From: an uncultured Peptococcaceae bacterium
GTDB lineage: Bacteria; Bacillota; Peptococcia; Peptococcales; Peptococcaceae
Length of the DNA stretch: 64,000 bases
Assembly: GCA_964606855.1 (NCBI GenBank)
Contig: CAZSHM010000003.1
Coordinates: forward strand, 9,172 to 73,171
Reading direction: 5' to 3'
The notes below the pieces were generated by a model. That model was not told where the DNA came from. It saw only the letters and a list, made by a program, of their open reading frames with translations, and did not search any database. Position numbers and translations under genes: made by a program. This document shows positions 1 to 64,000 of this stretch, piece after piece (within the stretch, counting starts at the first letter, position 1; every line of letters starts with the position of its first letter).

Positions 1-629
1 TTCGCCAGCGTCCCGCCCTTGACGGGCTCCATCACCGTGACGGACTTTCCGTGCTTCCGCGCCGTCTCATAATTCGCCCGGGAGGAGACGGACGGGTTCT
101 CCCAGTCGGCATAGTTGATCTGGAGCTGGACGAAATCCACCTCCGGATGCTCCGTCAGAAGCTGATCCAAAAGTTCCGGCCCCGCATGGTAGGAGAAGCC
201 GAAATGCCGGATGAGCCCCTTCGCTTTCTGTTCCTGTACAAACTCCCAGAGATGAAATTTTTCATATTTTTTATAGTTGTTCTCCATGATCGAGTGGAGA
301 AGATAGTAGTCAAAATAGCCGGCCCCGGTGCGTTTCAGGCTGGTATAAAACTGATTTTTGGCCGTCTTCTCTGTGGGCGCCATGAGAAACGCATTGATTT
401 TGGTGCAGAGTGTGTAGGCTTCTCTCGGATAACGATCCACCAGCGCTTTTTTGATCGCGGCTTCCGAGCCGAGGTAAACGTATGCCGTATCAAAGTAAGT
501 AAACCCGGCCTCCAGAAACAGATCCACCATCTTCTTCAGTTGCTCCACGTCGATGCCCAGCCCCTTCTTCGGCAGACGCATCAGCCCGAATCCGAGCTTG
601 GGGACATCCTTTCCAAAGTACTCCGACAT
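1..629 (-). CDS. aldo/keto reductase family oxidoreductase (C-terminus runs off window start)
   Basis: Minus-strand translation from ATG at 629 reads MSEYFGKDVPKLGFGLMRLPKKGLGIDVEQ...FTYFDTAYVY..., a typical AKR N-terminus. It is absent from the ORF track because no stop lies in the window. The 51..986 + ORF is its antisense shadow. Confidence 0.8.
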   Translation of the reverse strand, partial: MSEYFGKDVPKLGFGLMRLPKKGLGIDVEQLKKMVDLFLEAGFTYFDTAYVYLGSEAAIKKALVDRYPREAYTLCTKINAFLMAPTEKTAKNQFYTSLKRTGAGYFDYYLLHSIMENNYKKYEKFHLWEFVQEQKAKGLIRHFGFSYHAGPELLDQLLTEHPEVDFVQLQINYADWENPSVSSRANYETARKHGKSVTVMEPVKGGTLA

Positions 630-880
630 CGCGATACCACCTTTCCGCGAAAGCTGCCGACGCGCGGGGAAAGCACATGCCTCCCGCTATCTGCCTCTCG
701 CCCTGTTTTTTCCTGTTTTTTGGGGGGATCCCGAGGCTCCCGCAATGCAGGCCGCCCCTTCCCGGCGAAAGAATCCGGATGCTTCGCCGCACACAGCACC
801 CGCGCAGAGCGCCCGGCGCGCCACAAGACGGGACTGCGCGCCGAATGCGTCCTCCCGCCCTTTCACGCACTCCTGCCTGA

Positions 881-1525
881 TCACTGGACAAGCCGTTTTC
901 CGAGCTCGTACGCACGCTGCAGATCGACCGGGAACTGTTTCTCGCGGTGCGCCGCCTTCCGGGCCGCATCGAACCTCCCCGCATAGTACTTGGAGTAATC
1001 CGAAAACTGGTAGGTGTCGCAGGCATAAAGCGTCTCGCAGCTGCCGAACATTCCGCCGATCATCTTTGCGGTCGCCCCAAATACGGCGCCGTACCCTTCC
1101 CGAAGCCCCTCCTCGGGCATGTTCATGGTCAAAATCAGCCCGCATTTCTTTTTGATCGGCAACAGCAAGTCGCGGCTCCCGTCCTCCTCATAGTGCATCG
1201 CGGGGAACAGCATGCGGTGGATCACCGAAACAGCTTCCCCCGTCATGTTGCCATAGTAGACCGGGGAACCGATGAGCACCGCATTGGCCTCGTGGATCTC
1301 TTCCAGCACAGGGCGCAGATCGTCGCGGACGGCGCAGATGCCGTTTGTACGGTTGCCGCGCAGTTTGCAGGCAAAGCAGCTCCTGCAGTCTGAATAGTGC
1401 AGGTCGTAGAGATGCAATAGTTCCGTCTCCGCCCCGGCCTCTTTCGCGCCGCGCTCCGCCTCCAGCAGCAACTTGTGCGTGTTCCAGCCCTTGCGCGGAC
1501 TTCCGTTCAGTAGAATCACCTTCAT
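881..1525 (-). CDS. flavodoxin-like NADPH-dependent FMN reductase / iron-sulfur flavoprotein-like protein
   Basis: The internal ATG at 1525 gives MKVILLNGSPRKGWNTHKLL... with a CRSCFACK...C cysteine cluster and a SPVYYGN motif. The upstream part of the 370-aa ORF is low-complexity and not credible. Confidence 0.8.
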   Translation of the reverse strand: MKVILLNGSPRKGWNTHKLLLEAERGAKEAGAETELLHLYDLHYSDCRSCFACKLRGNRTNGICAVRDDLRPVLEEIHEANAVLIGSPVYYGNMTGEAVSVIHRMLFPAMHYEEDGSRDLLLPIKKKCGLILTMNMPEEGLREGYGAVFGATAKMIGGMFGSCETLYACDTYQFSDYSKYYAGRFDAARKAAHREKQFPVDLQRAYELGKRLVQ

Positions 1526-1934
1526 CTTTCTCAACTCCTTTTCTCCGCTCCCCTGCCGCGTCTCCTCCGGGCAGCTCTGCTCCGGCGGCCGGGAAAACGG
1601 TTCTTTCGGCGGGACCCTGCTTCCGCAGCGGATCGACCCCGCCCGCTCCGCTGCATTCGGGATTGATTCTAGTATACCACGTTTCCCGCGCCCTGCGCAA
1701 ATATCTCTGGCTGTGCCAGGCAAAATTCTCCTCTCTCGCCTGTTTCTGGGTTCGCCCCGGATTCGGGTCGGAAGCACAATTTGTGTCAAACATTGGCAAA
1801 CCCCGTGGAGTTGTGCTATACTGAATTTGGTTCCCTGCAGCAGGGTGCCCGGACCGGCATGCCCTGCCGCCGGCTGTTTTGCGCGTGAGGAGGGATCTGC
1901 TTTGCTTGTCGGAATACAAGAGGAAATACTGCAT

Positions 1935-3152
1935 ATGCACGCTCTGGGGCTTCTGGAGACGCTCTTGGAGGATAAGACCACCCGTGGAAACATTCTCTGG
2001 GCCTCGGACGCCTACCGCGCGCTGGGAGACGCCTACAGACGGGATCGGGAGATGCGGCCGGAACAGATCACCGGCGCGCACTCCGGCGTGATCAAGAGCC
2101 GGGCGCGGAGGGAGCTGGAACAGCAATCCGCGCGAAGCACTCGGCGCGCCGATGCCTGCACCCCGCTCCGGGTCTGCGCCAAGATGATCGACGAAGCGGA
2201 CACGGCCTGGTTCGGCGAGGCGGATCTGTTCCGGCGGAACGGAGAGCCGACCCCGCGCGTGGTCTTCCCTTTGGGCCAGCGCTGGGAGTCCTATGTCGAT
2301 GCCCGGTGGATGGAGATCACCTGCGGCGAGGCGCCCTACCTCGTCAGCCGTTACGACGCGGTGAGCGGCGAGGCAATCCCCCCGGAGCGCCGGATTGGTA
2401 TCCTCGACCGCAAGCTGCGCGCGGTGAACGAGAACACCGCTTCGGAGGCGGAATGGCTCCGCTGGGCGATGCGGGCCCTGCAGGCGACCTACGGCTACGA
2501 GCTGCAGGGGGACAATCTGCTGATCGCGCGGCTGAATCTGCTGATGACCTTCGAGGAGTACCTGTCCGCCCGCTGGCGGCGAAAGCCGACTCCGCGCGAG
2601 TACCGCGCGGCCGCCAACATCATCGCCTGGAATCTCTGGCAGATGGACGGTCTCACGGGGATGCCCCCCTACGCCCGCGCGGCGGAATCATACCGGCAGC
2701 TATCCTTCGCGGATCTCCTGGGAGCGGAAGCGGCGGAGCCAAGCACCCTTCCGCCCTGCAAAATCTACAACTGGCGCGGCGACCGCGGCATCGCCTTTTC
2801 AGACTTGCCTGTGGGCGAAAGGCACGCGATGAAATTTGATTTTATAATCGGAACTCCGCCGCTCCAAGAGGAATCCCCGGATGCGCGCGGCGATGCCGCC
2901 GCGATCTATCCTTCTTTTGCGGATGCCGCATACGCGCTCGCCGATAAGGTCTTGCTGATCACGCCCGCACAAGTTCTTTCCCGTGCCGGATATTCTCCGG
3001 GAGAACGGAGCGAAACCATGTCCCGCGACGCGCATCTGAAAGTCCTTTTTTATGAGCCCGATTCCGCAAAGCTCTTCCCCGGGATCGATTTAGAAGGCGG
3101 TGTCGCCATCACCTTGCACGACAAAGATAAAGCGTCCGGAGCAGGCAATTAA
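1935..3152 (+). pseudogene. degenerate / probably truncated N6-adenine DNA methyltransferase-like protein (Eco57I/subunit-M-like family)
   Basis: The family signature is retained: NILWASDAY..., WMEITCGEAPYLVSRYDAVSGE, GILDRKLR, YGYELQGDNLL, NIIAWNLWQMDG. The catalytic motif IV reads GTPPLQ instead of (N/D)PPY, and AEVFTP-like is ADACTP. The ORF stops shortly after the MTase core. No partner restriction gene is present. Confidence 0.55.
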
Positions 3153-3231
3153 GCCTGCTCCGCAACCGGAAGCGCGTCGCATATCCCGGGGACGACGCCG
3201 CGGCTTTTTTCAGGTTTTTTGCAAAATGCGC

Positions 3232-3260
3232 TTGACAAATCGGCCGTTATCCCGTATGAT
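3232..3260 (+). promoter_or_regulatory. sigma-A-type promoter of the T-box operon
   Basis: TTGACA (3232-3237), 17-nt spacer, TATGAT (3255-3260). Confidence 0.6.
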
Positions 3261-3267
3261 ACAAAAA

Positions 3268-3553
3268 AAGCAAAGCGGATGAAACCGATGCGTAAGAGGA
3301 GTACCGGCAGAGCCTGTTGGCTCAGAGAGCCGCGGATGGTGCGAGTGCGGCGCGACAGACTGCCGGGAATGGGCTTACAAGGGCGGCCCGAACGGAGCGT
3401 TTCCCGCTCCCGGTAGGCGTCGACGGGAACTCTGCCCGTTACAAAGAGAGCATACATGGCGGTGTATGGAATGAGTGGGCCGCAAGGCGAATCTGGGTGG
3501 TACCGCAGGTGCAATCGAGCACTTGTCCCTCGAGGGACAGGTGCTGTTTTTTT
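3268..3553 (+). promoter_or_regulatory. T-box leader RNA, probable Trp (UGG) specifier, with intrinsic terminator
   Basis: Stem I carries AGUA (3300-3303), stem ccggcag/ctgccgg, and GAA-UGG-G on the 3' side (UGG at 3370-3372). AG bay AGAGAG and distal loop UGGUGCGAG are present, as is an F-box-like CCCGUUAC (about 3434). The T-box sequence AAUCUGGGUGGUACCGC lies at about 3490-3507. A terminator hairpin at 3519-3544 is followed by UGUUUUUUU. Confidence 0.85.
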
Positions 3554-3684
3554 ATCCGCCCCGCGCCGCTACCCCCCCCGCTCGGCCCGCCTTCCCCTGC
3601 CCCGCGGGCGGCAGCGAAACGAAGTTTGCTTCCGATTTTGTCTCCGGATTTTTTCCGAATTTTGCTTCCAAGGAGGTCTTTCCC

Positions 3685-4779
3685 ATGGAAAATTACAGTC
3701 TGCTGATGCCCAACTACTCCATCGGCACGGACATCTACCGCTTCATCCCCCGGTTCTGCGCCCCTTACGGCAAAAAAGTGATCGCCATCGGCGGCCACAA
3801 AGCCACCGCGGCGGCAAGGCCAGAGATCGAGGCGGCCGTTCGCGGCAGCAGCCTTGAGATTCTCGGCTTTCTCTGGCACGGCGGCGAAGCTTCCTATGAG
3901 AACATCGCCCGCCTGCAGGCAGATCCGCTGGTGCAGGAAGCGGACATGATCTTCGCCATCGGCGGCGGCAAAGCGCTGGATGTCGGCAAAGGGCTGGGTG
4001 CGAAGACGGGGAAACCGGTGTTCACCTTTCCCACCATCGCCTCCACCTGCGCGGCGGTGACCTCTGTGGCGATTCTCTACCGCCCGGACGGCACCTTCCT
4101 GGAACCGTTCTTTTTCCTGCAGCCGCCGCTGCACGCCTTCATTCACACGGGCATCATCGCCGCCGCGCCCAGCCAGTATCTGTGGGCGGGCTTGGGCGAC
4201 ACCTGCTCGAAATATTACGAGACGACCGTCTCCGCCCGCGGCGACCGGCTGGAGCATTTCACGGCCCTGGGCGTGCAGCTGAGCCGCCAGTGCGTGGAAC
4301 CGCTCCTGCTCTACGGCGCGGAGGCCATGGCGGAAAACAAGGCCGGCCGGGCGGGCCGCGCACTGGAGGAAGTGGTGCTGGCGGTCATCGTCACCACCGG
4401 GCTGGTCTCGATCTTCGTCACACGGGATCACACGCCCAACTACAACAGCGGCTTGGCACACGCCATCTTTTACGCCATGACGCGCCTGCCGCACTTTGAG
4501 GAGACGCATCTCCACGGCGAGGTGGTGGGTTTCGCCGTGCTGCCGCTCCTGCTTTACGACGGACAGGACGCGGAATTCGAGCGGATCTACCGTTTCAACC
4601 GCTCTGTGGGGCTCCCCGTCTCCCTGGAGGAGATCCGGATCTCGGCGGAGGAGATGGAGGGGCTCTACAGCGTCGTCCCCACGATGAAGGACGTGCAGCA
4701 TTATCCCTACCCCATCACACCGGATAAGCTGGCAGATGTATTCGAGCGGCTGGATCGCTATCACAAGGCGCATCTGTAA
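3685..4779 (+). CDS. iron-containing alcohol dehydrogenase / glycerol dehydrogenase (GldA)-like oxidoreductase
   Basis: AGGAGG RBS lies 8 nt before the ATG. GGGKALD nucleotide-binding motif, TIASTCAAVT, and candidate metal ligands in GLGDTCSKYYE, GLAHAIF and HLHGEVVG. Confidence 0.8.
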   Translation: MENYSLLMPNYSIGTDIYRFIPRFCAPYGKKVIAIGGHKATAAARPEIEAAVRGSSLEILGFLWHGGEASYENIARLQADPLVQEADMIFAIGGGKALDVGKGLGAKTGKPVFTFPTIASTCAAVTSVAILYRPDGTFLEPFFFLQPPLHAFIHTGIIAAAPSQYLWAGLGDTCSKYYETTVSARGDRLEHFTALGVQLSRQCVEPLLLYGAEAMAENKAGRAGRALEEVVLAVIVTTGLVSIFVTRDHTPNYNSGLAHAIFYAMTRLPHFEETHLHGEVVGFAVLPLLLYDGQDAEFERIYRFNRSVGLPVSLEEIRISAEEMEGLYSVVPTMKDVQHYPYPITPDKLADVFERLDRYHKAHL

Positions 4780-4894
4780 GCCGGGCGCGCCGCCGGGAGC
4801 GGCACACTGTCCACCGGGAACTCCGCGCGGCACGCGCCGCCGGTTCCAATAGCGTTGCATCAAAAAAAATACTTTGATTTGGAGGGGTTTCAAA

Positions 4895-5935
4895 ATGAAA
4901 CAGACAAAAAAAGGACTCAAAAAGCTGCTGGCACTCGCCCTGGCGGGCGCCATGCTGTTCGGCCTCACGGCCTGCGGCGGCTCCCAGGACAATGCGGAGC
5001 AGGGCGGCCAGGCAAACGGCGAAAAGCTGCAGATCGGCGTGATCCAGATGATCGACAACGGCGCCTTCGAGGATATGCGCGAGGGGTTCCTGCAGGAACT
5101 GCAGGATAAGGGCTACGGGGACGACCAGGTGGAGATCCTCTACCGCAACGCGCAGGGCGACGCCACAAACCTGAACACCATCTGCCAGGAAATGGTCGAT
5201 AGCGGCGTCGATCTCGTGGCGACCATCGCCACGCCCGCCACGCAGGCCATGGTCGCCATGGAGAGCGACATCCCGGTCGTCTTTATCTCTGTCAGCGATC
5301 CCGTGAGCGCCGGCGTTCTCACCGATATGGAGCATCCGGATAAGAACGCGACCGGCACCTCCAATGCCATCCCCATCAGCGAAATTTTCGGTCTTTCCGA
5401 GCAGCTGACGCCGGGTGTGCAGACCTACGGCATTCTCTACTGCACGAGCGAGGTCAACTCCGTGAGCACGGCGGAACAGGCCAAGGCGTATCTGGATGAG
5501 AACGGGCTGCACTATGTGGAGAAAGTTGTCACGAACTCCTCCGAAGTGCAGCAGGCGGCGCAGTCCCTGGTCGGCAGCGTGGACGCGCTCTTCATCCCCA
5601 ACGACAGCGTGGTGCAGGCTGCAATGCCGCTGGTCTCTGAGGTGGCCCGCGACGCGAAGATTCCCGTCTATGGCAGCTCCGCGGTCATGGTGAACTCCGG
5701 CGCACTCGCCACCGTCGCCATCACGGACACCCAGATCGGCGCCATCTCCGCTGACATGGCGATCCAGTACCTGGAAGGCACGGCCATCGCCGACATCCCG
5801 GCGCAGGTTGTCCCCGCCGACGCCATCCTCGTCAACCAGACAACCGCCGATGTCCTGGCGCTCGACCTGGACACCGCTCTGTCCGGCGTGGGGGATACCT
5901 ACACCGTGACGGTGGTGGAGGACAGCGCCGAGTAA
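4895..5935 (+). CDS. ABC transporter substrate-binding lipoprotein (ABC_sub_bind type, putative Trp/Tyr uptake family)
   Basis: MKQTKKGLKKLLALALAGAMLFGLTAC lipobox. KLQIGVIQMIDNGAFEDMREGF...NAQGD...ATIATPATQA...VFISVSDPVSAG...NATGTS is typical of this family. Confidence 0.85.
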   Translation: MKQTKKGLKKLLALALAGAMLFGLTACGGSQDNAEQGGQANGEKLQIGVIQMIDNGAFEDMREGFLQELQDKGYGDDQVEILYRNAQGDATNLNTICQEMVDSGVDLVATIATPATQAMVAMESDIPVVFISVSDPVSAGVLTDMEHPDKNATGTSNAIPISEIFGLSEQLTPGVQTYGILYCTSEVNSVSTAEQAKAYLDENGLHYVEKVVTNSSEVQQAAQSLVGSVDALFIPNDSVVQAAMPLVSEVARDAKIPVYGSSAVMVNSGALATVAITDTQIGAISADMAIQYLEGTAIADIPAQVVPADAILVNQTTADVLALDLDTALSGVGDTYTVTVVEDSAE

Positions 5936-6037
5936 TCGGCGCGCAGCGCGGCATGTGCAAATCTCCGTGCTTTCCGGGGATCCGCAAGGGGCTGCTGTGA
6001 GGATCCGCCGCAGCGCATCCCGATACAGGGACTTTCC

Positions 6038-6080
6038 TTCCGCGCGTCCGGGCACAGAGCCCGGCGCGCGGAAGATTTTT
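6038..6080 (+). terminator. intra-operon intrinsic terminator/attenuator after the binding-protein gene
   Basis: A 14-bp GC stem ttccgcgcg(t)ccggg / cccggcgcgcggaa is followed by gaTTTTT. Confidence 0.6.
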
Positions 6081-6310
6081 GCCCGAGCGGGATTCCGCGC
6101 CGCGCGTGCGGCCGCACTTCCGCGCCGCCCAAAAGCGCTGTCCTTCGAGCCATGCGGCACCGCGGCGGTTCTTCGGCGCGCTCTGCCGATGTGTTTTCCG
6201 GCCCTCTTCCGACCGCGTCTTCCCGTACCTCTTCCTGATTCGCTTTTGCACAGTCTCACGCCCTCATTCTCAGAGCGTTCTTCCGTATGTTTCGCAAAGG
6301 AGTTTTTGCA

Positions 6311-7234
6311 ATGGTTCTACTGCTCGGTTCTCTCCAGCTGGGTCTCATCTATGGAATGCTGGCGCTGGGCGTCTACATCACCTTCCGCATCATGAACGTG
6401 CCCGACCTGACCGCCGAGGGCAGCTTTACGCTGGGGCTGGCGCTGTCCGCGGTATGCACCATCGCGGGGCATCCGCTCCTGGGCCTTCTCGCGGCGCTCC
6501 TGGCCGGGGCGGCGGCGGGCTGCGTCACCGGCATCCTGCACACAAAACTGCACATCCACCCCATCCTCTCCGGCATCCTCACCATGAGCGGCCTCTACTC
6601 GGTCAATCTCATGGCCATGGGCAACAGTTCTAATCTGTCCCTCATCAATGCCAACACCATCTTCAAGATGGCGGGCGACCTGCTGCCGTTCCTGGACAAG
6701 GATCTGGTGAAACTTCTGGTGGCGCTGTGCTTCTCCGCCCTCGTCCTGATTCTGCTCATCCTGTTCTTCAAGACACACGTGGGGCTCTGCATCCGCGCCA
6801 CGGGCGACAACGAGGACATGGTGCGCGCCTCCTCGATCCATGTGGATCACACCAAAATTCTGGCGCTGGCCGTGAGCAACGCGATCATCGGGTTCTCCGG
6901 CGGGCTCATCGCCCAGTACCAGAGTTTCGCCGACATCAACTCCGGCGTGGGAATCCTGGTGGTGGGGCTGGCCTCGGTCATCATCGGCGAGGTGCTTCTG
7001 GGGCGGCACGCGCTCCCCGGCACAATGCTGGCGGTCGTGGCGGGCTCCATCATCTACCGCTTCATCATCGCACTGGTGACGCGCTACACCTTCCTGCCGG
7101 CCTACACGCTGAAACTGATCTCCGCCTGCATCGTGGCGCTGGCACTCTCTCTGCCCGCGCTGCGGGCGTACCTGAACTTGCGGAGCGCGCGAAAGGAGGC
7201 GCGGAACCATGCTGCAACTGAAAGCGATCTCTAA
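6311..7234 (+). CDS. ABC transporter permease (BPD_transp_2-like, partner of the ABC_sub_bind binding protein)
   Basis: AAGGAG lies 8 nt before the ATG at 6311. The protein is polytopic and hydrophobic: MVLLLGSLQLGLIYGMLALGVYITFRIMNVPDLTAEGSF... Confidence 0.85.
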   Translation: MVLLLGSLQLGLIYGMLALGVYITFRIMNVPDLTAEGSFTLGLALSAVCTIAGHPLLGLLAALLAGAAAGCVTGILHTKLHIHPILSGILTMSGLYSVNLMAMGNSSNLSLINANTIFKMAGDLLPFLDKDLVKLLVALCFSALVLILLILFFKTHVGLCIRATGDNEDMVRASSIHVDHTKILALAVSNAIIGFSGGLIAQYQSFADINSGVGILVVGLASVIIGEVLLGRHALPGTMLAVVAGSIIYRFIIALVTRYTFLPAYTLKLISACIVALALSLPALRAYLNLRSARKEARNHAATESDL

Positions 7235-8003
7235 AACCTTCTCCCCCGGCACACTGAACGAGCACAAGGCGCTGCGGAAGATTGATCTGACGCTGGAGGA
7301 CGGCGAGTTCGTCACCCTGGTAGGCTCCAACGGCGCGGGCAAATCCACCCTCTTCAACATCATCTGCGGCAACTTCTATCCCGACGAGGGATCCGTCCTG
7401 ATCGACGGCCGAGACATCACCTGGATGCCGGAGCACAAGCGCGCCGCCTTCATCGGCCGCGTCTTCCAGGATCCCATGCGCGGCACCGCGCCCAACCTGA
7501 CGATCGAGGAGAATCTGGCGCTGGCCTACTCCCGCAGCAAACACGGGCCGTTCCACTTTGCCATCAACAAGAAGGACAGCGCGTTTTTCCGAGAGTCCCT
7601 GGCGCAGTACAATATGGGCCTGGAAGACCGGATGCGCACCAAGGTGGGGCTTTTATCGGGCGGGCAGCGGCAGGTGGTCACACTCCTGATGTGCACGCTC
7701 GTGCCGCCAAAGCTGCTCCTGCTCGACGAGCACACCGCCGCCCTAGATCCTGCCACCTCGGAAAAAATCATGGAGGTCACGCGGGAGATCGTCCGCGCCA
7801 ACCATTTGACCACGATGATGATCACGCACAATCTGACCGCTGCCCTCAAGACGGGCAGCCGCACCATCATGATGGACGACGGACAGCTGATTCTCGATGT
7901 CAGCGGCAGGGAGCGGGAGGCGATGTCGCTGAACGACCTCCTGGCGCTCTACAGCAGCAGAAGCAACAAGACGTTCGACAACGACCGCATGCTGCTCACC
8001 TGA
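7209..8003 (+). CDS. ABC transporter ATP-binding protein
   Basis: Walker A GSNGAGKST, signature LSGGQRQ, Walker B LLLLDEHTAALD. It overlaps the permease gene by 26 nt. Confidence 0.9.
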   Translation: MLQLKAISKTFSPGTLNEHKALRKIDLTLEDGEFVTLVGSNGAGKSTLFNIICGNFYPDEGSVLIDGRDITWMPEHKRAAFIGRVFQDPMRGTAPNLTIEENLALAYSRSKHGPFHFAINKKDSAFFRESLAQYNMGLEDRMRTKVGLLSGGQRQVVTLLMCTLVPPKLLLLDEHTAALDPATSEKIMEVTREIVRANHLTTMMITHNLTAALKTGSRTIMMDDGQLILDVSGREREAMSLNDLLALYSSRSNKTFDNDRMLLT

Positions 8004-8090
8004 AGCGCCTCTTCTCGCCCCGTCCGGATGCGCGGCGCGGGACAGTGCAGCCGCAGGGGGTTCCTGCGTTTCAGAAGCCTCTTTCAAATA

Positions 8091-8126
8091 ACGGCGCGGG
8101 GTTTCGGAAGTCGAACCCTGCGCCGT
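8091..8126. terminator. hairpin between convergent genes (probable bidirectional terminator)
   Basis: acggcgcggggtt / aaccctgcgccgt 13-bp stem with one G-U pair, followed by a T-rich tail. Confidence 0.45.
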
Positions 8127-8215
8127 CTATTCTACCTTTCTATTCTGCCTTCCTCTGCGATCGCTGCTCTGTGCCCTCCGGATGCCGCGCCGGCGGCAGG
8201 CTGCCTCCTCCGCGC

Positions 8216-10120
8216 CTATTCCAGCGACAGTTCCAGCGCCTCCCACTGTTCGTACCACTGTGCTATGCGCTCCTCCAGCGCCCTGTACTCCGCAACCAGC
8301 TGCCGGCTCCGCTGTTCATCCTGATAGGTCGCACCGTCCGCCAGGAGGTCCGACAGTTCCGCGCTGCGCCGCTCCCCCTCCTGGATCTGCTCTTCCAGGG
8401 CGGCGATCTCCTGGCGCACCTTGGACTTATTGCGCTCCGGCTTGGCTTTCTCCCTGGTTTTCGGCCCGTTTTTCGCGGCGGCCCGGGCCGCCGCCTCCTC
8501 CTCCCGCTCGCGCGCGGCGCGCTCCAGCTCGTTCCGCTTCTGCCGATATTCGGTGTAGTTGCCGAGATATGCGGAGAATTTCCGATCCTCCAAGAGCAGA
8601 ATGCGGTTGCAGACCGCGTCCAGGAGATAGCGGTCGTGGGAGACCAGAACCACCGTTCCGGAGAACTCCGCCAGGAAGCGCTCGACGATCTCGCGGGATC
8701 GGATATCCAGATGGTTGGTCGGCTCGTCCATGAGCAGCAGATTCGGGGCGTCGAGCAGAATGCGCAGAAGCGCGACCCTGGCCTTCTCCCCGCCGCTCAG
8801 CTCGCCGATGCGCTTCTCCACATCCTCACCGAAGAACAGCATCTCCGCCAAGAGACTGCGCGCCTCGTGCAGGGTCACGTCGTAGTTGCGGACAATCTCA
8901 TCGATCACCTTCTTGGAGGGATCCAGCTGCCGGTGTTCCTGATCGTAGTAGGCGGGCCGCACGCGCGACCCGAAGCGTATGCTCCCGGACACAGGCTGCA
9001 GCTGCCCCATGAGGAGCTTCAGCAGCGTGGATTTGCCCACGCCGTTGCCGCCGATCAGCCCGATCTTATCGCCCTTGTAGACGGTGGCTGTCAGCCCTTC
9101 GAACAGGGGCTTGTCCGGATAGGCCATGGCCAGATCGCGGATCTCCAGCACCACATCCCCGGAATCCGCCACATCCTCCATCCGCAGCTGCAGGGACTTC
9201 TCGGTGCCCACGGCATCCAGGCGTTCCACGCGCGCCAGCTGTTTTTCACGGCCGCGGGCCTGCTTGGACTTCACGCCCGCCTTGTACCTGCGGATGTACG
9301 CCTCCGTGCGGGCGATCTCCGCCTGCTGCTTTTCATAGGCGCGCGTCTGTGCCAGCTCCTGCTCCGCCTTCAGCACCAGATAGCGGCTGTAGTTCCCGTT
9401 GTAGCTCTTCATGGTGTGGTGGGAGAGTTCCAGCGTGCGCGTCGTCACCTGATCGAGAAAATAGCGGTCGTGGGAGATCACCAGCACCGCGCCCCGGTAA
9501 TTCCGCAGATAGGTCTCCAGCCATTCCAGCGCTGCCAGATCCAGATGGTTCGTGGGCTCGTCCAGGAGCAGGAGATCGGGTTCGCGCACCAGCAATCTCG
9601 CCAGGGAAGCCCGCGTTTTCTCGCCTCCGCTGAAGTTCGCGATCTCCCGGCCCAGGTCGGCGTCCGTAAAGCCCAGCCCCTTGGCGATGCCCTTGGCGCG
9701 GCTCTCGCAGCTGAATCCGCCCAGATCCTCATAGCGGTGCGTCAGCCGGCTGTACTCCTCCAGAAGCTGTTCCAGGGCCTCGCCCTCCAGCCCGCCCATC
9801 TCCTGCTCCAGCTGCCGCAGCTGATCCCGCATGGCAAAAAGGTCGGCGAACATCTCCAGCACCGCGTCCAGAAGCGTGAACCCCGGCGCGAAATTGGGGA
9901 TCTGTTCCAGATACCCGATGCTGTGCCGCGCGGAGATGGACAGTTGCCCGGCGTCAAAGGACTCCTCCCCCGTGATGCAGCGGAAGAGCGTGGTCTTGCC
10001 CGCGCCGTTCGGCCCCACCAGACCGACTTTCTCTCCCTCCTGCACCGCGATCTCCACCCGGTCAAAGATCAGATCCGTGATATAGGATTTCCGCAAATTT
10101 TTCCCTTGCAAAATCAGCAA
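8216..10120 (-). CDS. ABC-F family ATPase (two NBDs, no TMD, C-terminal coiled coil)
   Basis: TTG start. There are two Walker A sites (GPNGAGKTT, GGNGVGKST) and two signatures (FSGGEKTR, LSGGEKAR). An inter-domain linker and a Glu/Arg/Lys-rich tail are present. Confidence 0.9.
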   Translation of the reverse strand: MLILQGKNLRKSYITDLIFDRVEIAVQEGEKVGLVGPNGAGKTTLFRCITGEESFDAGQLSISARHSIGYLEQIPNFAPGFTLLDAVLEMFADLFAMRDQLRQLEQEMGGLEGEALEQLLEEYSRLTHRYEDLGGFSCESRAKGIAKGLGFTDADLGREIANFSGGEKTRASLARLLVREPDLLLLDEPTNHLDLAALEWLETYLRNYRGAVLVISHDRYFLDQVTTRTLELSHHTMKSYNGNYSRYLVLKAEQELAQTRAYEKQQAEIARTEAYIRRYKAGVKSKQARGREKQLARVERLDAVGTEKSLQLRMEDVADSGDVVLEIRDLAMAYPDKPLFEGLTATVYKGDKIGLIGGNGVGKSTLLKLLMGQLQPVSGSIRFGSRVRPAYYDQEHRQLDPSKKVIDEIVRNYDVTLHEARSLLAEMLFFGEDVEKRIGELSGGEKARVALLRILLDAPNLLLMDEPTNHLDIRSREIVERFLAEFSGTVVLVSHDRYLLDAVCNRILLLEDRKFSAYLGNYTEYRQKRNELERAAREREEEAAARAAAKNGPKTREKAKPERNKSKVRQEIAALEEQIQEGERRSAELSDLLADGATYQDEQRSRQLVAEYRALEERIAQWYEQWEALELSLE

Positions 10121-10292
10121 GCGCGCTCACCTACCCGTTCTGCCCGCGCAGCCTTCCGCGCGGGACGCTGCGCTCTTTTGCCGTTTTTCTTCCGCCGCGC
10201 CCGGTTTCGCAGCGCGCCCGGCCTCGTGCCTTTCTCTCCGACCCGTGCCTTTCTCTCCAATTTGAAATCGCCGCGCAGCCGGCGGCTGCCGG

Positions 10293-13200
10293 CTAAAACA
10301 GCTGCAGCTGATCCGTCTCGGGCAAATCCTCCAGCACGCCGTGCCGCTCCAATGTCTCCAGGATGGCCTTCCCGACTTTGCCGCGCTGCGCCAGATCCTC
10401 CACCGAGGTAAACATCCGCTCCCCGCGCGCCTCCACGATCGCGCAAGCCACGGACTGCCCCAGACCCGGCAGCGCCGTGAAGGGCGGGATCAGGCAGTCG
10501 CCCGACACGCGGAAGCGGTCCGCGTCGGACTCCCGCAGGCTGACGCGGGCGCAGCGGAATCCGCGCTGGTACATCTCCAGCGCCAGCTCCAGCACCACCT
10601 GCGCCTTCTTGTCCTTTTCGGAGGCATCGCTTCCCAGAGCCCTGAGATTCTTCAGCTGCGCCTCGATCTCCTCCAGCCCCCGGCTGATGCGCGTGGCGTC
10701 GAAGTCCTCCGCGCGCACCGTGAAGACGGCGGCGTAAAAGGCCAGCGGATGGTAGACTTTAAACCACGCGATGCGGAACGCCATCATCACATAGGCCACC
10801 GCATGGGCCTTGGGAAAGAGATACTTCACTTTTTTGCAGGAATCGATGTACCAGTCCGGCACCTGCATCTCCCGCATGTAGCGCTCCTCCTCCGGGTGCA
10901 GTCCGCGCCCCTTGCGCACACGCTCCATGATCTTAAACGCGCGGCTCGCATCCAGCCCCTTTTGAATCAGATAGAGCATGATATCGTCGCGGCAGCCGAT
11001 GACCTCGGAGATGCCCGCCGTGCCGCTCAGGATCAGATCCTGCGCGTTTCCCACCCAGACGCCCGTCCCGTGGGAAAACCCACTGATGCGCACCAGATCG
11101 GAGAACTGCTTCGGCTTGACATCCACCAGCATCTGGCGCGTAAACTTGGTGCCGAACTCCGGGATCCCGTAGGTTCCCACCTCGGTGCCGATCTGCTCCG
11201 GCGTGACCCCCAGCGCGTCGGTGCCGGAAAAGATCGACATCGTGCGCTGCTCATCCAGCGGGATATCCTGGTATTTGCAGCCGGTCATATCCTCCAGCAT
11301 GCGGATGATCGTGGGATTATCATGCCCCAGGATATCCAGTTTCACCAGGCGGTCGTGGATCTGTTCGTAGGTGAAGTGCGTGGTCACGGTGCCCTTCGTG
11401 GTATCGTCGGCCGGGATCTGCAACGGCGTAAAATCGTGGACATCCGTGCCCTTGGGGATCACCATCAGGCCGCCGGGATGCTGTCCCGTCGTGCGGCAGA
11501 CGCCGGTGAAGCCCAGCGCCAGCCGCTCGATCTCCGCCTGCCGCCTGTGCAGATTGCGCTCCTCCAGATAGTGGACGACATAGCCTTGGGCCGTCTTCTC
11601 CGCGAAGGTCTGAAACGTCCCGGCGCGGAAGACATTGTCCTTGCCGAAGAGCTCCTCCGTGTAGGCGTGCGCGCGCGCCTGGTAGACCCCGGAAAAGTTC
11701 AGGTCGATATCGGGCACTTTGTCGCCCTTAAAGCCGAGAAAGGTCTCAAACGGGATATTGTGCCCGTCCTTCACCATCGGGGTGCCGCATCGCGCACAGA
11801 TCCGATCCGGCATATCCGCGCCGTCGCTGTACGTGCCGTCGTCCACAAAGATCGTGTGGTAGCAGTGCGGGCAGCGATAGTGCGGCGGCAGGGAGTTGAC
11901 CTCGGTGATGCCCGTCATGTGGGCCACAAAGGAAGAGCCGACCGAGCCGCGGGAGCCGACCAGGTAGCCGTCGTCGTTGGATTTCTTCACCAGTTTGTGC
12001 GCGATGAGATAGAGCACCGCGAAGCCGTTGCCGATGATCGAGTGCAGCTCCTTGTCAATGCGCCGCTGCACCAGATCCGGCAGATCCGGCCCATAGAGGG
12101 CGTGCGCGCCCCGGTAGGTCAGCGCGCGGATCTCCTCCTCCGCGCCGACGATCTCCGGCGAATGCAGCCCGTCCGGCACCGGCTTCAGCTTTTCGAAGTC
12201 GGCGATGATCTTTTTTGGATTCTCGATCACGATCTCCCGCGCCGCCTCCGGCGGAAAATAATCGAACTCCGCCAGCATCTCCTCCGTGCTTCGGTAATAG
12301 AGCGCCGCCTGCTGATCGGCGTCCTCGTACTTTTTCCCCGCCATCAGAATGGCCCGGTAGATCTTGTCCTCCCGGTTGGCAAAATGCACGTCTCCCGTGG
12401 CCACCACGGGTTTGCCCAGCTCCTGCCCCAGCGCGTAGAGGTCCAGATTGAGCTGTTTCAGCTCCTCCGGCGAGGAGAAGGTCCCTTCGCGCAGCAGAAA
12501 CGCGTTGTTGCAGAGGGGCTGCACCTCCAGATAGTCGTAGAATGCGGCGGCGCGCACCATCGTCTCGTGGTCCTTTCCGCTCCGGATATAGGCCTGCACC
12601 ACTTCCCCCGCCTCACAGGCACTGCCGATGACCAGATTCTCCCGCACCGCCGCCAGCAGTCGCTTGGGGATGCGCGGCCGCCGGTAGAAAAAGTTGAGAT
12701 TGGACTCGGTCACCAGCTGGTAGAGCGCCTTGAGCCCGGCCTTGTTCCGGGCTAGGATGATGCAGTGGTACGTGCGCTGCGCCTCCTTGGGGAGATTGTC
12801 GTCGAAGAGATATCCCTCCAGCCCGTAGATGATTTTGACGCCGTACGCCTCGCCGGCCTGGTAGGCTTCGGGGAAGGCGCGCACCACGCCGTGATCCGTG
12901 ACGGCGATGGCCTCATGCCCCATCTCCGCAGCCAGCCGCACCAGATCGGCCACATCACAGAGCGCGTCGTTCGCGCTCATGTTGGTGTGCAGATGCAGCT
13001 CCACCCGCTTGTCGGGGGCGGTGTCCGTCCGTCGCGGGAGTTCCGCCGGGAGGATATCGCTCGCGAGCAGCGTCAGTTCCCTGGCATAGCTGTCCTCCCG
13101 CGTGCTGCCCCGCACCCGCAGTGCCCTGGCCTCCTGCAGGCGCTCCCGGAGCGGAGCGATCTCCCCCGGAGGGCGGATCACCTTGCAGGTGATGGAGTCC

Positions 13201-13982
13201 CGCTCGTCGGTCAGCTTAAAGGTCAGCAGTTGTTTCCCGTTCCGCAGGTCCCGCACATCGACGCCAAAGCAGCGCCCCTCGATGACGACGGCCTTCTCCT
13301 CCTCCTGCAGCGATTCGATCGCGCGCGGCGCTTCCTTGATGCGCCTGCCGAGCAGAATTTCCCTCTCCCTCTCCTTCTCGGTGCGCCCGGTGCCGGATGC
13401 GCCGCCGGAAGAGGGACGAGCGGGCGCAGAGGTCTCCGCGGCGGGCAGCGCGGGAGATTCCGGCTCTCTGCGCAGCGCGTCCAGATCCGGCCGCAGCGAG
13501 GGATCACAGCGGAGCTCCACCGTCATCTTCCGCTGCAGGATCTCCTCCAGGAGGGCGCCGGCCTCCAGCGGAAACCGCATCTGCCGCAAGAAGCGCACCC
13601 CCGCGGGCTGGCCGATGTAGATCGCCAGCCGATCGTCCGCGAGTTCCCACCAGCTCCGGTAGAGCCATCCGCCGATCGCCGGATGCCGCTGCTCCAGCAT
13701 GGCAAGAAACAGCGGGAAATGTTCCGACAGAAAAGCCTCCGCCGGCAGCGGCTCCGCCGGCTGCACCAGCAGCAGCACCCCTTCGGCCTGCGGCATATTC
13801 CGCGAAAAAAAGTCCCTGCACTGCGCGTAGAGCTCCGGATCCGGCAACTGCCGGCAGGCGAGCAGGATCTCACAGAGATGCCGCGTCTCGGAGACCGTGA
13901 TCTTGCGGATGCTGGCCGTCTCCAGAAACGCCCGCACCTGCGGATCGGGCTGTGCAATCATCGCTCTGTAGTCCAACTCCAC
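10293..13982 (-). CDS. polC: PolC-type DNA polymerase III alpha subunit lacking the DEDDh exonuclease insert
   Basis: GTG start with GGAGAGGAG 9 nt upstream. PHP motifs ELHLHTNMS and VTDHG, Zn module CPHC...CARC, and GSRGSVGSS, VPDIDLNF, TTGQHPGG, KLDILGHD, KAHAVAYV. The protein is 1229 aa, against roughly 1430 aa for canonical PolC. Confidence 0.9.
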   Translation of the reverse strand: MELDYRAMIAQPDPQVRAFLETASIRKITVSETRHLCEILLACRQLPDPELYAQCRDFFSRNMPQAEGVLLLVQPAEPLPAEAFLSEHFPLFLAMLEQRHPAIGGWLYRSWWELADDRLAIYIGQPAGVRFLRQMRFPLEAGALLEEILQRKMTVELRCDPSLRPDLDALRREPESPALPAAETSAPARPSSGGASGTGRTEKEREREILLGRRIKEAPRAIESLQEEEKAVVIEGRCFGVDVRDLRNGKQLLTFKLTDERDSITCKVIRPPGEIAPLRERLQEARALRVRGSTREDSYARELTLLASDILPAELPRRTDTAPDKRVELHLHTNMSANDALCDVADLVRLAAEMGHEAIAVTDHGVVRAFPEAYQAGEAYGVKIIYGLEGYLFDDNLPKEAQRTYHCIILARNKAGLKALYQLVTESNLNFFYRRPRIPKRLLAAVRENLVIGSACEAGEVVQAYIRSGKDHETMVRAAAFYDYLEVQPLCNNAFLLREGTFSSPEELKQLNLDLYALGQELGKPVVATGDVHFANREDKIYRAILMAGKKYEDADQQAALYYRSTEEMLAEFDYFPPEAAREIVIENPKKIIADFEKLKPVPDGLHSPEIVGAEEEIRALTYRGAHALYGPDLPDLVQRRIDKELHSIIGNGFAVLYLIAHKLVKKSNDDGYLVGSRGSVGSSFVAHMTGITEVNSLPPHYRCPHCYHTIFVDDGTYSDGADMPDRICARCGTPMVKDGHNIPFETFLGFKGDKVPDIDLNFSGVYQARAHAYTEELFGKDNVFRAGTFQTFAEKTAQGYVVHYLEERNLHRRQAEIERLALGFTGVCRTTGQHPGGLMVIPKGTDVHDFTPLQIPADDTTKGTVTTHFTYEQIHDRLVKLDILGHDNPTIIRMLEDMTGCKYQDIPLDEQRTMSIFSGTDALGVTPEQIGTEVGTYGIPEFGTKFTRQMLVDVKPKQFSDLVRISGFSHGTGVWVGNAQDLILSGTAGISEVIGCRDDIMLYLIQKGLDASRAFKIMERVRKGRGLHPEEERYMREMQVPDWYIDSCKKVKYLFPKAHAVAYVMMAFRIAWFKVYHPLAFYAAVFTVRAEDFDATRISRGLEEIEAQLKNLRALGSDASEKDKKAQVVLELALEMYQRGFRCARVSLRESDADRFRVSGDCLIPPFTALPGLGQSVACAIVEARGERMFTSVEDLAQRGKVGKAILETLERHGVLEDLPETDQLQLF

Positions 13983-14046
13983 AATCTCTCACTCCTCTCC
14001 GGATCCTGCGCTGCCTTCCGTTTTCCCCGATTCCGCCGGCGGACGT

Positions 14047-15750
14047 TCAGGAGAAGATCTCCTCCGCGACCTTCTCCACGACCGCATCCAGCGGCACCAG
14101 CTCACTGGAGGCGGACGCGCGCGGCTTGTACTCGATCAGGCGCTCCTCCACGGCCTTTTTTCCCACCGTCAGCCGCAGGGGGCAGCCGATGAGATCCGCG
14201 TCTTTGAACTTGACGCCCGGCCGCTCGTTGCGGTCATCCAAGAGCACCTCGACGCCGCGCCGCCGCAGCGCCCGGTACAGCTCCTCCGCCAGCGCCATCT
14301 GCCCGGGATCCCTGGCGGAAACCGGCACCAGCGACACATGGTACGGCGCGATGCTCTTGGGCCAGAGGATGCCGTCCTCGTCGTGGTACTGCTCCACCAC
14401 GGCGGCCATGGTGCGGCTGACGCCGATGCCGTAGCAGCCCATGTGGATGACCTGGGACTTTCCGTTCTCATCCAGATAGTTGGCGCCCATCTTCGCGCTG
14501 TACTTGGTGCCCAGCTTGAAGATCTGCCCCACTTCGATGCCGCGCGCGCTGGAGAGCGCATGTCCGCACTTGGGGCAGGCCTCCCCCTCCCGCAGCATGC
14601 GCAAATCAAAGTAGCCGTCCACCTGGAAGTCGCGGCCTGGGTTGACGTGGATATAGTGATAGCTCTCCTCGTTGGCGCCGCAGACCAGGTTGCGCATCTG
14701 CTCCACCGCGAGATCCGCGTAGATTTTCACCCCCCGGAGCCCTACCGGTCCCAGGGAGCCGAACCCGCACCCGAGGAGGCGCACCACGTCCGCCTCCTCG
14801 GCCATCTCCAGCGACAGGCAAGGGTGCACCCGCTGCACCTTGACCTCGTTGACTTCGTGGTCGCCGCGCGCCAGCACGCAGATCAGCTCGTCATCGGCCC
14901 GGAAGAACAAAGTCTTGATGCATTTCTCCGCCGGCACACGGAGATAGTTTCCGACCGCCTCGATCGTCTTGGAATCCGGCGTGTACACCTTCTCCAGTTC
15001 CAGCGGCGCTTCCGCCGTGCCCTCCTCCGGAGGCGGGCACGGCGCGATCTCGAGATTGGCGGCATATCCGCACGCATCGCAGTAGACGATCGTGTTCTCC
15101 CCGATGTCCGCCAGGGCGGTGAACTCGTGGGTCTGGCTGTCGCCGATCGCGCCGCCGTCCGCCTCGATAGGGCGATATTTCAGCCCGCAGCGGTCAAAGA
15201 TGTTGCTGTAGGCGCGGTACATATCCTGGTAGCAAGCCTCCAGCCCCTCGGCGTCGCGGTCGAAGGAGTACATATCTTTCATGATGAACTCGCGCCCGCG
15301 GATCAGTCCGAACCGGGGGCGCTTTTCATCGCGGTACTTGTTCTGGATCTGATAGAGGCGCAGCGGCAGCTGGCGGTAGGAATTCACCTCGCCGCGCACC
15401 AGGTCAGTGACGATCTCCTCGTGCGTGGGACCCAGGCAGAACTGGCGCTCGTGGCGGTCGGTGACCTTGAACATCTCCTCGCCGTAGGCGTTCCAGCGCC
15501 CCGTCTCCAGCCACAGCTCGGCCGGCTGCAGAATCGGCATCAAGAGCTCCTGGCAGCCGGCGGCGTCCATCTCCTCGCGCACGATGGCCTCGATCTTGTC
15601 CAGCACCCGCTTGCCCAAGGGCAGATAGTGGTACAGGCCCGCGGCGTTCTTGCGGATGAAGCCCGCGCGCACCAAAAGCTGCTGGCTCACGGTATCGGCC
15701 TCCGCCGGCGTGTCCCGCAGCGTCGTGATAAAAGCTTTGCTCATTCTCAT
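14047..15750 (-). CDS. proS: proline--tRNA ligase (bacterial type with editing domain)
   Basis: [34 protein letters not shown]..., of class II aaRS ProS length, in conserved synteny upstream of polC. Confidence 0.95.
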
Positions 15751-15840
15751 ACGATTTGCTCTCTCCCTCGTAGTATTTTCCGGGCGGCCACCGGACGCGC
15801 CGCGCCGGAAGGAGTCCGCGCCGGTTCCGCACCGGCAGGT

Positions 15841-16914
15841 TCACGCATCGAGCAGCGCCTCCAGCTCCTCGCGGAAGGCATCCAGGAGCGACGCCTCCGG
15901 CACCCTGCGCACGATCTCCCCTCTGCGGAAGAGGATTCCCTCCCCTTTGCCGCCGGCGATGCCCAGGTCAGCTTCCCGCGCCTCTCCCGGCCCGTTCACC
16001 GCACAGCCCATCACCGCCAGCTTCAGCGGCCGCCGCGGCCGGTCCGCCGTCAGCTCGTCCACCAGCTGCTCCACCTGTTCCACCAGGCGCTCCAGCGGGA
16101 TCTGTGTGCGGCCGCAGGTGGGGCAGGAGATGATCTCCACCCCTCCGGGGCAGAGCCCCAGCGCCTGAAGGATCTGCCGCGCCACCGGGATCTCCTGCAG
16201 CGGATCCCCGGTCAGGGATACGCGGATCGTATCCCCGATGCCCTCCGCCAGGAGCGTGCCGATGCCCACCGCCGATTTCACGACCCCGTAGTGCGCGCTG
16301 CCCGCCTCCGTCACACCCAGGTGGAGCGGATAGGGGACGCGCGGCGCGATCTGCCGGTACGCGTCCAGCATCAGCGGCACGTCCGAAGCCTTGAGGGAGA
16401 TCTTGATCTGCGAAAAATCCAGCTCCTCCAGCAGCCGCACATGGCGCAGCGCGCTCTCCACCATGGCCTCCGCCGTGGGATGCCGGTATCGCTGCAGCAG
16501 ATCCTTCTCCAGAGAGCCGGCGTTGACGCCGATGCGGATGGGCACCCCCAGCCCCTTGGCCTTGGCCACAACCTCCCGCACATTCCGCGCGCCGCCGATG
16601 TTGCCCGGGTTGATGCGCAGCGCCGCGATGCCGTGATCCATGGCCAGCAGCGCCAGCCGGTGATTGAAGTGGATGTCGGCGATCACGGGGAGCGGGCTGG
16701 CGGCACAGATCTCCCGCAGCGCCAGCGCGGCCTCCTCGTCGGGCACCGCCACCCGCACCAGCTGACAGCCCGCCCGGGCCAGCCGCCGGATCTGGTCCAA
16801 GGTCGCCGCCGCGTTCCGGGTATCCGTGTTGGTCATGGACTGGATACTGACCGGAAAGTCGGATCCCACGCCCACGGAGCCGATCTGAAAATTTGTCGTC
16901 TTTCTCCTCTGCAC
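15841..16914 (-). CDS. ispG: 4-hydroxy-3-methylbut-2-enyl diphosphate synthase (flavodoxin)
   Basis: QRRKTTNFQIGSVGVGSDFPVSIQSMTNTDT... The preferred start is GTG at 16914, with GGGGAGG 9 nt upstream. An alternative ATG at 17013 abuts the rseP stop and would add about 33 aa. Confidence 0.85.
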   Translation of the reverse strand: MQRRKTTNFQIGSVGVGSDFPVSIQSMTNTDTRNAAATLDQIRRLARAGCQLVRVAVPDEEAALALREICAASPLPVIADIHFNHRLALLAMDHGIAALRINPGNIGGARNVREVVAKAKGLGVPIRIGVNAGSLEKDLLQRYRHPTAEAMVESALRHVRLLEELDFSQIKISLKASDVPLMLDAYRQIAPRVPYPLHLGVTEAGSAHYGVVKSAVGIGTLLAEGIGDTIRVSLTGDPLQEIPVARQILQALGLCPGGVEIISCPTCGRTQIPLERLVEQVEQLVDELTADRPRRPLKLAVMGCAVNGPGEAREADLGIAGGKGEGILFRRGEIVRRVPEASLLDAFREELEALLDA

Positions 16915-17014
16915 AGAGCGCAACCTCCCCCGCAAGTCTATTCTCTGCCTGCCGCACACGCACACAGATCCGATGCGTGCTCCCGCTGCCGCATCCACAA
17001 GGCGGCGGTGCATA

Positions 17015-18100
17015 TCAGGGCGAAAAGAGCCGCACGATGTCCTTGTAAGTGACCAGCACGATCAGGAGCATCAGCAGGGAGAACCCGATCAGGTTGGCGT
17101 AGCCCTCCTTCTGCGGATCGATCGGTCTGCCCCGCACGCCCTCGATCAGAAGGAAGATCAGCTTGCTGCCGTCCAGAGAGGGAATCGGCAGCAGATTGAT
17201 GACCGCCAGATTCAGCGAGAGCACCGCCGCCAGATTGAACACATAGATCCAGCCGGCCTTGGTCGACTCGTCGATGATCCGCACGATCCCCACCGGACCG
17301 GTCAGGCCCTGCTCGTCGTCGAAAAGATCGATTTTTCCGGTGAACAGGTCCCCCAGCACATCCACCATGGTCACCGTCATCTCCCAGGTGGTCTGGGCGC
17401 CCAGAACCAGGCTCCGGATCGGGCCGACCGCCTGGCGCGTTGCCGTGGCCGCGTAGATACCCAGGATGCTCTTGCCGCCGTCCTCGCTCGCCACCGGCGT
17501 CACCTGCACCGTGAACCGGCTGCCGTCGCGCTCCGCCGTCACCGCCAGCGGCTCCTCCTGAGAGGCATCGCCGACCAGGAGGGTCAGATCTTCCCAGGTG
17601 GATACGCTCTGCCCGTTGATGGCCACGATGCGGTCGCCCGCCGCAAGCCCAGCCGCCTCGGCGGGGCCGCCCTCCATCACCGCGGAGAGCGTCGTGTCGG
17701 GATTCTCGATGGGCACAGCCAGCCCCAGCACCAGGTACATCCCGGCAAAGATGAGGATCGCCGTCAGCACATTCATGAACGAGCCGGCGCTGGCAAAGAT
17801 CATCCGCTGCCACACCGGGCGGTTCTGATAGCGCCGCTCCTCCGGCACCTCGACCGCGTCCGCGCCGCTGTGCGCCTCCTCCTCGACATCCTCCCCCAGA
17901 ACGCGCACATACCCGCCCACCGGCAAGAGCCGCAGGGAGTAGCGCGTCTCGCCCCAGCGCCTGGAGCAGATCTGCGGCCCCATCCCGATGCTGAACTCTT
18001 CAACATACATGCCGGAGAGCTTTGCAGAGAGAAAATGGCCGAACTCATGCACCGTCACCAAGAGCGCGAAGATCAAAATCGCTACGATCGCAGTCAGCAT
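17015..18100 (-). CDS. rseP: RIP metalloprotease RseP/RasP (site-2 protease, M50)
   Basis: HEFGH zinc motif in TM1, PDZ-like middle region, NLLPIPSLDG motif. Confidence 0.92.
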   Translation of the reverse strand: MLTAIVAILIFALLVTVHEFGHFLSAKLSGMYVEEFSIGMGPQICSRRWGETRYSLRLLPVGGYVRVLGEDVEEEAHSGADAVEVPEERRYQNRPVWQRMIFASAGSFMNVLTAILIFAGMYLVLGLAVPIENPDTTLSAVMEGGPAEAAGLAAGDRIVAINGQSVSTWEDLTLLVGDASQEEPLAVTAERDGSRFTVQVTPVASEDGGKSILGIYAATATRQAVGPIRSLVLGAQTTWEMTVTMVDVLGDLFTGKIDLFDDEQGLTGPVGIVRIIDESTKAGWIYVFNLAAVLSLNLAVINLLPIPSLDGSKLIFLLIEGVRGRPIDPQKEGYANLIGFSLLMLLIVLVTYKDIVRLFSP

Positions 18101-18201
18101 ATTTCACACTCCTCACCAGCCCGAAGGCCGGATATACTGAAAATCCGCTTGACGTCCGCATCTGCCGGAGGCGCGCCCGCGCGGCGCCGCCCCGGCAGGC
18201 C

Positions 18202-19356
18202 TTATGCCGTCTGTGCCAGCAGCGCGGCCGCCTCGCGCCGTGCCCACTGATCGATCTCCATCAGATGGGCAAAGCTCTCCACCTCCACCGGCGTGTGCCG
18301 CGCAAGAACCGCCTCCACCAGCGCCGGAATCTGCAGGAATCCCGCCCTGCCCTGCAGAAAAGCGGCGACCGCCACCTCGTTGGCGCCGTTTAAGACCGCG
18401 GGCATGGACTTCCCCGCGCGCCCGGCCCGGTAAGCCAGCCGCAGCGCGGGAAATTTTTCAAGATCCGGCGGGTAGAACTCCAGCCCCGCCAGCCGCGTAA
18501 AGTCCAGCTTCGGAAAGGGACTGCTCTGGCGCGCGGGCCAGGTCAGCGCATACTGGATCGGAATGCGCATATCCGCCGGGCCAAGCTGCGCCAGCACGGA
18601 GCCGTCGCCGTACTGCACCATGGAATGGATCACGCTCTGCGGGTGCACCAGCACCTGAATGTGGTCGTAGTCCACGCCGAAGAGCCAGTTGGCCTCGATG
18701 ACCTCCAGGCCCTTGTTCATCATGGTCGCGGAGTCGACGGTGACCTTGGGCCCCATGGACCAGTTGGGATGCCGCAGTGCCTGCGCCGGAGTCACCCGGC
18801 GCAGGGCTTCTCTGTCCCAGGTGCGGAACGGTCCGCCCGATGCCGTCAGCAGAATCTTGTCCAGGCAGCGGCTCTCCGGCTCGATGCACTGAAAGATGGC
18901 GGAGTGCTCGCTGTCCACGGGCAGAATACGCGCGCCGCCCTTCTGCTGCGCACGCCGCACCAGGCTTCCTCCCGCCACGAGCGTCTCCTTGTTGGCCAGT
19001 GCCAGATCCATGCCGAGCTCCAGCGCCCGGAGCGTCGGCTCGATGCCCGCGGCGCCGCTCATGGCGCCCACCGCCATGTCCGCCGGAAACTCCTCCAGCG
19101 CCCGCAGCACGCCCTCCGTGCCGCTGCGCACCGTCAGGGCGGGATCCGTGTTTTCCGCCGCAAATTTTTCGCAGGCGCCCGCGTCCGTCAGCACCACGCA
19201 GCGCGGATGATAGCGCCGCGCCTGCTCCAGGAGGCGAGGCCAGTTGCTGTGCGCCGCCAAGAGCACAATCTCGAACTGTCCCGGGCAGGCGTCCACCACC
19301 TGCAGCGTCTGTGTGCCGATGGATCCGGTCGAGCCCAGAATCGCCAAGCGTTTCAA
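18202..19356 (-). CDS. dxr: 1-deoxy-D-xylulose 5-phosphate reductoisomerase
   Basis: TTG start. MKRLAILGSTGSIGTQTLQVV..., LANKE, DSEHSAIFQC motifs. Confidence 0.95.
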   Translation of the reverse strand: MKRLAILGSTGSIGTQTLQVVDACPGQFEIVLLAAHSNWPRLLEQARRYHPRCVVLTDAGACEKFAAENTDPALTVRSGTEGVLRALEEFPADMAVGAMSGAAGIEPTLRALELGMDLALANKETLVAGGSLVRRAQQKGGARILPVDSEHSAIFQCIEPESRCLDKILLTASGGPFRTWDREALRRVTPAQALRHPNWSMGPKVTVDSATMMNKGLEVIEANWLFGVDYDHIQVLVHPQSVIHSMVQYGDGSVLAQLGPADMRIPIQYALTWPARQSSPFPKLDFTRLAGLEFYPPDLEKFPALRLAYRAGRAGKSMPAVLNGANEVAVAAFLQGRAGFLQIPALVEAVLARHTPVEVESFAHLMEIDQWARREAAALLAQTA

Positions 19357-19457
19357 TCCACCTTACTCCTCTCCGTCCGCGGGAACGGCGGCGCGCCGCA
19401 TCCGCGCGCCCCTCCGCAGCCATCCTTGCAGTAGAACCATACAACAGCAGAAGCGGA

Positions 19458-20303
19458 TCAATTCCCTCCGAAGCGCAAGAAGAACATCCCCAGATCCGTC
19501 GCGAGGAACTCCGGGGAGACCAGAAACGATGCCAAGAGCATACCGTAGTAGAGCACCGGCGCCGCGAGCATAATGCTGTCGAACCGGTCCAGCACGCCGC
19601 CGTGCCCCGGGATCAGCTTTCCGGAGTCCTTGACACCGTACTGCCGCTTGATCAGACTCTCAATCAGATCGCCGATCTGTCCCACCACCGAGATCGCAAT
19701 CCCCAGAAACACCACCGCGAGCGGCGAGAGCATCTTAAAAAAGAGGTTCAGGACGGCCAGAAGCGCGACGCCCGTCAGCACGCCGCCGATCGCGCCTTCC
19801 ACCGTCTTCTTGGGACTGACGCGCGGACAGAGTTTATGCCGCCCCAGAAAACGGCCCACGAAATAGGCGCCGGAATCGCTGCCCCAGATGGCCACAAAGA
19901 GATAGAGCACCAGCAGGCGCCCGTGTTCCATCTCCGCAAAAGCGATCAGGTGCGCGAACGTCCAGCCGATGTAGATCAGCGCCAGCAGATTGATGGCGAC
20001 ATCCTCCACGGTAAAGTGCGGGTAGCGCAGGATCGCGACCACAAACACGAGGCAGAAGGTGAACAGAATCGCGATAGAGGCCCACGCGCGCCAGCCCAGA
20101 TAACTGCCGAGCAGCATGAGCCATACGCCCAGAAGGACCGGAATCAGCAGGAACTGCTGCCGCACGCCGGCCATTCGGGCAAATTCCCAGAGCCCGATCG
20201 TCGCGAGAACCGCCACCATCAGGGCAAACGGCGCGCCGCCCAGAAAAATGAAAAACAGCAGGATCGGCAGACCCACGATTGCACTCATAATCCGAACCGC
20301 CAT
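19458..20303 (-). CDS. cdsA: phosphatidate cytidylyltransferase
   Basis: The internal ATG at 20303 shares one base with the uppS stop (TGATG). Polytopic protein with a C-terminal GHGGVLDRFDS motif. Confidence 0.9.
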   Translation of the reverse strand: MAVRIMSAIVGLPILLFFIFLGGAPFALMVAVLATIGLWEFARMAGVRQQFLLIPVLLGVWLMLLGSYLGWRAWASIAILFTFCLVFVVAILRYPHFTVEDVAINLLALIYIGWTFAHLIAFAEMEHGRLLVLYLFVAIWGSDSGAYFVGRFLGRHKLCPRVSPKKTVEGAIGGVLTGVALLAVLNLFFKMLSPLAVVFLGIAISVVGQIGDLIESLIKRQYGVKDSGKLIPGHGGVLDRFDSIMLAAPVLYYGMLLASFLVSPEFLATDLGMFFLRFGGN

Positions 20304-21052
20304 CACGCATTTCCCCCTTTTTCCTCTACTCCGCCGTAACGGCGATCCCGGTTCTGATAGTCCCAGATGGCCTCCCAGAGATCCTCCTTGCTGAAATCCG
20401 GCCAGAGCACATCGGTCACCCAGATCTCGCTGTACGCGATCTGCCACAGCAGGAAATTGCTGACCCGCAGTTCCCCGGAGGAGCGGATCAGCAGATCGGG
20501 ATCCGGCTGCCCGCCGGTGTAGAGGTAGCCGGCGAAACGCGCCTCGTCGATCTCCTCCGGCGCGAGCGCGCCCCGCTGCACATCCGCGCAGACGGCCCGG
20601 ACCGCCCGCACGATCTCCTGCCGCCCGCCGTAATTCAGGGCGACATTGAGGATCAGGCGGTTGTTCTCCCGCGTGCGCGCCTCCGCATAGCGGATCTTCT
20701 CGCAGGCGCCGCCGCGCAGGGCGCTGATCTCCCCGATCGGCACCACCCGCACGCCCTTCTCCTGCAGATAATCCAGTTCCTGATCGATGAACTCGATCAT
20801 CAGATCCATCAGCGCCTGCACCTCGTCGGCCGGGCGCTTCCAGTTCTCCGTGGAGAATGCGTAGACCGTCAGGTACTGGACGTCCAGCTCATCCAGGGCG
20901 ATGAGCAGCCGTTTCAGCGCCTGCACGCCGACGCGGTGTCCGGCGGTGCGCGCCAGACCCCGCTTTTGAGCCCAGCGCCCGTTGCCGTCCATGATCACCG
21001 CGATATGTTTCGGCATCGGTCTCTGCCGCAATTGTTCCAATGTCACTTTCAT
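20303..21052 (-). CDS. uppS: isoprenyl transferase (undecaprenyl diphosphate synthase)
   Basis: ATG at 21052 with GGGGGAG upstream. HIAVIMDGNGRWA, FSTENWKRP and RTSGE-like SSGELRVSNFLLWQ motifs. Confidence 0.93.
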   Translation of the reverse strand: MKVTLEQLRQRPMPKHIAVIMDGNGRWAQKRGLARTAGHRVGVQALKRLLIALDELDVQYLTVYAFSTENWKRPADEVQALMDLMIEFIDQELDYLQEKGVRVVPIGEISALRGGACEKIRYAEARTRENNRLILNVALNYGGRQEIVRAVRAVCADVQRGALAPEEIDEARFAGYLYTGGQPDPDLLIRSSGELRVSNFLLWQIAYSEIWVTDVLWPDFSKEDLWEAIWDYQNRDRRYGGVEEKGGNA

Positions 21053-21172
21053 AGGATACTCCCCCCGGCCGCGGCATGCGGCCGCACGTTTTCTGCTCTG
21101 CGACTTCCGCCTGCGCCTCCCTGCGCCGCGCCCTCCAGATGGGCGCGCGCCCCCGGCCTTTGCAGTCATTTC

Positions 21173-21201
21173 ATTTTACCATTCCCCGCGCCTTTTTTCA
21201 A
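21173..21201 (-). promoter_or_regulatory. promoter of the uppS...polC cluster
   Basis: Minus strand TTGAAA, 17 nt, TAAAAT, about 120 nt upstream of uppS. Confidence 0.55.
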
Positions 21202-21362
21202 TGCATTTATGCGCGCGATCCTCTGCCCTACCACATTGCAACGCGTGTGAGCCTGAATGGCTCCATCTGTGTGGCGATCCCCGCCCCGCTCAGCGGCCGC
21301 GGACATCCAAATCCGGCTGCAGATCGCCGCCGGCAAAGTTCCGCGCCGCTTCGATTTCTCTC

Positions 21363-21391
21363 TTGTCAGGCGCGCCTCGATCCTGTATAGT
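21363..21391 (+). promoter_or_regulatory. promoter of cinA
   Basis: TTGTCA, 17 nt, TATAGT, about 90 nt upstream of the ATG. Confidence 0.5.
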
Positions 21392-21479
21392 AAGAGCGAG
21401 GCAGGCGCCCCGCGCGCCCCGCCCCGACAGATCCGAGGCGCCGGATGCGTCCGCCGCCGGCACAGAAAGGAGCAATCCC

Positions 21480-22793
21480 ATGTCTGAGAAAACAACTTCC
21501 TCTCCCGCCAAGCCGCCCGTCTCCGCCGAGATCCTCTGCATCGGCACGGAGCTGCTGCTCGGCGAGATTGTCAACACCAACGCCACCTATCTCTCGCGCC
21601 GGCTGGCACGGCTGGGCATCCGCGTCTACCACCACAGCGCGGTGGGCGACAACCCCGAACGCCTGGCCCGGGCGCTCGACGTCGCGCTCTCGCGCAGCGA
21701 TCTGGTCCTCACCACGGGCGGGCTGGGCCCCACCTGCGACGACCTCAGCAAGGAAGTCATCGCCGCGCACTTCGGCCGCGCGCTCGTCCTCCATCCGCCG
21801 TCGCTGGAGCGGCTGGAGGCCTTCTTCGCCGACCGCGGCACGGCATGGACCGAGAACAACAAGAAACAGGCCTACCAGCCGGAAGGCGCCGTCATCTTCC
21901 CAAATCCGAGCGGCACCGCGCCCGGCGCGGCGATCGAGCAGGACGGCAAAACCGTCATTCTCCTGCCCGGCCCGCCGCGCGAGTTGACCCTGATGTTCGA
22001 GACGGAGGTCGAACCGTACCTGCGCCGGTTTGCCGGCCCCGGCATCGTCTCCAGGGAGCTGCGCCTGTTCGGCATCGGCGAATCCGCGGTGGAGACGCTG
22101 CTGCGCCCGCTGATGACCACACAGACCAACCCCACCCTGGCACCCTACGCCCAGGAAGGCGAGGTGATGCTGCGCCTGACCGCCAGCGCGCCCAGCGAAG
22201 CGGAGGCCTATGCCAGGATGGAACCGCTGGAGCGGGAGATCGAACGCCTGGTGGGGCCGTACATCTACGGCGTGGACGTGCCCGACCTGCAGACGGCTCT
22301 GGTGCGCTATCTCCTGGAGCACCGGATCCGCGTGGCGGCGGCGGAGAGCTGCACCGGAGGGCTCATCTCCAAGTGCATCACCGACGTGCCCGGTTCCTCC
22401 GAGATCTATCCCGGCGGCGTCTGCTCCTACTCCAACGAGCGGAAGATGCAGTGGCTGGGCGTCTCCCCCGAGACGCTGGCCGCCCACGGCGCCGTCTCCG
22501 CCGAGACGGCTCTGGAGATGGCGCATGGGATCCGCCGCGCCACCGGCGCCGATCTGGGCGTCAGCACGACCGGCGTGGCCGGCCCCGGCGGCGGCACCGC
22601 GGAGAAACCGGTAGGCCTGGTCTATGTGGCCGTGGCCGGAGAAACCCTGCAGAAGGTGGACGAACTGCACATCCGCTACGGCGCGCAGACCAGCCGCGAC
22701 TTGATCCGGAACCGCGCCGCCAAGCACGCGCTGCACCTGCTGCTCACCGCGGCGAAGACCCTGGCCGGAGAGGGGCCGCAGACGCCGCAATGA
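21480..22793 (+). CDS. cinA: competence/damage-inducible protein CinA (MoCF-binding domain plus PncC-type nicotinamide-nucleotide amidase domain)
   Basis: AAAGGAG RBS. AEILCIGTELLLGEIVNTNATYLSRRLARLGI..., C-terminal AAAESCTGGLISKCITDVPGSS. Confidence 0.92.
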   Translation: MSEKTTSSPAKPPVSAEILCIGTELLLGEIVNTNATYLSRRLARLGIRVYHHSAVGDNPERLARALDVALSRSDLVLTTGGLGPTCDDLSKEVIAAHFGRALVLHPPSLERLEAFFADRGTAWTENNKKQAYQPEGAVIFPNPSGTAPGAAIEQDGKTVILLPGPPRELTLMFETEVEPYLRRFAGPGIVSRELRLFGIGESAVETLLRPLMTTQTNPTLAPYAQEGEVMLRLTASAPSEAEAYARMEPLEREIERLVGPYIYGVDVPDLQTALVRYLLEHRIRVAAAESCTGGLISKCITDVPGSSEIYPGGVCSYSNERKMQWLGVSPETLAAHGAVSAETALEMAHGIRRATGADLGVSTTGVAGPGGGTAEKPVGLVYVAVAGETLQKVDELHIRYGAQTSRDLIRNRAAKHALHLLLTAAKTLAGEGPQTPQ

Positions 22794-22810
22794 GCGGCGG
22801 ACGCGCAAAA

Positions 22811-22853
22811 AGAGGGCGCCGCGGGATCCCGGATCGGCCCTGCAGCGCCCTCT
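22811..22853. terminator. hairpin between convergent cinA and the AP-family gene
   Basis: AGAGGGCGC / GCGCCCTCT 9-bp stem flanked by an A-run and a T-rich tract. Confidence 0.4.
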
Positions 22854-22904
22854 CTTCCTCTATTTCTTCTCCCTTATTTCTTCTCCCTCAGACACAGCTC
22901 CGGG

Positions 22905-24983
22905 TCAAAACGCTTCCTCCAGGATCTGATAGATCGGCGCGCCCTCACACTGCGCGGGCAGTCTGACCCCGGCTAAGACGCAGCAGGTCGGCGCCAGATC
23001 GACCTGACGGATCCAGCGGTCCGTCTCCTCGCCCTTCTTGATCCCCGGCCCGGCGGCGATGAAAATCGGGGAGGACGATGTGTAGCCGGCGCCATAGGTC
23101 GTAGACAGGCTGTCCGTGTGGTCATAGTTGTATCCCTCTGCGACCCAGACGCAGATATCGCCCGCGGTCGGCCCGCCGTAGCCGAGCAGAATCGCGTCCT
23201 TGTTGCGCAGCGCTAGGGCGACCACGCGTTTCCCGGTATCCGGATGCTTGTATCCGTACAGGTCGGTGATGATCTGCTCCTCCAGCTCGTACTGATCCTC
23301 GGGATCCACGATTCCGTGCGCCTCCCGGCCTTTCAGGTTGATGAAGATATCGTTGCCCATGGATTGGATCGCCCGGGTCTTGCTCCAGTCGATCTTCCGA
23401 ATTCTGTTCCCGTTCTCATCTCTCTGCAGCACCGTGTATCCCAGTTCCTCCATCAGACCCACATTCACGCCGCACATATCCCCGATGGCCGGCGGAATGT
23501 GGTACGGCGCGACCTGCGCATGGTCGGACGTGATCAGGATCGTCCAGCCCTCGTCCAGATAATGGAGCAGCGCGCCGACATAGCGGTCGACCTGCTGATA
23601 GAGGCGCAGCATCCACGCGGCATACACGGATTCCTCGTGCTGGTTGAAGCCGATATCGTGCATATGGCGGATGAATGTGTGCTCCACAAAGTCCACGGAG
23701 TGCAGATGGCTGAAGATTGCCTCGATCCCTTCACTCTCGATCATGTAGTCGATCGTCTTGATATACCAGTCGACCACATTGTCCCACACTTCGATCATGG
23801 CCTCCTGGGAATCCGCATCCTGCGTGTAGATCTGGGACTGCGGCGGGAACGGACCCACGTTCTCGAACAATTCTTTGGCCAGACGCTTCGGATGCAGCAC
23901 GCCGTCGTAATCGATGTCCATGGCCGCGGAGAGATACAGTTTCAGCTCACTGCCGTCCTCCTTCAGGCTCATCAGCTTATAGTGCCGGGTCGCGCGGTAG
24001 GTCTTGTCGTCCGAGATCACGTCGTCCAGAATGTTGTAGACCATTTTCCCGACCTTGCAGGTCGCCATCGGCACCGTGTCTTTCTTGGACTTGTAGACCT
24101 GCACCGTGTCATACACGCCGTCCTTGTTCTTCAGGATCAGGCCCAGGCGGCGAATCAGGCCGCCGCAGATCAGGATGGTGAACTCCTTCGCGCCCTCCGG
24201 AGCGGCCGCCCAGCCCTTCGCGGGTTTGATCGGAGAGATCGCGTTGTTCAGGTTCTGGTTGAAGTCGCCCGCGCGGGTGCCGAAGCCCTCCGCATCGTTC
24301 ATGACAAGATTGATCGTGTCCACGTTGTTCTCTTCGATCATCTTCTTCATTTCTTCGTTGTTGTACAGGTTCAGCATCTGCTGCATGCCGACGGCGGTGT
24401 CCGTCGCGCGGAGTGTCTCCTCAGGAAGTTTGGTGATCACGCAGGGCGCGACCGCGTCCGCGACTTTCTTCGCGACAAAGGTCGGTGCCTCGAATTTTTC
24501 ACTCGCGCCCACGAACAGCTCCGTATCCACCTGCATGGCGGCCGAACCGACCGATCCGGGCGCGGAGCCGTCGATCACGAACAGTTCCTCGCGGTCGCTG
24601 GTCGGCGGCCAGGCTCCGCCCGGCCAGTGGAAGACCAGGGTTTTCTTGCCCGCCTCGACAAAGCAGTTCCACATGGGTTCCGCTTTTACCAGACGGGAGT
24701 CTACATTGTAAGAACTCTGGTTGATCTTCCCCGGAACCGTCCGGCTGAACTGGGTGATGCCGTGCGTGCACGGGTTCGCCCCGGTGGCCAGCGTGGTCCA
24801 CTGCGGCGGCGTGACCGTCGGCTGGGAGCCCAGCATGACCAGATCATGCCGCTGGCAGCCGCGCTCAATCAATGTCTTGAAATTCGGCAGCAGCCCCTCA
24901 TCCACATACTTTCTGGTCAGGCGCGGATCCAAGCCGTCCACGCCCAGAACCATAATCTTCTCTGTAGAAGCTTTTCTCTCCAT
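22905..24983 (-). CDS. alkaline-phosphatase-superfamily enzyme (type I phosphodiesterase/nucleotide pyrophosphatase-like), about 692 aa, no signal peptide (copy A)
   Basis: GAGGAG RBS. VLGVDGLDP, LPNFKTL, nucleophile region QPTVTPPQWTTLATGANPCTHGI, distal ILITSDHA motif. Paralog of 46045..48162. Confidence 0.8.
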   Translation of the reverse strand: MERKASTEKIMVLGVDGLDPRLTRKYVDEGLLPNFKTLIERGCQRHDLVMLGSQPTVTPPQWTTLATGANPCTHGITQFSRTVPGKINQSSYNVDSRLVKAEPMWNCFVEAGKKTLVFHWPGGAWPPTSDREELFVIDGSAPGSVGSAAMQVDTELFVGASEKFEAPTFVAKKVADAVAPCVITKLPEETLRATDTAVGMQQMLNLYNNEEMKKMIEENNVDTINLVMNDAEGFGTRAGDFNQNLNNAISPIKPAKGWAAAPEGAKEFTILICGGLIRRLGLILKNKDGVYDTVQVYKSKKDTVPMATCKVGKMVYNILDDVISDDKTYRATRHYKLMSLKEDGSELKLYLSAAMDIDYDGVLHPKRLAKELFENVGPFPPQSQIYTQDADSQEAMIEVWDNVVDWYIKTIDYMIESEGIEAIFSHLHSVDFVEHTFIRHMHDIGFNQHEESVYAAWMLRLYQQVDRYVGALLHYLDEGWTILITSDHAQVAPYHIPPAIGDMCGVNVGLMEELGYTVLQRDENGNRIRKIDWSKTRAIQSMGNDIFINLKGREAHGIVDPEDQYELEEQIITDLYGYKHPDTGKRVVALALRNKDAILLGYGGPTAGDICVWVAEGYNYDHTDSLSTTYGAGYTSSSPIFIAAGPGIKKGEETDRWIRQVDLAPTCCVLAGVRLPAQCEGAPIYQILEEAF

Positions 24984-25041
24984 AAAACTCGCTCCTCTCC
25001 TCAATGGATCTTGTAAGGGAAACGGATATAGAAACGGATGT

Positions 25042-26493
25042 CTACGCCAGCAGGTAGTAGGGGATCAGCACAGCCATCAGCAGCAGAACCCCGTAGACCA
25101 TCAGCGCGGGCGTCCATTTATAGCACGTCACCGGTTTCAGTGATTCGCTGGAGTGCAGCAGGGCGCCCGGCAGGGAAGCCGCCGGCGTGAGATACGCGAC
25201 AAACACGCTGGAAAGGGAGATGATGACCGCGGCCGCCGTGATGTTGACATCGAACCCGTTGTTGTACATCGCGCAGACCAAGTTGATCATGACAAAGCAC
25301 ACTGCGATGTTGTTCCCGATGTTTGTCAGAAGGATGGTGACCAGTGCCAGCACAAACATGAAGAAGATTCCGCCGTTGTTGAACAGCGGCATCAGCAATC
25401 CTGCCAGCCAGCTGCTGATGCCCGTCTCCTCGCTGGTCAGAACCGTCGAGATCAAGAGGGCGATCGCGATCAGCATCAGCATATCCCACTGGAAGTCCGC
25501 TGCCGCTTTCTTCATGTCCAGAACCGGCTGCCCGTCCACCCGCCACGCGATCACAAACAGCCACAGAATCACCATCAGGCCCAGCACGCCCATCTGTACG
25601 TTGAGCCAGCCCAGAGCCTGGAACAGGTTGCCGAACATGCTGACCAGAACCACCAGGACGACGAAGATCACGACGGACCACACCGCGATCTTCTGCCGCA
25701 GATTCATCTTGGACTCCTGGGAAACCGGGAAGGTGGCCGCCACATCAACCGTCGCCAGTTTGTCGAATTTGCAGCCGCAAAGTTTCATCAGGAGCGGGTA
25801 GGTGAGCATCGCCACGGCGATCAAAAGAAGCATCAGGCCCATATACGCGTTGTAGGAGATCGGAACCTGCGTGAGCTGCATCATCGTGCCGGCCGTCATC
25901 AGGCTCCATCCCATAAAGGGAAAGATGCTCATCCCCATCTGCCCGGCCATCAGACAGCCCGCCAGGAAGAAATAATTGAATTTGTCGCCTTTCTCATAGC
26001 CGCACTTCAGCAGCATGCTGTTCATCAGCGGCAGCAGGGCAAAGTACAGGAACCAGACAATTCCCACGACATTGCCGACGATAAAAATCAGGAAGAAAAT
26101 CTCTAACATCATGACCGGGCTCTTTCGGATCAGCTTGCTGCTGAGCAGTTTCGCGATGATGTAATCCCCCGCGCCGGACTGCTGCACCGCCATGAAGGCC
26201 AGCACGCCGACGAGCATCATCAGCACCGTGCTGTTGCTGAACATCGCGACAAACACATCCTGGCAGCTGCCGTACCCGGTCGTCGCCAGCGCCACCGCCC
26301 CAAACAAGCTGGGAATCAGGAGTCCGATGAACGTCCAGCCGTAAACCAACCCGACAAAGACACCCGCCACAGCCATCCCGTACTCTGTCACACTCCCAGG
26401 AGGCGGCAGCAGACGGAACCCGAACGTCAGCAGAACCATCACGGTAAAATGGATCGCGTACTTGCTGACGCTTTTCTTTTTTACTTCCGACAT
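25042..26493 (-). CDS. polytopic permease, ion-transporter-superfamily-like (copy A)
   Basis: 483 aa with roughly 12-14 hydrophobic segments and a GAGGGGA RBS. Clear paralog of 41640..43121. The family call is by pattern only. Confidence 0.7.
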   Translation of the reverse strand: MSEVKKKSVSKYAIHFTVMVLLTFGFRLLPPPGSVTEYGMAVAGVFVGLVYGWTFIGLLIPSLFGAVALATTGYGSCQDVFVAMFSNSTVLMMLVGVLAFMAVQQSGAGDYIIAKLLSSKLIRKSPVMMLEIFFLIFIVGNVVGIVWFLYFALLPLMNSMLLKCGYEKGDKFNYFFLAGCLMAGQMGMSIFPFMGWSLMTAGTMMQLTQVPISYNAYMGLMLLLIAVAMLTYPLLMKLCGCKFDKLATVDVAATFPVSQESKMNLRQKIAVWSVVIFVVLVVLVSMFGNLFQALGWLNVQMGVLGLMVILWLFVIAWRVDGQPVLDMKKAAADFQWDMLMLIAIALLISTVLTSEETGISSWLAGLLMPLFNNGGIFFMFVLALVTILLTNIGNNIAVCFVMINLVCAMYNNGFDVNITAAAVIISLSSVFVAYLTPAASLPGALLHSSESLKPVTCYKWTPALMVYGVLLLMAVLIPYYLLA

Positions 26494-26777
26494 CGTAAAT
26501 ATCCCCTCTCTCTAGGAATCCCCGCGCATCTGTTTTCAGAACACCCTTCCGCCCGGCACAAGGGCGGCCAGAAACCTGGCGCTGAAGCGTTCCCCCCGCT
26601 TTGTACCCGCATTTCTTCCGCATACGGATCATGATTGGAAAAATTCCGACCTGCTCGGCCTGCCGGGCTTATGGATTGCCGCTTTTCCCCCCCCATGGAC
26701 CTCCCTCCTCGTATCCTCCATTTCAGCTGCTCTAGTGCATTTCTCGATCCGCATGCGCCGGCAGAGCCTTCACCTCC

Positions 26778-27773
26778 TCAGAGCCGCGCGGAATGCATGC
26801 AGGGCAGAACATTCCAGAGATACCCGTGATAGCGGAAACTGCGGACGGCTTTCTCCTTTCCTGTCGCCTCCAGCTCCTGCAGCCACGCCGCATACTTCTC
26901 CCGCGGCACGGCGGGCGGCAGGCGTTTCATCGCCTGCACAATCTCCAGGAACGGTTCGTTGTAGTAGCGCTCCAGCAGCTCCTGAAACTGCCGGCGTCCG
27001 GTATCCAGATCCCCGTAGGTGCCGGCGTAGTAGTCCTGCCGGAGGATCGGCGTGACGACCTTCCCCTCCGCGATCGCCTGGTTCCGCTGCTCGATGGTTT
27101 TCGTCTCAAAGGCGTTCCGCTTGTAGGAGATCGCCCCGTTCTGCACATAGGCGAACCCGCTGTAACTGCGCTTGTAATAATTGTATTCCAGGATATCCTC
27201 CTCCATCTTTCGGTACTCGTCCGCCAGCCAGTTCATCCAGTAGGCATAACCCTCCCGGGTCAGATGCTTCATGGTCAGCGCGTCCAGTGCCAGGCCCCGC
27301 AGGATCTCGAGCGCCACCCGGTCAAAGGTGTTCTCGGCCTCGTTCTTGGCCCGGAGCAGGATGGGCATCGCTTTGTCATCGGCCGGATAAGCGGAGAGAT
27401 CCTCCATGGCGGAAAAGTAGCACTTCGGGTAGTCCTCCCGCAGGGTGTAGGCCGTCTGGCGCTTGAACTTCTGCCGGATTTCGTCCCGGGCGCCCGCCAG
27501 GACATTGCACCGCATCACAAAATATCTGGGCGGGGTCGGATAGACGCTGCGCAGGATGCAGTTCGCGATGAATTTGTTCATGGAGCGCTCCGTGCTGCTG
27601 ATATAGTACTTGATCTTCCCGGACTCGATGAACGCGCTCCCGTAGCAGGCGAACTCCTCCTCCATAAACCCGCTGTTGATCAGTTCCTTCGACTGCGCGG
27701 CCGCGATCGCGTCGTGGTCCAGATCCTGGGTCAGCATATCATGCTCCGCTTCCAACATTGCCACGGTTCTCAC
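26778..27773 (-). CDS. hypothetical protein, Tyr/Trp-rich, no recognised domain
   Basis: Long non-shadow ORF inside the operon with plausible codon usage. The start is ambiguous: GTG 27773, GTG 27764 (best SD spacing), or ATG 27758. Confidence 0.6.
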   Translation of the reverse strand: MRTVAMLEAEHDMLTQDLDHDAIAAAQSKELINSGFMEEEFACYGSAFIESGKIKYYISSTERSMNKFIANCILRSVYPTPPRYFVMRCNVLAGARDEIRQKFKRQTAYTLREDYPKCYFSAMEDLSAYPADDKAMPILLRAKNEAENTFDRVALEILRGLALDALTMKHLTREGYAYWMNWLADEYRKMEEDILEYNYYKRSYSGFAYVQNGAISYKRNAFETKTIEQRNQAIAEGKVVTPILRQDYYAGTYGDLDTGRRQFQELLERYYNEPFLEIVQAMKRLPPAVPREKYAAWLQELEATGKEKAVRSFRYHGYLWNVLPCMHSARL

Positions 27774-27794
27774 CTCCCAGTGTTCTGTCCGCGC

Positions 27795-28649
27795 TCAGTA
27801 GCTCGCCGTGGAAGCCGGGGAGGCGGCGGGCCAGATGCAGGCGCCGCTCACGCAAATCGTCTGCCCGCTGATAAACGCGGCGGCATCGCTTGCCAGGAAA
27901 ATAAAGACATGGATCAGTTCATCCGGATGACACATAAATCTTCCCATCGGCGCAAATTTTGCCGCCAGGTTCGAGGCCTCCGCCATCTGTTCCGCCATGG
28001 CCGCGTCCATCCGCACATTCGGGTTGGACATCGGCACCGGATTGCCGTCAAAGTCCACGGTCTGGATCCCCGCCGGAGCCACCGCGTTGACGCGGATCTT
28101 TTTCGGGCCGAGTTCCCTGGCCATGCCCAGCGTCAGCCCCTCCACGGCAAATTTCGACGCCGTGTAGCCGATATTTCGCATCGCGCCGTCCACACCGGCC
28201 ATGGAGCTGGTGTTGAGGATGGCGCCGCCGCCCTGTTCGGCGATCACTCTGGAAAGAACCTTGCTGGCCATGAACGTCCCCGTCACATTCACATCGAACA
28301 CGGTTTGAAAGAGTTCCTTCGGATATTCGTCGAATGTCTTCGCCGGGTACAGTCCCGCGTTGTTCACCAGGATATCGATCCCGCCCCAGTCCGCGCAGAT
28401 CTCCTCCGCCATGGCCTCCAGCTCCTCCTCGCTGCTCAGGTTCGGGCGAAAGCCTTTCACCTGATAGGCGGGATCCAGCGCCCGCAATTTTTCTACCGCC
28501 TCCGCGTATGTCTCCTGCGGAGCGCAGCAGATCGCCACGTTCGCGCCGCACTCCAGGAATCTCCTGGCCATCAGCAGGCCCAGTCCGCGGTTGGCCCCCG
28601 TGATGACGGCACGCTTTCCCTTCAAAATTTCTCCGAAATACCGATGCAT
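27795..28649 (-). CDS. short-chain dehydrogenase/reductase (SDR)
   Basis: AGGAGG lies 8 nt before the ATG at 28649. TGANRGLG, NNAG and S...YTASK catalytic motifs. Confidence 0.9.
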   Translation of the reverse strand: MHRYFGEILKGKRAVITGANRGLGLLMARRFLECGANVAICCAPQETYAEAVEKLRALDPAYQVKGFRPNLSSEEELEAMAEEICADWGGIDILVNNAGLYPAKTFDEYPKELFQTVFDVNVTGTFMASKVLSRVIAEQGGGAILNTSSMAGVDGAMRNIGYTASKFAVEGLTLGMARELGPKKIRVNAVAPAGIQTVDFDGNPVPMSNPNVRMDAAMAEQMAEASNLAAKFAPMGRFMCHPDELIHVFIFLASDAAAFISGQTICVSGACIWPAASPASTASY

Positions 28650-28650
28650 C

Positions 28651-29178
28651 CTACACGCCTCCTGTGCTTCCGATTTGTATTGCCGCAGACTCCTCCGTCC
28701 GGGACAGGCCCTTCTTCCGGGAAAGTTTCGCATCGTAGAGCTCCACGATCAGGCCGGTGTCCTTCCGCAGATCCATGTAACAGTAGAATCCGTTCTCGGC
28801 CGATCCGCCCTCCACCAGCGTCTCCGCGCCCAGCGCCCGCATCCGCTCCCGCATGCCCGCGTAATCGTTCACGCCGAGACAGATGTGCTGTATGCCCGGG
28901 CCATGCTGATCGAAGAACTCCTTCTGGGAATTGACGTCCCCTCCCGTGTGCTGGATAAATTCAAACTCCACGCCCGCGACTTGTACCATGGCCAGCCGCA
29001 TATAAGCCGTGACCAGCCGTCCCCGGAACTTGACGGGCGCATTCTGTTCCGACAGATCGACATACCGGATCCCGGCAGGATCGATCGCGCACATGGCGCA
29101 GAGTGTCTCCGCCGCTCTCCGCGCGTCGGCCACCACAATGCCGATCTGAAAAAACTTCTCCACCTTGACTTCGCCCAA
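28651..29178 (-). CDS. VOC (glyoxalase/bleomycin-resistance/dioxygenase) family protein
   Basis: TTG start at 29178 with GGGAGGA 6 nt upstream. FFQIGIVVAD...VEFEFIQH...GIQHICLGV...LIVELY beta-alpha-beta-beta-beta repeats. Confidence 0.7.
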   Translation of the reverse strand: MGEVKVEKFFQIGIVVADARRAAETLCAMCAIDPAGIRYVDLSEQNAPVKFRGRLVTAYMRLAMVQVAGVEFEFIQHTGGDVNSQKEFFDQHGPGIQHICLGVNDYAGMRERMRALGAETLVEGGSAENGFYCYMDLRKDTGLIVELYDAKLSRKKGLSRTEESAAIQIGSTGGV

Positions 29179-29198
29179 TGTACGTCCTCCCTCGCGCG

Positions 29199-30005
29199 CT
29201 ACAAGATTTGTTTGATGTTCGACGTGACCTGCAGATCCACATAGAAGTGATCCTCGGTCTGCACGACACGCACCGGATAATTTAGAAAATCGCTCATGGA
29301 CGCGTCGGTAAAGAGATCCTGCGATCTGCCCTTCGCATAGATTGTCCCGTTCCGCAACAGCAGGCATTTGTCAAACAGCTGCAGAATCTCCTCCGTATAG
29401 TGCGTGACGTAGATCACCGTCATCTCCGGGTTTTCCGCCAGCGCCCGAACCGTGGCGAGCATATATTCTCTGGCAAACACATCCAGGCCGGTCCCCGGCT
29501 CGTCCAGAATCAGCATCTCCGGGTTGCTGATCAAGGCCCGCGCGATCAAAACATTCTGCCGCTCTCCCTTGGACAGCAGATCGAACGTGCGGTGCATTTT
29601 GGCTTCCAGCCCCAATTCCGCCAGAAGCTGATTCGCGCGCCGGATGTCCGCGTTGCGAACCTTCCAGCGGTTGTTCCCCAATTTTCCGCTGATTCCGGAA
29701 AGCACGATGTTCAGAACGCTCTCCCGCTGGTAATACCGGTCAAAGAAGGAACTGCTGATCCATCCCACTTTCTTGCGCTTTTCCAGGATATTCTCCTCGG
29801 TGTAGGGGCTGCCGAAGACCTCCACAGAGCCTCCCGAAAACCCGCGGAACCCCGCAATGATGCTCAGGAGCGTCGTTTTCCCCGATCCGTTCAGGCCGAA
29901 AACGACCCAGTGCTCCCCCTTTTGCACGGACCAGTCGATATTGCTCAGCAGCGCGTGGTTTCCGGCCAGGCAGGTCAGATCGCGCAATCTCACTACTTCT
30001 GCCAT
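29199..30005 (-). CDS. orphan ABC ATPase, ModF/YlmA (COG1119)-like, no cognate permease (copy A)
   Basis: Walker A GLNGSGKTT, signature LSKGERQNVLIARAL, Walker B MLILDEPGTGLD, H-loop VTHYTEEI. Paralog of 45032..45859. Confidence 0.85.
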   Translation of the reverse strand: MAEVVRLRDLTCLAGNHALLSNIDWSVQKGEHWVVFGLNGSGKTTLLSIIAGFRGFSGGSVEVFGSPYTEENILEKRKKVGWISSSFFDRYYQRESVLNIVLSGISGKLGNNRWKVRNADIRRANQLLAELGLEAKMHRTFDLLSKGERQNVLIARALISNPEMLILDEPGTGLDVFAREYMLATVRALAENPEMTVIYVTHYTEEILQLFDKCLLLRNGTIYAKGRSQDLFTDASMSDFLNYPVRVVQTEDHFYVDLQVTSNIKQIL

Positions 30006-30017
30006 GTTCCCGCCCCC

Positions 30018-30431
30018 TCAGTCCAGCGTCTCATCTTCCAGCATCAGGGCTTCCCCCAAAAGTTCCGTCTTCAGATCCAGAGAGGTCGTAAAACCGTCCT
30101 CGCGCAGGAGGCCGAGATTCCGGCAGCCCCAATCGATGATCTCGCTCACCTTGGCGATATTCATCTCTCTTTTGCGGATATTGTTGTCCAGATCCTTGTA
30201 GTAATCAAAACGCAGCTCGTCTACAAAATACTCTGCCACCTCGTAAATCTCCGGTTCCACCCCGTATTCGATGCGCTTGCAGTGGTCACAATAGATTTCC
30301 AGCTTGGAGATATCGTAACTGCTGTAGGTCAGTTTGCGCAGTTCCAGCGTCCCGCCGCAATAACTGCAGCGGCATCTCCGCACCCGCTTTCTCAGGCGCT
30401 CCTCCTCCTGTTTCTCCGCAGTCTCGTCCAT
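30018..30431 (-). CDS. small zinc-ribbon protein (CxxC...CxxC), 137 aa (copy A)
   Basis: The internal ATG at 30431 gives MDETAEKQEEERLRKRVRRCRCSYCGG...IYCDHCKRIEYGVE... Homologous along its length to 44612..45028. The upstream part of the 255-aa ORF overlaps two terminators. Confidence 0.7.
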   Translation of the reverse strand: MDETAEKQEEERLRKRVRRCRCSYCGGTLELRKLTYSSYDISKLEIYCDHCKRIEYGVEPEIYEVAEYFVDELRFDYYKDLDNNIRKREMNIAKVSEIIDWGCRNLGLLREDGFTTSLDLKTELLGEALMLEDETLD

Positions 30432-30604
30432 TCTGAAATTCAGCCACCGATCCTTCGCGGCATCCACAAAAATCCCTTCTTTCTCGCTCGCCCTTCTGCG
30501 ACAATTTCTCCTCTGCTTATCGCAATTATAAATCCGCCTTTTGCAAGTTGTTTCGCCCGAGTTCTTTATAATCCACGCGCTTTCTAGTAAAAAATACCTA
30601 CTAC

Positions 30605-30630
30605 AAAAAAACAGCACGGGAAACGTGCTG
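30605..30630 (-). terminator. intrinsic terminator (second of a tandem pair)
   Basis: cagcacg/cgtgctg stem followed by a U7 tract on the minus strand. Confidence 0.55.
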
Positions 30631-30740
30631 TTTGGGCGGCCGCTGCGCCGGGAGATTCGCGCGGGCCGCAGAAGTGCCGTTCGTGCGGGAATCCTGCTGT
30701 GCACAGTCCGGCGCCCGGCAGGCGGAGCGGAAAAAAGCGC

Positions 30741-30779
30741 AAAAAAATAGCCCGATCCGCAGGATACTACGGATCGGGC
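30741..30779 (-). terminator. intrinsic terminator downstream of the ricA/ylbF-like gene
   Basis: 10-bp stem gcccgatccg/cggatcgggc followed by UAUUUUUUU on the minus strand. Confidence 0.75.
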
Positions 30780-30798
30780 GTTCAAATTCCGGTCTGGT

Positions 30799-31179
30799 TC
30801 AGATGCCGCAGCCGGAACCGCAGCTGCCGCAATTTCCGCTGCAGCCCGAATTCCCGCCGTTGATGGCCGCGCTGAGGATCATGTTGACCGAGCGCAGGAT
30901 TTGCTCAAAGGCCTGGTTCGCCTGCAGGAAGGCGCTGATGTTGGCGTTCGCGTTCATCTTCTCCTCCAGGGCTTCCACATGCTGCTTCTCCTCCTCGGAG
31001 AGATCCTCGAAATCCAGTCCTTTGCTCATGGCGTCGCTCTGGATTTCCTGGTACTCCTCCACGATGACGCGCGCGTCGTTGTCCATCATCATCCGCATCT
31101 CGGCGTCGCGCAGCGCCGCCAGCTCCGCGGAGCCGGCGATGGCATCCGCCAGTTCTTTCGCCTTTGCTAAAATATCCAC
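30799..31179 (-). CDS. YlbF/YmcA (RicF/RicA) family protein with Cys/Gly-rich C-terminal tail
   Basis: GTG start with GGAGG upstream. VDILAKAKELADAIAGSAELAALRDAE... helical body, tail GGNSGCSGNCGSCGSGCGI. It lies downstream of miaB, as ymcB-ymcA does in Bacillus. Confidence 0.75.
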   Translation of the reverse strand: MDILAKAKELADAIAGSAELAALRDAEMRMMMDNDARVIVEEYQEIQSDAMSKGLDFEDLSEEEKQHVEALEEKMNANANISAFLQANQAFEQILRSVNMILSAAINGGNSGCSGNCGSCGSGCGI

Positions 31180-31265
31180 AATCGCACCTCCATAAAATCT
31201 GCGCACAGCGGCCTTGGCGGCACCGCGCGGGAGTCCGCCGCACCCCCGAAAAGGCGCGCCCGCCG

Positions 31266-32693
31266 CTAGTCTGCCAGTTCGCCCTTGAGCACCCAGGTCT
31301 GCGCCTCGGCGACGCGGACCGGAAGGATTTTTCCCGCCAGCGCGGGATCCCCCGCGAAGAGCACGGTCTTGTTGGTGGTGGTGCGGCCCTGCAGCATCGC
31401 CGCGTCGGTTTTGCTCCCGCCCTCCACCAGCACATCCACGGTGCGGCCCACAAGGGTGTCGTTGATCTCGCGGCTGATCTCCGACTGGAGCGTATTCAGC
31501 CGCTGCAGACGCTCCTTTTTCTCCTCCGGGGAAACCGGATCCTCCATGCGGGCGGCCGGCGTGCCGCTGCGCTTGGAATAGAGGAAGGTAAAGGCGGTGT
31601 CAAAGCGCACACGCCGCACCAGATCGAGTGTCTCCTGAAAGTCCTCCTCCGTCTCGCCGGGAAAACCGACGATGAGGTCGGTGGTGATGGCGGCCCCGGG
31701 CAGCGCGCGGCGGATCCGCTCCACCAGGCGCAGATACGTCTCCTTGCTGTAGCGGCGGTTCATCCGCTGCAGGATGCGGCTGCTGCCCGACTGCACTGGA
31801 AGGTGCACGTGATCGCACACCTTCCGGCTGTCTGCGATGGTCCGCACCAGCTCGTCCGTGAAATCCTTGGGGTGGGAAGTCATAAAGCGGATGCGGCGCA
31901 GACCCTCGATGCCGTCCAGCTCGCGCAGGAGCCCGGCAAAGCTGGTGCCGTCCGCCAGGTCCGTCCCGTAGCTGTTGACATTCTGCCCCAGGAGTGTCAC
32001 TTCCACCACACCGTCCGCCACCAGGCGCCGCACTTCCGCCGCGATGTCCGCCTGCCGGCGGCTCCGCTCCCGTCCCCGCACATACGGCACGACGCAGTAG
32101 GTGCAGAAATTGTTGCAGCCGTAGATGATGTTGACCAGCGCCTGATAGGGGTGCGCGCGCCGGACAGGCAGACCCTCCTGCACGGGCTCCTCTTGCGGCC
32201 AGATTTCCACCTGCCGCTCCGCGCCCCGGTAGAGCGCGAGGAGATAGCGCGGCAGCTGCTGCAGATTGTGCGTGCCGAAGATGAGATCCACATGCGGCGC
32301 GGACGCGCGGACCAGATCGGCTTCGTTCTGCTGCTGCATCATGCAGCCGCAGACCCCGATGATGCAGTCGGGCCGCTTCTGCTTCAGGGCGCGCAGTTCG
32401 CCCAGATGGCTCAGGACCTTGCTCTCCGCTTTTTCGCGGATACAGCAGGTGTTAAAGAGCAGGAGATCGGCATCTTCCTCGCGCGCGGCGGGCACAAAGC
32501 CCATCTGCTGCAAAAGGCCGGCCAGAACCTCCGAATCGTGCTCATTCATCTGGCAGCCGAACGTGCGGATGCAGTAGGCGCGGTCGCGCCCGTGCAGCGC
32601 TCGGTACTGCAGGTTCAGCCGCAGGACATCGTCTGCAAAGCAGCGCGCATCCTGCTGCCGCGCATCGCGCGCCGCCTGCTCCTCCGCCCTCAT
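31266..32693 (-). CDS. miaB: tRNA (N6-isopentenyl adenosine(37)-C2)-methylthiotransferase
   Basis: ATG overlaps the hemL stop (ATGA). N-terminal [10 protein letters not shown]...[10 protein letters not shown]...CGCM cluster, radical-SAM [12 protein letters not shown] domain. Confidence 0.92.
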
Positions 32694-34006
32694 TCCATCA
32701 CCTTCGCCTGTCCGCGCTGCGCCGCCACCGCGGCAAAAGCGTCCCGGGCGGCGGCGATGGTCGCCTCGATGTCCGCGTCGCTGTGCGCCGTGGAGACGAA
32801 CCAGCACTCAAACTGCGATGGCGGCAGATAGACGCCCGCCTGCAGCATCGCCTGAAAGAAACTTTTAAACTGCGCCGTATCGGCGCGCATGGCCTGCGCG
32901 TAGCCCTCCACCGGCCCCTCGGTAAAGAAGACCGTGAGCAGCGACGCGCACTGGTGGACGGTGACCGCGACGCCCGCCTCGCGCGCGGCATCCCTCAATC
33001 CCTGCGCCAGCGCGGCGGCCTTGGCCTCCACCGCCTCGTAGACGCCGGGCTTGGCCAATTCCCGCAGCGCGGCAATGCCGGCAGCCATGGCCAAGGGGTT
33101 TCCGGAGAGCGTTCCCGCCTGATAGACCGGCCCGGAGGGCGCCACCAGCTCCATGATCTCCCGCCGTCCGCCGTACGCGCCGACCGGCAGCCCGCCGCCG
33201 ATAATCTTTCCCAGGCAAGTGAGGTCGGGCAGTACGCCGTAGACCTGCTGCGCGCCGCCGTAGGAGGCACGGAACCCGCTGATCACCTCGTCGAAAATCA
33301 GCAGCGCGCCGTAACGCCGGGTGATCTCCCGCAGTCCCTCCAGGAAGCCTTCCCTGGGAAGCACCAGCCCCATGTTGCCCGGCACAGGTTCCACGATGAC
33401 GGCGGCGATCTCTTCCGGATACCGCGCAAAGAGCCGCTCCACGCTCTCCAGATCGTTGTACTCGGCCACCAGGGTCTCCGAGGCGATGGATTCCGGCACG
33501 CCGGGGCTGGAGGGAACTCCGAACGTCAGCGCGCCGGAGCCCGCCTGGATCAGCAGATGGTCGGCGTGCCCGTGGTAGCAGCCGGCGAATTTCACCAGCT
33601 TGTCGCGGCCCGTATAGCCGCGGGCCAGACGGATCGCGCTCATGGTCGCCTCTGTGCCGGAATTCACCATCCGCACCATCTCGATGGAGGGCACCGCCTC
33701 CGTGATGCGGCGCGCGATCTCCACCTCCGCCTCCGTGGGCGCGCCGAAAGTGCTGCCCTTTTCCAGCGCCGCCCGGATCGCCGCCGTGACGGCGGGCGGC
33801 CGGTGCCCCAGAAGCAGCGGTCCCCAGGAACAGACGTAGTCGAGGAGACGGTTTCCGTCCACATCATAGAGGTACGCGCCCTCCCCCCGCTCGATGAAGA
33901 CAGGGAAATCGCCCACCGCCCGGAAGGCGCGCACCGGGCTGTTGACGCCGCCTGGAATCAGCCGCACGGCCTCCCGGTAGAGCGCCTGTGATTTTTCAAA
34001 CTGCAT
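32690..34006 (-). CDS. hemL: glutamate-1-semialdehyde 2,1-aminomutase
   Basis: [32 protein letters not shown]..., PLP lysine region [10 protein letters not shown]. Confidence 0.95.
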
Positions 34007-34009
34007 CCC

Positions 34010-35023
34010 TCACTCCCCCTCTCGGCACGATGCGGCCGGATATGTCTCCTCCCGCAGCCAGCGGGCCACGTCGATGGCGTGGTAAGTCACGATCAGATCC
34101 GCGCCGGCCCGCACAAAGCCGGTCATCAGCTCCATCACAATCTTTTTCTCGTCGATCCAGCCGTTCTGCGCCGCCGCCTTCACCATGGCGTACTCGCCGC
34201 TGACATTGTAGGCCACGATGGGCTGCTCGAACGTCTCCCTCGCCCGGGCGAGGATGTCCAGATAGGCGAGCGCGGGCTTGATGATGATATAGTCCGCGCC
34301 CTCCTCCACATCGAGCCGCGTCTCCGCCATGGCCTGGCGCGCGCTGCAGGCGGGATCCATCTGATAGGTTTTTCGGTCGCCGAACTGCGGCGCGGAGCCC
34401 GCCGCCTCGCGGAAGGGGCCGTAGAAGGCCGAGGCGTACTTGGCCGAGTAGGCCATCACCGCGACATCCGGGAAGCCGGCCGCATCGAGGGCCGTGCGCA
34501 AGGCGCCCACGCGGCCGTCCATCATATCCGACGGCGCGATGATATCCGCGCCCGCTCTCGCCTGGCTCACCGCCGTCTTTGCCAAGAGTTCGAGCGTGGG
34601 ATCGTTCAGCACCCGCCCCGCGTCGTCCACGATGCCGCAGTGCCCGTGGCTCGTATACTCGCAGAGACAGCAGTCCGCGAGGATCACCAGATCCGGATAG
34701 GCGCTCCGCACCAGGGCGATCGCCCGCTGCACGATGCCGTCCTCCGCGTAGGCCTGGCTGCCCACGGGATCCTTCTTTTCCGGCACGCCGAAGAGGATGA
34801 TGCTGCAGATGCCCGCGGAGACCGCCCGATCCACCTCCTCCAGCAGATGATCCAGCGAGTACTGGCAGATGCCCGGCATAGAGTCTACGGGACGGAGAAT
34901 GTCCTCTCCCTCCGCCACGAAGATGGGATAGATCAGCTGCTCGGCGTGGACACGGTACTCCCGCACCATCCGGCGGATGTTCTCGCTCCGCCGGTAGCGG
35001 CGCATCCTTGTGGTTGGAAACAT
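34010..35023 (-). CDS. hemB: porphobilinogen synthase (delta-aminolevulinate dehydratase)
   Basis: [17 protein letters not shown]...LIYPIFV, Cys-rich Zn site [13 protein letters not shown]. Confidence 0.95.
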
Positions 35024-35039
35024 GATTCAGCCCCTCTTT

Positions 35040-36650
35040 TCAGAAAAGTTCTCCCGGTTCTGCACCGGGAACGCCCTGCGATCTCGCCAAGGTTCTGTCC
35101 TTGCTCGAAGATTGCATCCGTGCGCCAGGCGGACGCGCAGCAAAGTGCGCCTCGATGGCGTCAACCAGACCGTCGATCGTATAGCGCTCGGCGACGATAT
35201 CCACCGGCAGACCGTTCGCGCGCGCGGTCTCCGCCGTCACCGGACCGATACAGGCCACCGTCACGCCGGACAGGCACGTGCGGTCCTCGCCCAGGAGGCG
35301 CAGAAAATTGGTCACCGTGGAGGAGCTGGTGAACGTCACCACATGGATCTCTCCGGCGCGCAGCTTCTCCAAAAGCAGCCCGGTATCCGTCTCGTCGGCC
35401 GGCAGCGTGCGGTAGGCGATCACTTCGTCCACCCGCGCGCCCATCGCCCGGAGGCTTTCCGCCAGAACCGGCCTCGCCAGATCGGCGCGCGGCAGGAGCA
35501 CGCGCTCCCCCGCGCGGACACGCCCGCCGAGCGCCTCCGCGACGGCCTCCGCGCGGAATACCTCCGGCATCACATCCACCAGGAGGCCGCGCTCCTCCAG
35601 CGACTGGGCCGTCCTGGGCCCGATGGCGCACAGGCGCGCCCGCCCCAGGGTGCGCACATCCAGCCGCTGCGCCCGCATGCTGCGGAAGAAGGCGTCCACA
35701 CCGTTGGCGCTGGTGAACAGGATCCAGTCATAGCGGCCCGCTTCGGCCACCGCCCGGTCCAGCGCGGCGGTATCCTCCGGCTCGGCGATGCGGATGACCG
35801 GGTACTCCCAGGCCTCCGCGCCGAGTTCCTCCAGTTTCTCCGATAGGACGCTCGCCTGCTCGCGGGCGCGCGTCACAAGCACCCGCTTTCCGAAAAGCGG
35901 CTTCTCCTCAAACCAGCAGAGGGTCTCCCGCAGCGCCACCACGCGGCCGACCAGGATGATGGCCGGCGAGCGGAGCCCTGCCCGCGCAACCTCCCCGGCG
36001 ATGGTATCCAGCGTCCCCGTCACCACCTGCTGCTCCGGGCGCGTGCCCCAACGGATCACCGCCGCCGGCGTTCCCGCGTCCTTGCCGTACTCCAGGAGCC
36101 TGCCCGCGATCTCCGCCAGATTTCCGACACCCATCAAGAACACCAGCGTCCCCGGATCCTGCGCCAGCCGCGGCCAGTCGATGCCGCTCTGCGCCTTGCC
36201 CGGCTCCTCATGCCCCGTGATCACCGTGAAAGTGGATGTGAAATCCCGGTGCGTGAGCGGAATGCCCGCATAGGCGGGCACCGCAATCGCGGATGTGATG
36301 CCCGGCACCTCCTCAAAGCGCACCCCCGCGGCCCGCAGCGCTTCGCCCTCCTCGCCGCCGCGCCCGAACACATAGGGATCCCCTCCCTTGAGCCGCGCCA
36401 CCACATTGCCCGCCAGCCCTTCCTCCACCAGGATCCGGTTGATCTCCTCCTGGCGGAGCGTGTGCCGCTCCGGCGACTTGCCGACATAGATCAGCCGGGC
36501 ATCCGGCCGCCTGTAGCGCAGGAGGCGCGGATTGGCCAGCCGGTCGTAGACAATCACGTCCGCCTTCCGGATGCACTCCAGCCCCTTCAAGGTGATGAGT
36601 TTCACATCCCCGGGCCCCGCGCCGATCAAATAGACGATTCCACGGTTCAT
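35040..36650 (-). CDS. cobA-hemD: bifunctional uroporphyrinogen-III C-methyltransferase / uroporphyrinogen-III synthase
   Basis: The ATG at 36650 abuts the hemC stop. N-terminal VYLIGAGPGDVKLITLKG...GGDPYVFGRGGEE (SUMT), C-terminal HemD-like half. Confidence 0.9.
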   Translation of the reverse strand: MNRGIVYLIGAGPGDVKLITLKGLECIRKADVIVYDRLANPRLLRYRRPDARLIYVGKSPERHTLRQEEINRILVEEGLAGNVVARLKGGDPYVFGRGGEEGEALRAAGVRFEEVPGITSAIAVPAYAGIPLTHRDFTSTFTVITGHEEPGKAQSGIDWPRLAQDPGTLVFLMGVGNLAEIAGRLLEYGKDAGTPAAVIRWGTRPEQQVVTGTLDTIAGEVARAGLRSPAIILVGRVVALRETLCWFEEKPLFGKRVLVTRAREQASVLSEKLEELGAEAWEYPVIRIAEPEDTAALDRAVAEAGRYDWILFTSANGVDAFFRSMRAQRLDVRTLGRARLCAIGPRTAQSLEERGLLVDVMPEVFRAEAVAEALGGRVRAGERVLLPRADLARPVLAESLRAMGARVDEVIAYRTLPADETDTGLLLEKLRAGEIHVVTFTSSSTVTNFLRLLGEDRTCLSGVTVACIGPVTAETARANGLPVDIVAERYTIDGLVDAIEAHFAARPPGARMQSSSKDRTLARSQGVPGAEPGELF

Positions 36651-37651
36651 GACACGCCTCCTGTCTCGCTCCGATCGGATCCGCTCCCGCCGGCGCGAAT
36701 CTCCTGCAAGATCTGCGCGCCGCCCGCCTCGGATAGCTCCGCCGCCAGCTGCCGCCCCAGCGCGCGCGCGGCCCGGAGACCGCGCTCCGCCGTATCCGGC
36801 AGCGCGCACGCGGCGGAGCGGCGCACGATGCGGCTGCCGTCGAGCGCGCCCACCAGCCCGTCCAAGGAAAGCGTGCCGTCCCGCAGCCGGGCGTTGGCGG
36901 CGACGGGAACCTGGCAGCCGCCCTCCAGCGCCGCGAGGAGCGCGCGCTCTGCCGCCGCGCAGAGCGCGGTCTCCGCATCGTGCACCGGCACCAGGAGATC
37001 CGCGATCTCCGCGTCGCCGCTCCGGCTCTCCACGCAGAGGATCCCCTGGCAGACGGCCGGCAGACAGACCGAAAAAGGAAGCCGCTCTCGGATGTGCCGC
37101 GCGAGCCCCATGCGCTCCAGACCGGCCGCCGCCAGGACGATGCCGTCAAAGCCCTCCTCCTCCATCTTCCGCAGCCGCGTCTGCAGGTTGCCGCGCAGAT
37201 CGCGGATCTCCAGATCCGGCCGCACATGCAAAAGCTGCGACTTGCGGCGCAGACTGCTGGTGCCCAGCTTGGCCCCGCGCGGCAACGCCGCGAGGGAGGC
37301 ATAGCGCGGCGAGAGCAGCACATCCGCCGGATCGTGGCGCTTCAGCACGCAGGTGATCGCAAGCCCCGGCGGCAGCTCCGTGGGGACATCCTTTAGGCTG
37401 TGCACCGCGAAATCCAGCTCTCCGCTCAGAAGCCCTGCCTCCAAGTCCCGCGTGAAAAGCCCCTTGTCCCCGATTTTCGACAGAGAGACATCCAGGATGC
37501 GATCTCCCGCGGTCTTTCGCGCGACCACCTCGTACGCCCGATCCTCACCGGTCTCCCGCAGTCTGTCCAGAACGAAGTTCGTCTGCCAAAGGGCCAGGGC
37601 GCTCTCCCGTGAGCCCACCCGAATCGTCTGCTTCCGAATCGTCTGCTTCAT
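36647..37651 (-). CDS. hemC: hydroxymethylbilane synthase (porphobilinogen deaminase)
   Basis: AAAGGAG lies 7 nt before the ATG at 37651. IRVGSRESALALWQ...KIGDKGLFTRDLE...HSLKDVP. Confidence 0.93.
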   Translation of the reverse strand: MKQTIRKQTIRVGSRESALALWQTNFVLDRLRETGEDRAYEVVARKTAGDRILDVSLSKIGDKGLFTRDLEAGLLSGELDFAVHSLKDVPTELPPGLAITCVLKRHDPADVLLSPRYASLAALPRGAKLGTSSLRRKSQLLHVRPDLEIRDLRGNLQTRLRKMEEEGFDGIVLAAAGLERMGLARHIRERLPFSVCLPAVCQGILCVESRSGDAEIADLLVPVHDAETALCAAAERALLAALEGGCQVPVAANARLRDGTLSLDGLVGALDGSRIVRRSAACALPDTAERGLRAARALGRQLAAELSEAGGAQILQEIRAGGSGSDRSETGGVS

Positions 37652-38978
37652 GCCCCCGCTCCTTTCCGCGCGCCGCGGCGTCTTTTTGGGGATCCGCTTC
37701 GGCCGCCTGATCCTCCGGCAGCTCAAACAGATCGTTCACCGCCCGGATGTAGCAGTCGATGCGCTCCGCATGGCTCCCCGCCAGCTGGCGCAGATTGTAC
37801 ATCGGCTTGTGGAGCAGCTGGCTGACGATGCTGTGCGCCAGCTGTTCCACAATCCGCTTCTCCCGCGGCGTCACATCGTCAATGCGGCGCAGCGCCTTCT
37901 CCACTTCCTTCTGCTTGATGGCCTCCACCTGCCCGCGCAGCTTGACGATGGTCGGCACCACCAGCAGGGAATCCAGCCAAAAAAAGAAATTGTCCACTTC
38001 CTCCGCCACGATGGCCCTCGCCTGCTCCGCCTCCCGCATCCGTCCCTCGAGATTCTGCGCCACCACATGCTGCAGATCGTCGATGTCAAAGAGACGCACA
38101 TGCTCCAGCTCCGCCACGTCGGGGGCGATATCCCGCGGCACGGCGATGTCCAGAAACAGGAGCGGTTTGGTGCGGCCCGCCAGAAGCGGTTCCAGATCTT
38201 TTTTTTCGATGATATATTTCGGGGACGCGGTGCAGCAGAGGATGATGTCCGCGCGGTCCAGATAGAGTCCGAAATGATCCAGCCGAATGGCCTTGCCCCC
38301 GAACTCCTCCGCCAGCCGCTGCGCGCGGTCGAAGGTGCGGTTCGCGACGATCACGCCGCTGATGCCGTTGGAAACCAGATGGCGCAGCGCCAGTTCGCTG
38401 GTCTCGCCCGCGCCCAGAATCAGCACCGTCTTGTGGTCCAGGCTTCCGAGCTCCTGCTTTGCCAGTTCCACCGCCGCAGAGCTGACCGACACCGCCTGGC
38501 GGTCGATGCAGGTCTCCGTGCGCACACGCTTTCCCACACTCAGCGCGTTCATCAGCAGGGTGTTGAGCACGCTGTCGGACAGCTCGCAGGTGAGGGCGCA
38601 GCTGTAGGCCTCCTGTACCTGCCCCTGGATCTGGCTCTCCCCCAGGATCATGGAATCCAGTCCTGCCGCCACCGTAAACAGGTGCTCCACCGCCGCCCGC
38701 CCCTTGTATACATACAGATACTGCCGCAGTTCTTCCGGCGCGCAGCCGCTGTAGTCGGAGATAAACGCCTGCAGCGCTTCCACCGCCTCCCGGTCGCGGG
38801 CGGCGTCCAGATAAAACTCCGTGCGGTTGCAGGTGGAGAGCACCGCCACGCCCTCCGCGCCGCGCAGATTGCGCAACTGCGCCGCGGAGCGCTGAATATG
38901 CGGTTTTGAGAGGGCCACTTTCTCGCGGATTTCCACCGGCGCCGTCCTGTAATTTAGTCCCAATACGACGATAGACAT
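37545..38978 (-). CDS. hemA: glutamyl-tRNA reductase with extended C-terminal tail
   Basis: MSIVVLGLNYRTAPVEIREK..., LSTCNRTEFY, GAGETSE NADPH motif. The ORF continues 107 nt into hemC. Confidence 0.9.
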   Translation of the reverse strand: MSIVVLGLNYRTAPVEIREKVALSKPHIQRSAAQLRNLRGAEGVAVLSTCNRTEFYLDAARDREAVEALQAFISDYSGCAPEELRQYLYVYKGRAAVEHLFTVAAGLDSMILGESQIQGQVQEAYSCALTCELSDSVLNTLLMNALSVGKRVRTETCIDRQAVSVSSAAVELAKQELGSLDHKTVLILGAGETSELALRHLVSNGISGVIVANRTFDRAQRLAEEFGGKAIRLDHFGLYLDRADIILCCTASPKYIIEKKDLEPLLAGRTKPLLFLDIAVPRDIAPDVAELEHVRLFDIDDLQHVVAQNLEGRMREAEQARAIVAEEVDNFFFWLDSLLVVPTIVKLRGQVEAIKQKEVEKALRRIDDVTPREKRIVEQLAHSIVSQLLHKPMYNLRQLAGSHAERIDCYIRAVNDLFELPEDQAAEADPQKDAAARGKERGHEADDSEADDSGGLTGERPGPLADELRSGQTAGDR

Positions 38979-39595
38979 GCTCTCACCTTGTTTTCCACTT
39001 CTTCCCGGCTTGTCCCGCGCAGTTCCCCCGGCAGATCCATCTCCGCCAGGCGCTGAAGAAACTCTCGCCGCTTGGAGGCATCCTTGATGCCGCACATGGC
39101 CTCCTCGCGCGCCGCGGCCACAATCTCCAGCATGACGCCGTACTCCGGCCCGAACTCCTCCTCCAGCCGCTCGCGGATGGAGCGGGCGATGGCGGGGCTC
39201 ACGCCGCCCGTGGAGACCGCCAGGAGCAGATCGCCGCGCCGCACCGCCGCGCTGACGGCAAAACTGCTCTCCTCACGGCTGTCCGCCACATTGACCAGCA
39301 CCTGATGCGCCTCGCACCAGCGCGCCACCGCGCGGTTGACGTCGCGCCGGTCGGTGGCGGCGATCACGAGGAAACTGCCCGCGAGCTGTCCGTCCCGGTA
39401 GGGCGCGGCAATCCAGGACAGGCGGTTCGCCTCGGCCAGCTCCGCAAGTTGCGGACAGAGCGCGGGGCTGATCACCGTCACGCTGGCCTCCTCCTCCAGA
39501 AGGCTTTCCACCTTGCGCAGCGCCACCGTTCCACCGCCCACCACCGTGCAAGGACGGCCCGCCAGATTCAGGGTCACCGCATATTGAAACGACAT
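38954..39595 (-). CDS. sirC: precorrin-2 dehydrogenase / sirohydrochlorin ferrochelatase (siroheme synthase N-terminal domain type)
   Basis: The ATG at 39595 gives MSFQYAVTLNLAGRPCTVVGGGTVALRKV... (Rossmann GGGxxA) and VNVAD. Confidence 0.8.
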   Translation of the reverse strand: MSFQYAVTLNLAGRPCTVVGGGTVALRKVESLLEEEASVTVISPALCPQLAELAEANRLSWIAAPYRDGQLAGSFLVIAATDRRDVNRAVARWCEAHQVLVNVADSREESSFAVSAAVRRGDLLLAVSTGGVSPAIARSIRERLEEEFGPEYGVMLEIVAAAREEAMCGIKDASKRREFLQRLAEMDLPGELRGTSREEVENKVRACLSSYWD

Positions 39596-39634
39596 GTGTA
39601 AAACCTCTTTTCCGCAAAGGCGCCCGCGCCGCAC

Positions 39635-40609
39635 TCAGGAGACGCGCGCCCGCAGATACTCCACGCCCTTGCGCAGGATTTCCTTCTGCGGGAAATCCGG
39701 CAGCGCCGCGATGTATGCCTCGCCCTGGCGCAGGTAGCTCTCGGCGCGCTCCTGTGCCGCCGTCACTCCGCCCTGCGCCTCAATGATGGCGACGGCGCGG
39801 TCCACCTCCGCCTGACCGCCGGCAAAATGTCCTTCGATGAGACACAGGAGCTCCTCCCGCTCCGCAAAATCCTTCTGCAGCACCAGAATGACAGGCAGGG
39901 TCAGAATGCCGTTCGCCAGATCGCGCCCCACCGGTTTGCCCAGTGTGTTGGCATTGCTGTGCAGATCCAGGATATCATCCTGAATCTGAAAGGCCATGCC
40001 GAGATGATAGCCGATCTTGTAAAAAAGTTCAATCTCCTCCTCGCTGCCGCCGGAGGCCACCGCTGCCGCCTGGCAGCTGCTCGCCATCAGCAGGGCCGTC
40101 TTGCGGTCGATGCGGTAGTAGTAGGTCTCCTCGGTCTGCGCGGTGTCAAAGGCGCCGCGCAGCTGCTCCACTTCCCCCAGGCTCATCTCCACGCAGAGAT
40201 CGGCCAGAATCCGCAGCAGGCGGTCGCTCTCCGGCTGGGCGCGAACGATCTCCACCGCCTTGACCAGCACGTAATCCCCCACATGGATCGCGTAACGGTT
40301 GCCGTGCAGGATATTGACTGTGGGCTCTCCGCGCCGTGTGGACGCCCCGTCCACCACGTCGTCGTGGATCAGCGAAGCCATGTGAATCATCTCCAGTGCA
40401 GCCGCCAATGGCACAATCCCCGCCTCGTTGCCGTACATACTTGCCGTCAGCAGGGCAAGGGCCGGCCGCACGCGTTTGCCGCCGGCGTGCAGCATGGACA
40501 GCGCGCTCTCGCGCAGGGCCGGATGCGGGAAGTTCAAAGCCTCCTCCAGATACGCCTCCACATCGCGCATGCGATTCTTGATGTCATGCAGTTCCAAAAC
40601 TCTCAGCAT
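39635..40609 (-). CDS. hepT: polyprenyl diphosphate synthase (HepT-like long-chain trans-prenyltransferase)
   Basis: GGKRVRP, first DDxxD LIHDDVVD, second FQIQDDILD. Confidence 0.88.
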   Translation of the reverse strand: MLRVLELHDIKNRMRDVEAYLEEALNFPHPALRESALSMLHAGGKRVRPALALLTASMYGNEAGIVPLAAALEMIHMASLIHDDVVDGASTRRGEPTVNILHGNRYAIHVGDYVLVKAVEIVRAQPESDRLLRILADLCVEMSLGEVEQLRGAFDTAQTEETYYYRIDRKTALLMASSCQAAAVASGGSEEEIELFYKIGYHLGMAFQIQDDILDLHSNANTLGKPVGRDLANGILTLPVILVLQKDFAEREELLCLIEGHFAGGQAEVDRAVAIIEAQGGVTAAQERAESYLRQGEAYIAALPDFPQKEILRKGVEYLRARVS

Positions 40610-40621
40610 ACCTTTTATCCC

Positions 40622-41260
40622 CTAGCATTCTTCCATCTCCAGCCGCGCCGCCAGCGTCTCCAGATCCGGCACCGGCAGCTCCGCGTCCGCGGGCCGCAGC
40701 CGCGCTTCGGCCCCCCGCGCCAGCGCTTTCAGGCGAGCGGCCGCATCCCGCTCCGTCCCGGGCGCGGGCTGTGCCAGAATCGCCGCCGCCTCCGCCGTCG
40801 TCTCCAGCAGAAGCTCGCGCGCGCCGCGGGCCGCGCCGCCCGTCAGCGCATCGATCCCCCCGCTGTTGAGCCGCCGCATAAACTCGATATAGACCGGCAG
40901 GCACGCTTCCTTGCCGGAAGCGGAGAGCGTCTCGTAGAAGCGCCCCAGAAAGAGATCGCCCAGGAGAACTTTCAGCTGGTCGCCGCGCCCGCCTGTCTCC
41001 CCGACGGATCCGTGCAGCCGCGCGTAGAGATAGACCAGCTCCGAGAGCTGCCCCAAGTCCCGCCCGTCCGCTCCGGACAGACCCGCCTCGCGCCCCAGAT
41101 AAGCGCCCACACGCGGGAAAAAGAGGAAGGCATCGTAGGTGAGCACATCGCGCGCGTCTGTTCCCTCCAGGAGCTCAAACACCGTGACATCCTTCACCCG
41201 CAGCTGCGAAAGGAAATCCTGCAAGTCAACCACCTCCCCGTTCGCCGGCTCGGCGCCCAC
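40622..41260 (-). CDS. heptaprenyl diphosphate synthase component I (HepS)-like protein
   Basis: It sits directly upstream of the hepT-like gene. VLLGDLFLGRFYETLSA resembles the B. subtilis HepS segment VLAGDYFSGLYYSLLSE. The start is uncertain: GTG at 41260 or TTG about 41218. Confidence 0.5.
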   Translation of the reverse strand: MGAEPANGEVVDLQDFLSQLRVKDVTVFELLEGTDARDVLTYDAFLFFPRVGAYLGREAGLSGADGRDLGQLSELVYLYARLHGSVGETGGRGDQLKVLLGDLFLGRFYETLSASGKEACLPVYIEFMRRLNSGGIDALTGGAARGARELLLETTAEAAAILAQPAPGTERDAAARLKALARGAEARLRPADAELPVPDLETLAARLEMEEC

Positions 41261-41465
41261 CCTCTCCCGCGGCGCATCCGTCCGGCGTTGTCCCGGGCAA
41301 TCGCATCCTACCCCGAAACTTTCACTGAAAGTTTATTGTAGCATACTTTATTCCGAGTTTCAACAATTCCATGCGCCCCTGTGCGCGGAATTATGATACG
41401 GTATTTTTATAATAGAGGACAGAACTTGCGGGGCAGCGCCGCGCCGTGCGCATCGCGCCAAACAC

Positions 41466-41494
41466 AAAAAACAGAGGCGGAAGGCCCGCCTCTG
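41466..41494 (-). terminator. intrinsic terminator (distal of tandem pair after permease B)
   Basis: cagaggcgg/ccgcctctg stem followed by a U6 tract on the minus strand. Confidence 0.65.
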
Positions 41495-41554
41495 TGTACC
41501 CCGCGCTGCCCCCCGGATCCGCCTCATTCCGTGTCAACCCCGGGGGGATATCCA

Positions 41555-41592
41555 AAAACCGCCCCCACTTCAGAACCGCTGAAAATGGGGGC
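41555..41592 (-). terminator. intrinsic terminator (proximal) after permease B
   Basis: gcccccA...Tgggggc stem followed by GGUUUUUGG on the minus strand, about 50 nt past the stop. Confidence 0.55.
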
Positions 41593-41639
41593 AGTGCACT
41601 GTTACTCTATGCGATTGCGGAATGGAATGCCGGACGCCG

Positions 41640-43121
41640 TCACGGCTGCAAGTTGGCGCAGAACAGATTCGGGAACGTCAGACTGACGATGACCGACATG
41701 ACCAGCGCCAAAAGGATCCACGGGACACAGACTTTGTAGAGCTGCTTCTTGTTCACCCATTCCGTGTTGCCAAACACCATCGCGGCCATCATGCTGCCGC
41801 TCGGTGCCAGATAGGCCCATTGCGTACCGAAATAGACCGCCATGATGGCGATCATCGGGTTGTAGCCGGCCGCCACCAGGATCGGCGCCAGGAGAGGCGC
41901 AAAGACCATCTGCAGCACCATGTTCATGGAGAACTGACTGATCGCGCACATGAGCACGCAGACCGCGATCACAAAGACCAGGAGCGACATCTTGCTCACC
42001 ATCGGAACCAGGATCGCGGACAAGAACGCCAGCACGCCCGTCCCCTCCGATACCAGGGCCGCCGCGATCACCATGATGGCGCCCGTCAGCAGAACCATAT
42101 CCCAGCTGACATTGGACATCAGCCGCGTGAAATTCGCAAACGGCTCCCCGTCCTCCTTCTTGCAGAGGATCAGGATGGCCACCGTGAGGATCCCGCAGAC
42201 GCCCACCATTCCGGCCTTGCTGAAGAGCGCCGTGAAGGCCCAGCTCGCAGGCAGGACCGACGGAATCAGCATGGCGACGCAGAAGAGCAGCAGAATCACC
42301 GCGCCGCGCTTCTGGTCGGCGTTCAGGCTGACTTTCTTCCCCGCGCCGCTCTCCAGCAGCGCCTCGGAACCGTCCTTAAATTTTTTCGTGTCGATGCGGG
42401 CGATGAATTTCCCGGTCAGGAGGAACAGCACAAGCGCCAACGCGAGCGGAACCGAGATGCACATCGTGTACTGAAACCCGGTCAGCGCCGCCCCGCCCAT
42501 GGCGGTCGAGAGGATGCCGCGCGTGTAAATAGAGCCCGGCATGAAGAACGGCCATACCGTAAAGAGCCCGCTCATGGAGATGCCGAGCATGACGAAGGTC
42601 GGCAGGGCGTCCCCTTTCGTGTACCCCATCTTCTTCAGGACGGGGCCCATAAAGCTGAAGCCCAGAAGGATCATCATAATCGGGTTTCCAATGAAAGGTG
42701 CGAGAATTGCCAGCGCAAAAAACAAGAACGTCATAAACACCCATGGCTTTCCTACGGCGAACTTTCTGGTGACCAGCCAGGTCGCCACAACGTCCAGCAG
42801 GTTTGTCTCATTGATGTAGGCAAACAGAATAAAACCGACCAGAGACGCGATGAAGGTCGTGTTCGTCAAGAGCAGGCCCAGCGCGGCTTCCGGGGTCTCC
42901 GCATATCCGCAGAAGCCGAGCATAATCACGCCCAGGATGCTCGGCCAGAGCATTCCGCAGGTGCTCCAGCCCCAAATCATCCCGAGAAAAATGCATATCA
43001 CGGACACGCCCAGCGGTGTGATCGGCGCGGGCGCCGGGAGGACAAACCCCAGCAACATGAGTGCGATAACGATACAAGGATTCAGATACGTTTTGATCAG
43101 ACGCTTTCCATCAGACATCAT
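41640..43121 (-). CDS. polytopic permease, ion-transporter-superfamily-like (copy B)
   Basis: 493 aa, paralog of 25042..26493, with the same N-terminal L(L/V)P(P/A)P...G(M/V)...WGW/YGW pattern. Two adjacent ATGs at 43121 and 43118. Confidence 0.7.
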   Translation of the reverse strand: MMSDGKRLIKTYLNPCIVIALMLLGFVLPAPAPITPLGVSVICIFLGMIWGWSTCGMLWPSILGVIMLGFCGYAETPEAALGLLLTNTTFIASLVGFILFAYINETNLLDVVATWLVTRKFAVGKPWVFMTFLFFALAILAPFIGNPIMMILLGFSFMGPVLKKMGYTKGDALPTFVMLGISMSGLFTVWPFFMPGSIYTRGILSTAMGGAALTGFQYTMCISVPLALALVLFLLTGKFIARIDTKKFKDGSEALLESGAGKKVSLNADQKRGAVILLLFCVAMLIPSVLPASWAFTALFSKAGMVGVCGILTVAILILCKKEDGEPFANFTRLMSNVSWDMVLLTGAIMVIAAALVSEGTGVLAFLSAILVPMVSKMSLLVFVIAVCVLMCAISQFSMNMVLQMVFAPLLAPILVAAGYNPMIAIMAVYFGTQWAYLAPSGSMMAAMVFGNTEWVNKKQLYKVCVPWILLALVMSVIVSLTFPNLFCANLQP

Positions 43122-43333
43122 TTTTCCCTTCTTCCAATTCTTCCAACTTCCTATTTTCTACTTCCGAGTTTTCTACTTTCGTCCTGTTCCGCGTGCCACG
43201 CACAGCGCCGCAGGCATACCTTCTGCGCTGCGGGACGGCGCCGCGCCGTCCCAGCGGCGTCCATAAACCGCTGTTTCGCTGTTCTTGGCGCTTTGCCTGT
43301 CAAAGCCGAGATAAAACTGAATTTGGAAACTGA

Positions 43334-43343
43334 ATTCGCGAAT
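43334..43343. promoter_or_regulatory. ATTCGCGAAT palindrome (candidate operator) upstream of permease B
   Basis: Same 10-bp core as at 48214..48223, embedded in a larger dyad CTGAATT...AATTCAG. It lies about 12 nt downstream of a weak promoter-like TTGCTT-17-TACGCT. Confidence 0.4.
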
Positions 43344-43468
43344 CTGATAAATTCAGCGTAGCGCAATCCCTTCCATAAAGCAAACGAAGGTTTTTCAGCT
43401 TATGTTCCCTAACATGATTTCCGGCAAAATAAAATAGCCGGGGCTTCCCGGCATCTTTTCTGGCATCC

Positions 43469-44377
43469 CTATATAAACTTTTTGATCATCCCCTGCGCCG
43501 CGGTGATATACTTTTGCGGCAATCCCTGCCGCCAGCAGATCGTCAGCGCCAGCCGCATGTCCGTCTGGATGGGGATGTAGCGCACTTCCGCCTCCCTGTC
43601 TAAGTTTCTCCTGCAGCCGACGCTTACACCCTGATCCATCTTCAGCATCGCCGTCAGGACCTGCACACTGGAGAGATTCGCGATGATGCGGAGCTTTCCG
43701 TACTCCTCCAGCATTTCCAGAATCGGAAAGGCCTGATCATACCCCTGCGTGAAGCGCAGAAACGGGAGCTTTGCCGCGTCCTCCGGCGAGATCTGTTTCC
43801 TGTCATCCGCGATCCACTGGGAATGGGCAGCCGCGAGAACACACGGCTTTTCCGTCGAGACTTTGTAAAAGCAAAGATTCGTCCACGCCGAGAATTTCTC
43901 TTCGATCGGCTCTACAAAGTATCCGATCAGGACGGTGTTCGGATGCTCTTCCAGAAATTGCAGGCTCTTGTCGTTCTCGTAGAGGATGTCCGGAAATTCC
44001 GCATCGATCCCCTGCTCAAGCATGTAGGGGAGGAAACGCTCCACACTCCCCTGCCACCATCCACGGGGAAGCAGAACCGTCAGCTTCTCCCGCTTCTCCC
44101 GCGCGGCCCCCTTGGTCCGGATCGCCTCGATCTCGCGCTCCACTTTTTCCACCTCCGCAAACAGGCGCTCCGAGCGCACGGCGATCTGTTTCGCCTCCTC
44201 CGTCAGTTCGATGCCGCGATACGTGCGCAGGAGCAGTTTGATCTCCCAGTCATGCTCCAGCTTGTGCAGCGCAGCGCTGATCGTGGACGGCGCCACCGGA
44301 ATCGATTCTGCCGCCAGGCGGATGGAATTAAACCGGTATACCCGGCACAGATAGTCGAGCGGTTCGAGCTTCAACAT
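43469..44377 (-). CDS. LysR-family transcriptional regulator
   Basis: N-terminal wHTH (FNSIRLAAESIPVAPSTISAALHKLEHDWEIKLLLRTYRGIELTEEA) plus a substrate-binding-like C-terminus. Confidence 0.85.
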   Translation of the reverse strand: MLKLEPLDYLCRVYRFNSIRLAAESIPVAPSTISAALHKLEHDWEIKLLLRTYRGIELTEEAKQIAVRSERLFAEVEKVEREIEAIRTKGAAREKREKLTVLLPRGWWQGSVERFLPYMLEQGIDAEFPDILYENDKSLQFLEEHPNTVLIGYFVEPIEEKFSAWTNLCFYKVSTEKPCVLAAAHSQWIADDRKQISPEDAAKLPFLRFTQGYDQAFPILEMLEEYGKLRIIANLSSVQVLTAMLKMDQGVSVGCRRNLDREAEVRYIPIQTDMRLALTICWRQGLPQKYITAAQGMIKKFI

Positions 44378-44611
44378 TGGAATCCCCCCATTCTTCTCGC
44401 TGTCGAACCTGGATTGCCCCCTTCTCGAGACAGTATACCATAGAATCGAGTTTCATAAATTTATTTTATGCAATCTTGCTCCCAGAAACTTGAAAAAGAA
44501 TCATCTTCCAGAATGGAAGGGAGCCGCCCTGCCGAAACAGGACCGCTCCCCGCACAAACCGCGCTCGCACAGCGATAAAAACACTCGTTTTCCTCGCCTG
44601 TCCGCGCCCTT

Positions 44612-45028
44612 TTACCCTCTCGCTCTGCGCCGTTTAAATTTCTCAAAATCCGGCAGGCCTGTCTTCAGGCCGTGATCGTCCAGCAGATCGATATTTTTTA
44701 AGATCCAGGTGATCATATCGGCCACCTTGGAGATGTTCAGCTGCGTATTCAGATCATTCTCTTCCATGTCATAGAAATAGTTGAACTGGAAATTCTCCAC
44801 ATAGTACTCCGCCAAGTCATAGACCGCTTTCTCCACCCCGAACTCCGTCTTCTCACACTTTGGGCAATAGAGTTCCAATCCGGCGCCGCCATAGATGTCA
44901 TAGATCACCAAACCCGTCGTCAATTTCCCGCCGCAGCGCTTGCAGACGCACCGCTCCTGCCGCGCCTTCAGCATCTCCTTCTCTGTCTCGCTGCTGCCCT
45001 GACCGCCTCGAGCCATCCCTTCGCCCAT
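44612..45028 (-). CDS. small zinc-ribbon protein (CxxC...CxxC), 138 aa (copy B)
   Basis: RCVCKRCGG...LYCPKCEKTEFGVEKAVYDLAEYYVENFQFNYFYD... aligns with copy A. It starts 3 nt after the ABC ATPase stop. Confidence 0.7.
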   Translation of the reverse strand: MGEGMARGGQGSSETEKEMLKARQERCVCKRCGGKLTTGLVIYDIYGGAGLELYCPKCEKTEFGVEKAVYDLAEYYVENFQFNYFYDMEENDLNTQLNISKVADMITWILKNIDLLDDHGLKTGLPDFEKFKRRRARG

Positions 45029-45031
45029 CGC

Positions 45032-45859
45032 TCACGCCTCGCTTTCCATGTCTTGCATCCACACATCCCGCTTCATCCGCAGTTCCTCGCCGATATGGAT
45101 CTGAAACGTTCCGTCTTTATGTTCTACGTATGTGGGGTGTCCAAAGAAATCACTCAGGGTTCCGGCAGAGAATACCTCCGCGATGTCCCCCTGCGCATAG
45201 ACTTTCCCGTTTTGCAAAAGCAGCGCTTTCTGATAAAACGGCAGAATCTCCTCCGCATGGTGCGTGACAGAGACGACGGTCACATCCGTTGTCTCCGCGA
45301 TCTCCTGCAGGGTATTCAAAAAGAACTCCCGCGCGATCAGATCCAGCCCGTTCAGTGGCTCATCCAGCAGCAGCAGTCTCGGCGGCACCATCAGGGCGCG
45401 CGCCAGCAGCACCCGCTGCCGCTGCCCCTGTGAAAGCATGTCATAGGGATAGTCCGCCCGCGCGGCGACGCCAAGCGCCTTTAAAAGGTCTCTCGCCTTT
45501 CTCACATCGGCATCCCGGATCTCCCTCTGCCGCCCCAGCCCGCCGAATTTTGCCGCCAGGACGATATCTAGGCCGCTCTCCCGGCGGAAACAGCGGTCCA
45601 GAAACGAGGCGCTGACAAAGCCGACACGTTTTCGCAGTTCCGCCGCGCTCTTCCCGTCCAGCGTTTCTCCGAACAGTTTCACAGAGCCCTTGTTGTGGGA
45701 TTTATAGCCCGCAACCGTACTCAGCAGGGTCGTCTTGCCGCACCCGTTCGCGCCGAAGACGATCCAGTGCTCCCGCTCCCGAACCGTCCAGTTGATGTCC
45801 TGCAGCAGGTACTTGCTGCCCTGTTTGTGGGATAACCCGTTTGTCTCGATCACATGCAT
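45032..45859 (-). CDS. orphan ABC ATPase, ModF/YlmA (COG1119)-like (copy B)
   Basis: GANGCGKTT, LSQGQRQRVLLARAL, LLLLDEPLNGLD, VTHHAEEI. The start is chosen at the ATG giving MHVIETNG (GAAGGA 9 nt upstream). The ORF could extend to 45886. Confidence 0.85.
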   Translation of the reverse strand: MHVIETNGLSHKQGSKYLLQDINWTVREREHWIVFGANGCGKTTLLSTVAGYKSHNKGSVKLFGETLDGKSAAELRKRVGFVSASFLDRCFRRESGLDIVLAAKFGGLGRQREIRDADVRKARDLLKALGVAARADYPYDMLSQGQRQRVLLARALMVPPRLLLLDEPLNGLDLIAREFFLNTLQEIAETTDVTVVSVTHHAEEILPFYQKALLLQNGKVYAQGDIAEVFSAGTLSDFFGHPTYVEHKDGTFQIHIGEELRMKRDVWMQDMESEA

Positions 45860-45915
45860 GCGCATCTGTCCTTCTATTGGAATCAAAAAAAAGGAAGTTA
45901 AAAAATGATGGGGAT

Positions 45916-45969
45916 CAAAAGACCAGCCTGCCGGCGCCCGCGGTTTCGCGCGCAGGATCGCCGGCAGGC
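45916..45969 (-). terminator. hairpin terminator after AP-family gene B
   Basis: gcctgccggcg / cgccggcaggc arms followed by UGGUCUUUUG on the minus strand. Confidence 0.45.
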
Positions 45970-46044
45970 CGGATGCTCCCGTTTTTCTCCGTCAAACAAG
46001 CTGCCCCACACAGAACCGCGTCCTCTTCCGTGTGGCGGGCGTCT

Positions 46045-48162
46045 CTACCGAATCAGTCGCTTCCCGAGCGGCAGAGCCCATTCATCCCCGCGCTCATATT
46101 TTGTCTCCTCGAAGTCCTCCAGGGCCTGGTAGATGACGCCGCCCTCGACGTTCCCCGGCATCGGCGTGTCGGTCAGATAGCAGATCGTGGGCACGATGTC
46201 CGTAATATGCACCGGCCGGTCGATCAGGGCGCCCTTCTTCAATCCCGCACCTCCCATGACGCAGAGGTTCTGCATGGACCAGCCCTCATGGTGCGCCGTG
46301 GAGAAGGTGTTCGCGTGCTCATTGTTGAACGTCGGAACCAGCTGGAAGAAGATGTCCCCGCAGTGCACGCCGCCCATGCCCAGATACTCCATCTCATCCC
46401 GCGTGAAGCAGTGCGCAATCACGCGCTTGCCGTCCGCATTGCGATAGTTGTACAAGTCGCTGATAAGATCCAGCACCAGCTGGTGGTAGTCCTCCGGCTC
46501 GACAATCCCCTCCGGATCTCTGCCCTTGAGATTGACATAGACATGGGAGGAGCGCTTCGCAACCGCCCGCGTTTTGCTCCAGTCCACTTCCAGTTTTCCC
46601 TCTGCGTTGCGCTTGGTCACGGTATAGCCCAGCTTGGTCATCACTTCCGTGGAGATCCCGCCGATGGAGCCGATCCCGCCGTACTCGTCCCCCTCGCTGT
46701 GCGGCATGCAGCCGTGGTCGCTCACGACAAAGATGGTCGTGTCCCCATCCAGATACTGCAGCATTTCGCCGATGAATTTGTCGTTCTCCATATAGACGGC
46801 GTCGATCAGATCCCGGTAGTACTGGTAATCCTCGTTTCTGCCCGGCACGGTGTTCTGCACGAACCAGTGCTGGAAGTTGTCGATGGAGTGGATATGCACA
46901 TAGTACAGCTGCCAGTCCGGATACTTTTGGAACAGCCAATGGGTCGCCTTGGCGAACCATTCGCAGCCCTCCTTCGCATAGGTGTCAAAGACCAGCTTGT
47001 CGTTCTCCTTGGACTTCCCGCGCACATCGACAGATGCGAACTGGATCAGCGGGCCGACCGCGTCGTACAATTCGCGGCCCATCTCCCGCGGGTAGAAGTA
47101 ATCCAGATTATCCATGTCCGTCGCGTGGGAGAAATACACAACCGCGCTGCTGCCGTCCTCGGCGATGTCGCAGAGGTTGATCTTATACGCGACCTTGTGC
47201 TCCTCCTCGTCGAACATATAGAAATCGTAGATGAACTCGGACCAGTTCCCGATCCCTGTGACGCTGCCCAGCGGCTTCTCCGTCTTCTTGTTCCTGTAGA
47301 TCGTCGCCGTATCGTAGTGCGCGCCGTCAGAGGCGCTGAGCACGATAAACCGCCGCGCGGTACCGGTTCCCAGAATCACCGCGGCTTCCTTCGCGCCCTC
47401 CGGCAGCGGGAAACTCCAGTTCGTCGGGTTCTTCAGCGCGGTCCGGATCTTATCCGCCTTGCTGGGTCTGTAGTGCTCCTGATGTTCCGCCGCTGCCTCC
47501 GCCGCCCGCTCATAGTCCTCCACGCCGCTCGGGTAGGACAAAACACCCTCCGGGGAGGACCAGGGCATCCGCACATCCATCCTGGATACTTTTGCCTTCT
47601 TCTGCATCTCCTCATACTGGTCGCCCATAATGATGCAGTCCTTGTTGTCGCTCTTCACGGCATGCGGCGTAAACTCCATCGGAAAATCTCCCTCCTCCAG
47701 GAAGGCGACTTTCTGATAGTCGAGCGTGCAGCGCAAAAACGGCACGACACCGGAGCCGTCGACAAACACACCGTACGGGTCGTCCTGGATGCGCGGCGGC
47801 CAGGCCTCGCAATAGCTCAGCGCGATGCTGCGCTTCCCCGCTTTGGAGAACGCTTCCCAGATAAAATCCGATGTCACATTCAGGCTCGTCCAGTTGACCT
47901 CTTCCAAGCTCAGGCTCTGTCCCAGAGTCTGATTGTTGTAGCACGTGATGCCGTGCGTCCGAGGCAGATTTCCCGTGGCAATCGAGCACCAGTTCGGCGG
48001 CGTGACGCTCGGCAGCGCGCCGATCATGGCGAGACTCGAATTCGCGACGCCTTGGTCCAGCAGCTTTTTCAAGTTCGGCATTTTGCCAGCATCCATCAAT
48101 CGTTTGCACTGCACCGGATCCGCGGAATCCAGGCCGATCACCATCGCTCTCTTCAATCCCAT
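46045..48162 (-). CDS. alkaline-phosphatase-superfamily enzyme (type I phosphodiesterase/nucleotide pyrophosphatase-like), 705 aa, no signal peptide (copy B)
   Basis: AGGAGGG RBS. VIGLDSADP, MPNLKKL, LPSVTPPNWCSIATGNLPRTHGI, VVSDHG. Paralog of 22905..24983. Confidence 0.8.
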   Translation of the reverse strand: MGLKRAMVIGLDSADPVQCKRLMDAGKMPNLKKLLDQGVANSSLAMIGALPSVTPPNWCSIATGNLPRTHGITCYNNQTLGQSLSLEEVNWTSLNVTSDFIWEAFSKAGKRSIALSYCEAWPPRIQDDPYGVFVDGSGVVPFLRCTLDYQKVAFLEEGDFPMEFTPHAVKSDNKDCIIMGDQYEEMQKKAKVSRMDVRMPWSSPEGVLSYPSGVEDYERAAEAAAEHQEHYRPSKADKIRTALKNPTNWSFPLPEGAKEAAVILGTGTARRFIVLSASDGAHYDTATIYRNKKTEKPLGSVTGIGNWSEFIYDFYMFDEEEHKVAYKINLCDIAEDGSSAVVYFSHATDMDNLDYFYPREMGRELYDAVGPLIQFASVDVRGKSKENDKLVFDTYAKEGCEWFAKATHWLFQKYPDWQLYYVHIHSIDNFQHWFVQNTVPGRNEDYQYYRDLIDAVYMENDKFIGEMLQYLDGDTTIFVVSDHGCMPHSEGDEYGGIGSIGGISTEVMTKLGYTVTKRNAEGKLEVDWSKTRAVAKRSSHVYVNLKGRDPEGIVEPEDYHQLVLDLISDLYNYRNADGKRVIAHCFTRDEMEYLGMGGVHCGDIFFQLVPTFNNEHANTFSTAHHEGWSMQNLCVMGGAGLKKGALIDRPVHITDIVPTICYLTDTPMPGNVEGGVIYQALEDFEETKYERGDEWALPLGKRLIR

Positions 48163-48211
48163 CGTTTTCCCTCCTAAATCCGTTTCACTCTGCTTTGCAC
48201 CAGGATCCTCT

Positions 48212-48225
48212 AAATTCGCGAATTT
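48212..48225. promoter_or_regulatory. 14-bp perfect palindrome AAATTCGCGAATTT (candidate operator) in the AP-gene-B leader
   Basis: It lies just downstream of a candidate promoter on the minus strand: TTGCCG 48264-48269, 18 nt, TAGAAT 48240-48245. The core ATTCGCGAAT recurs at 43334..43343. Confidence 0.45.
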
Positions 48226-48374
48226 CCTTTTCCGCTTGTATTCTATCGCCGCCCGCGCCTGTCCGGCAAGCGAATCTATGTGAGGTTGCCCCTTCTAAAC
48301 TCATTTCCTGCAAGTTCAGAAACCTTATCGTTTCCGAGCCCGCCTCCCGCCCTCCGCCGTGCCCGCCGGAGGAT

Positions 48375-48424
48375 AAAAAAACACCCCCGACACACGGACG
48401 GGGAATCGCCCGTGTGTCGGGGGG
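48375..48424 (-). terminator. intrinsic terminator of groEL
   Basis: 14-bp stem cccccgacacacgg / ccgtgtgtcggggg followed by UGUUUUUUU on the minus strand. Confidence 0.8.
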
Positions 48425-48475
48425 TTGCTGTTTGAAACCAGACCTCGGCGCGCCGCGCGGGCGCCGCCGAAAGAA

Positions 48476-50269
<1,794 letters not shown>

Positions 50270-50560
50270 TTACTCCAGCACGACCAAAATATCATCCTCA
50301 TGCAACAGGATCAGTTCCTCGTCGTCAAACTTGACCTCGATGCCCGCGTGCTTGCTGTAGACGACTTTATCGCCCACCTTCACTTCCAGCGGAATGCGCC
50401 CGCCGGCCGCCTGGGATACGTAACCGTTTCCGACCGCGATCACTTCGCCCTGATGCGGTTTCTCCTGAGCGGAGCCGGGCAGCACGATGCCGCTCTTGGT
50501 CTTCTCCTCCACTGCCACAGGTTTCACGGCGATTCTGTCGCCAATAGGTCTGATACTCAT
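50270..50560 (-). CDS. groS: co-chaperonin GroES
   Basis: MSIRPIGDRIAVKPVAVEEKTKSGIVLPGSAQEKPHQGEVIAVG... Confidence 0.97.
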   Translation of the reverse strand: MSIRPIGDRIAVKPVAVEEKTKSGIVLPGSAQEKPHQGEVIAVGNGYVSQAAGGRIPLEVKVGDKVVYSKHAGIEVKFDDEELILLHEDDILVVLE

Positions 50561-50629
50561 GATGAAAATGCCTCCTTAAAATAGTATACCTTTTTTTGCC
50601 GGCCGCGCTTCCGTGCGGCCGCTTTTTTG

Positions 50630-50656
50630 TTAGCACTCATTAAAGTCGAGTGCTAA
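50630..50656 (-). promoter_or_regulatory. CIRCE operator (HrcA binding site)
   Basis: Perfect TTAGCACTC-N9-GAGTGCTAA. Confidence 0.95.
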
Positions 50657-50663
50657 CATTTAT

Positions 50664-50691
50664 ATAATACCACCTTGTGAAAAAAATGCAA
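50664..50691 (-). promoter_or_regulatory. groES-groEL promoter
   Basis: Minus strand TTGCAT, 16 nt, TATTAT, immediately upstream of CIRCE. Confidence 0.6.
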
Positions 50692-50710
50692 GAGGTTTTT
50701 TCGAAAAAAA

Positions 50711-50738
50711 TTGCCAAAATGAAAAAATAATTTATAAT
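50711..50738 (+). promoter_or_regulatory. promoter of the 5-formyl-THF cyclo-ligase gene
   Basis: TTGCCA, 16 nt, TATAAT in the AT-rich divergent region. Confidence 0.5.
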
Positions 50739-50858
50739 AGAGGGAGATTCTATCCCGGTCGGTTCCCTTTCGCTTGTTCCGCTCGCGCCCCGCATGCCGC
50801 CGGCGGCGCATTTCCGCGCGGGAGGAAAAGACGCCGCCGGGAGGAAGGAGGCTTCTCT

Positions 50859-51503
50859 ATGCAGGAACCCAGCGAAACAGCCTGCCCGATGGCGGCGCAT
50901 GAGCCGCCGGCGGACAGTTCGCCGGCTGTCCGCGCGGAGAAGGCGTCCCTGCGGCGGCGCTACAGAGCGCTGCGGCAGAGCCTGACCGCCGGGGAAGTGC
51001 GCGCCAAGAGCGCCGCCATTGCCGAGCGGCTGCTCACCCTGCCGCTCTGGAGGGAAAGCCGGACGGTGCTGCTCTATCTCTCCTTCCGGAATGAGGTGGA
51101 GACCGACGCGCTCTACCGCTTTGGCTGGCAGGCGGGCAAGCGGATGCTGTTGCCCATCTGCCAGGCTACAGAGAGAGATATGGAGGCCAGCGTTCTGGAT
51201 TCCCTGGAGCAGCTCGTGCCCAACCGCTACGGCATCCGCGAGCTGCCCCCCGCGCTGCAGCAGATCGTCGCCCCGGAGGAGATCGACCTCTGCCTCATCC
51301 CGGGGCTGGCCTTCGACCGCGCGGGCACCCGCCTCGGCTCCGGCGCGGGCTACTATGACCGCTACCTGCTGCGGCTGCGCCCCGGCGTGCCGCGCGTCGC
51401 CCTGGCCTACGCCTGCCAGCTGCGCGGCACCGCGCTCCCCCGCGACCGCCACGACCTGCCAATGGATGTGCTCATCACGGAGCAGGCGGTCTACACGTTC
51501 TGA
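50859..51503 (+). CDS. 5-formyltetrahydrofolate cyclo-ligase
   Basis: GGAAGGAGG RBS. LRRRYRALRQSL..., LIPGLAFDRAGTRLGSGAGYYDRYL, DLPMDVLITE. Confidence 0.88.
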   Translation: MQEPSETACPMAAHEPPADSSPAVRAEKASLRRRYRALRQSLTAGEVRAKSAAIAERLLTLPLWRESRTVLLYLSFRNEVETDALYRFGWQAGKRMLLPICQATERDMEASVLDSLEQLVPNRYGIRELPPALQQIVAPEEIDLCLIPGLAFDRAGTRLGSGAGYYDRYLLRLRPGVPRVALAYACQLRGTALPRDRHDLPMDVLITEQAVYTF

Positions 51504-51595
51504 ACTTGTCCGCCCGCACGATCCATCCCGCGCACAGGGCGCGGACTCCGCCCGTGGGACCCGCCGTGCGGGGCGCCTGTGTTTGCAAAAAACTG

Positions 51596-51624
51596 TTGAC
51601 ATTCCCCTGCGGATACGATAAAAT
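51596..51624 (+). promoter_or_regulatory. promoter of the tRNA cluster
   Basis: TTGACA, 17 nt, TAAAAT, about 30 nt upstream of tRNA-Glu. Confidence 0.6.
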
Positions 51625-51655
51625 AAGCGCGTCACGGGAAGCGGTGACACAGTGC

Positions 51656-51729
51656 GGCATGTTGGAGAAGTGGCTTAACTCACCAGCCTTTCACGCTGGC
51701 ATTCACGGGTTCGAATCCCGTACATGTCA
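51656..51729 (+). tRNA. tRNA-Glu (anticodon UUC)
   Basis: Acceptor GGCATGT/ACATGTC, anticodon stem ccagc/gctgg with loop CUUUCAC, T-arm GGGTTCGAATCCC. No encoded CCA. Confidence 0.85.
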
Positions 51730-51734
51730 TATTC

Positions 51735-51807
51735 GGGTGTTTAGCTCAGCTGGGAGAGCGTCTGCCTTACAAGCAGGATGTCGGCGGTTCGAGTCCGTCA
51801 ACGCCCA
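51735..51807 (+). tRNA. tRNA-Val (anticodon UAC)
   Basis: GGGTGTTTAGCTCAGCTGGGAGAGC D-arm, anticodon loop CUUACAA, GGTTCGAGTCC T-arm, acceptor closes with AACGCCC plus A. Confidence 0.9.
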
Positions 51808-51845
51808 TGGATTCTATCTTCCGGTTCGGTTTTACCGTTCCGCTC

Positions 51846-51918
51846 GCCGGTGTAGCGCAATTGGCAGAGCAGCTGATTTGTAATCAGCAGGTTGCGGGTT
51901 CGAGTCCCATCACCGGCT
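51846..51918 (+). tRNA. tRNA-Thr (anticodon UGU)
   Basis: Acceptor GCCGGTG/CACCGGC, anticodon stem GCTGA/TCAGC with loop UUUGUAA, T-arm GGGTTCGAGTCCC, followed by T7. Confidence 0.9.
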
Positions 51919-52139
51919 TTTTTTCATGCCAAAAAGCATTCTCTTGCTGCGCTTGTTGTTGGGCATGGCGTTACTCTATCACGCTTAGACTGCCTAGGAG
52001 GGCAAGCACAATAGATCCAAAAGAGTATGGAGAAACAAAGGAACCCTGTGAAGACGAGGAGCCCTATGAGGAAGAAGCAGAAGAAACCTTTGATGCGGAT
52101 GAGGACGAAACGGATACAGAGTATGTGGATTATACGGCA

Positions 52140-52559
52140 ATGTCTACCCGGATCCGGCAGCGCAACGACGAACTCCTGGAAATTTTTGTGGACGATCTGG
52201 AGGCGAGCGGATTTTCGGATAAGACGATCGACAGGCATCTCACCAATGCCGATTTCTATCTCAACACCTTCCTCCTCAGGGAAAATCTCTGCACCATGGA
52301 GGACGGCCTGTACATGCTAGGCTCCTTCTTGGGAAACTTTTTCATCCGCAAATGTCTCTGGTCTACCCCCGCAACGATCAAGACAACTGCCGCCAGTATC
52401 AAGAAGTTTTACAAGTCCATGCTGGATCACGGTTTTATCGAGAAGGAAGATTACGCCGCTCTGTGTGAGGAGATCCGGGAGTCCATGGGAGAGTGGCAGG
52501 CGCTCTGCGAGACCTTCAATGATGCGTCCCAGGAAAACCCGTTCGGCTTTCCCTATTGA
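52140..52559 (+). CDS. hypothetical protein; weak resemblance to a tyrosine-recombinase core-binding (SAM-like) domain; start uncertain
   Basis: First in-frame ATG after the tRNAs. The open frame with an acidic coding-like stretch continues upstream to an AGGAGGG (51996-52002) followed 8 nt later by ATA (52011). The region is visibly lower in GC than its neighbours. Confidence 0.5.
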   Translation: MSTRIRQRNDELLEIFVDDLEASGFSDKTIDRHLTNADFYLNTFLLRENLCTMEDGLYMLGSFLGNFFIRKCLWSTPATIKTTAASIKKFYKSMLDHGFIEKEDYAALCEEIRESMGEWQALCETFNDASQENPFGFPY

Positions 52560-52700
52560 TTGGACCGGCCGCCCGTATCTTGGCCGGATTGCTGGAGGAT
52601 GGGAGGCCGGTTTTGCCTGCGAAGCCATCCGGCAGCAGCGCGCCGGCGGATCAGCCCAGCGTGATCGTGCGCCCTGCGCTTTTCTCCCCGTGGATTGCCG

Positions 52701-52739
52701 CACAGAAGGCCGGAAGATTCGCTCTTCCGGCCTTCTGTG
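52701..52739. terminator. 17-bp perfect hairpin between convergent genes
   Basis: cacagaaggccggaaga-ttcgc-tcttccggccttctgtg. No strong U tract on either side. Confidence 0.4.
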
Positions 52740-52766
52740 CGGCCCTGCCCGGATTTCCCGCGCGCC

Positions 52767-53324
52767 TCAGACTTCCATGATCTCGTCCTCTTTGTTGGAG
52801 ATCAGTTTGTCGACTTCGCCGATATACTTGTCTGTCAGTTTTTGGATGTCCTCCTGAGCGTTCTTGCTCTCATCCTCCGTGATCTCCTTGCTCTTCTCCA
52901 GTGCCTTCACGCTGTCGTTCCCGTCGCGGCGGATGTTGCGGATGCTGACCTTGGCCTCCTCGCCCTTTTTCTTGACGCGTTTGACCAGGTCTTTGCGGTT
53001 CTCCTGCGTCAGCTGCGGCAGCACCAGACGGATTGCCGAGCCGTCGTTGGATGGCGTGATGCCCAGGTCGGATTTAAGGATGGCCTTTTCCACCGCGGAG
53101 AGAGACGACTTGTCCCACGGCTGGATCAGCAGCATCCGTGAATCCGGAACGGAGATGTTCGCCAGCTGGTTGATGGGGGTCTGCACCCCGTAGTAGTTCA
53201 CCTGAATGCGGTCCAAAAGCGCCGGCGTCGCTTTGCCGGTGCGGATGCTCTGAAAATCGGCCCGCAGCACGCTGATGGTCTTCCCCATTCTTTCCTCTAC
53301 GTCTTGCTTGATCGTATCAATCAT
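52767..53324 (-). CDS. frr: ribosome recycling factor
   Basis: MIDTIKQDVEERMGKTISVLRADFQSIRTGKATPALLD... Confidence 0.96.
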   Translation of the reverse strand: MIDTIKQDVEERMGKTISVLRADFQSIRTGKATPALLDRIQVNYYGVQTPINQLANISVPDSRMLLIQPWDKSSLSAVEKAILKSDLGITPSNDGSAIRLVLPQLTQENRKDLVKRVKKKGEEAKVSIRNIRRDGNDSVKALEKSKEITEDESKNAQEDIQKLTDKYIGEVDKLISNKEDEIMEV

Positions 53325-53328
53325 TTTG

Positions 53329-54225
<897 letters not shown>

Positions 54226-54299
54226 TCAACCTTTTCCGCGAAGATTCGGGAAAAAGTGGCGGCCCTTCCGGAAACGTGCACGCTCCTGCACATCGGCAC

Positions 54300-54333
54300 A
54301 AAAAAAGAGGACAGCGCCCTGTCCCCTTTTTTT
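54300..54333 (-). terminator. intrinsic terminator after tsf (A7/T7-flanked, potentially bidirectional)
   Basis: gaggacag-cgcc-ctgtcccc hairpin flanked by an A-run and a T-run. Confidence 0.65.
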
Positions 54334-54349
54334 GTTGTGCAAATGCCTC

Positions 54350-55003
54350 TCAGCCTTTCAGCTGCGCGGCAACTTCCGCCGCGAAATCGTCCTGGCGCTT
54401 CTCAAGTCCCTCGCCCATCTCATAGCGCACAAAACGGCGCACCGTGATATTCTCGCCGATCTCCGCGATGGCCTGCTTGATCAGATCGCCGACGCTCTCG
54501 TCCTCGCTCTTGATGAAGGGCTGCTCCAGGAGGCAGACTTCTTTGTAATATTTCTCGATCCGCCCCTCGACCATCTTCTCGATGATCTTCTCCGGTTTGC
54601 CCTCGTTGCGCGCCTGCGCGGTCAGGATCTCCTTCTCTTTCTCCAGATCTGCCGCCGGGACTTCCTCTTTCTTCACATATTTCGGATTGGACGCCGCCAC
54701 CTGCATGGCCAGATCCATGGCCAGCTGCTTGAAGCGGTCGGTCTTCGCCACAAAATCTGTCTCACAGTTGAGCTCCAGAAGGACGCCGATCTTGCCGCCC
54801 ATATGGATATAGGAGACAACCAGTCCTTCCGCCGCGATGCGGCCGGCCTTCTTGACGGAATCGGCCATCCCTTTTTCTCTCAGATACTGGCTGGCCTTCT
54901 CCAGATCGCCGTCCGTCTCCTGCAGGGCGCGCTTGCAGTCCATCATGCCGGAGCCGGTCATCTCTCTCAGCTGTTTGACCAGCGACGCTTTAATCTCTGC
55001 CAT
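54350..55003 (-). CDS. tsf: translation elongation factor Ts (short form)
   Basis: [37 protein letters not shown]... Confidence 0.96.
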
Positions 55004-55105
55004 TGAAAATCCTCCTCCCAACCTGCAATCCGTGCCCGGCGCTGCCGAATGCGGCCCGCACGGGCAGGGATCCGGATTGTATCGATTGATCGAATCCAGC
55101 GCGCA

Positions 55106-55849
55106 TCACGCCTCCGCGGGCGCTTCCTCCGCTGCGGCTTCCGCCTCCTCGCCCTCATCCAGGCTCTCGCCCTGGTTGGCTTCCAGCACGGCGTCGCTCA
55201 TGACGGATGTCAGGAGCTTGACGGCGCGGATCGCGTCGTCGTTGCCGGGAATGACGTAGTCCACGTCGTCCGGATCGCAGTTGGTATCCACCACGGCGAC
55301 CACAGGAATACCCATCTTTCTGGCCTCGGTGACGGCGATCTTTTCTTTTCTCGGGTCGATGACAAACAGGGCGCCCGGCAGTTCCGGCATCTCTTTGATC
55401 CCGCCCAGGAAGCGCTCCAACTTTTCTTTTTCGGCAATCAGCTTGAATTTTTCCTTCTTCGGCAGCACTTCCATCGAGCCGTCCGCCTCCATGGCTTCCA
55501 GCTTCTTCAGGTACTTGATGCGCTTTTCGATGGTCTGATAGTTGGTCAGCATACCGCCCAGCCATCTCTCATTGACATAGAATTGTCCGCAGCGCAGCGC
55601 TTCCTCTTTGATGGTCTCCTGCGCCTGTTTCTTGGTGCCCACGAACAGCACCGGTTTCCCGGCCGCCGCGACTTCGCGCACGAAATCGTACGCCTCCACC
55701 ACTTTTTTTACGGTTTTCTGCAGATCGATGATATAGATTCCATTTCTCTCTGCAAAGATGTACGGAGCCATCTTCGGGTTCCAACGTCTTGTCTGATGAC
55801 CAAAATGCACGCCAGCCTCCAGCAGTTGCTTCATAGAGATCACGGCCAT
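55106..55849 (-). CDS. rpsB: 30S ribosomal protein S2
   Basis: GGAGG lies 8 nt before the ATG at 55849. [27 protein letters not shown]... Confidence 0.97.
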
Positions 55850-55966
55850 TTTGGACACCTCCTCTCTTCAGATTTTTTTGTTGCTTCCTCCGCCCGCTTC
55901 CGCTTGCACGGGAACCTTGCGGCTCTGCCCGCGCAATCCACGGACGTGTGTCGTTGCACGGAGATG

Positions 55967-55995
55967 ATGATAGCACAAACGCCCGGGAAAGGCAA
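55967..55995 (-). promoter_or_regulatory. rpsB-tsf promoter
   Basis: Minus strand TTGCCT, 17 nt, TATCAT, leaving a leader of about 110 nt. Confidence 0.5.
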
Positions 55996-56063
55996 GCCTC
56001 TTTTCACAAAAAGCGCAATTTTCCCGCGGCGTTTATTCGGACAGAAGAGTTCAATCGGAACGT

Positions 56064-57839
56064 TTATCTTTTCAGATCCAGCTTGATGTGCAGTTCCCGC
56101 AGCTGCGCGTTGGAGACGTTCGACGGCGCGTCCATCATCACGTCCATCGCGCTCTGCGTCTTGGGAAACGCGATCACGTCGCGGATCGTCTCGCGCTTGG
56201 CCATGAGCATCAGCAGGCGGTCGATGCCGAAAGCCAGCCCGCCGTGCGGCGGCGCTCCGTACTGAAACGCCGTCAGGAGGCCGCTGAACTGATCCTCATA
56301 CTCCTCCGGCGAGAGATTGAGCAGCTTGAACATCTTCTCCTGCAGTTCCCGCTCGTGGATACGGATGCTGCCGCCGCCGATCTCCACGCCGTTGAGGACC
56401 ATGTCGTAGGCGCGGGCGCGCACTCTGCCCGGATCTGTCTCCATCAGCGGAACATCCTCCAGCATCGGACAGGTGAAGGGGTGGTGCATGGCGTAGTAGC
56501 GCTGTGTCTCATCGTCCCACTCCAAAAGCGGGAACTCCGTCACCCAGAGGAAGCAGAAGGCATCCGGATCGATAAGGCCAAAGCGGTTTCCCAGCTCCAG
56601 CCGCAGGTGTCCCAGCGCTTCGCAGGCGACTTTGAACGTGTCGGCCACGCAGAAGACGATATCTCCCGGCTCCGCGCCGGCGCGGGCGAAGATCGCCTCC
56701 ACTTCCTCCTCGCGCAAAAACTTTAAGAGCGGAGATTTGACCTCTCCGTCGTCGGCGATGTGGAAGTAGGCCAGCCCTTTCGCGCCGTAGATCGAGACAA
56801 ACTTCGTCAGCGCGTCGATGTCGCGGCGCGAGAGCTTGTGCACGCCGCCCTTGGCGTTGAGCGCTTTCACCACGCCGCCGTTCGCGACCGCTTGGGCAAA
56901 CACCTTGAAGCCGCAGTCCGCGGCAATGTCGCTCAGATCCACCATCTCCATGCCGAAGCGCAGATCCGGCTTGTCGGAACCGTAGCGGTTCATCGCCTCA
57001 TCCCAGGTCATGCGGCGGAAGGGGGTCTGCACGTCGCGGTCCAGCACCTGCTTGAACACAAATTGGATCAGCCCCTCGTTGAGGGTCATGATGTCCTCCT
57101 CATCCACAAAGGACAGCTCCATGTCCAGCTGGGTGAACTCCGGCTGGCGGTCGGCACGCAGATCCTCGTCGCGAAAGCAGCGCGCGATCTGGAAGTAGCG
57201 CTCCATGCCGGCCACCATCAGGAGCTGCTTGAACTGCTGCGGCGACTGGGGCAGGGCGAAGAACTGCCCCTCATGGATGCGGCTGGGCACCAGGTAGTCC
57301 CGCGCGCCTTCGGGTGTGCTCTTCTGGAGGATCGGCGTCTCGATCTCGAGAAAGCCCTGCGCGTCCATGTAGTCGCGGATGGTCTTGATCGTGCGGTGCC
57401 GAAGGATGAGATTGTTCTTCATCTCCGGGCGCCGCAGATCCAGATAGCGGTATTTCAGGCGGATCGTCTCATCCACATCCACATCGTCAGTGAGATAGAA
57501 CGGCGGTGTCTTGGCTTTGTTCAGGATGACGATATCCGATGCCACCACATCGATCTCCCCGGAATCCAGTTTTTCGTTCGCCATGCCTTCCGGGCGCAGC
57601 CGCACCGTGCCGCGCACGGCGAGCACATACTCGCTGCGCACCGCGTCGGCGGTGGCGAACACCTGCGGACTGCAGTGCTCCGGGCTGGCCGTCACCTGGG
57701 CGATGCCGGAGCGGTCCCGCAGGTCGATAAAGATCACGCCGCCATGATCCCTGCGCTTCTGCGCCCATCCCATGAGCACGACCTCCTGGCCCACGTGCTC
57801 GCTGCGCAGATCGTTGCAATTATGTGTGCGCTTCATCAT
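56064..57839 (-). CDS. aspS: aspartate--tRNA ligase
   Basis: ATG overlaps the hisS stop (ATGA). MMKRTHNCNDLRSEHVGQEVVLMGWAQKRRDHGGVIFIDLRDRSG..., FRDEDLRADRQPEFTQLD. Confidence 0.96.
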   Translation of the reverse strand: MMKRTHNCNDLRSEHVGQEVVLMGWAQKRRDHGGVIFIDLRDRSGIAQVTASPEHCSPQVFATADAVRSEYVLAVRGTVRLRPEGMANEKLDSGEIDVVASDIVILNKAKTPPFYLTDDVDVDETIRLKYRYLDLRRPEMKNNLILRHRTIKTIRDYMDAQGFLEIETPILQKSTPEGARDYLVPSRIHEGQFFALPQSPQQFKQLLMVAGMERYFQIARCFRDEDLRADRQPEFTQLDMELSFVDEEDIMTLNEGLIQFVFKQVLDRDVQTPFRRMTWDEAMNRYGSDKPDLRFGMEMVDLSDIAADCGFKVFAQAVANGGVVKALNAKGGVHKLSRRDIDALTKFVSIYGAKGLAYFHIADDGEVKSPLLKFLREEEVEAIFARAGAEPGDIVFCVADTFKVACEALGHLRLELGNRFGLIDPDAFCFLWVTEFPLLEWDDETQRYYAMHHPFTCPMLEDVPLMETDPGRVRARAYDMVLNGVEIGGGSIRIHERELQEKMFKLLNLSPEEYEDQFSGLLTAFQYGAPPHGGLAFGIDRLLMLMAKRETIRDVIAFPKTQSAMDVMMDAPSNVSNAQLRELHIKLDLKR

Positions 57840-59104
57840 TGTCTCAATCTCCCTTCCAGCTCCTCCGGCAAGCATGCGAGCGCGATCTCCTGCTGCTCGC
57901 CGGTGCGCATTTCACGGACAGCGGCCACGCCGCGCGCAAGTTCTGTATCGCCGATGATCACGGTGTATCGAACCCGGAACCTGTCGGCGGCCTTCATCTG
58001 CGCCTTGAGGCTCCTGCCGAGATAATCCTTCTCTGTATAGATGCCTCTGCCCCGCAGCTCCTGAGCCAGGAGAAAGGCCTCCCGCTGCGCCGCCTCGCCC
58101 AGAGGGGCGATATAAACCGCCGGATGCTCTCCTCCGGGCAGCTCGATCCCCTGCTCCTGCAATGTGAGCAGCAGCCGCTCCAGCCCGATGGCAAAGCCCA
58201 TGCCCGGCAGATCGTCGCCGCCGAACTGCGCGAGCATCCCGTTGTAGCGGCCGCCGCCGGCGATGGCGTTCTGCGCCGAGCCCACGCTGTCGATCACGAT
58301 CTCAAACGCGGTGCGCACGTAGTAGTCGAGCCCCCGCACCAGGTTCGTGTCGATCTCGTAGCGAATCCCGGCGTCATCCAGATACTGCTGCACGCTCTGA
58401 AAGTGCGTTTTGCAGCTGTCGCAGGCGGCGTCGAGGGTGGTGGGCGCACCCGTGCTCACGGCGCGGCAGCCCGGCTCCTTGCAGTCCAGGATGCGCAGCG
58501 GATTGCGCTCCAGCCGCGCCCGGCAGGTATCGCACAGCTGGTCCTTGTAACGGCGGAAATACGTTTTCAACTCCTCCATATGCCTGGGCCGGCAGTCTGC
58601 GCAGCCCACGGTGTTCAGTTTGACGGTCAGCCCGGTGAGCCCGAGCCGGCGGAAGATCTCCACCGCCATGGCGATGATCTCCGCGTCGATGGAAGCATCG
58701 TCGCTGCCAAAGACCTCTGCACCGAACTGATGGAACTGGCGGTAACGCCCCGCCTGCGGCTTATCGTAGCGAAACATGGGGCCTATATAGTAGAGTTTGG
58801 TCGGCTGCGGATCGGCATAGAGCCGGTTTTCCAGGAACGCCCGCACCGTGCCCGCCGTGCCCTCGGGGCGCAGTGTGACGCTCCGGAAGCCCTTGTCCTC
58901 GAAGGAGTACATCTCCTTCTCCACGATATCGCTGGTCTCCCCCACGCTGCGCAGATAGATCTCCGTGTGCTCAAAGATGGGCAGACGGATCTCCCGGTAG
59001 CCGTAGACGGCGCAGACCTCGCGGCACAGCGCTTCGACGTACTGCCATTTTTCGCTCTCGGCGGGGAGAAAATCGTTGGTCCCCGTTGGTCTTGTGCTTA
59101 ACAT
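57836..59104 (-). CDS. hisS: histidine--tRNA ligase
   Basis: AAGGA lies 8 nt before the ATG at 59104. MLSTRPTGTNDFLP..., LRPEGTAGTVRAF, GGGRYNGM. Confidence 0.95.
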   Translation of the reverse strand: MLSTRPTGTNDFLPAESEKWQYVEALCREVCAVYGYREIRLPIFEHTEIYLRSVGETSDIVEKEMYSFEDKGFRSVTLRPEGTAGTVRAFLENRLYADPQPTKLYYIGPMFRYDKPQAGRYRQFHQFGAEVFGSDDASIDAEIIAMAVEIFRRLGLTGLTVKLNTVGCADCRPRHMEELKTYFRRYKDQLCDTCRARLERNPLRILDCKEPGCRAVSTGAPTTLDAACDSCKTHFQSVQQYLDDAGIRYEIDTNLVRGLDYYVRTAFEIVIDSVGSAQNAIAGGGRYNGMLAQFGGDDLPGMGFAIGLERLLLTLQEQGIELPGGEHPAVYIAPLGEAAQREAFLLAQELRGRGIYTEKDYLGRSLKAQMKAADRFRVRYTVIIGDTELARGVAAVREMRTGEQQEIALACLPEELEGRLRQ

Positions 59105-59139
59105 AGCTTCCATCCTTTCCCCGAAAACAATCTGCATCT

Positions 59140-59168
59140 ATTTTAGTGAAATTGCCGGGTTTTGTCAA
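59140..59168 (-). promoter_or_regulatory. hisS-aspS promoter
   Basis: Minus strand TTGACA, 17 nt, TAAAAT. The leader is only about 30 nt, so there is no room for a T-box. Confidence 0.65.
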
Positions 59169-59247
59169 TGGAAAGCTGCTTGCGCGCGGGCAGGAAAGCG
59201 GCCCCGCGACAAAGGCGCGCCCGGCTGGGCGCCGCGGCGGGAGGCGC

Positions 59248-60921
59248 CTAGCCGGGCACGCCGTCCTCCGGCAGGAACATGCGGAACGCCGTGGGCAGGG
59301 CGATGCGCGCGCGCAGGGATTCCTCCGTCATCCAGAGAAAGTTTTCGCTTTGGCGGCCGCATTCCAGATCATAGCAAGTCATCCGCCACTCGACGTGCGT
59401 GAAGATGTGCCTGCCCGTGCGCATTTGTTTCACATCGCGCGGTTCCGTGTGCCAAGCGGCCGCCTGATCGAGCGCCTGCTGGCCGTCCAGCCGTCCCGGC
59501 ACGTTCGGAAACTGCCAGAGCCCGGCCAAGAGGCCTGTCGGCGGGCGCTTTTCCACGGCGATGGCATCGCCCGCGCGCAGGAGAAAAACCGTCCGCTCCT
59601 CGACGCGCCGCGCGGCGCGTCGCGCCTTGTGCGGAAGGCTGCGCGCGTTTCCCGCCGCGCGTCCGAGGCACAACTCCCGCAGCGGGCAGCGCGGACAGTC
59701 GGGCGCACCGCTCGGCAGGCAGACCGTGGCCCCGAGTTCCATGAGACTCGGGTTAAACGTATAGGCTCGCGGACCGCTCGGATACACGGCGGATAGCCGC
59801 GCCTCCATCCGCTTTCGCGCCGCCGGTGTCCCCGCGTCCCCGTGATCCTCCAGGAAACGGCTCATCACGCGCACGACGTTGCCGTCCACCGCGGGCGTCG
59901 GCGCGTCGAAGCAGATGGAGGCGATGGCGCCCGCCGTGTAATCGCCGATCCCGGGCAGTGCGCGGATGTCCGCATAGCGCGTCGGAAATCTCCCGCTGTA
60001 CCGCGAGAGGATGATGCGGGCCGCGCTCTGCAGATTGCGCGCCCGGTTGTAATATCCCAGCCCCTCCCATAATTTCAGGAGTTTCTCCTCCGGCGCGGCA
60101 GCCAGGGCGGCGACATCGGGCAGGGCACGCAGGAAGCGCGGATAGTAGCGCTTTACCGCTTCCACCCGCGTCTGCTGCAGCATAATCTCCGAGAGCCAGA
60201 CATGGTAGGGCTCCCGATCCGCGCGCCAGGGCAGATCACGGGCGTGTTCCTCAAACCATGGCAGGAGCAGTCCCGGGAGCGCGCCGCAGAGTTCCGCCCT
60301 GTGCGCCGAAATGCGCCGCAGCCGGTTCTGCAGCTTGCGGTAGTAGGGATGCATATGCGGTTCACCGGAAGCATCCGGCCATGCCTCCACAGGCATCCAG
60401 AGAACGAGGCTGTTCTCATCCGGCTTAGGTGTGAGCGGCGCATTCGCGGAGGCAAAAAACGCGAAGGTCACGTTGTAATGCACATGCGCCGCGACCGCCT
60501 CTCCGTGCCGCCGGTGGGCCGGAACCGGCAGAGGATCGAGCGAGAGGATGCGCGCCGTCACCGGCCAAAGGCGTGTCAGCCCGCACTCCTCCCGCACTTC
60601 CTCCTCCGCCTTCTCCAGCAGGGACGCTGCCCCATCCGCGTGCCCTCCCGGCAGACAGCGCGCATGGTAGAGGTTGTGCTCCACGAGCAGGATCTGATCC
60701 TCCTGCTCGCTGAGCACCACGGCAGACACGGTGATATGTCCCGCCGGGTGCCGCGCCAGCACCGCATCCCCGATCCGCGCACAGAGTCCCTGCAATTCCG
60801 CTTTGCAGGCCGCCTCCTCCGCGTCCTGCGGTTCGTAGGTTCTCAGGGCGTCCAGCGCGCACGTTGCCTGCGCCGTGCTCCCCTCCGCATGTCCCTTGTG
60901 CGCACTTCTCCCCGTCGGCAT
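59248..60921 (-). CDS. mutY: fusion protein: N-terminal Nudix hydrolase domain plus A/G-specific adenine DNA glycosylase MutY
   Basis: GGAAGGAGGAG RBS before the ATG at 60921. Nudix box LPGGHADGAASLLEKAEEEVREECGL. Then RDLPWR...YHVWLSEIMLQQTRV, GLGYYNRARNL, LPGIGDYTAGAI, VDGNVVRV, and the Fe-S motif CLPSGAPDCPRCPLRELC. Confidence 0.85.
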   Translation of the reverse strand: MPTGRSAHKGHAEGSTAQATCALDALRTYEPQDAEEAACKAELQGLCARIGDAVLARHPAGHITVSAVVLSEQEDQILLVEHNLYHARCLPGGHADGAASLLEKAEEEVREECGLTRLWPVTARILSLDPLPVPAHRRHGEAVAAHVHYNVTFAFFASANAPLTPKPDENSLVLWMPVEAWPDASGEPHMHPYYRKLQNRLRRISAHRAELCGALPGLLLPWFEEHARDLPWRADREPYHVWLSEIMLQQTRVEAVKRYYPRFLRALPDVAALAAAPEEKLLKLWEGLGYYNRARNLQSAARIILSRYSGRFPTRYADIRALPGIGDYTAGAIASICFDAPTPAVDGNVVRVMSRFLEDHGDAGTPAARKRMEARLSAVYPSGPRAYTFNPSLMELGATVCLPSGAPDCPRCPLRELCLGRAAGNARSLPHKARRAARRVEERTVFLLRAGDAIAVEKRPPTGLLAGLWQFPNVPGRLDGQQALDQAAAWHTEPRDVKQMRTGRHIFTHVEWRMTCYDLECGRQSENFLWMTEESLRARIALPTAFRMFLPEDGVPG

Positions 60922-61077
60922 ACGCTGCTCCTCCTTCCGTTTATGGATCCTCCGCTTGCCTTTCCGCCCTCCCGGGAACGCAAAAGGCCGCCGCGAGGCG
61001 GTCCGCTCTGACGGGACTGCCACTCGCGGCGGCGCCATTCTTCCTATCTTCCAGCATCAGCAGACCTGCACGGCCGC

Positions 61078-62610
61078 CTATTCTGCCGCGCACACCCGCG
61101 CAAGCAGGGCGATGCCGGCGCGGAGTCTGGCGAGAGATTCCTCCCTGCCCAGCACCTCCAGGATCTCCGTCACGCCGCCCGGCGTCACCGCGCGCCCGGC
61201 GACGGCGATGCGGAGCGGCCAGACGACGGCGCCGATCTTGACACCGCGCTTTGCGGCATACTCTGTGAGCACGGCATAGAGATGGTCGTTGCTGTAGTCC
61301 TCCTCCCGTTCTAAGAGGGGGAGCACCTCTGTGAGCGTCTGCAGCGAGGAGCCCCGGTCCGTCTTGCTCTTCTTGTTGCAGTAGAGCTCCGTGTCATATT
61401 CCGGCATCCGCTCGAAGAAATCGATTTTCTCCGGAATATCCGCAAACGTCTCGATCCGCGTCTTCACCAGCGCGGCAATTTTGCGCAGGTCATATGCCCG
61501 CGTGATCACGCGCCGGATATAAGGCTCCGCCAGCGCATAATAGGCGTCAAACTCCATGCGTTTGATGTACTCGCCGTTCATCCAGCGCAATTTCTCCACG
61601 TCAAAAACCGCCGGCGCTTTGCCGATGCGGCGGTAGTCGAAGGTTTCGATCAGTTCCTGCAGCGTGAAAAACTCGCGGTTTTCCTCAGGGCACCAGCCCA
61701 GGAGCGCCACAAAATTGACGATCGCCTCCGGCAGAAATCCGGCGTCGGTCAGATCCTCAAAGGAGCTGTGGCCGCTGCGCTTGGAGAGCTTTTTGTGGTT
61801 CTCGTCGGTGATCAGCGGCAGGTGGATATAGACAGGATTCTGCCAGCCGAAGGCCTGATAGAGCCGCGCGTATTTGGGCGCCGATGACAAGTACTCGTTG
61901 CCCCGCACCACATGCGTGATGCCCATCAGGTGATCGTCCACCACATTGGCGAAATTGTATGTGGGATAGCCGTCGGACTTGATGAGCACCATATCATCCA
62001 GGTCGCGGTTCTCCACCGTGATGTTGCCGTAGAGCTCATCGTGGAAGGTGGTGACGCCCTCCCGCGGGATGTTCTGCCGGATCACATAGGGCTTCCCCTG
62101 CGCCAGATTGGCCTTTACCTCCTCCGGAGACAAATTCAGGCAGTGCTTGTCATACGTGGCGATCCGCGCGCCGCTCTCGGTGATGGTCTCCAGGCTCGCC
62201 AGGCGCTCTCTGTCGCAAAAGCAGTAGTAGGCCTCGCCCTTCTCCACCAGCTCCAGCGCATAGCGCATATAGACACCGGTTTTCACGCGCTCGCTCTGCA
62301 CATAGGGGCCGCAGCCTTTCTCCCTGCCGGGACCCTCATCGTAGCGGAGCCCCGTTTTATCCAGCGTGCGATAGATGAGATCCACCGCGCCTTCCACATA
62401 GCGCTCCTGATCTGTATCCTCGATGCGCAGCAAAAAATCGCCGCCCGCATGCTTGGCGATCAGGAACTCGTAGAGGGCGGAGCGCAGATTGCCGATATGC
62501 ATACGGCCGGTGGGACTGGGCGCGAAGCGCGTCCGAACTTGAACGGACGCAGAACCGGCCTCCGCGGCAGAATTGCTCCCCGCGACAAGATCCTCCATGA
62601 TCTCTTTCAT
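61078..62610 (-). CDS. gltX: glutamate--tRNA ligase
   Basis: VRTRFAPSPTGRMHIGNLRSAL (HIGH), LSKRSG (KMSKS). The start is chosen at MKEIM (GGGAGAG 9 nt upstream). Confidence 0.95.
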   Translation of the reverse strand: MKEIMEDLVAGSNSAAEAGSASVQVRTRFAPSPTGRMHIGNLRSALYEFLIAKHAGGDFLLRIEDTDQERYVEGAVDLIYRTLDKTGLRYDEGPGREKGCGPYVQSERVKTGVYMRYALELVEKGEAYYCFCDRERLASLETITESGARIATYDKHCLNLSPEEVKANLAQGKPYVIRQNIPREGVTTFHDELYGNITVENRDLDDMVLIKSDGYPTYNFANVVDDHLMGITHVVRGNEYLSSAPKYARLYQAFGWQNPVYIHLPLITDENHKKLSKRSGHSSFEDLTDAGFLPEAIVNFVALLGWCPEENREFFTLQELIETFDYRRIGKAPAVFDVEKLRWMNGEYIKRMEFDAYYALAEPYIRRVITRAYDLRKIAALVKTRIETFADIPEKIDFFERMPEYDTELYCNKKSKTDRGSSLQTLTEVLPLLEREEDYSNDHLYAVLTEYAAKRGVKIGAVVWPLRIAVAGRAVTPGGVTEILEVLGREESLARLRAGIALLARVCAAE

Positions 62611-62659
62611 TCCAGGACACTCTCCCAAGCATTTTCAAAATGCGAAAATTTGATACCTT

Positions 62660-62688
62660 ATTATACAACAAGAAGTCCAGCGTTTCAA
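62660..62688 (-). promoter_or_regulatory. gltX promoter
   Basis: Minus strand TTGAAA, 17 nt, TATAAT. The 15-bp palindrome GCATTTTcAAAATGC (62629-62643) lies between it and the RBS. Confidence 0.6.
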
Positions 62689-62870
62689 CCGTTTGTTGCG
62701 GCCGGAAGGCTTGATTTTACGGGATTTCTTAAAGATTTCAAGTCGGAAAACCCGCTTAAACTGGGCTCTGCCAGGAACATATGCGTAACACAAAAAACGC
62801 CGAAAAGCACTCCGAAATCTCCGGGTTTCGACATAGGATTCTGCCCCCGTTTTCGACACTTTATCCGTGC

Positions 62871-62910
62871 AAAAAATCCGGGAGTCCCCACAAACACTGG
62901 ACTCCCGGAT
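62871..62910 (-). terminator. intrinsic terminator about 160 nt downstream of uvrC
   Basis: 12-bp stem atccgggagtcc/ggactcccggat followed by a U6 tract on the minus strand. Confidence 0.75.
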
Positions 62911-63070
62911 TCTTGTTCTCGCAAAAACGTTGTATGTGACCGTCACTAAAAATTTTTTTCTCCGATTCAACGCAACGCTTTTGGCCTGTAATGCCCGTCT
63001 TTCGAAGTTAACGCCAGCAATCTTTAGGAACAGAGCGCAAAAGGATCTTGCGCGTGAGCGCACAGAGACG

Positions 63071-64000
63071 CTATGCGTGCTCGGGCCGTTCTCGGAAGCG
63101 CGCCGTCAGATCCTGATGGCTGCGCAGATACTCGTATATCTCCCCGGCAAGCTTCGCACTGATGCCCTCCACCTCCGCCAGCTGCTCGGGCGTTGCCTCC
63201 AGAATCTTGCGGAAAGAACCGAAATGCTTGAGCAGATTTTGCTTGCGCTTCTCCCCCACACCCGGAATGTCGTCGAGAATGCTGGCCAGATTCCGCTTGC
63301 CCCGCAGGCTGCGGTGGTAGGTGATGGCAAAGCGGTGCGCCTCGTCGCGCAGGCGCTGGATCAGGAACAGTGCCTGGGAGTCGCGCGCCAGTGCGATGGG
63401 CGCCGCATCATCCTCGCGGAAGAGCAGCTCCTCCTTCTTTGCCAGCCCAAAGGTGGCGATATCGCTGTACCCCTGTTCCGCCATGGCACGGCGGGCATAC
63501 TGCAGCTGCCCTTTTCCGCCGTCGATGATAACCAGGTCGGGCAGCTGTGCAAAGCGCGCCCCGTCATCCTCCTCCTGAATCCGCGCGCGCTCCGCCGTAG
63601 CCTCCGAAAAACGGCGCGTGAGCACTTCGTACATGCTGGCAAAGTCGTTCGGCCCTTCCACCGTCCTGATACGGAAACGGCGATACTGATCCTTCCTGGG
63701 CTTTCCATCGATGAACACTGCCATGGAGGCCACACTCTCGGTTCCCTGCGTGTTGGAGATGTCATAGCACTCCATGCGCCGCGGCAGCCGCGCGAGGCCC
63801 AGCGCCTGCTGCAGTTCCAGGAGCGCGCCCGTGGTGCGCTCCTGCTGCGTCAGATGCTCCAGCTCGTGCTTGGCCAGTGCCTCGTCCGCGTTGCGGCGCA
63901 CCAGCTCCACCAGATCCTTGGCCTTGCCGCGCTGCGGAGTCTTGAGATAGACGCGCCCGCCGCGCTTCTCCCCCAGCCACTGCTCGAGCAGGGCCCGCTC
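63071..64000 (-). CDS. uvrC: excinuclease ABC subunit C (C-terminal part; N-terminus beyond window end)
   Basis: MECYDISNTQGTESVASM..., IIDGGKGQL, RLRDEAHRFAITYHR, C-terminal HhH IPGVGEKRKQNLLKHFGS. The frame stays open to position 64000. Confidence 0.93.
   Translation of the reverse strand, partial: ERALLEQWLGEKRGGRVYLKTPQRGKAKDLVELVRRNADEALAKHELEHLTQQERTTGALLELQQALGLARLPRRMECYDISNTQGTESVASMAVFIDGKPRKDQYRRFRIRTVEGPNDFASMYEVLTRRFSEATAERARIQEEDDGARFAQLPDLVIIDGGKGQLQYARRAMAEQGYSDIATFGLAKKEELLFREDDAAPIALARDSQALFLIQRLRDEAHRFAITYHRSLRGKRNLASILDDIPGVGEKRKQNLLKHFGSFRKILEATPEQLAEVEGISAKLAGEIYEYLRSHQDLTARFRERPEHA

Follow-up and report, generated by a model that had tools for sequence, protein, structure and literature searches.

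The polC gene of the window (the whole 64-kb stretch of DNA analysed here) encodes a PolC-type DNA polymerase III alpha subunit that has a linker of ten residues at the site where canonical PolCs carry a DEDDh exonuclease domain of about 200 aa. Judged against its relatives, this exo-less state is a real and stable feature of the protein and not an assembly artefact. For the proofreading of such an enzyme, the PHP domain of the same chain emerges as the best-supported candidate, as predicted from its metal ligands and modelled fold and as indirectly backed by a hypermutator mutation in a clostridial PolC. The exo-less PolC variant as such is already known since 2014.

The polC locus and its product

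The product is a PolC, an identification that follows from: (i) the scores of two PolC equivalog HMMs, NF001688 (1487 bits against a cut-off of 873) and TIGR01405 (1359 bits against 1043); (ii) alignments at E=0 to both the Geobacillus and the full-length PolC structures; (iii) canonical synteny, with the gene at the end of a conserved cdsA-dxr-rseP-ispG-proS-polC block (14047-20447). The sequence-only reading of this DNA, which had recognized a 1229-aa PolC ORF in the proS-polC position, is thus borne out. The gene starts with GTG and its reading frame is unbroken across 1229 codons. Its features, together with the adjoining proS, are as follows:

10293..13982, minus strand: polC, coding for 1229 aa before the stop codon; alpha subunit of a PolC-type DNA polymerase III from which the DEDDh exonuclease insert is missing
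13383..13982, minus strand: N-terminal domain region with low-complexity linker, aa 1 to about 200 (alignment with relatives)
13050..13289, minus strand: OB fold, aa 232-311 (PF01336)
12798..13001, minus strand: N-terminal part of the PHP domain, aa 328-395, with ligands H330, H332, D339, H364 and E389 (Pfam, alignment)
12768..12797, minus strand: linker NLPKEAQRTY, 10 residues, aa 396-405, at the canonical site of the DEDDh exonuclease (about 200 aa)
12183..12767, minus strand: C-terminal part of the PHP domain, aa 406 to about 600, with ligands H406, C456, D531 and H533 (Pfam, alignment, model)
10866..12134, minus strand: Pol3 core (palm, thumb, fingers), aa 617-1039, with catalytic D758, D760 and D883 (Pfam, alignment)
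11787..11873, minus strand: Zn-binding module, C704-x2-C707 ... C729-x2-C732 (invariant alignment columns)
10320..10547, minus strand: tandem helix-hairpin-helix, aa 1146-1221 (HHH_6, PF14579)
10296..10310, minus strand: C-terminal beta-clamp-binding motif QLQLF, aa 1225-1229 (conserved in relatives)
14047..15750, minus strand: proS, directly upstream of polC; part of the cdsA-dxr-rseP-ispG-proS-polC block

The Pfam match to the PHP domain extends over aa 328-472 and is preceded by the OB fold; the polymerase core is matched by DNA_pol3_alpha (PF07733) and the finger domain (PF17657). PF14480 and PF11490 are absent from the Pfam result for this protein; its N-terminal region is alignable with relatives that have them, and the N-terminal domain of PolC is known to be poorly conserved (PMC3919608). 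The clamp-binding motif may be compared with the consensus QL[S/D]LF (PMC3919608). All the motifs that had been picked out by eye, namely ELHLHTNMS, VTDHG, the four Zn cysteines, GSRGSVGSS, PDIDLNF, TTGQHPGG and KLDILGHD, are present and invariant in the alignment of relatives. With the DDD triad, the Zn cysteines and the clamp motif conserved, the gene is, on this sequence evidence, no pseudogene.

As regards the wider window, about 80% of its genes are encoded on the same strand, and its GC skew is negative throughout. Four plus-strand ORFs (32783-33991, 36980-37396, 39305-39601 and 39827-41341), reported by a crude GC3 gene caller, have no Pfam hits and an abnormal GC1, and are probably wrong-strand calls.

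The missing exonuclease and the reality of the junction

At the junction the segment YGLEGYLFDD is followed by the linker (N396-Y405) and then by H406 of 'YHCIILA'. The alignment places the gap exactly where the sequence-only reading had put it, with about ten residues after YGLEGYLFDD, and corrects the position of that segment from about 388-395 to aa 386-395. Exo-containing relatives have 200-201 residues in the alignment block of the linker, and others have 207-211 residues between the equivalents of D395 and H406. The same discontinuity is apparent in the profile matches: NF001688 and TIGR01405 each align in two stretches, the second of which begins at residue 400-401 of the query and position 611 of 1445 in the profile, and the full-length PolC 9qpc is aligned over chain residues 240-468 plus 636-1471. 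On account of the missing DEDDh insert, we assign the protein to the exo-less subgroup rather than to canonical PolC.

Searches for the domain itself came back empty, in agreement with the earlier claims that the ORF has no exonuclease motifs and the window no dnaQ-like gene. RNase_T (PF00929) gives no Pfam match in the polC ORF even at E<=1. An Exo HMM built from the Exo inserts of four relatives, which scores its positive controls at 344-357 bits (1e-106 to 1e-110), reaches only E=1.2 on the window PolC and, against the six-frame translation of the 64-kb window, a best E of 5.5, i.e., no DEDDh signal. Neither a dnaQ-like nor a dnaE gene is among the called genes of the window. We also considered a degenerate Exo remnant in those relatives with longer linkers (17-18 residues; L020-L022, L031 and L032) and rejected it: these linkers give no match to the Exo HMM and 18 residues are too few for the fold.

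The same block is missing in 119 of 144 full-length PolC homologues, which have linkers of 6-18 residues; a comparison of polC lengths puts these roughly 119 exo-less proteins at 1195-1304 aa. In a scan of species-representative genomes, the nearest relatives (65-74% identity, none above 74%) are titled as Peptococcaceae or Clostridia MAGs, and by these titles we assign the host of the window to a Clostridia-type group. Among twelve species representatives of gut Peptococcaceae, the linker has 10 residues in eleven and 13 in one, and among the species-level relatives it is conserved as DLPKEEQ[KR]TYH.

These comparisons bear on the suggestion of the earlier reading that the assembly had lost about 600 bp. 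That the junction arose by a collapsed assembly, or that the gene is a decaying pseudogene minus about 600 bp, has a practically negligible probability in our estimate. Its one point of departure is that the source is a single contig, the exact window protein being recorded on one contig only. Against this stand the intact 1229-codon frame with all its catalytic motifs and the presence of an identical junction in dozens of independent assemblies plus complete genomes. To elaborate, close-relative protein clusters were assembled on 33, 19, 10 and 9 contigs; more than 100 more distant exo-less PolCs come from independent assemblies; and exo-less PolCs are found in the complete genomes of Moorella, Thermanaerosceptrum and Zhaonella. 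Further, a search for repeats and hairpins near the junction (nt 12500-13100) recovered only one 11-nt direct repeat, its copies 327 nt apart, which we judge to be a chance occurrence. An in-frame junction common to about a dozen species-level relatives and more than 100 distant PolCs refutes the lost-sequence option.

Candidate sources of proofreading

The window PolC retains all nine metal ligands of the PHP site (H330/H332/D339/H364/E389/H406/C456/D531/H533), which read HHDHEHCDH and can be set against the HHDHEH[C/H]DH motif used as the criterion for an 'active' PHP domain (PMC12926913). An AlphaFold2 model of aa 320-620 (pLDDT 91.3, pTM 0.88) has an intact PHP barrel with the linker forming a short loop between two strands (mean pLDDT about 93 in 10-residue blocks), and Foldseek aligns this PHP model to PolC PHP domains with TM 0.83-0.88 and to DnaE PHP domains with TM 0.71-0.75. 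It is the presence of the full motif and the intactness of the fold that make the PHP domain the best supported of the alternatives named in the earlier reading, its activity being predicted from sequence and model.

The motif is intact in 119 of 119 exo-less PolCs and equally in 25 of 25 Exo-containing relatives, so that as a discriminator between the two forms it fails within our sample of 144. Since every sampled sequence carries HHDHEHCDH, the argument for complementarity draws its PHP-inactive PolCs from the published survey (PMC12926913). Indirect backing comes from Clostridium thermocellum, in which the PolC substitution C669Y produces a hypermutator with a genome-wide mutation rate raised about 30-fold (bioRxiv 10.1101/2021.07.30.454558). 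C669Y sits in an Exo-containing PolC, and its effect could come about via destabilization of the PHP domain or mispositioning of the Exo domain rather than loss of PHP catalysis. In the literature searched we found no biochemical demonstration of a PolC PHP domain as an exonuclease.

Hence, we advance the following reading, which we consider probable: the window encodes a functional, naturally exo-less PolC that proofreads with the PHP site on its own chain, with DnaE1 as a second replicase. In place of the DEDDh domain, which canonical PolCs loop out of the PHP barrel, the protein has the ten-residue connector, and its polymerase core, PHP barrel, HhH, Zn module and clamp-binding tail remain intact. 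On this reading PolC, bound to the beta clamp, would still participate in replicating the chromosome. Its 3'-5' proofreading would then be provided by its own metal-dependent PHP exonuclease site, the arrangement known from Thermus Pol III alpha and from the DnaE1 of mycobacteria. DnaE1, the presence of which we assume from the literature and which is PHP-active in Clostridia, would probably serve as the second replicase and proofreader.

One alternative is proofreading in trans: a DnaQ/epsilon-like DEDDh protein, encoded by its own gene at another place in the genome, would dock on PolC or DnaE1 in the manner of E. coli epsilon. The scope of our search, 64 kb of the genome, leaves room for such a protein; stand-alone DnaQ homologues average more than three per bacterial proteome (PMC12926913), and a putative epsilon-binding surface is conserved on clostridial DnaE1 (PMC3919608). 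Nevertheless, we regard this as quite unlikely: a DEDDh domain is found neither in the 64-kb window nor, in any exo-less relative, within 10 kb on either side of polC (less on short contigs); an intact PHP site would make an extra proofreader unnecessary; and no description of a PolC-epsilon complex was found in the literature searched.

A second alternative is that PolC has ceded its place as main replicase, the bulk of synthesis being done by DnaE1, which is fully equipped in Clostridia, so that PolC has a restricted role in which loss of the proofreader is tolerated. This possibility was raised by Timinskas et al. (PMC3919608), who found all Exo-less PolCs in PolC+DnaE1 genomes and DnaE1 alone in some Clostridia. 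We hold it to be unlikely in view of the catalytic triad, clamp motif and PHP ligands, which are invariant over all 144 PolC sequences, and of the retention of the canonical locus. A bias in gene strand is typical of PolC-using genomes, and the strand distribution and uniformly negative GC skew of the window weigh weakly in the same direction. Moreover, in C. thermocellum, itself a PolC+DnaE1 organism, the roughly 30-fold genome-wide effect follows from one point mutation in polC, which implies that PolC synthesizes a substantial share of the DNA.

Known systems and the origin of the exo-less state

The earlier reading had implied that the variant might be new. In fact, exo-less PolCs have been described from Clostridia and Negativicutes (Timinskas, Balvociute, Timinskas & Venclovas, NAR 2014; PMC3919608): about 6% of PolCs are without the Exo insertion, all but one exception belong to these two groups, and in them PolC is paired with DnaE1. 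The window PolC shares with these proteins the OB, PHP, Pol3 and HhH domains, the want of the Exo insertion, the conserved PHP metal site and an origin in a Clostridia-type anaerobe. It differs in nothing essential, coming from an uncultured gut 'Peptococcaceae' lineage outside the 2014 genome set. Canonical PolC (Bacillus subtilis, Staphylococcus aureus and Enterococcus; 9QPC) is of the same family, with the same domain order, catalytic residues, Zn module, clamp motif and proS-polC synteny. In contrast to the window protein, it has the DEDDh proofreader of about 200 aa inside the PHP domain and DnaE3 as its partner; the PHP site of PolC is often degenerate in PolC+DnaE3 systems (PMC12926913).

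An engineered counterpart exists in the Geobacillus kaustophilus PolC construct (3F2B/3F2C/3F2D), from which Exo is absent at the same point of the PHP domain. There a GSGSG-type short linker stands in place of the natural NLPKEAQRTY, the parent enzyme has Exo and the construct is without the N-terminal domain, whereas the window PolC is natural and keeps it. 3F2B aligns to the window PolC in one stretch (aa 215-1229, E=0), with a TM of 0.83 to the PHP model. Likewise, Mycobacterium tuberculosis DnaE1 (PMC5636811) and Thermus thermophilus Pol III alpha are C-family replicases with the nine-ligand motif and no integral DEDDh domain, and the window PolC probably shares their trinuclear-metal PHP proofreading; these two are DnaE1-type enzymes with experimentally established activity, whereas the window protein is PolC-type and its activity is predicted. 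C. thermocellum PolC belongs to the same clostridial PolC+DnaE1 arrangement and its C669, a Cys ligand of the PHP metals, corresponds to C456 of the window protein, but the C. thermocellum enzyme still has its Exo domain.

As a discovery the present case is of small importance: the variant was published in 2014, and in public annotation such proteins already go by the name of PolC-type DNA polymerase III. In the literature searched we found no demonstration of proofreading by a DEDDh-less PolC, nor of the division of labor between PolC and DnaE1 at the clostridial fork; being natural 'PHP-only' enzymes, exo-less PolCs offer clean material for testing PolC PHP proofreading. Among gut anaerobes they are abundant. 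As an antibiotic target, PolC is addressed by ibezapolstat-type inhibitors (PMC12592400), and hence there is some practical relevance in knowing which commensals have divergent forms of it.

This leads to the question of whether the exo-less state reflects loss or ancestral absence. On a quick tree, a single uncorrected NJ tree calculated without support values, the exo-less state needs at least four changes with an ambiguous root state ({0,1}), and the Exo-containing clades occupy at least three positions. Their placement argues for a single gain with several later losses, and this rough tree suggests repeated loss of the Exo domain, in lineages retaining an active-type PHP site. The description 'clean deletion' given in the earlier reading is fair as a description of the junction, its direction being one that the rough tree suggests. 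Alternatively, the exo-less form could be the primitive PolC, predating the DEDDh insertion, with the PHP domain as the original and only proofreader. We consider this very unlikely; it would fit with a published proposal in which the PolC+DnaE1 system of Clostridia comes nearest to the ancestral replisome with two polymerases (PMC3919608) and, if true, a primitive exo-less PolC would be preserved in Peptococcia, Moorellia, Negativicutes and some Oscillospirales.

Anatomy of a PolC with a linker in place of the exonuclease

In the window, polC belongs to a minus-strand block of cdsA, dxr, rseP, ispG, proS and polC, with an ABC-F ATPase gene downstream, as delineated by rough gene calling and Pfam:

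10293..13982, minus strand: polC, GTG start, 1229 aa
PolC aa 232-311: OB fold (Pfam)
PolC from aa 328: PHP domain (Pfam)
PolC, further Pfam domains: Pol III alpha NTPase and finger domains, C-terminal HhH
14047-15750, minus strand: proS (rough calling and Pfam)
19458-20447, minus strand: cdsA (rough calling and Pfam)

The position and length of the polC ORF are those given by a sequence-only reading, and its central claim also holds: the DEDDh exonuclease (Exo) usually inserted in the PHP domain is missing. In an alignment of the window PolC with nine relatives, five of them exo-less and four Exo-containing, YGLEGYLFDD (aa 386-395) is followed by the 10-residue linker NLPKEAQRTY (aa 396-405, nt 12768-12797) and directly thereafter by H406 of YHCIILA; that reading had the site right and its numbering off by two residues. 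The same block comprises 200-201 residues in the Exo-containing relatives, and in other Exo-containing relatives 207-211 residues separate the equivalents of D395 and H406. A Pfam search detected no RNase_T/DEDDh domain (PF00929) in the window PolC even at E<=1, and an HMM made from four Exo inserts of relatives, which scores positive controls at 344-357 bits, reached only E=1.2. On a six-frame translation of all 64 kb its best match was E=5.5, and neither a DnaQ-like exonuclease nor a DnaE was found among the genes called in the window, in agreement with the earlier statement that it lacks a dnaQ-like gene.

Two NCBIfam PolC equivalog models match the protein at 1487 bits (cut-off 873) and 1359 bits (cut-off 1043), both split into two matches, the second of which places query residue 400-401 at profile position 611 of 1445. 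With the full-length PolC of PDB 9qpc the alignment falls into two segments of the chain, 240-468 and 636-1471. Structure 3f2b, from Geobacillus kaustophilus and described in PMC3919608 as having neither the NTD nor the Exo domain, yields a single unbroken alignment with aa 215-1229, in which the natural linker exactly faces the engineered GSGSG-type bridge of that chain. The window PolC also retains the conserved cysteines of the Zn module (C704, C707, C729, C732), the conserved aspartates of the catalytic site (D758, D760, D883) and, at its C-terminus, the conserved clamp motif QLQLF.

Recurrence and origin of the exo-less state

A protein search recovered dozens of short PolCs (about 1195-1247 aa, without PF00929), including those of the named genomes Moorella, Thermanaerosceptrum fracticalcis, Thermanaeromonas, Desulfonispora and Paradesulfitobacterium, as against Exo-containing PolCs of about 1415-1465 aa (e.g., Thermincola, Desulforamulus). 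The short form is also present in Zhaonella. The closest species representatives, at 65-74% identity, are MAGs of uncultured gut 'Peptococcaceae', recovered from human, mouse and ruminant samples. Among 12 PolCs retrieved from this group the linker has 10 residues in 11 and 13 residues in one, and its consensus DLPKEEQ[KR]TYH is kept despite overall identity of about 70%. The protein clusters of these relatives derive from 33, 19, 10 and 9 separate contigs (NCBI, ENA, Logan), and no meaningful repeat flanks the polC junction. Therefore, assembly collapse, which the sequence-only reading had entertained as a loss of about 600 bp, and pseudogene origin are excluded for practical purposes, and the exo-less state is a real feature.

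As to its origin, we built a neighbour-joining tree, without support values, of 144 full-length PolCs (1006 conserved columns, Exo region excluded) in a sample biased towards the window PolC. Fitch parsimony on this tree requires at least four changes in Exo presence, with an ambiguous root state. Desulfotomaculia/Thermincola-type Exo-containing PolCs are nested inside the large exo-less assemblage that holds the window PolC, and exo-less PolCs of Acutalibacteraceae/Ruminococcus-like MAGs, with 18-residue linkers, are sister to Exo-containing ones. The differences in linker length and sequence are consistent with several separate losses. The form with 18-residue linkers, a second kind of exo-less PolC, comes from five loci of Acutalibacteraceae, Ruminococcus-like and Clostridia MAGs (L020, L021, L022, L031, L032), where the ORFs measure about 1277-1304 aa from stop to stop and the linkers are of the type IRHNLDGLTNKEIGKLSN; its sister position to the Exo-containing L018, L019 and L030 suggests a loss separate from that in the Peptococcaceae/Moorella-type group.

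Negativicutes PolCs (Acidaminococcus, Selenomonadales; L015, L016, L017, L013, L027) are likewise exo-less, in agreement with the 2014 report (PMC3919608); their linkers are shorter still, at 6-8 residues, and the HHDHEHCDH motif is intact. On an HRGM MAG contig (L029, 5400-9112, plus strand), the Exo HMM matches consecutive overlapping ORFs (5400-7040 and 7004-9112); this Exo-containing polC appears to be frameshifted, through assembly error or as a pseudogene.

The PHP site as candidate proofreader

The PHP metal ligands of the window PolC (H330, H332, D339, H364, E389, H406, C456, D531, H533) spell HHDHEHCDH, conforming to the 'active' site HHDHEH[C/H]DH of a 2026 survey (PMC12926913), and none of the nine varies across the full-length homologues, whether exo-less (119/119) or Exo-containing (25/25). 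AlphaFold2 models aa 320-620 with a mean pLDDT of 91.3 and a pTM of 0.88. The linker appears there as a short loop flanked by two strands, the mean pLDDT of its blocks being about 93, and superposition of the model on PHP domains of PolCs gives TM 0.83-0.88.

The interpretation given by the sequence-only reading is borne out in part. Among its alternatives, we infer that proofreading by the PHP domain is to be favoured, given the intact nine-ligand site: the window PolC would derive its 3'-5' proofreading from its own PHP site, as do the Pol III alpha of Thermus and the DnaE1 of mycobacteria (PMC5636811). Indirect support comes from C669Y of a Clostridium thermocellum hypermutator, whose PolC has an Exo domain: the mutated position is a PHP ligand that corresponds to C670 of G. 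kaustophilus and aligns with C456 of the window PolC. The effect of this substitution could be structural instead of catalytic. PHP-inactive PolCs are complemented by a DnaQ domain (PMC12926913); the converse holds in our sample, because the PHP site is intact in all PolCs that lack DnaQ. According to the same survey, three candidate proofreaders are usual in Clostridia: the PHP of PolC, the PHP of DnaE1 and the DnaQ of PolC.

Since the literature already covers exo-less PolC, documented in 2014 by Timinskas et al. (PMC3919608) for about 6% of PolCs, all of them, apart from a single exception, from Clostridia and Negativicutes with a PolC and DnaE1 pair, and PHP/DnaQ proofreaders (PMC12926913, from the same group), the window PolC is a further member of a known variant and its discovery value is low. 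In the literature searched we found no biochemical demonstration of exonuclease activity for a PolC PHP domain; exo-less PolCs are a good and so far unused resource for tests of PHP proofreading by PolC and of how the two polymerases of PolC+DnaE1 replisomes share the work.

Other features of the window

A single 596-aa ORF at 59248-61038 (minus) encodes a complete NUDIX hydrolase (aa 64-244, match to PDB 3fcm, E=4.5e-27; Pfam NUDIX at 101-234) and a complete MutY adenine glycosylase (aa 258-577, match to 6q0c, E=1e-71; HhH-GPD and NUDIX_4) without a stop codon between them, and may be a MutT-like/MutY fusion for oxidised guanine. Three minus-strand stretches (22905-26493, 41640-43121, 46045-48162) hold two copies of about 700 aa of the type I phosphodiesterase/nucleotide pyrophosphatase family and two CitMHS-family transporters; the pairs are distant paralogues (29% and 26% identity), and the stretches are GC-poorer (0.56-0.59 vs about 0.64 elsewhere).

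The GC skew is negative in 31/32 two-kb bins of 1-64000 and the minus strand carries about 80% of the genes judged credible; the window appears to lie wholly on one replichore, its genes co-oriented with replication. A tetrapyrrole biosynthesis cluster (34010-39095, minus) comprises hemB (34010-35023), a cobA/hemD fusion (35040-36809) and hemA (37545-39095). The plus-strand ORFs beside it (32783-33991, 36980-37396) have no Pfam matches and are probably wrong-strand calls masking hemL- or hemC-like genes. Finally, a 559-aa ORF (1473-3152, plus) in the lowest-GC part of the window's left end, whose sole match is a weak one to an Eco57I-type restriction-modification methylase (E=2.9e-06), could be a mobile or defence gene.

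Follow-up and report, generated by a model that had tools for sequence, protein, structure and literature searches.

The window, a 64,000-nucleotide stretch from an uncultured Peptococcaceae bacterium, contains two cassettes (A and B), each combining a cytoplasmic enzyme of ~700 aa from the AlkP superfamily with a polytopic permease, a soluble ABC ATPase and a zinc-ribbon protein. The two enzyme and two permease ORFs that an earlier note had placed here were all found, all on the minus strand, among the following features:

22905..24983, minus strand: enzA, 692 aa from the first ATG, cytoplasmic AlkP-superfamily (PF01663) enzyme
25042..26493, minus strand: permA, 483 aa, polytopic IT-superfamily (CitMHS-like) permease
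26778..27764, minus strand: orphan protein (P0121), 328 aa, soluble, completes the type-A accessory trio
27795..28649, minus strand: SDR-family oxidoreductase of cassette A, ~284 aa from ATG (adh_short, 174 bits)
28651..29163, minus strand: single-module VOC/glyoxalase-fold protein of cassette A, start approximate (Glyoxalase_4, E 1.6e-12)
29199..30005, minus strand: ABC_A, soluble single-NBD ABC ATPase, ModF/YlmA-like (ABC_tran, 96.9 bits)
30018..30467, minus strand: ZnR_A, 149-aa zinc-ribbon protein (P0442), GTG start
30609..30779, minus strand: two terminator-like hairpins after ylbF (13-bp and 10-bp stems, T tracts), upstream boundary of cassette A
41640..43121, minus strand: permB, 493 aa, permA paralog
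43469..44377, minus strand: LysR-type regulator of cassette B (HTH_1 and LysR_substrate)
44612..45028, minus strand: ZnR_B, 138 aa, ZnR_A paralog, downstream of the ABC gene (type-B order)
45032..45886, minus strand: ABC_B, ABC_A paralog (45% identity)
46045..48162, minus strand: enzB, 705 aa, enzA paralog with catalytic residues and loop Cys as in enzA
48384..48423, minus strand: 17-bp terminator-like hairpin after groEL, upstream boundary of cassette B

That enzymes and permeases form two paralogous pairs, in two diverged versions, was borne out by pairwise alignments that far exceed chance similarity: enzA and enzB align along their whole length (29% identity across 707 columns, E 6e-92), and permA and permB are 26% identical (E 3e-27). 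Both enzymes pass the PF01663 cut-off of 23 bits (enzA 91.5 bits, enzB 94.1 bits), in agreement with the NPP-like family assignment first made by eye, and all the motifs quoted for it are present in enzA and enzB, respectively, as VLGVDGLDP and VIGLDSADP, LPNFKTL and MPNLKKL, PTVTPPQW...ATG..P..HGI and PSVTPPNW...HGI, and SDHA and SDHG. Neither enzyme has a hydrophobic N-terminus, signal peptide or TM segment, and the cytoplasmic location proposed earlier therefore holds. Neither is claimed by a well-characterised orthologous group, with equivalog scores far below the cut-offs for PhnA (TIGR02335; 24–31 bits versus 407) and PafA (28–34 bits versus 650). Orthologs of enzB at 72–81% identity occur in eight genomes, and a 75% identical relative of enzA lies at another locus (L001), next to a permease 61% identical to permA and with an SDR 66% identical to that of cassette A; the cassette-A VOC protein matches each half of a tandem 313-aa homolog at L001.

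Both permeases pass PF03600 (CitMHS; permA 55.6 bits, permB 44.3 bits, cut-off 31.9 bits) and have roughly 11–15 hydrophobic segments (~13 in permA). Some of their relatives elsewhere match Na_sulph_symp (DASS), and some neighbour genes at other loci match PF02040 (ArsB). permA lies 58 nt upstream of enzA; permB, bracketed by terminator-like sites (43452-43437 and 41495-41471), is probably a separate transcription unit.

The catalytic residue set is of NPP type. In enzA, Thr58 is the nucleophile and D16, D431, H435, D487, H488 and H622 are the metal ligands, and all seven residues are retained in enzB, are at least 99% conserved among 160 subfamily sequences and persist in 110–114 of 116 aligned sequences from the wider superfamily. 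Thr58 aligns with T90 of NPP and with the PhnA nucleophile, and the SDH with the SDH/ADH motif of NPP and PhnA. By contrast, those two proteins contact the phosphoryl oxygen through an Asn that is replaced by Phe79 in enzA and by Tyr in enzB, at a position that is aromatic or hydrophobic across the wider superfamily, which implies transition-state stabilisation unlike that of characterised members. Between the core halves of enzA lies an insertion of ~300 aa (about 125–420). The 'long non-conserved middle' described earlier is accurate for only ~80 residues of it, the hypervariable loop 161–240 (paralogs 10–17% identical; family conservation 0.21–0.44), where residues 173–205 have pLDDT <50 in an AF2 model of overall pLDDT 83, whereas the rest (241–420) is conserved. 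Although Cys181 falls within this loop, it is invariant in the 160 sequences, which may point to thiol chemistry or to control by redox state, neither of them explained by the model that we favour below.

Foldseek with the enzA model returned PafA, SPAP, ENPP1, PhnA and NPP as top matches, with probability 1.0 over the core only. Bacterial NPP/ENPP (Xanthomonas NPP, PDB 2gsn) share the PF01663 fold, the Thr nucleophile in P-S/T-x-T-x-P...HGI and the SDH and downstream His ligands, but sequence similarity is limited to ~110 N-terminal residues and short motifs (E 4e-6 to 5e-8). The window enzymes further differ in being cytoplasmic and ~300 aa longer through the inserted domain, in having Phe or Tyr for Asn111 of NPP, and in their subfamily-specific loop with its invariant Cys and their dedicated ATPase accessory. 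The best profile-to-PDB sequence match was the phosphonoacetate hydrolase PhnA (PDB 3szy, 1ei6; E 5.8e-11), which has a Thr nucleophile, a bimetal site and a small anionic substrate, but is of ~410 aa, lacks the insertion and keeps the Asn. Expression of phnA in Pseudomonas fluorescens 23F is under LysR-type rather than Pho control; genes of the phnW/phnY type are not found alongside the window enzymes. The alkaline phosphatases PafA and SPAP (PDB 5tj3, 3q3q) gave the top Foldseek matches (E 1e-13) and are similar in the C-terminal core, but PafA is secreted, has Asn100, Lys162 and Arg164, and reaches a TM-score of only ~0.41 to the query. AtaC, much shorter than the window enzymes, is related to them through its Pfam family, and we are not aware of reports that link it to a permease, a LysR regulator or an ATPase accessory. 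As described in PMC7132281, this Streptomyces c-di-AMP phosphodiesterase is a cytoplasmic PF01663 member that cleaves a cyclic dinucleotide, showing that intracellular action is possible.

Beside the enzyme and permease, each cassette has an ABC-ATPase/zinc-ribbon pair. Its adjacency, noted before, stands, but the pair is not merely adjacent, as it belongs to an apparently enzyme-specific accessory whose third, type-A member (the orphan at 26778-27764) had been overlooked. ABC_A and ABC_B align with E 5e-78, and their best NCBIfam and PDB relatives are the orphan ABC ATPases ModF/YlmA (COG1119; PDB 2ihy, 4hzi), likewise soluble NBDs for which no membrane partner is known; ModF is the top, sub-cut-off NCBIfam match of ABC_A, and 2ihy its best PDB match (E 2e-48). 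Unlike ModF, they score 117–125 bits against an equivalog cut-off of 459 and have a single NBD, and they always occur with a specific zinc-ribbon protein, plus the orphan in type A, an arrangement for which no counterpart has been described. Walker A, Walker B and the H-loop are intact in this ATPase family, and the Q-loop Gln, through which NBDs are coupled to membrane domains, is Ser throughout. ZnR_A and ZnR_B (37% identity, E 1e-29) belong to a family with an invariant CxCxxC...CxxC and a helical, acidic C-terminal domain; domain searches with ZnR_A gave only generic zinc-ribbon matches, all sub-threshold, and none of its 550 clusters among 5.8 billion proteins bears a Pfam domain or a name beyond 'hypothetical protein'. 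The orphan, with no match in Pfam, PDB sequences or Foldseek (AF2 model, pLDDT 84), is internally duplicated (N-half versus C-half, hhalign probability 96%, E 3.5e-9). Two of the three accessory families are thus without any Pfam model or solved-structure match. No gene for a TMD or membrane partner accompanies the set, none of its three proteins has TM segments, and the Q-loop Gln is replaced, so our favoured guess is that, rather than being a transporter, it uses ATP to activate, load or regulate the enzyme as its partner.

Linkage of these families in other genomes, on which the earlier idea of a module depended, was strongly confirmed. The enzyme family has at least 511 confirmed relatives in species-representative genomes, and many copies of the cassette are carried by gut and anaerobic Peptococcaceae-like bacteria, with at least 16 loci in one gut Peptococcaceae MAG and at least 10 in another among the best 80 of the 511 relatives. 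Cultured carriers include Desulfitobacterium sp. Sab5 and Desulfosporosinus fructosivorans. Across 90 enzyme-anchored loci we found LysR in 79, a permease in 76 (supporting the proposed pairing of enzyme and anion permease), an ABC ATPase in 40, the orphan (~320 aa) in 36 and the zinc-ribbon protein in 33; no other family appeared in more than eight loci, and there were no recurring downstream catabolic genes. About 40% of enzyme genes thus bear the ATPase set, most paralogs having no adjacent accessory. Conversely, 79 ZnR-anchored loci had an adjoining ABC gene in every case, followed by the orphan in 73, with an enzyme within 7 kb in 63 and a permease in 40, from which the accessory set appears specific to this enzyme family; loci without an enzyme were mostly interrupted by contig ends. 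Of 36 units, all except one or two keep the gene order ZnR-ABC-orphan, and the units usually follow directly after enz or enz-perm in the same orientation. LysR-enz-ZnR-ABC-orphan, with no permease, is the commonest arrangement; enz-perm-ZnR-ABC-orphan is frequent, and permease-enzyme pairs lacking the accessory set are common.

Type A (ZnR-ABC-orphan) and type B (enz-ABC-ZnR-perm, without the orphan) are each conserved separately, type B in eight genomes, with the enz-ABC-ZnR order kept at seven loci (L094-L098, L100, L101). An SDR follows type-B cassettes at six of eight orthologous loci and so occurs in both window cassette lineages; the SDR and VOC genes of cassette A are lineage-specific additions. 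The two window cassettes are therefore not a simple local duplication but anciently diverged members, of distinct types, of a family that has multiplied many-fold within genomes, every copy presumably having a specificity of its own. Orthologous cassettes of sister MAGs lie in differing gene neighbourhoods. The impression that the modules are less GC-rich than flanking housekeeping genes proved correct (53–61% versus 62–69%; GC and codon-position profile). Third codon positions, however, are as GC-rich in the enzyme, permease and orphan genes (GC3 0.82–0.84) as in the flanks, and the deficit lies in codon position 1, indicating an effect of amino-acid composition rather than recent transfer; with GC3 native, the lower GC is no sign of foreign origin. 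No published description of the cassette was found in the literature.

Together, these data lead us to propose, with moderate confidence, that each cassette serves, when induced by its substrate, to take up and cleave a small organophosphorus anion, and that an enzyme-specific soluble accessory forms part of the system. A phosphodiester or phosphomonoester would be the most likely substrate, a phosphonate a possible one. A LysR-type regulator would turn the cassette on, the IT-superfamily (CitMHS/DASS-like) permease would import the anion, and the cytoplasmic ~700-aa enzyme would cleave it in NPP/PhnA fashion: with two metal ions held by the six ligands, Thr58 would attack phosphorus to give a covalent intermediate resolved by water, under an inserted domain of ~300 aa that probably covers the active site and determines specificity. 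In the two lineages of the window, the freed alcohol is probably further converted by the SDR (in A together with the VOC protein). The accessory would comprise the ModF-like ABC ATPase and the zinc-ribbon protein, plus the internally duplicated orphan in type A. Several observations run against this model: the replaced Asn, the invariant Cys181 and the absence of recurring downstream catabolic genes; moreover, an ATPase or a thioredoxin system would be superfluous for a plain hydrolase, yet both occur beside enzyme genes.

It is unlikely that the enzymes are instead sulfatases that dispense with formylglycine and act on sulfoconjugates from the host or its diet (such as steroid, aryl or sugar sulfates), with the permease importing the sulfate ester and the SDR oxidising the liberated hydroxyl. 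In a variant, the sulfuryl group would pass to the loop Cys and leave reductively as sulfite with thioredoxin, feeding sulfite respiration; PAPS reductase also passes a sulfuryl group to Cys and then releases it reductively as sulfite. Numerous paralogs would fit sulfoconjugate diversity, and the SDR in both lineages and the Na_sulph_symp matches of some permease relatives point the same way. The variant draws on invariant Cys181 and on the Trx and TrxR genes adjoining the enzyme in several non-gut relatives (Desulfitobacterium, Desulfosporosinus, Pelotomaculum), but no Trx system lies within the window. The hosts are gut Peptococcaceae, and desulfation of estrogen-3-sulfates and phenylsulfates has been reported for Peptococcus niger (cited in the reviews PMC3508456 and PMC12178105). 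The connection to P. niger, however, is purely taxonomic. We know of no genes identified for its desulfation. Formylglycine sulfatases with their anSME/FGE maturases belong to the same superfamily and show that an AlkP-fold hydrolase can have its own accessory protein and many paralogs in a gut genome, but the window enzymes have a bimetal, His-rich NPP-type site with a Thr nucleophile, and their companion is the ABC ATPase set instead of a radical-SAM or FGE protein. The C/SxPxR sulfatase motif is absent from enzA and enzB (and present in one of 160 family sequences), Pfam Sulfatase and SGSH_C matches are sub-threshold and restricted to the generic C-terminal core, and to our knowledge no natural sulfatase has such an active site. 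On these grounds a sulfo-ester, which the earlier note had listed among candidate substrates, is unlikely.

Quite unlikely, too, is a phosphomutase or phosphotransferase requiring phospho-Thr, for which the ABC ATPase, zinc-ribbon protein and orphan would form an ATP-dependent priming activase. The AlkP members iPGM and phosphopentomutase are cytoplasmic, as are the window enzymes, whose large domain between the core halves recalls iPGM; one homolog is labelled 'predicted AlkP superfamily phosphohydrolase/phosphomutase' at JGI, and the ATPase, apparently exclusive to this enzyme family, would gain a rationale. The accessory, however, is not adjacent to most enzyme paralogs, the metal ligands are of NPP type (His-rich, Zn), we know of no ABC NBD that acts as a protein kinase, and a dedicated importer and LysR per copy better fit catabolism of an external compound than isomerisation.

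No more probable is an accessory that makes import by the secondary permease ATP-driven, with the orphan and zinc-ribbon protein as adaptors, much as ArsA energises ArsB, a carrier of the IT superfamily. This superfamily also includes the permease, some neighbours match PF02040, the enz-perm-ZnR-ABC-orphan order is frequent, and the ATPase has all catalytic motifs. But ZnR-anchored loci contain the permease less often than the enzyme (40/79 versus 63/79), the commonest arrangement has none, permease-enzyme pairs without the accessory are common, and the membrane-coupling Q-loop Gln is missing.

Finally, a role in anti-phage defence or nucleotide-signal degradation, by analogy with PglZ in BREX or with ENPP1/AtaC-type cyclic-nucleotide cleavage coupled to an ABC-type ATPase (AriA, GajA), is highly improbable: PF01663 members such as AtaC do cleave cyclic dinucleotides and the ABC ATPases weakly match PADLOC models (mad3, E 3e-26; AriA, E 4e-9), but these matches reflect generic NBD similarity, PADLOC is silent on the enzyme, zinc-ribbon protein and orphan, no relatives turned up in a search of 2.9 million viral contigs, the window shows neither an integrase nor repeat boundaries next to the cassettes, and many copies per genome, each with LysR and an anion permease, are a metabolic signature.

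The four open reading frames described in the earlier note, two enzymes of the alkaline phosphatase superfamily (enzA and enzB) and two permeases (permA and permB), all lie on the minus strand with the coordinates, lengths and motifs it gave. Pairwise alignment bore out both paralogies, enzA and enzB sharing 29% identity over their full length (E 6e-92) and permA and permB 26% (E 3e-27), and the accompanying soluble ABC ATPases (45%, E 5e-78) and zinc-ribbon proteins (ZnR; 37%, E 1e-29) are likewise related between the two cassettes. At the DNA level the cassettes resemble each other only in the nucleophile region of the enzymes and in brief segments of the ABC genes, and cassette B has no homolog of the 328-aa orphan protein found in cassette A.

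Genes of the two cassettes, each in 5' to 3' order on the minus strand
Cassette A
30018-30467, minus: ZnR_A, zinc-ribbon protein
29199-30005, minus: ABC_A, soluble ABC ATPase
28651-29163, minus: VOC protein, single module
next, minus: SDR
26778-27764, minus: orphan protein, 328 aa
25042-26493, minus: permA, permease
22905-24983, minus: enzA, enzyme
Cassette B
46045-48162, minus: enzB, enzyme
next, minus: ABC_B, soluble ABC ATPase
next, minus: ZnR_B, zinc-ribbon protein
next, minus: LysR regulator
41640-43121, minus: permB, permease

Two terminator-like hairpins 3' of ylbF lie ahead of cassette A, and strong ones occur 3' of groEL (48423-48384), between the LysR gene and permB, and 3' of permB in cassette B. 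No riboswitch or other Rfam element was found within the cassettes, and no direct or inverted repeats or mobile-element genes were found flanking them in the window. The VOC/glyoxalase gene of cassette A, whose start codon is uncertain and whose ORF overlaps the end of ABC_A, encodes one module of ~170 aa; its homolog at a locus in another genome (L001) is 313 aa long and carries two modules in tandem. A 480-aa minus-strand ORF (21366-22808) adjoining enzA is probably spurious, the real gene here being cinA on the plus strand (20982-22793), with MoCF_biosynth, CinA_KH and CinA domains.

Searches with the enzymes revealed at least 2100 homologs at E ≤0.001 in a large protein database, 1445 clusters at E ≤1e-30 (profile search, 50%-identity representatives) and 511 confirmed relatives in species-representative genomes; the homologs are unnamed, 'hypothetical' or 'alkaline phosphatase family protein'. 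The best 80 of these 511 relatives come mainly from gut 'uncultured Peptococcaceae' MAGs, single ones of which give 16, 10 and 5 loci, with Desulfitobacterium sp. Sab5, Desulfosporosinus fructosivorans, Pelotomaculum propionicicum, Gracilibacteraceae, Syntrophomonas and a few Coriobacteriia MAGs as the other sources. The 'duplicated module' of the earlier note thus holds as paralogy and falls as local duplication: both cassettes of the window belong to a family that is highly amplified. One uncharacterised subfamily, equipped with a dedicated regulator and importer, occurs in many copies in gut Peptococcaceae and also in cultured Desulfitobacterium, Desulfosporosinus and Pelotomaculum, so that experiments are feasible; such amplification usually marks a lineage's main substrate-acquisition route, as with sulfatases or PULs in Bacteroides. 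At several loci (L087/L088, L019, L191, L231 and L234), three to five enzyme paralogs lie within 14-22 kb among LysR genes, permeases and accessory sets; two enzyme genes at L087 are in fragments (302 and 463 aa) and possibly pseudogenes. Cassettes also occur in Actinomycetota MAGs assigned to Eggerthellaceae (L096), Actinomycetes (L193) and Coriobacteriaceae plus Eggerthellaceae (L076/L078/L080), and include an enzB ortholog (80% identity) that is accompanied by ABC and ZnR; the cause is transfer across phyla or else contamination during binning.

The gene set that travels with the enzyme was delineated by clustering, without supervision, every ORF of 90 loci anchored on it.

Gene families in the 90 enzyme-anchored loci
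Enzyme family: 89/90
LysR regulator: 79/90
Permease: 76/90
ABC ATPase: 40/90
Orphan protein (~315 aa): 36/90
Zn-ribbon protein: 33/90
Any other family: at most 8/90

Of 36 units, only one or two depart from the order ZnR-ABC-orphan, and the units usually lie directly downstream of the enzyme gene or of an enzyme-permease pair on the same strand. Conversely, at 79 ZnR-anchored loci the ABC gene adjoins in every case, the orphan gene is present in 73, and an enzyme gene lies ≤7 kb away in 63, most exceptions being cuts at contig ends. Orthologs of enzB in eight genomes have a distinct order, (LysR)-enzB-ABC-ZnR, with no orphan protein, and with a permease and an SDR at six loci each. Taken together, these loci decisively confirm the co-localisation elsewhere on which the module proposed in the earlier note depended.

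Assignment of the enzymes to the type I phosphodiesterase/NPP-like proteins, made earlier by eye, was upheld by PF01663 (91.5 bits for enzA and 94.1 for enzB; cut-off 23), whose match in both falls in N- and C-terminal stretches split by an insertion. Both enzymes fell short, by an order of magnitude, of the equivalog models for PhnA (TIGR02335; 24.2 and 31.3 bits vs. a cut-off of 407.55) and PafA (NF042991; 34 and 27.7 bits vs. 650). In profile and pairwise alignments Thr58 (enzA numbering) matches the nucleophilic Thr in Xanthomonas NPP and in phosphonoacetate hydrolase; it lies in a P-x-x-T-x-P motif, is itself 100% conserved in the 160 subfamily sequences, and is followed by helix 60-67 in the AF2 model. 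The SDH motif (487-488) aligns with the metal-binding motif of NPP and PhnA. D16, T58, D431, H435, D487, H488 and H622 are each ≥99% conserved in the subfamily and kept in 110-114 of 116 aligned sequences of the wider superfamily (proteins of 580-720 aa). The six putative ligands of an NPP-type bimetal site (D16, D431, H435, D487, H488, H622) are all present, D16 and D487/H488 being placed by alignment and D431/H435 and H622 by order and invariance. By contrast, where NPP (N111) and PhnA have an Asn in contact with the phosphoryl oxygen, enzA has F79 and enzB a Tyr; in 106 of the 116 superfamily sequences the residue here is F, Y, M or W.

The AF2 model of enzA (pLDDT 83, pTM 0.86) matches PafA, SPAP, ENPP1, PhnA and NPP with probability 1.0 over the core only (TM-score to query ~0.4), and its mostly beta insertion of ~300 residues has no structural match. 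Residues 161-240 form a hypervariable, low-confidence loop carrying Cys181 (window 24441-24443; 'NKDCII' in enzB), which is conserved in 160/160 subfamily sequences; in the wider superfamily the position is C in 17/116 and a gap in 98, the loop being an insertion absent from most. As the earlier note had it, there is no signal peptide: a hydrophobic N-terminus is absent (maximum 19-residue hydropathy 1.2-1.3), and the enzymes are cytoplasmic, unlike the characterised NPP and PafA ecto-enzymes. The permeases, correctly recognised as polytopic, score 55.6 (permA) and 44.3 bits (permB) with PF03600 CitMHS (cut-off 31.9), have 13 and 15 hydrophobic peaks respectively, some overlapping, and belong to the IT superfamily.

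The best-supported model from these data is a LysR-induced uptake-and-cleavage unit for an anionic organophosphorus compound. The LysR regulator would induce the unit, the IT-superfamily permease would import the compound and the cytoplasmic enzyme would cleave it by two-metal, Thr-nucleophile chemistry, while one specificity per paralog would account for the amplification. Phosphonates stay in play as candidate substrates because PhnA is the best sequence relative. One rival is that the enzyme is a formylglycine-independent, possibly reductive, sulfatase. The formylglycine C/S-x-P-x-R motif is in neither window enzyme and in 1/160 family sequences, and the Sulfatase family, which the earlier note had listed among those to search, was below threshold (PF00884, 17.2 bits vs. 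25); the predicted bimetal, His-rich site speaks for chemistry at phosphorus and not at sulfur.

The superfamily is well known and the enzyme's branch of it uncharacterised; what is unusual is the accessory set, which appears specific to this enzyme. Enzymes, ATPases, Zn-ribbon proteins and the orphan are all without a hydrophobic segment. In the ABC proteins the Walker A, Walker B and H-loop motifs are intact and the signature is a variant one, LSKGERQ; comparison with a MalK reference sequence shows Ser in place of the Q-loop Gln throughout the family. No conserved TMD gene accompanies ZnR, ABC and orphan in the ZnR-anchored loci, the recurrent genes being those for soluble ZnR and orphan. 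Whereas a canonical ABC transporter has an NBD with a TMD partner and the Q-loop Gln, the window's ABC set lacks both; because its three proteins are not membrane-bound and there is no TMD gene, the set is not a transporter in the usual sense. The closest relatives of ABC_A and ABC_B are an orphan structural-genomics ATPase (2ihy) and ModF, which has two fused NBDs; against the ModF equivalog (NF008186, cut-off 459) our single-NBD proteins of 268-284 aa score 124.5 and 117 bits, below cut-off. ModF-like ABC ATPases are a class of long-unclear function; here the genetic partner is constant and there is a candidate client for the ATPase, so that its role becomes directly testable.

The other two accessory families are without a Pfam model, solved relative or name. 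ZnR has an invariant CxCxxC...CxxC and an acidic helical tail, with only 550 clusters in 5.8 billion proteins, none with a Pfam domain or a name beyond 'hypothetical protein'; profile searches gave only generic zinc-ribbon matches, all sub-threshold. The orphan is built from two duplicated halves (hhalign probability 96%, E 3.5e-9) in which hardly any polar residue is invariant; it diverges far more rapidly than the enzyme (median pairwise identity 28% vs. 54%) and has no match in Pfam, PDB sequences or Foldseek (best Foldseek E 0.19); a pattern-based genome scan, with patterns that were too narrow, reached four close relatives. We found no description of the enzyme subfamily, the ZnR or orphan families, or the cassette in the literature. 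Divergence of enzyme and accessory proteins is correlated in mirror-tree analysis (Mantel r 0.67-0.73, 0/2000 permutations), but r drops to 0.07-0.21 among deep paralog pairs, so that the test demonstrates inheritance together rather than specific co-evolution. The length of the variable loop does not differ significantly between trio-linked and trio-less enzymes (medians 72 vs. 70 aa, p = 0.07), and neither test gave a signal discriminating accessory roles.

In several non-gut genomes, the enzyme gene, with or without a transporter gene, is followed by genes for a Trx-like CHVC protein and a TrxR(CATC)-Trx-domain fusion. We observed this linkage in P. propionicicum (two loci), D. fructosivorans, Desulfitobacterium sp. 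Sab5 and one further genome, at loci L040, L045, L053 (14421-15644 and 17597-17893), L082 and L089/L090; the order in Sab5 is enz-ZnR-ABC-orphan-TrxR-perm-Trx. The window has no dedicated Trx/TrxR genes. Because of this adjacency and the invariant loop Cys, thiol or redox involvement beyond a simple hydrolase model is suggested. It is improbable, in our estimate, that the subfamily is the catalytic core of an undescribed multi-component ester-cleaving machine and not a plain hydrolase. Such a machine would combine the AlkP-fold enzyme, its invariant Cys on a mobile hypervariable loop, and ABC/ZnR/orphan or a dedicated thioredoxin system as partners, and might, for example, serve anaerobic respiration by freeing sulfite or another reducible oxyanion from organic esters in a thiol-dependent reduction, or perform ATP-coupled activation of otherwise inert esters or phosphonates. 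If so, dozens of specificities in gut Peptococcaceae would constitute a major unrecognised route for turnover of host and dietary conjugates.

Two further rivals to the uptake-and-cleavage model give the accessory proteins a part, one with the enzyme as a mutase or transferase that the ATPase set would prime, the other with an ArsAB-like permease energised by the accessory proteins. Pho-type phosphate scavenging is considered unlikely, given a cytoplasmic enzyme, regulation through LysR instead of PhoB, and numerous paralogs that each have an importer to themselves. That the cassette is a defence system is contradicted by its metabolic gene context, by the lack of relatives in viral contigs and by PADLOC (including BREX PglZ), which gave no match for enzyme, ZnR or orphan and only generic NBD similarity for ABC.

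The impression that the modules are less GC-rich than their flanks proved correct when computed, cassette genes having 53-61% GC vs. 62-69% for the flanks in a window of ~63%. Nonetheless, the enzyme, permease and orphan genes have a GC3 (0.82-0.84) at the housekeeping level (0.80-0.89), and the deficit is located in codon position 1, where it reflects amino-acid composition; since GC3 is native, the lower GC does not point to recent horizontal transfer. The flanks are Bacillota chromosomal housekeeping genes (PolC, ProRS, CinA, UppS, YlbF, MiaB, a haem biosynthesis cluster, polyprenyl synthase, GroEL, AspRS and MutY). None of these is shared by the orthologous cassettes of sister MAGs (90% and 72-81% identity), and the cassettes are therefore positionally unstable accessory units. 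Between the two cassettes lies the haem/sirohaem biosynthesis cluster (32690-39634), whose products include GlutR (HemA), a protein resembling sirohaem synthase, a HemD-methylase fusion and HemL. A 212-aa ORF (40622-41260; GC3 0.83, native) with no Pfam or NCBIfam match, which immediately precedes the gene for polyprenyl synthase, may, as a guess, encode a small subunit of a heteromeric prenyl diphosphate synthase. Elsewhere in the window, three tRNA genes on the plus strand (51656-51918), Glu(ttc), Val(tac) and Thr(tgt), lie downstream of a 5-formyltetrahydrofolate cyclo-ligase gene, and an Eco57I-like restriction-modification methylase domain (1473-3152, E 3e-6) occurs at the lower-GC left end.

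Follow-up and report, generated by a model that had tools for sequence, protein, structure and literature searches.

Soluble ABC ATPases and their partners

ABC proteins of the ModF/YlmA type, which consist of NBDs only, are widespread, and in the literature searched no function has been defined for COG1119, ModF or YlmA proteins. Several described systems nevertheless offer points of comparison. In the SufBC2D complex, two non-membrane partner proteins, which form a pseudo-symmetric pair, carry a soluble dimer of the ABC protein SufC, and ArsA is a soluble ATPase, not of the ABC type, which turns the IT-superfamily carrier ArsB into a primary pump. Zinc ribbons frequently bind nucleic acids. 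Trm112 is a small zinc-ribbon protein serving as obligatory protein partner of enzymes. The ABC ATPases PhnK and PhnL bind the soluble, phosphonate-degrading C-P lyase and remodel it by ATP hydrolysis (PMC9947105).

The window analysed here, a stretch of 64,000 nucleotides from an uncultured Peptococcaceae bacterium, contains two copies (A and B) of a gene pair encoding a single-NBD ABC ATPase and a small zinc-ribbon protein (Table 1). With the YlmA/ModF-type (COG1119-like) structures 2ihy (S. aureus) and 4hzi the window ATPases share the single ABC domain of about 270 aa, the Ser-for-Gln exchange at the Q-loop (G-x-x-S-x-S) and the YVTH motif, and as in that type no ABC membrane component is adjacent; unlike it, they represent a narrow subfamily, which always occurs together with the zinc-ribbon protein and enzymes of the alkaline-phosphatase (AP) family. 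PhnK and PhnL likewise are ABC-type ATPases with no transporter role, and the nearest solved relative of the AP enzyme, the phosphonate hydrolase PhnA, recalls the C-P lyase context. No PhnG, PhnH, PhnI or PhnJ genes accompany the modules, though, the partner enzyme is an AP-superfamily metallohydrolase and not a radical-SAM lyase, and the zinc-ribbon protein and the third component described below (U331) are unrelated to Phn proteins, so that the likeness would be one of function only. As in SufBC2D, a pseudo-dimer is present, here through internal duplication of U331, but its model has no fold match to SufB/SufD and Fe-S assembly genes are missing from the context. The resemblance to Trm112p and Trm112_arch is weak (E 0.012 and 0.13), does not extend beyond the zinc knuckles and stays below the family thresholds (15.9 bits against the 22-bit gathering threshold of PF03966, by copy A only); the helical body (residues 60-105) and tail are without counterpart in Trm112, and the partner is an ATPase instead of a methyltransferase. 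An IT-superfamily permease is frequent in the clusters, reminiscent of ArsA-ArsB, yet the module ATPase is an ABC protein.

Two paralogous copies in one window

Table 1. Positions of the genes and signals of clusters A and B within the window
Feature	Position	Strand	Remarks
AP-superfamily enzyme, copy A	22905..25004	-	699 aa, NPP/PhnA-like; PF01663 E 1e-25
IT-superfamily permease, copy A	25042..26493	-	CitMHS / Na-sulfate-symporter-like; PF03600 E 6e-15
U331	26778..27773	-	soluble protein of ~320 aa, two homologous halves
Short-chain dehydrogenase/reductase	27795..28649	-	adh_short E 2.8e-51; probable start ATG 28649, 284 aa
VOC/glyoxalase-fold protein	28651..29169	-	PF13669 E 1.6e-12; presumed start GTG 29169
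ABC ATPase, copy A	29199..30005	-	268 aa, single NBD, YlmA/ModF-like
Zn-ribbon gene, copy A	30018..30467	-	149 aa from GTG 30467; 137 aa from ATG 30431
Two terminator-like hairpins	30779-30750, 30633-30609	-	between ylbF and Zn-ribbon gene, copy A
IT-superfamily permease, copy B	41640..43121	-	PF03600 E 1.7e-11
Terminator-like sites	43452-43437, 41495-41471		flanking permease, copy B
LysR-type regulator	43469..44377	-	HTH_1 and LysR_substrate domains
Zn-ribbon gene, copy B	44612..45028	-	138 aa, short-tailed form
ABC ATPase, copy B	45032..45859	-	275 aa, single NBD
AP-superfamily enzyme, copy B	46045..48162	-	705 aa; PF01663 E 1.7e-26
Promoter-like site	48269-48240		upstream of AP gene, copy B
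groEL terminator	48423-48384		upstream of AP gene, copy B

In copy A the Zn-ribbon gene comes first and 12 nt separate it from the ATPase gene; in copy B the ATPase gene comes first, with a gap of 3 nt to the Zn-ribbon gene. On the minus strand all four ORFs were confirmed at the positions given in the initial annotation, except for the start of the small gene of copy A, which most likely is GTG 30467 and not ATG 30431: only the former is preceded by a Shine-Dalgarno-like sequence (GAAGGGA), the additional N-terminal residues KD(K/R)WLNFR are kept in orthologues, and the public annotation P0001 also has 149 aa. Exact-sequence look-ups returned no record of the window's own proteins. Alignment of both protein pairs along the motifs quoted there was borne out, with 45% identity over 255 aa (E 3e-78) for the ATPases and 37% over 116 aa (E 1e-31) for the Zn-ribbon proteins; the two pairs are old paralogues. 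The duplication also takes in the genes for the AP-family enzymes, which share 29% identity, and for the permeases, which share 26%. Further genes of cluster A encode a VOC/glyoxalase-fold protein, whose longest ORF would overlap the ATPase gene, and a short-chain dehydrogenase/reductase, the orthologue of which in locus L079 has 282 aa.

The small ORFs are real genes, as had been presumed: compared with orthologues their pN/pS is 0.11-0.33 (0.11-0.28 for copy A), with synonymous sites saturated, which is the same range as for the ATPase, and by this measure the Zn-ribbon protein is under purifying selection.

The ATPase

Both ATPases match PF00005 (E 2e-27 and 7e-28 for copies A and B) and also AAA_21. 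Copy A has undamaged Walker A, signature, Walker B, D-loop and H-loop motifs, Ser occupying the Gln position of the Q-loop, and at least 90% conservation among 75 homologues is found for G.NG.GKTTLLS, S.G..Q, LDEP, GLD and YVTH. Their best PDB matches are 2ihy (E 2e-48) and 4hzi (E 8.5e-36), which carry the same Q-loop Ser. The top NCBIfam match is ModF (PRK10938 equivalog), a model defined by two tandem NBDs, about 490 aa and a score above 459 bits; having one NBD and reaching 124.5 and 116.8 bits, the window proteins are, on these scores, ModF-like but not ModF. PhnK and PhnL are absent from the best 25 NCBIfam matches listed for either ATPase, and neither the Pfam-scanned ORFs of the window nor the related loci with Pfam labels contain Phn core genes.

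Genes that would complete an ABC transporter were likewise not seen: neither transmembrane nor binding-protein genes of the ABC type occur among the Pfam-scanned window ORFs (seven ORFs, at 3475..10120 and 14047..17013, lie outside that scan) or among those neighbours in L001-L004 and L079-L082 that carry Pfam labels. Among these genes, the only membrane protein near the ATPase is the CitMHS-type secondary carrier.

The Zn-ribbon protein

Members of this family comprise 130-150 aa. The copy A protein is built from an N-terminal helix, a zinc-ribbon hairpin, a helical body and a C-terminal tail of 24 aa, the Cys residues being arranged as CxCxxC...CxxC. The AF2 model (pLDDT 90) places a beta-hairpin (29-48) between flanking CxxC knuckles, and zinc binding is predicted; C22, C25, C48, C51, W101 and G113 are invariant, the four Cys throughout 57 sequences. 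Searches of Pfam, NCBIfam, PHROG and PADLOC gave no match, in agreement with the earlier impression that the protein belongs to no named family, and its model finds no fold match in the PDB. Comparison with BFVD was uninformative, returning one marginal, unnamed viral match (E 7.9e-4, TM 0.40, rmsd 11 Å) and local Lar-type zinc-knuckle matches. Distant relatives occur in phage-like regions, where they sit in phage early regions beside recombination genes and are not accompanied by an ATPase, an observation which speaks against the complex proposed below.

The third component

The initial annotation regarded the module as a pair. Most modules, however, include a third, likewise obligatory protein, which has about 320 aa and is here named U331. 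The major form, represented by copy A, has the order Zn-ribbon > ATPase > U331, and U331 was present in 49 of the 49 testable loci with Zn > ATPase order; the window protein has 26% identity to the one following the ATPase in L001. Its two halves are an internal repeat (hhalign 97%, E 1e-10) and its AF2 model reaches a pLDDT of 84, with no fold match in the PDB; Pfam, NCBIfam, PADLOC and PHROG contain no match either. Zn-ribbon protein and U331 are two newly defined protein families. One MAG carries an in-frame ATPase-U331 fusion (L035, 6200-8074), which may be an assembly error.

The minor form, ATPase > Zn-ribbon only, is confined to one clade, to which copy B belongs, and has no third protein; an HMM search of six-frame ORFs near two-gene modules detected no U331-like domain. 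The Zn-ribbon tails of the two forms differ in disjoint ranges, 23-55 aa in the three-gene form (of which the tail of copy A is typical) versus 4-20 aa in the two-gene form, the copy B protein having 18 aa beyond the invariant Gly and ending in the basic stretch KRRRARG. Fusion of U331 into the AP enzyme of the two-gene form was ruled out, the AP enzymes being about equally long in both forms. The Zn-ribbon protein might have corresponded to one unit of the U331 repeat, which would account for the two-gene form needing no U331, but an hhalign probability of 0.1-0.2% led us to reject the idea.

Distribution and co-diversification

The survey covered 74 loci from about 31 species-level genomes. 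Wherever flanking DNA was sufficient, the ATPase gene adjoined the Zn-ribbon gene on the same strand (76 of 76 testable family members from other genomes; the other three Zn-ribbon genes lie at contig ends). Co-occurrence thus extends well beyond this genome, and adjacency far exceeds chance, as the initial annotation had supposed. Constant co-occurrence, tight spacing, correlated trees and adjacency maintained through an inversion of gene order all support its proposal of a partnership, with the Zn-ribbon protein dedicated to this ATPase. The inversion itself is real, but the ATPase > Zn form is monophyletic, and it therefore counts as one ancestral event and one independent test of adjacency, not as many.

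For the computed gaps between ORFs the median is -8 nt where the Zn-ribbon gene comes first and +10 nt where the ATPase gene does, the called Zn-ribbon, ATPase and 321-aa genes of L001 overlap by 8 and 4 nt, and Shine-Dalgarno-like sequences lie inside the upstream gene of the module; Zn-ribbon protein and ATPase probably are co-translated. Mirror-tree correlations are high within the module (Zn-ATPase 0.84, Zn-U331 0.88, ATPase-U331 0.84) and extend to its neighbours (Zn-AP 0.66, ATPase-AP 0.69, Zn-permease 0.80), although a block duplicating as a unit also yields such values.

The Zn-ribbon family is rare: 1.84 billion representatives include only 160 clusters of it (50% identity), and it was detected in some 31 of the 185,579 species genomes, almost exclusively gut Peptococcaceae MAGs. 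A cultured carrier is Desulfitobacterium sp. Sab5 (L022). This rarity argues that the widespread YlmA/ModF proteins have no such Zn-ribbon partner; being confined to a narrow lineage, the family cannot be the missing partner of the whole COG1119/ModF/YlmA class, as had been suggested, and copies A and B would be paralogues of a lineage-specific accessory module. Gut Peptococcaceae genomes carry many module copies, at least eight in each of two MAGs, which points to a large set of substrate-inducible cassettes, for which anionic gut compounds that contain phosphorus, or related ones, are suggested as substrates.

The AP-superfamily enzyme as a candidate target

The enzyme encoded next to the module, a cytoplasmic protein of about 700 aa, belongs to the NPP/PhnA branch of the AP superfamily: it scores above the PF01663 threshold and possesses the bimetal ligands (Asp, His) and the Thr nucleophile in T-x-P. 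Invariant residues are D12, T54-P55-P56, H423, H425, D428, H432, D482, H483 and H616, the nearest solved relatives by profile matches are PhnA, NPP and PafA, and the copy A enzyme has no obvious signal peptide. Of the 31 loci whose flanks reach 6 kb or more on both sides, 30 have an AP-family gene within 5 kb, and such a gene stands directly upstream of 9 of the 11 two-gene modules and of 24 three-gene modules.

ATPase, Zn-ribbon protein and U331 probably constitute a new soluble ATP-driven complex. Gene context suggests that it is an accessory complex acting on the neighbouring AP-superfamily enzyme, a reading to which we assign a probability of about one half; this enzyme is proposed as the target since the module is nearly always encoded beside it. 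Complex formation and stoichiometry are here what we infer. The ATPase would work as a nucleotide-dependent dimer, like ABC domains generally, and the pseudo-symmetric U331 might be the platform under this dimer, replacing the membrane domains of a transporter. The Zn-ribbon protein would be the adaptor subunit, whose long C-terminal tail, found only in the three-gene form, may touch U331. ATP binding and hydrolysis would then act mechanically on the presumed target, possibly by opening or gating the active site or a cap domain, or by metal-centre assembly; PhnK/PhnL, working on the C-P lyase core, and SufC, working on SufB/SufD, are the precedents.

Some observations speak against the AP enzyme as target. 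To our knowledge, NPP/PhnA-type hydrolysis requires ATP in no characterised case; an AP+permease+LysR unit stands without a module in L081 (192-4718), so the enzyme evidently is able to work alone; and the permease co-diversifies with the Zn-ribbon protein at least as well (r 0.80 versus 0.66). The more far-reaching version, a new class of soluble ABC machine formed by ATPase, Zn-ribbon protein and U331, in which ATP drives or gates NPP/PhnA-like catalysis, seems to us doubtful. If true, gut Peptococcaceae would cleave phosphorus or sulfur compounds beyond the reach of plain hydrolases, the module would match in function what PhnK/PhnL are for C-P lyase, and a first molecular role would be defined for a ModF/YlmA-type NBD-only ABC protein. 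With two obligatory partners, folds unmatched in the PDB and a constant enzyme neighbour, this subfamily should be open to direct biochemistry.

Other readings of the module

The module could instead energise the neighbouring IT-superfamily permease, the complex docking on the carrier to make an ATP-driven pump in the manner of ArsA with ArsB, and with Zn-ribbon protein and U331 as adaptors. Of the 31 well-flanked loci, 20 have the permease within 5 kb; it stands directly upstream of the Zn-ribbon gene in 21 three-gene modules and directly downstream of it in 4 two-gene modules; it shares the tree correlation just mentioned, and the basic RRR tail ending the Zn-ribbon proteins of the two-gene form could face the membrane. 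About a third of the well-flanked loci, however, have no permease nearby (L001-L004, for example, show only AP > Zn > ATPase > U331 beside LysR, and the simpler operon of L001 spans 5746-10244), and the permease of copy B is split from the pair by the LysR gene and a terminator-like hairpin. We know of no ABC domain that couples to an IT-fold carrier, ArsA being non-ABC, and consider this reading unlikely.

A regulatory device, in which the Zn-ribbon protein binds DNA, RNA or LysR and the ATPase is a nucleotide-dependent switch on the catabolic genes, was suggested by the initial annotation, and would suit the frequent nucleic-acid binding of zinc ribbons, the net charge of about +3 in the 20 residues ahead of the first Cys knuckle, the recurrence of LysR genes beside modules and the phage early regions in which the distant relatives sit. 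The whole protein is acidic, though (median pI 4.96, range 4.5-7.6), so that an adaptor is more likely than a nucleic-acid binder, and it matches neither a helix-turn-helix nor a known nucleic-acid-binding fold. The LysR link is loose, such genes lying within 6 kb in only 7 of the 31 well-flanked loci, and where they occur in or beside clusters they could already regulate them; altogether, we regard a regulatory role as improbable. An anti-phage defence or mobile-element cassette of an ABC/AAA_21-type ATPase with small effectors beside metabolic genes, for which the AAA_21 match, weak ATPase matches to the mad3 and AriA models and the relatives in phage-like DNA might be cited, is scarcely credible: the mad3 and AriA matches reflect generic ABC-fold similarity, the best ATPase matches are classical transporter-type NBDs, a PADLOC defence system was rejected, as Zn-ribbon protein, U331 and AP enzyme match none of its models, plasmid and phage collections gave no matches, the module keeps a stable association with AP enzyme, permease and LysR in about 31 genomes, and the flanks of the window are made up of housekeeping genes, the genes examined including no integrase.

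Boundaries of the clusters

Riboswitches or leader RNAs upstream of cluster A or B were considered and rejected: Rfam returned only three tRNAs, elsewhere in the window, and no family match for the hairpin region (30609..30779). The two terminator-like hairpins form the upstream boundary of cluster A. In copy B, the AP gene is the first gene of the operon, with the promoter-like site and the groEL terminator upstream of it.

Two paralogous cassettes and their coding status

The window carries two paralogous cassettes, clusters A and B, each containing a gene for a small Zn-ribbon protein beside one for a YlmA/ModF-like ABC ATPase. The initial annotation had described these as two adjacent, mutually similar pairs, and all four ORFs are present where it placed them; the two ATPases align over 255 residues with 45% identity (E 3e-78) and the small proteins over 116 residues with 37% identity (E 1e-31). 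Between the clusters, the alkaline-phosphatase-superfamily (AP) enzymes share 29% and the permeases 26% identity. The small ORFs are genuine genes, as judged from pN/pS of 0.11-0.33 in comparison with orthologues (0.10-0.25 non-synonymous differences per site, synonymous sites saturated), and the ATPases fall within the same range. The copy A small gene probably starts at GTG 30467, 12 codons before ATG 30431, since a Shine-Dalgarno-like GAAGGGA lies upstream of the GTG and none before the ATG, the extra N-terminal residues are kept in orthologues, and the public annotation (P0001) gives a protein of 149 aa.

Coordinates of the features discussed (positions in the window unless a locus from another genome is named)
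Feature	Coordinates	Strand	Remarks
Zn-ribbon gene, copy A	30018..30431 (as first noted)	minus	ORF; ATPase starts after 12 nt
ATPase gene, copy A	29199..30005	minus	ORF, downstream of Zn-ribbon gene
ATPase gene, copy B	45032..45859	minus	ORF; small gene starts after 3 nt
Zn-ribbon gene, copy B	44612..45028	minus	ORF, downstream of ATPase
Cluster A	30467 to 22905		Zn-ribbon, ATPase, VOC-fold protein, SDR, U331 (331 aa), IT-superfamily permease, 699-aa AP enzyme
Cluster B	48162 to 41640		705-aa AP enzyme, ATPase, Zn-ribbon, LysR, permease
Terminator-like hairpins, cluster A upstream boundary	30779-30750; 30633-30609	minus	between ylbF and Zn-ribbon gene
Terminator-like hairpins, cluster B	48423-48384; 43452-43437; 41495-41471
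Three tandem tRNA genes	51656-51918	plus	Rfam RF00005, 60-66 bits
Distant Zn-ribbon relatives	L083 6001-6336; L087 1689-2015; L085 209-565

Genes flanking the cassettes are housekeeping genes (ylbF, miaB, hem genes, groESL, cinA, cdsA, dxr, rseP, frr-pyrH-tsf-rpsB), and the window ORFs that were scanned against Pfam include no gene for an ABC membrane or binding protein. The gene series rpsB-tsf-pyrH-frr and cdsA-dxr-rseP-(proS)-polC, which are usually joined without interruption in Firmicutes, are separated here (17015-20447 and 52767-55858): frr and cdsA lie ~32 kb apart, with the three tRNA genes, groESL, the hem genes, miaB, ylbF, cinA and the two cassettes between them. The hairpin nearer to the copy A Zn-ribbon gene is located inside its ~330-nt leader region; an Rfam scan gave no element in either cluster, nor at 30609-30779. 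Taken at its full length (28651-29367), the ORF of the VOC/glyoxalase-fold gene would run about 170 nt into the ATPase gene; its start is probably GTG 29169. No VOC gene separates the ATPase and SDR genes in the orthologous cluster of another genome (L079), where a glyoxalase-like ORF of 95 aa lies downstream of the AP gene instead.

Distribution and composition of the module

Among 1.84 billion representatives, the Zn-ribbon family accounts for 160 clusters at 50% identity, many of them fragments, and when 185,579 species genomes were scanned it was met at 74 loci in about 31 genomes. This rarity contradicts the earlier idea of a class-wide "missing partner" of such ATPases. Gut MAGs labelled "Peptococcaceae bacterium" account for nearly all carriers, the remainder being Desulfitobacterium sp. 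Sab5 and one MAG each of Syntrophomonas, Gracilibacteraceae and Eggerthellaceae; two MAGs contain at least 8 module copies each. When the window proteins were mapped onto the loci from the scan, co-occurrence beyond this genome became evident, the ATPase being adjacent on the same strand in 76/76 Zn-ribbon genes with enough flank (three further genes lie at contig ends). Sixty-five loci have the order Zn>ATPase, and a third protein, U331, is encoded downstream in 49 of the 49 testable ones, including Sab5, whose homologue was found by profile comparison (E 3e-72). The functional pair first proposed thus stands as far as the ATPase is always beside the Zn-ribbon gene, but most modules exceed a pair. 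The order ATPase>Zn occurs in 11 loci and in window copy B, near none of which an HMM search found U331; this form is monophyletic in both the Zn-ribbon and the ATPase tree, so that inversion and U331 loss were one event.

Neighbours were counted on the 31 loci whose flanks extend for 6 kb or more on both sides: 30 have an AP-family gene and 20 a permease no more than 5 kb away, and 7 have a LysR gene no more than 6 kb away. The gene immediately upstream is that of the AP enzyme in 9/11 two-gene modules; among three-gene modules it is the AP gene in 24 and the permease gene in 21. At L081 (192-4718), a unit of LysR, AP enzyme and permease without the module lies ~2 kb from a module-bearing one, so some AP paralogues, at least, can do without the module. 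Dense AP-family arrays, five genes within 20 kb each, occur at L011 (1-20390) and L025 (1-20393), and L011 has two-gene and three-gene modules side by side.

Properties of the encoded proteins

The small protein had not been recognised as a named family, in agreement with our searches, in which no Pfam, NCBIfam, PADLOC or PHROG model matched above threshold. Residues C22, C25, C48, C51, R16, G26, G57, W101 and G113 are invariant in 57 sequences. In the confident AlphaFold model (pLDDT 90, pTM 0.80), an N-terminal helix leads into the zinc-ribbon hairpin, two longer helices follow, and the tail is less ordered; the model matched no PDB fold (best E 0.46, TM < 0.25), the sole further match being a marginal one to an unnamed viral protein. 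The tail past G113 measures 23-55 aa with U331 and 4-20 aa without it, and these disjoint ranges suggest that it may serve U331. Two-gene-form proteins end in a conserved basic LPDY..Y..RRR tail (window 44612-44665; equivalents in L069-L076), replaced by a longer acidic tail in the three-gene form.

Both ATPases are single nucleotide-binding domains (NBDs; PF00005, E about 1e-27), with Walker A, signature, Walker B, D-loop and H-loop conserved in 75 homologues. Their closest solved structures, 2ihy (E 2e-48) and 4hzi, are uncharacterised NBD-only proteins, and all share a Ser replacing the Q-loop Gln. ModF is the top NCBIfam match for copy A, with a score far under its cut-off. U331 matched no family and no fold; its AlphaFold model is confident (pLDDT 84). 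Within the protein, residues ~39-160 clearly repeat as ~200-315 (hhalign 97%, E 1e-10), and this duplication makes a pseudo-symmetric seat for an NBD dimer plausible.

The AP enzyme has the full catalytic set of its superfamily, all invariant (D12, T54-P-P, H423, H425, D428, H432, D482, H483, H616). Phosphonoacetate hydrolase, bacterial NPP and PafA, its closest solved relatives, match the N- and C-terminal core only, and the ~250-300 residues in between have no match. As no signal peptide was seen, a cytoplasmic phosphoryl-transfer hydrolase for an imported anionic substrate is predicted.

Possible function

The Zn-ribbon/ATPase module is real, conserved and lineage-specific, and holds two new protein families together with an ABC ATPase of uncharacterised type. 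Zn-ribbon protein and ATPase are very probably functional partners. Computed across loci, the median ORF gap between their genes is -8 nt for the order Zn>ATPase and +10 nt for ATPase>Zn, and at L001 the called genes overlap, Zn-ribbon with ATPase by 8 nt and ATPase with that of the 321-aa protein by 4 nt. Pairwise distances correlate at 0.84 (Zn-ATPase), 0.88 (Zn-U331), 0.84 (ATPase-U331), 0.80 (Zn-permease) and 0.66 (Zn-AP), values that block duplication alone could give. In one Peptococcaceae MAG (L035, 6200-8074), a single 624-aa ORF joins the ATPase in frame with a U331-type protein; if the fusion is natural, it would support a physical contact between the two, but it may also be an assembly error.

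The findings would be explained most simply by a soluble complex around the ABC ATPase, in which an NBD dimer, the Zn-ribbon protein as adaptor and, in most cases, U331 as platform would work on the AP-family enzyme. We give this whole model, with the enzyme as target, a probability of about 0.5. SufC, acting on SufB/SufD, is one precedent. Another is PhnK/PhnL, which remodel C-P lyase (PMC9947105). The module would belong with such non-transport ABC ATPases with soluble partners, its mechanism being read from gene context. That it instead energises the IT-family permease, frequent among its neighbours, seems unlikely. A regulatory role is more doubtful still: the Zn-ribbon protein had been proposed to bind nucleic acids, an idea weakened by the acidity of the family (median pI 4.96). 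A defence or mobile cassette is highly improbable.

Distant relatives of the Zn-ribbon protein

Distant relatives (about 30% identity, 100-135 aa), keeping the pattern CxxC...CxxC...YV...F.YY...W, occur in phage-like early regions with an Erf recombinase (ssDNA-annealing protein) or exonuclease-like gene and DUF7352. These regions lack an ABC ATPase, unlike L085, where an ATPase C-terminus lies directly upstream of the relative. The Zn-ribbon domain may have a wider history, independent of the ATPase.
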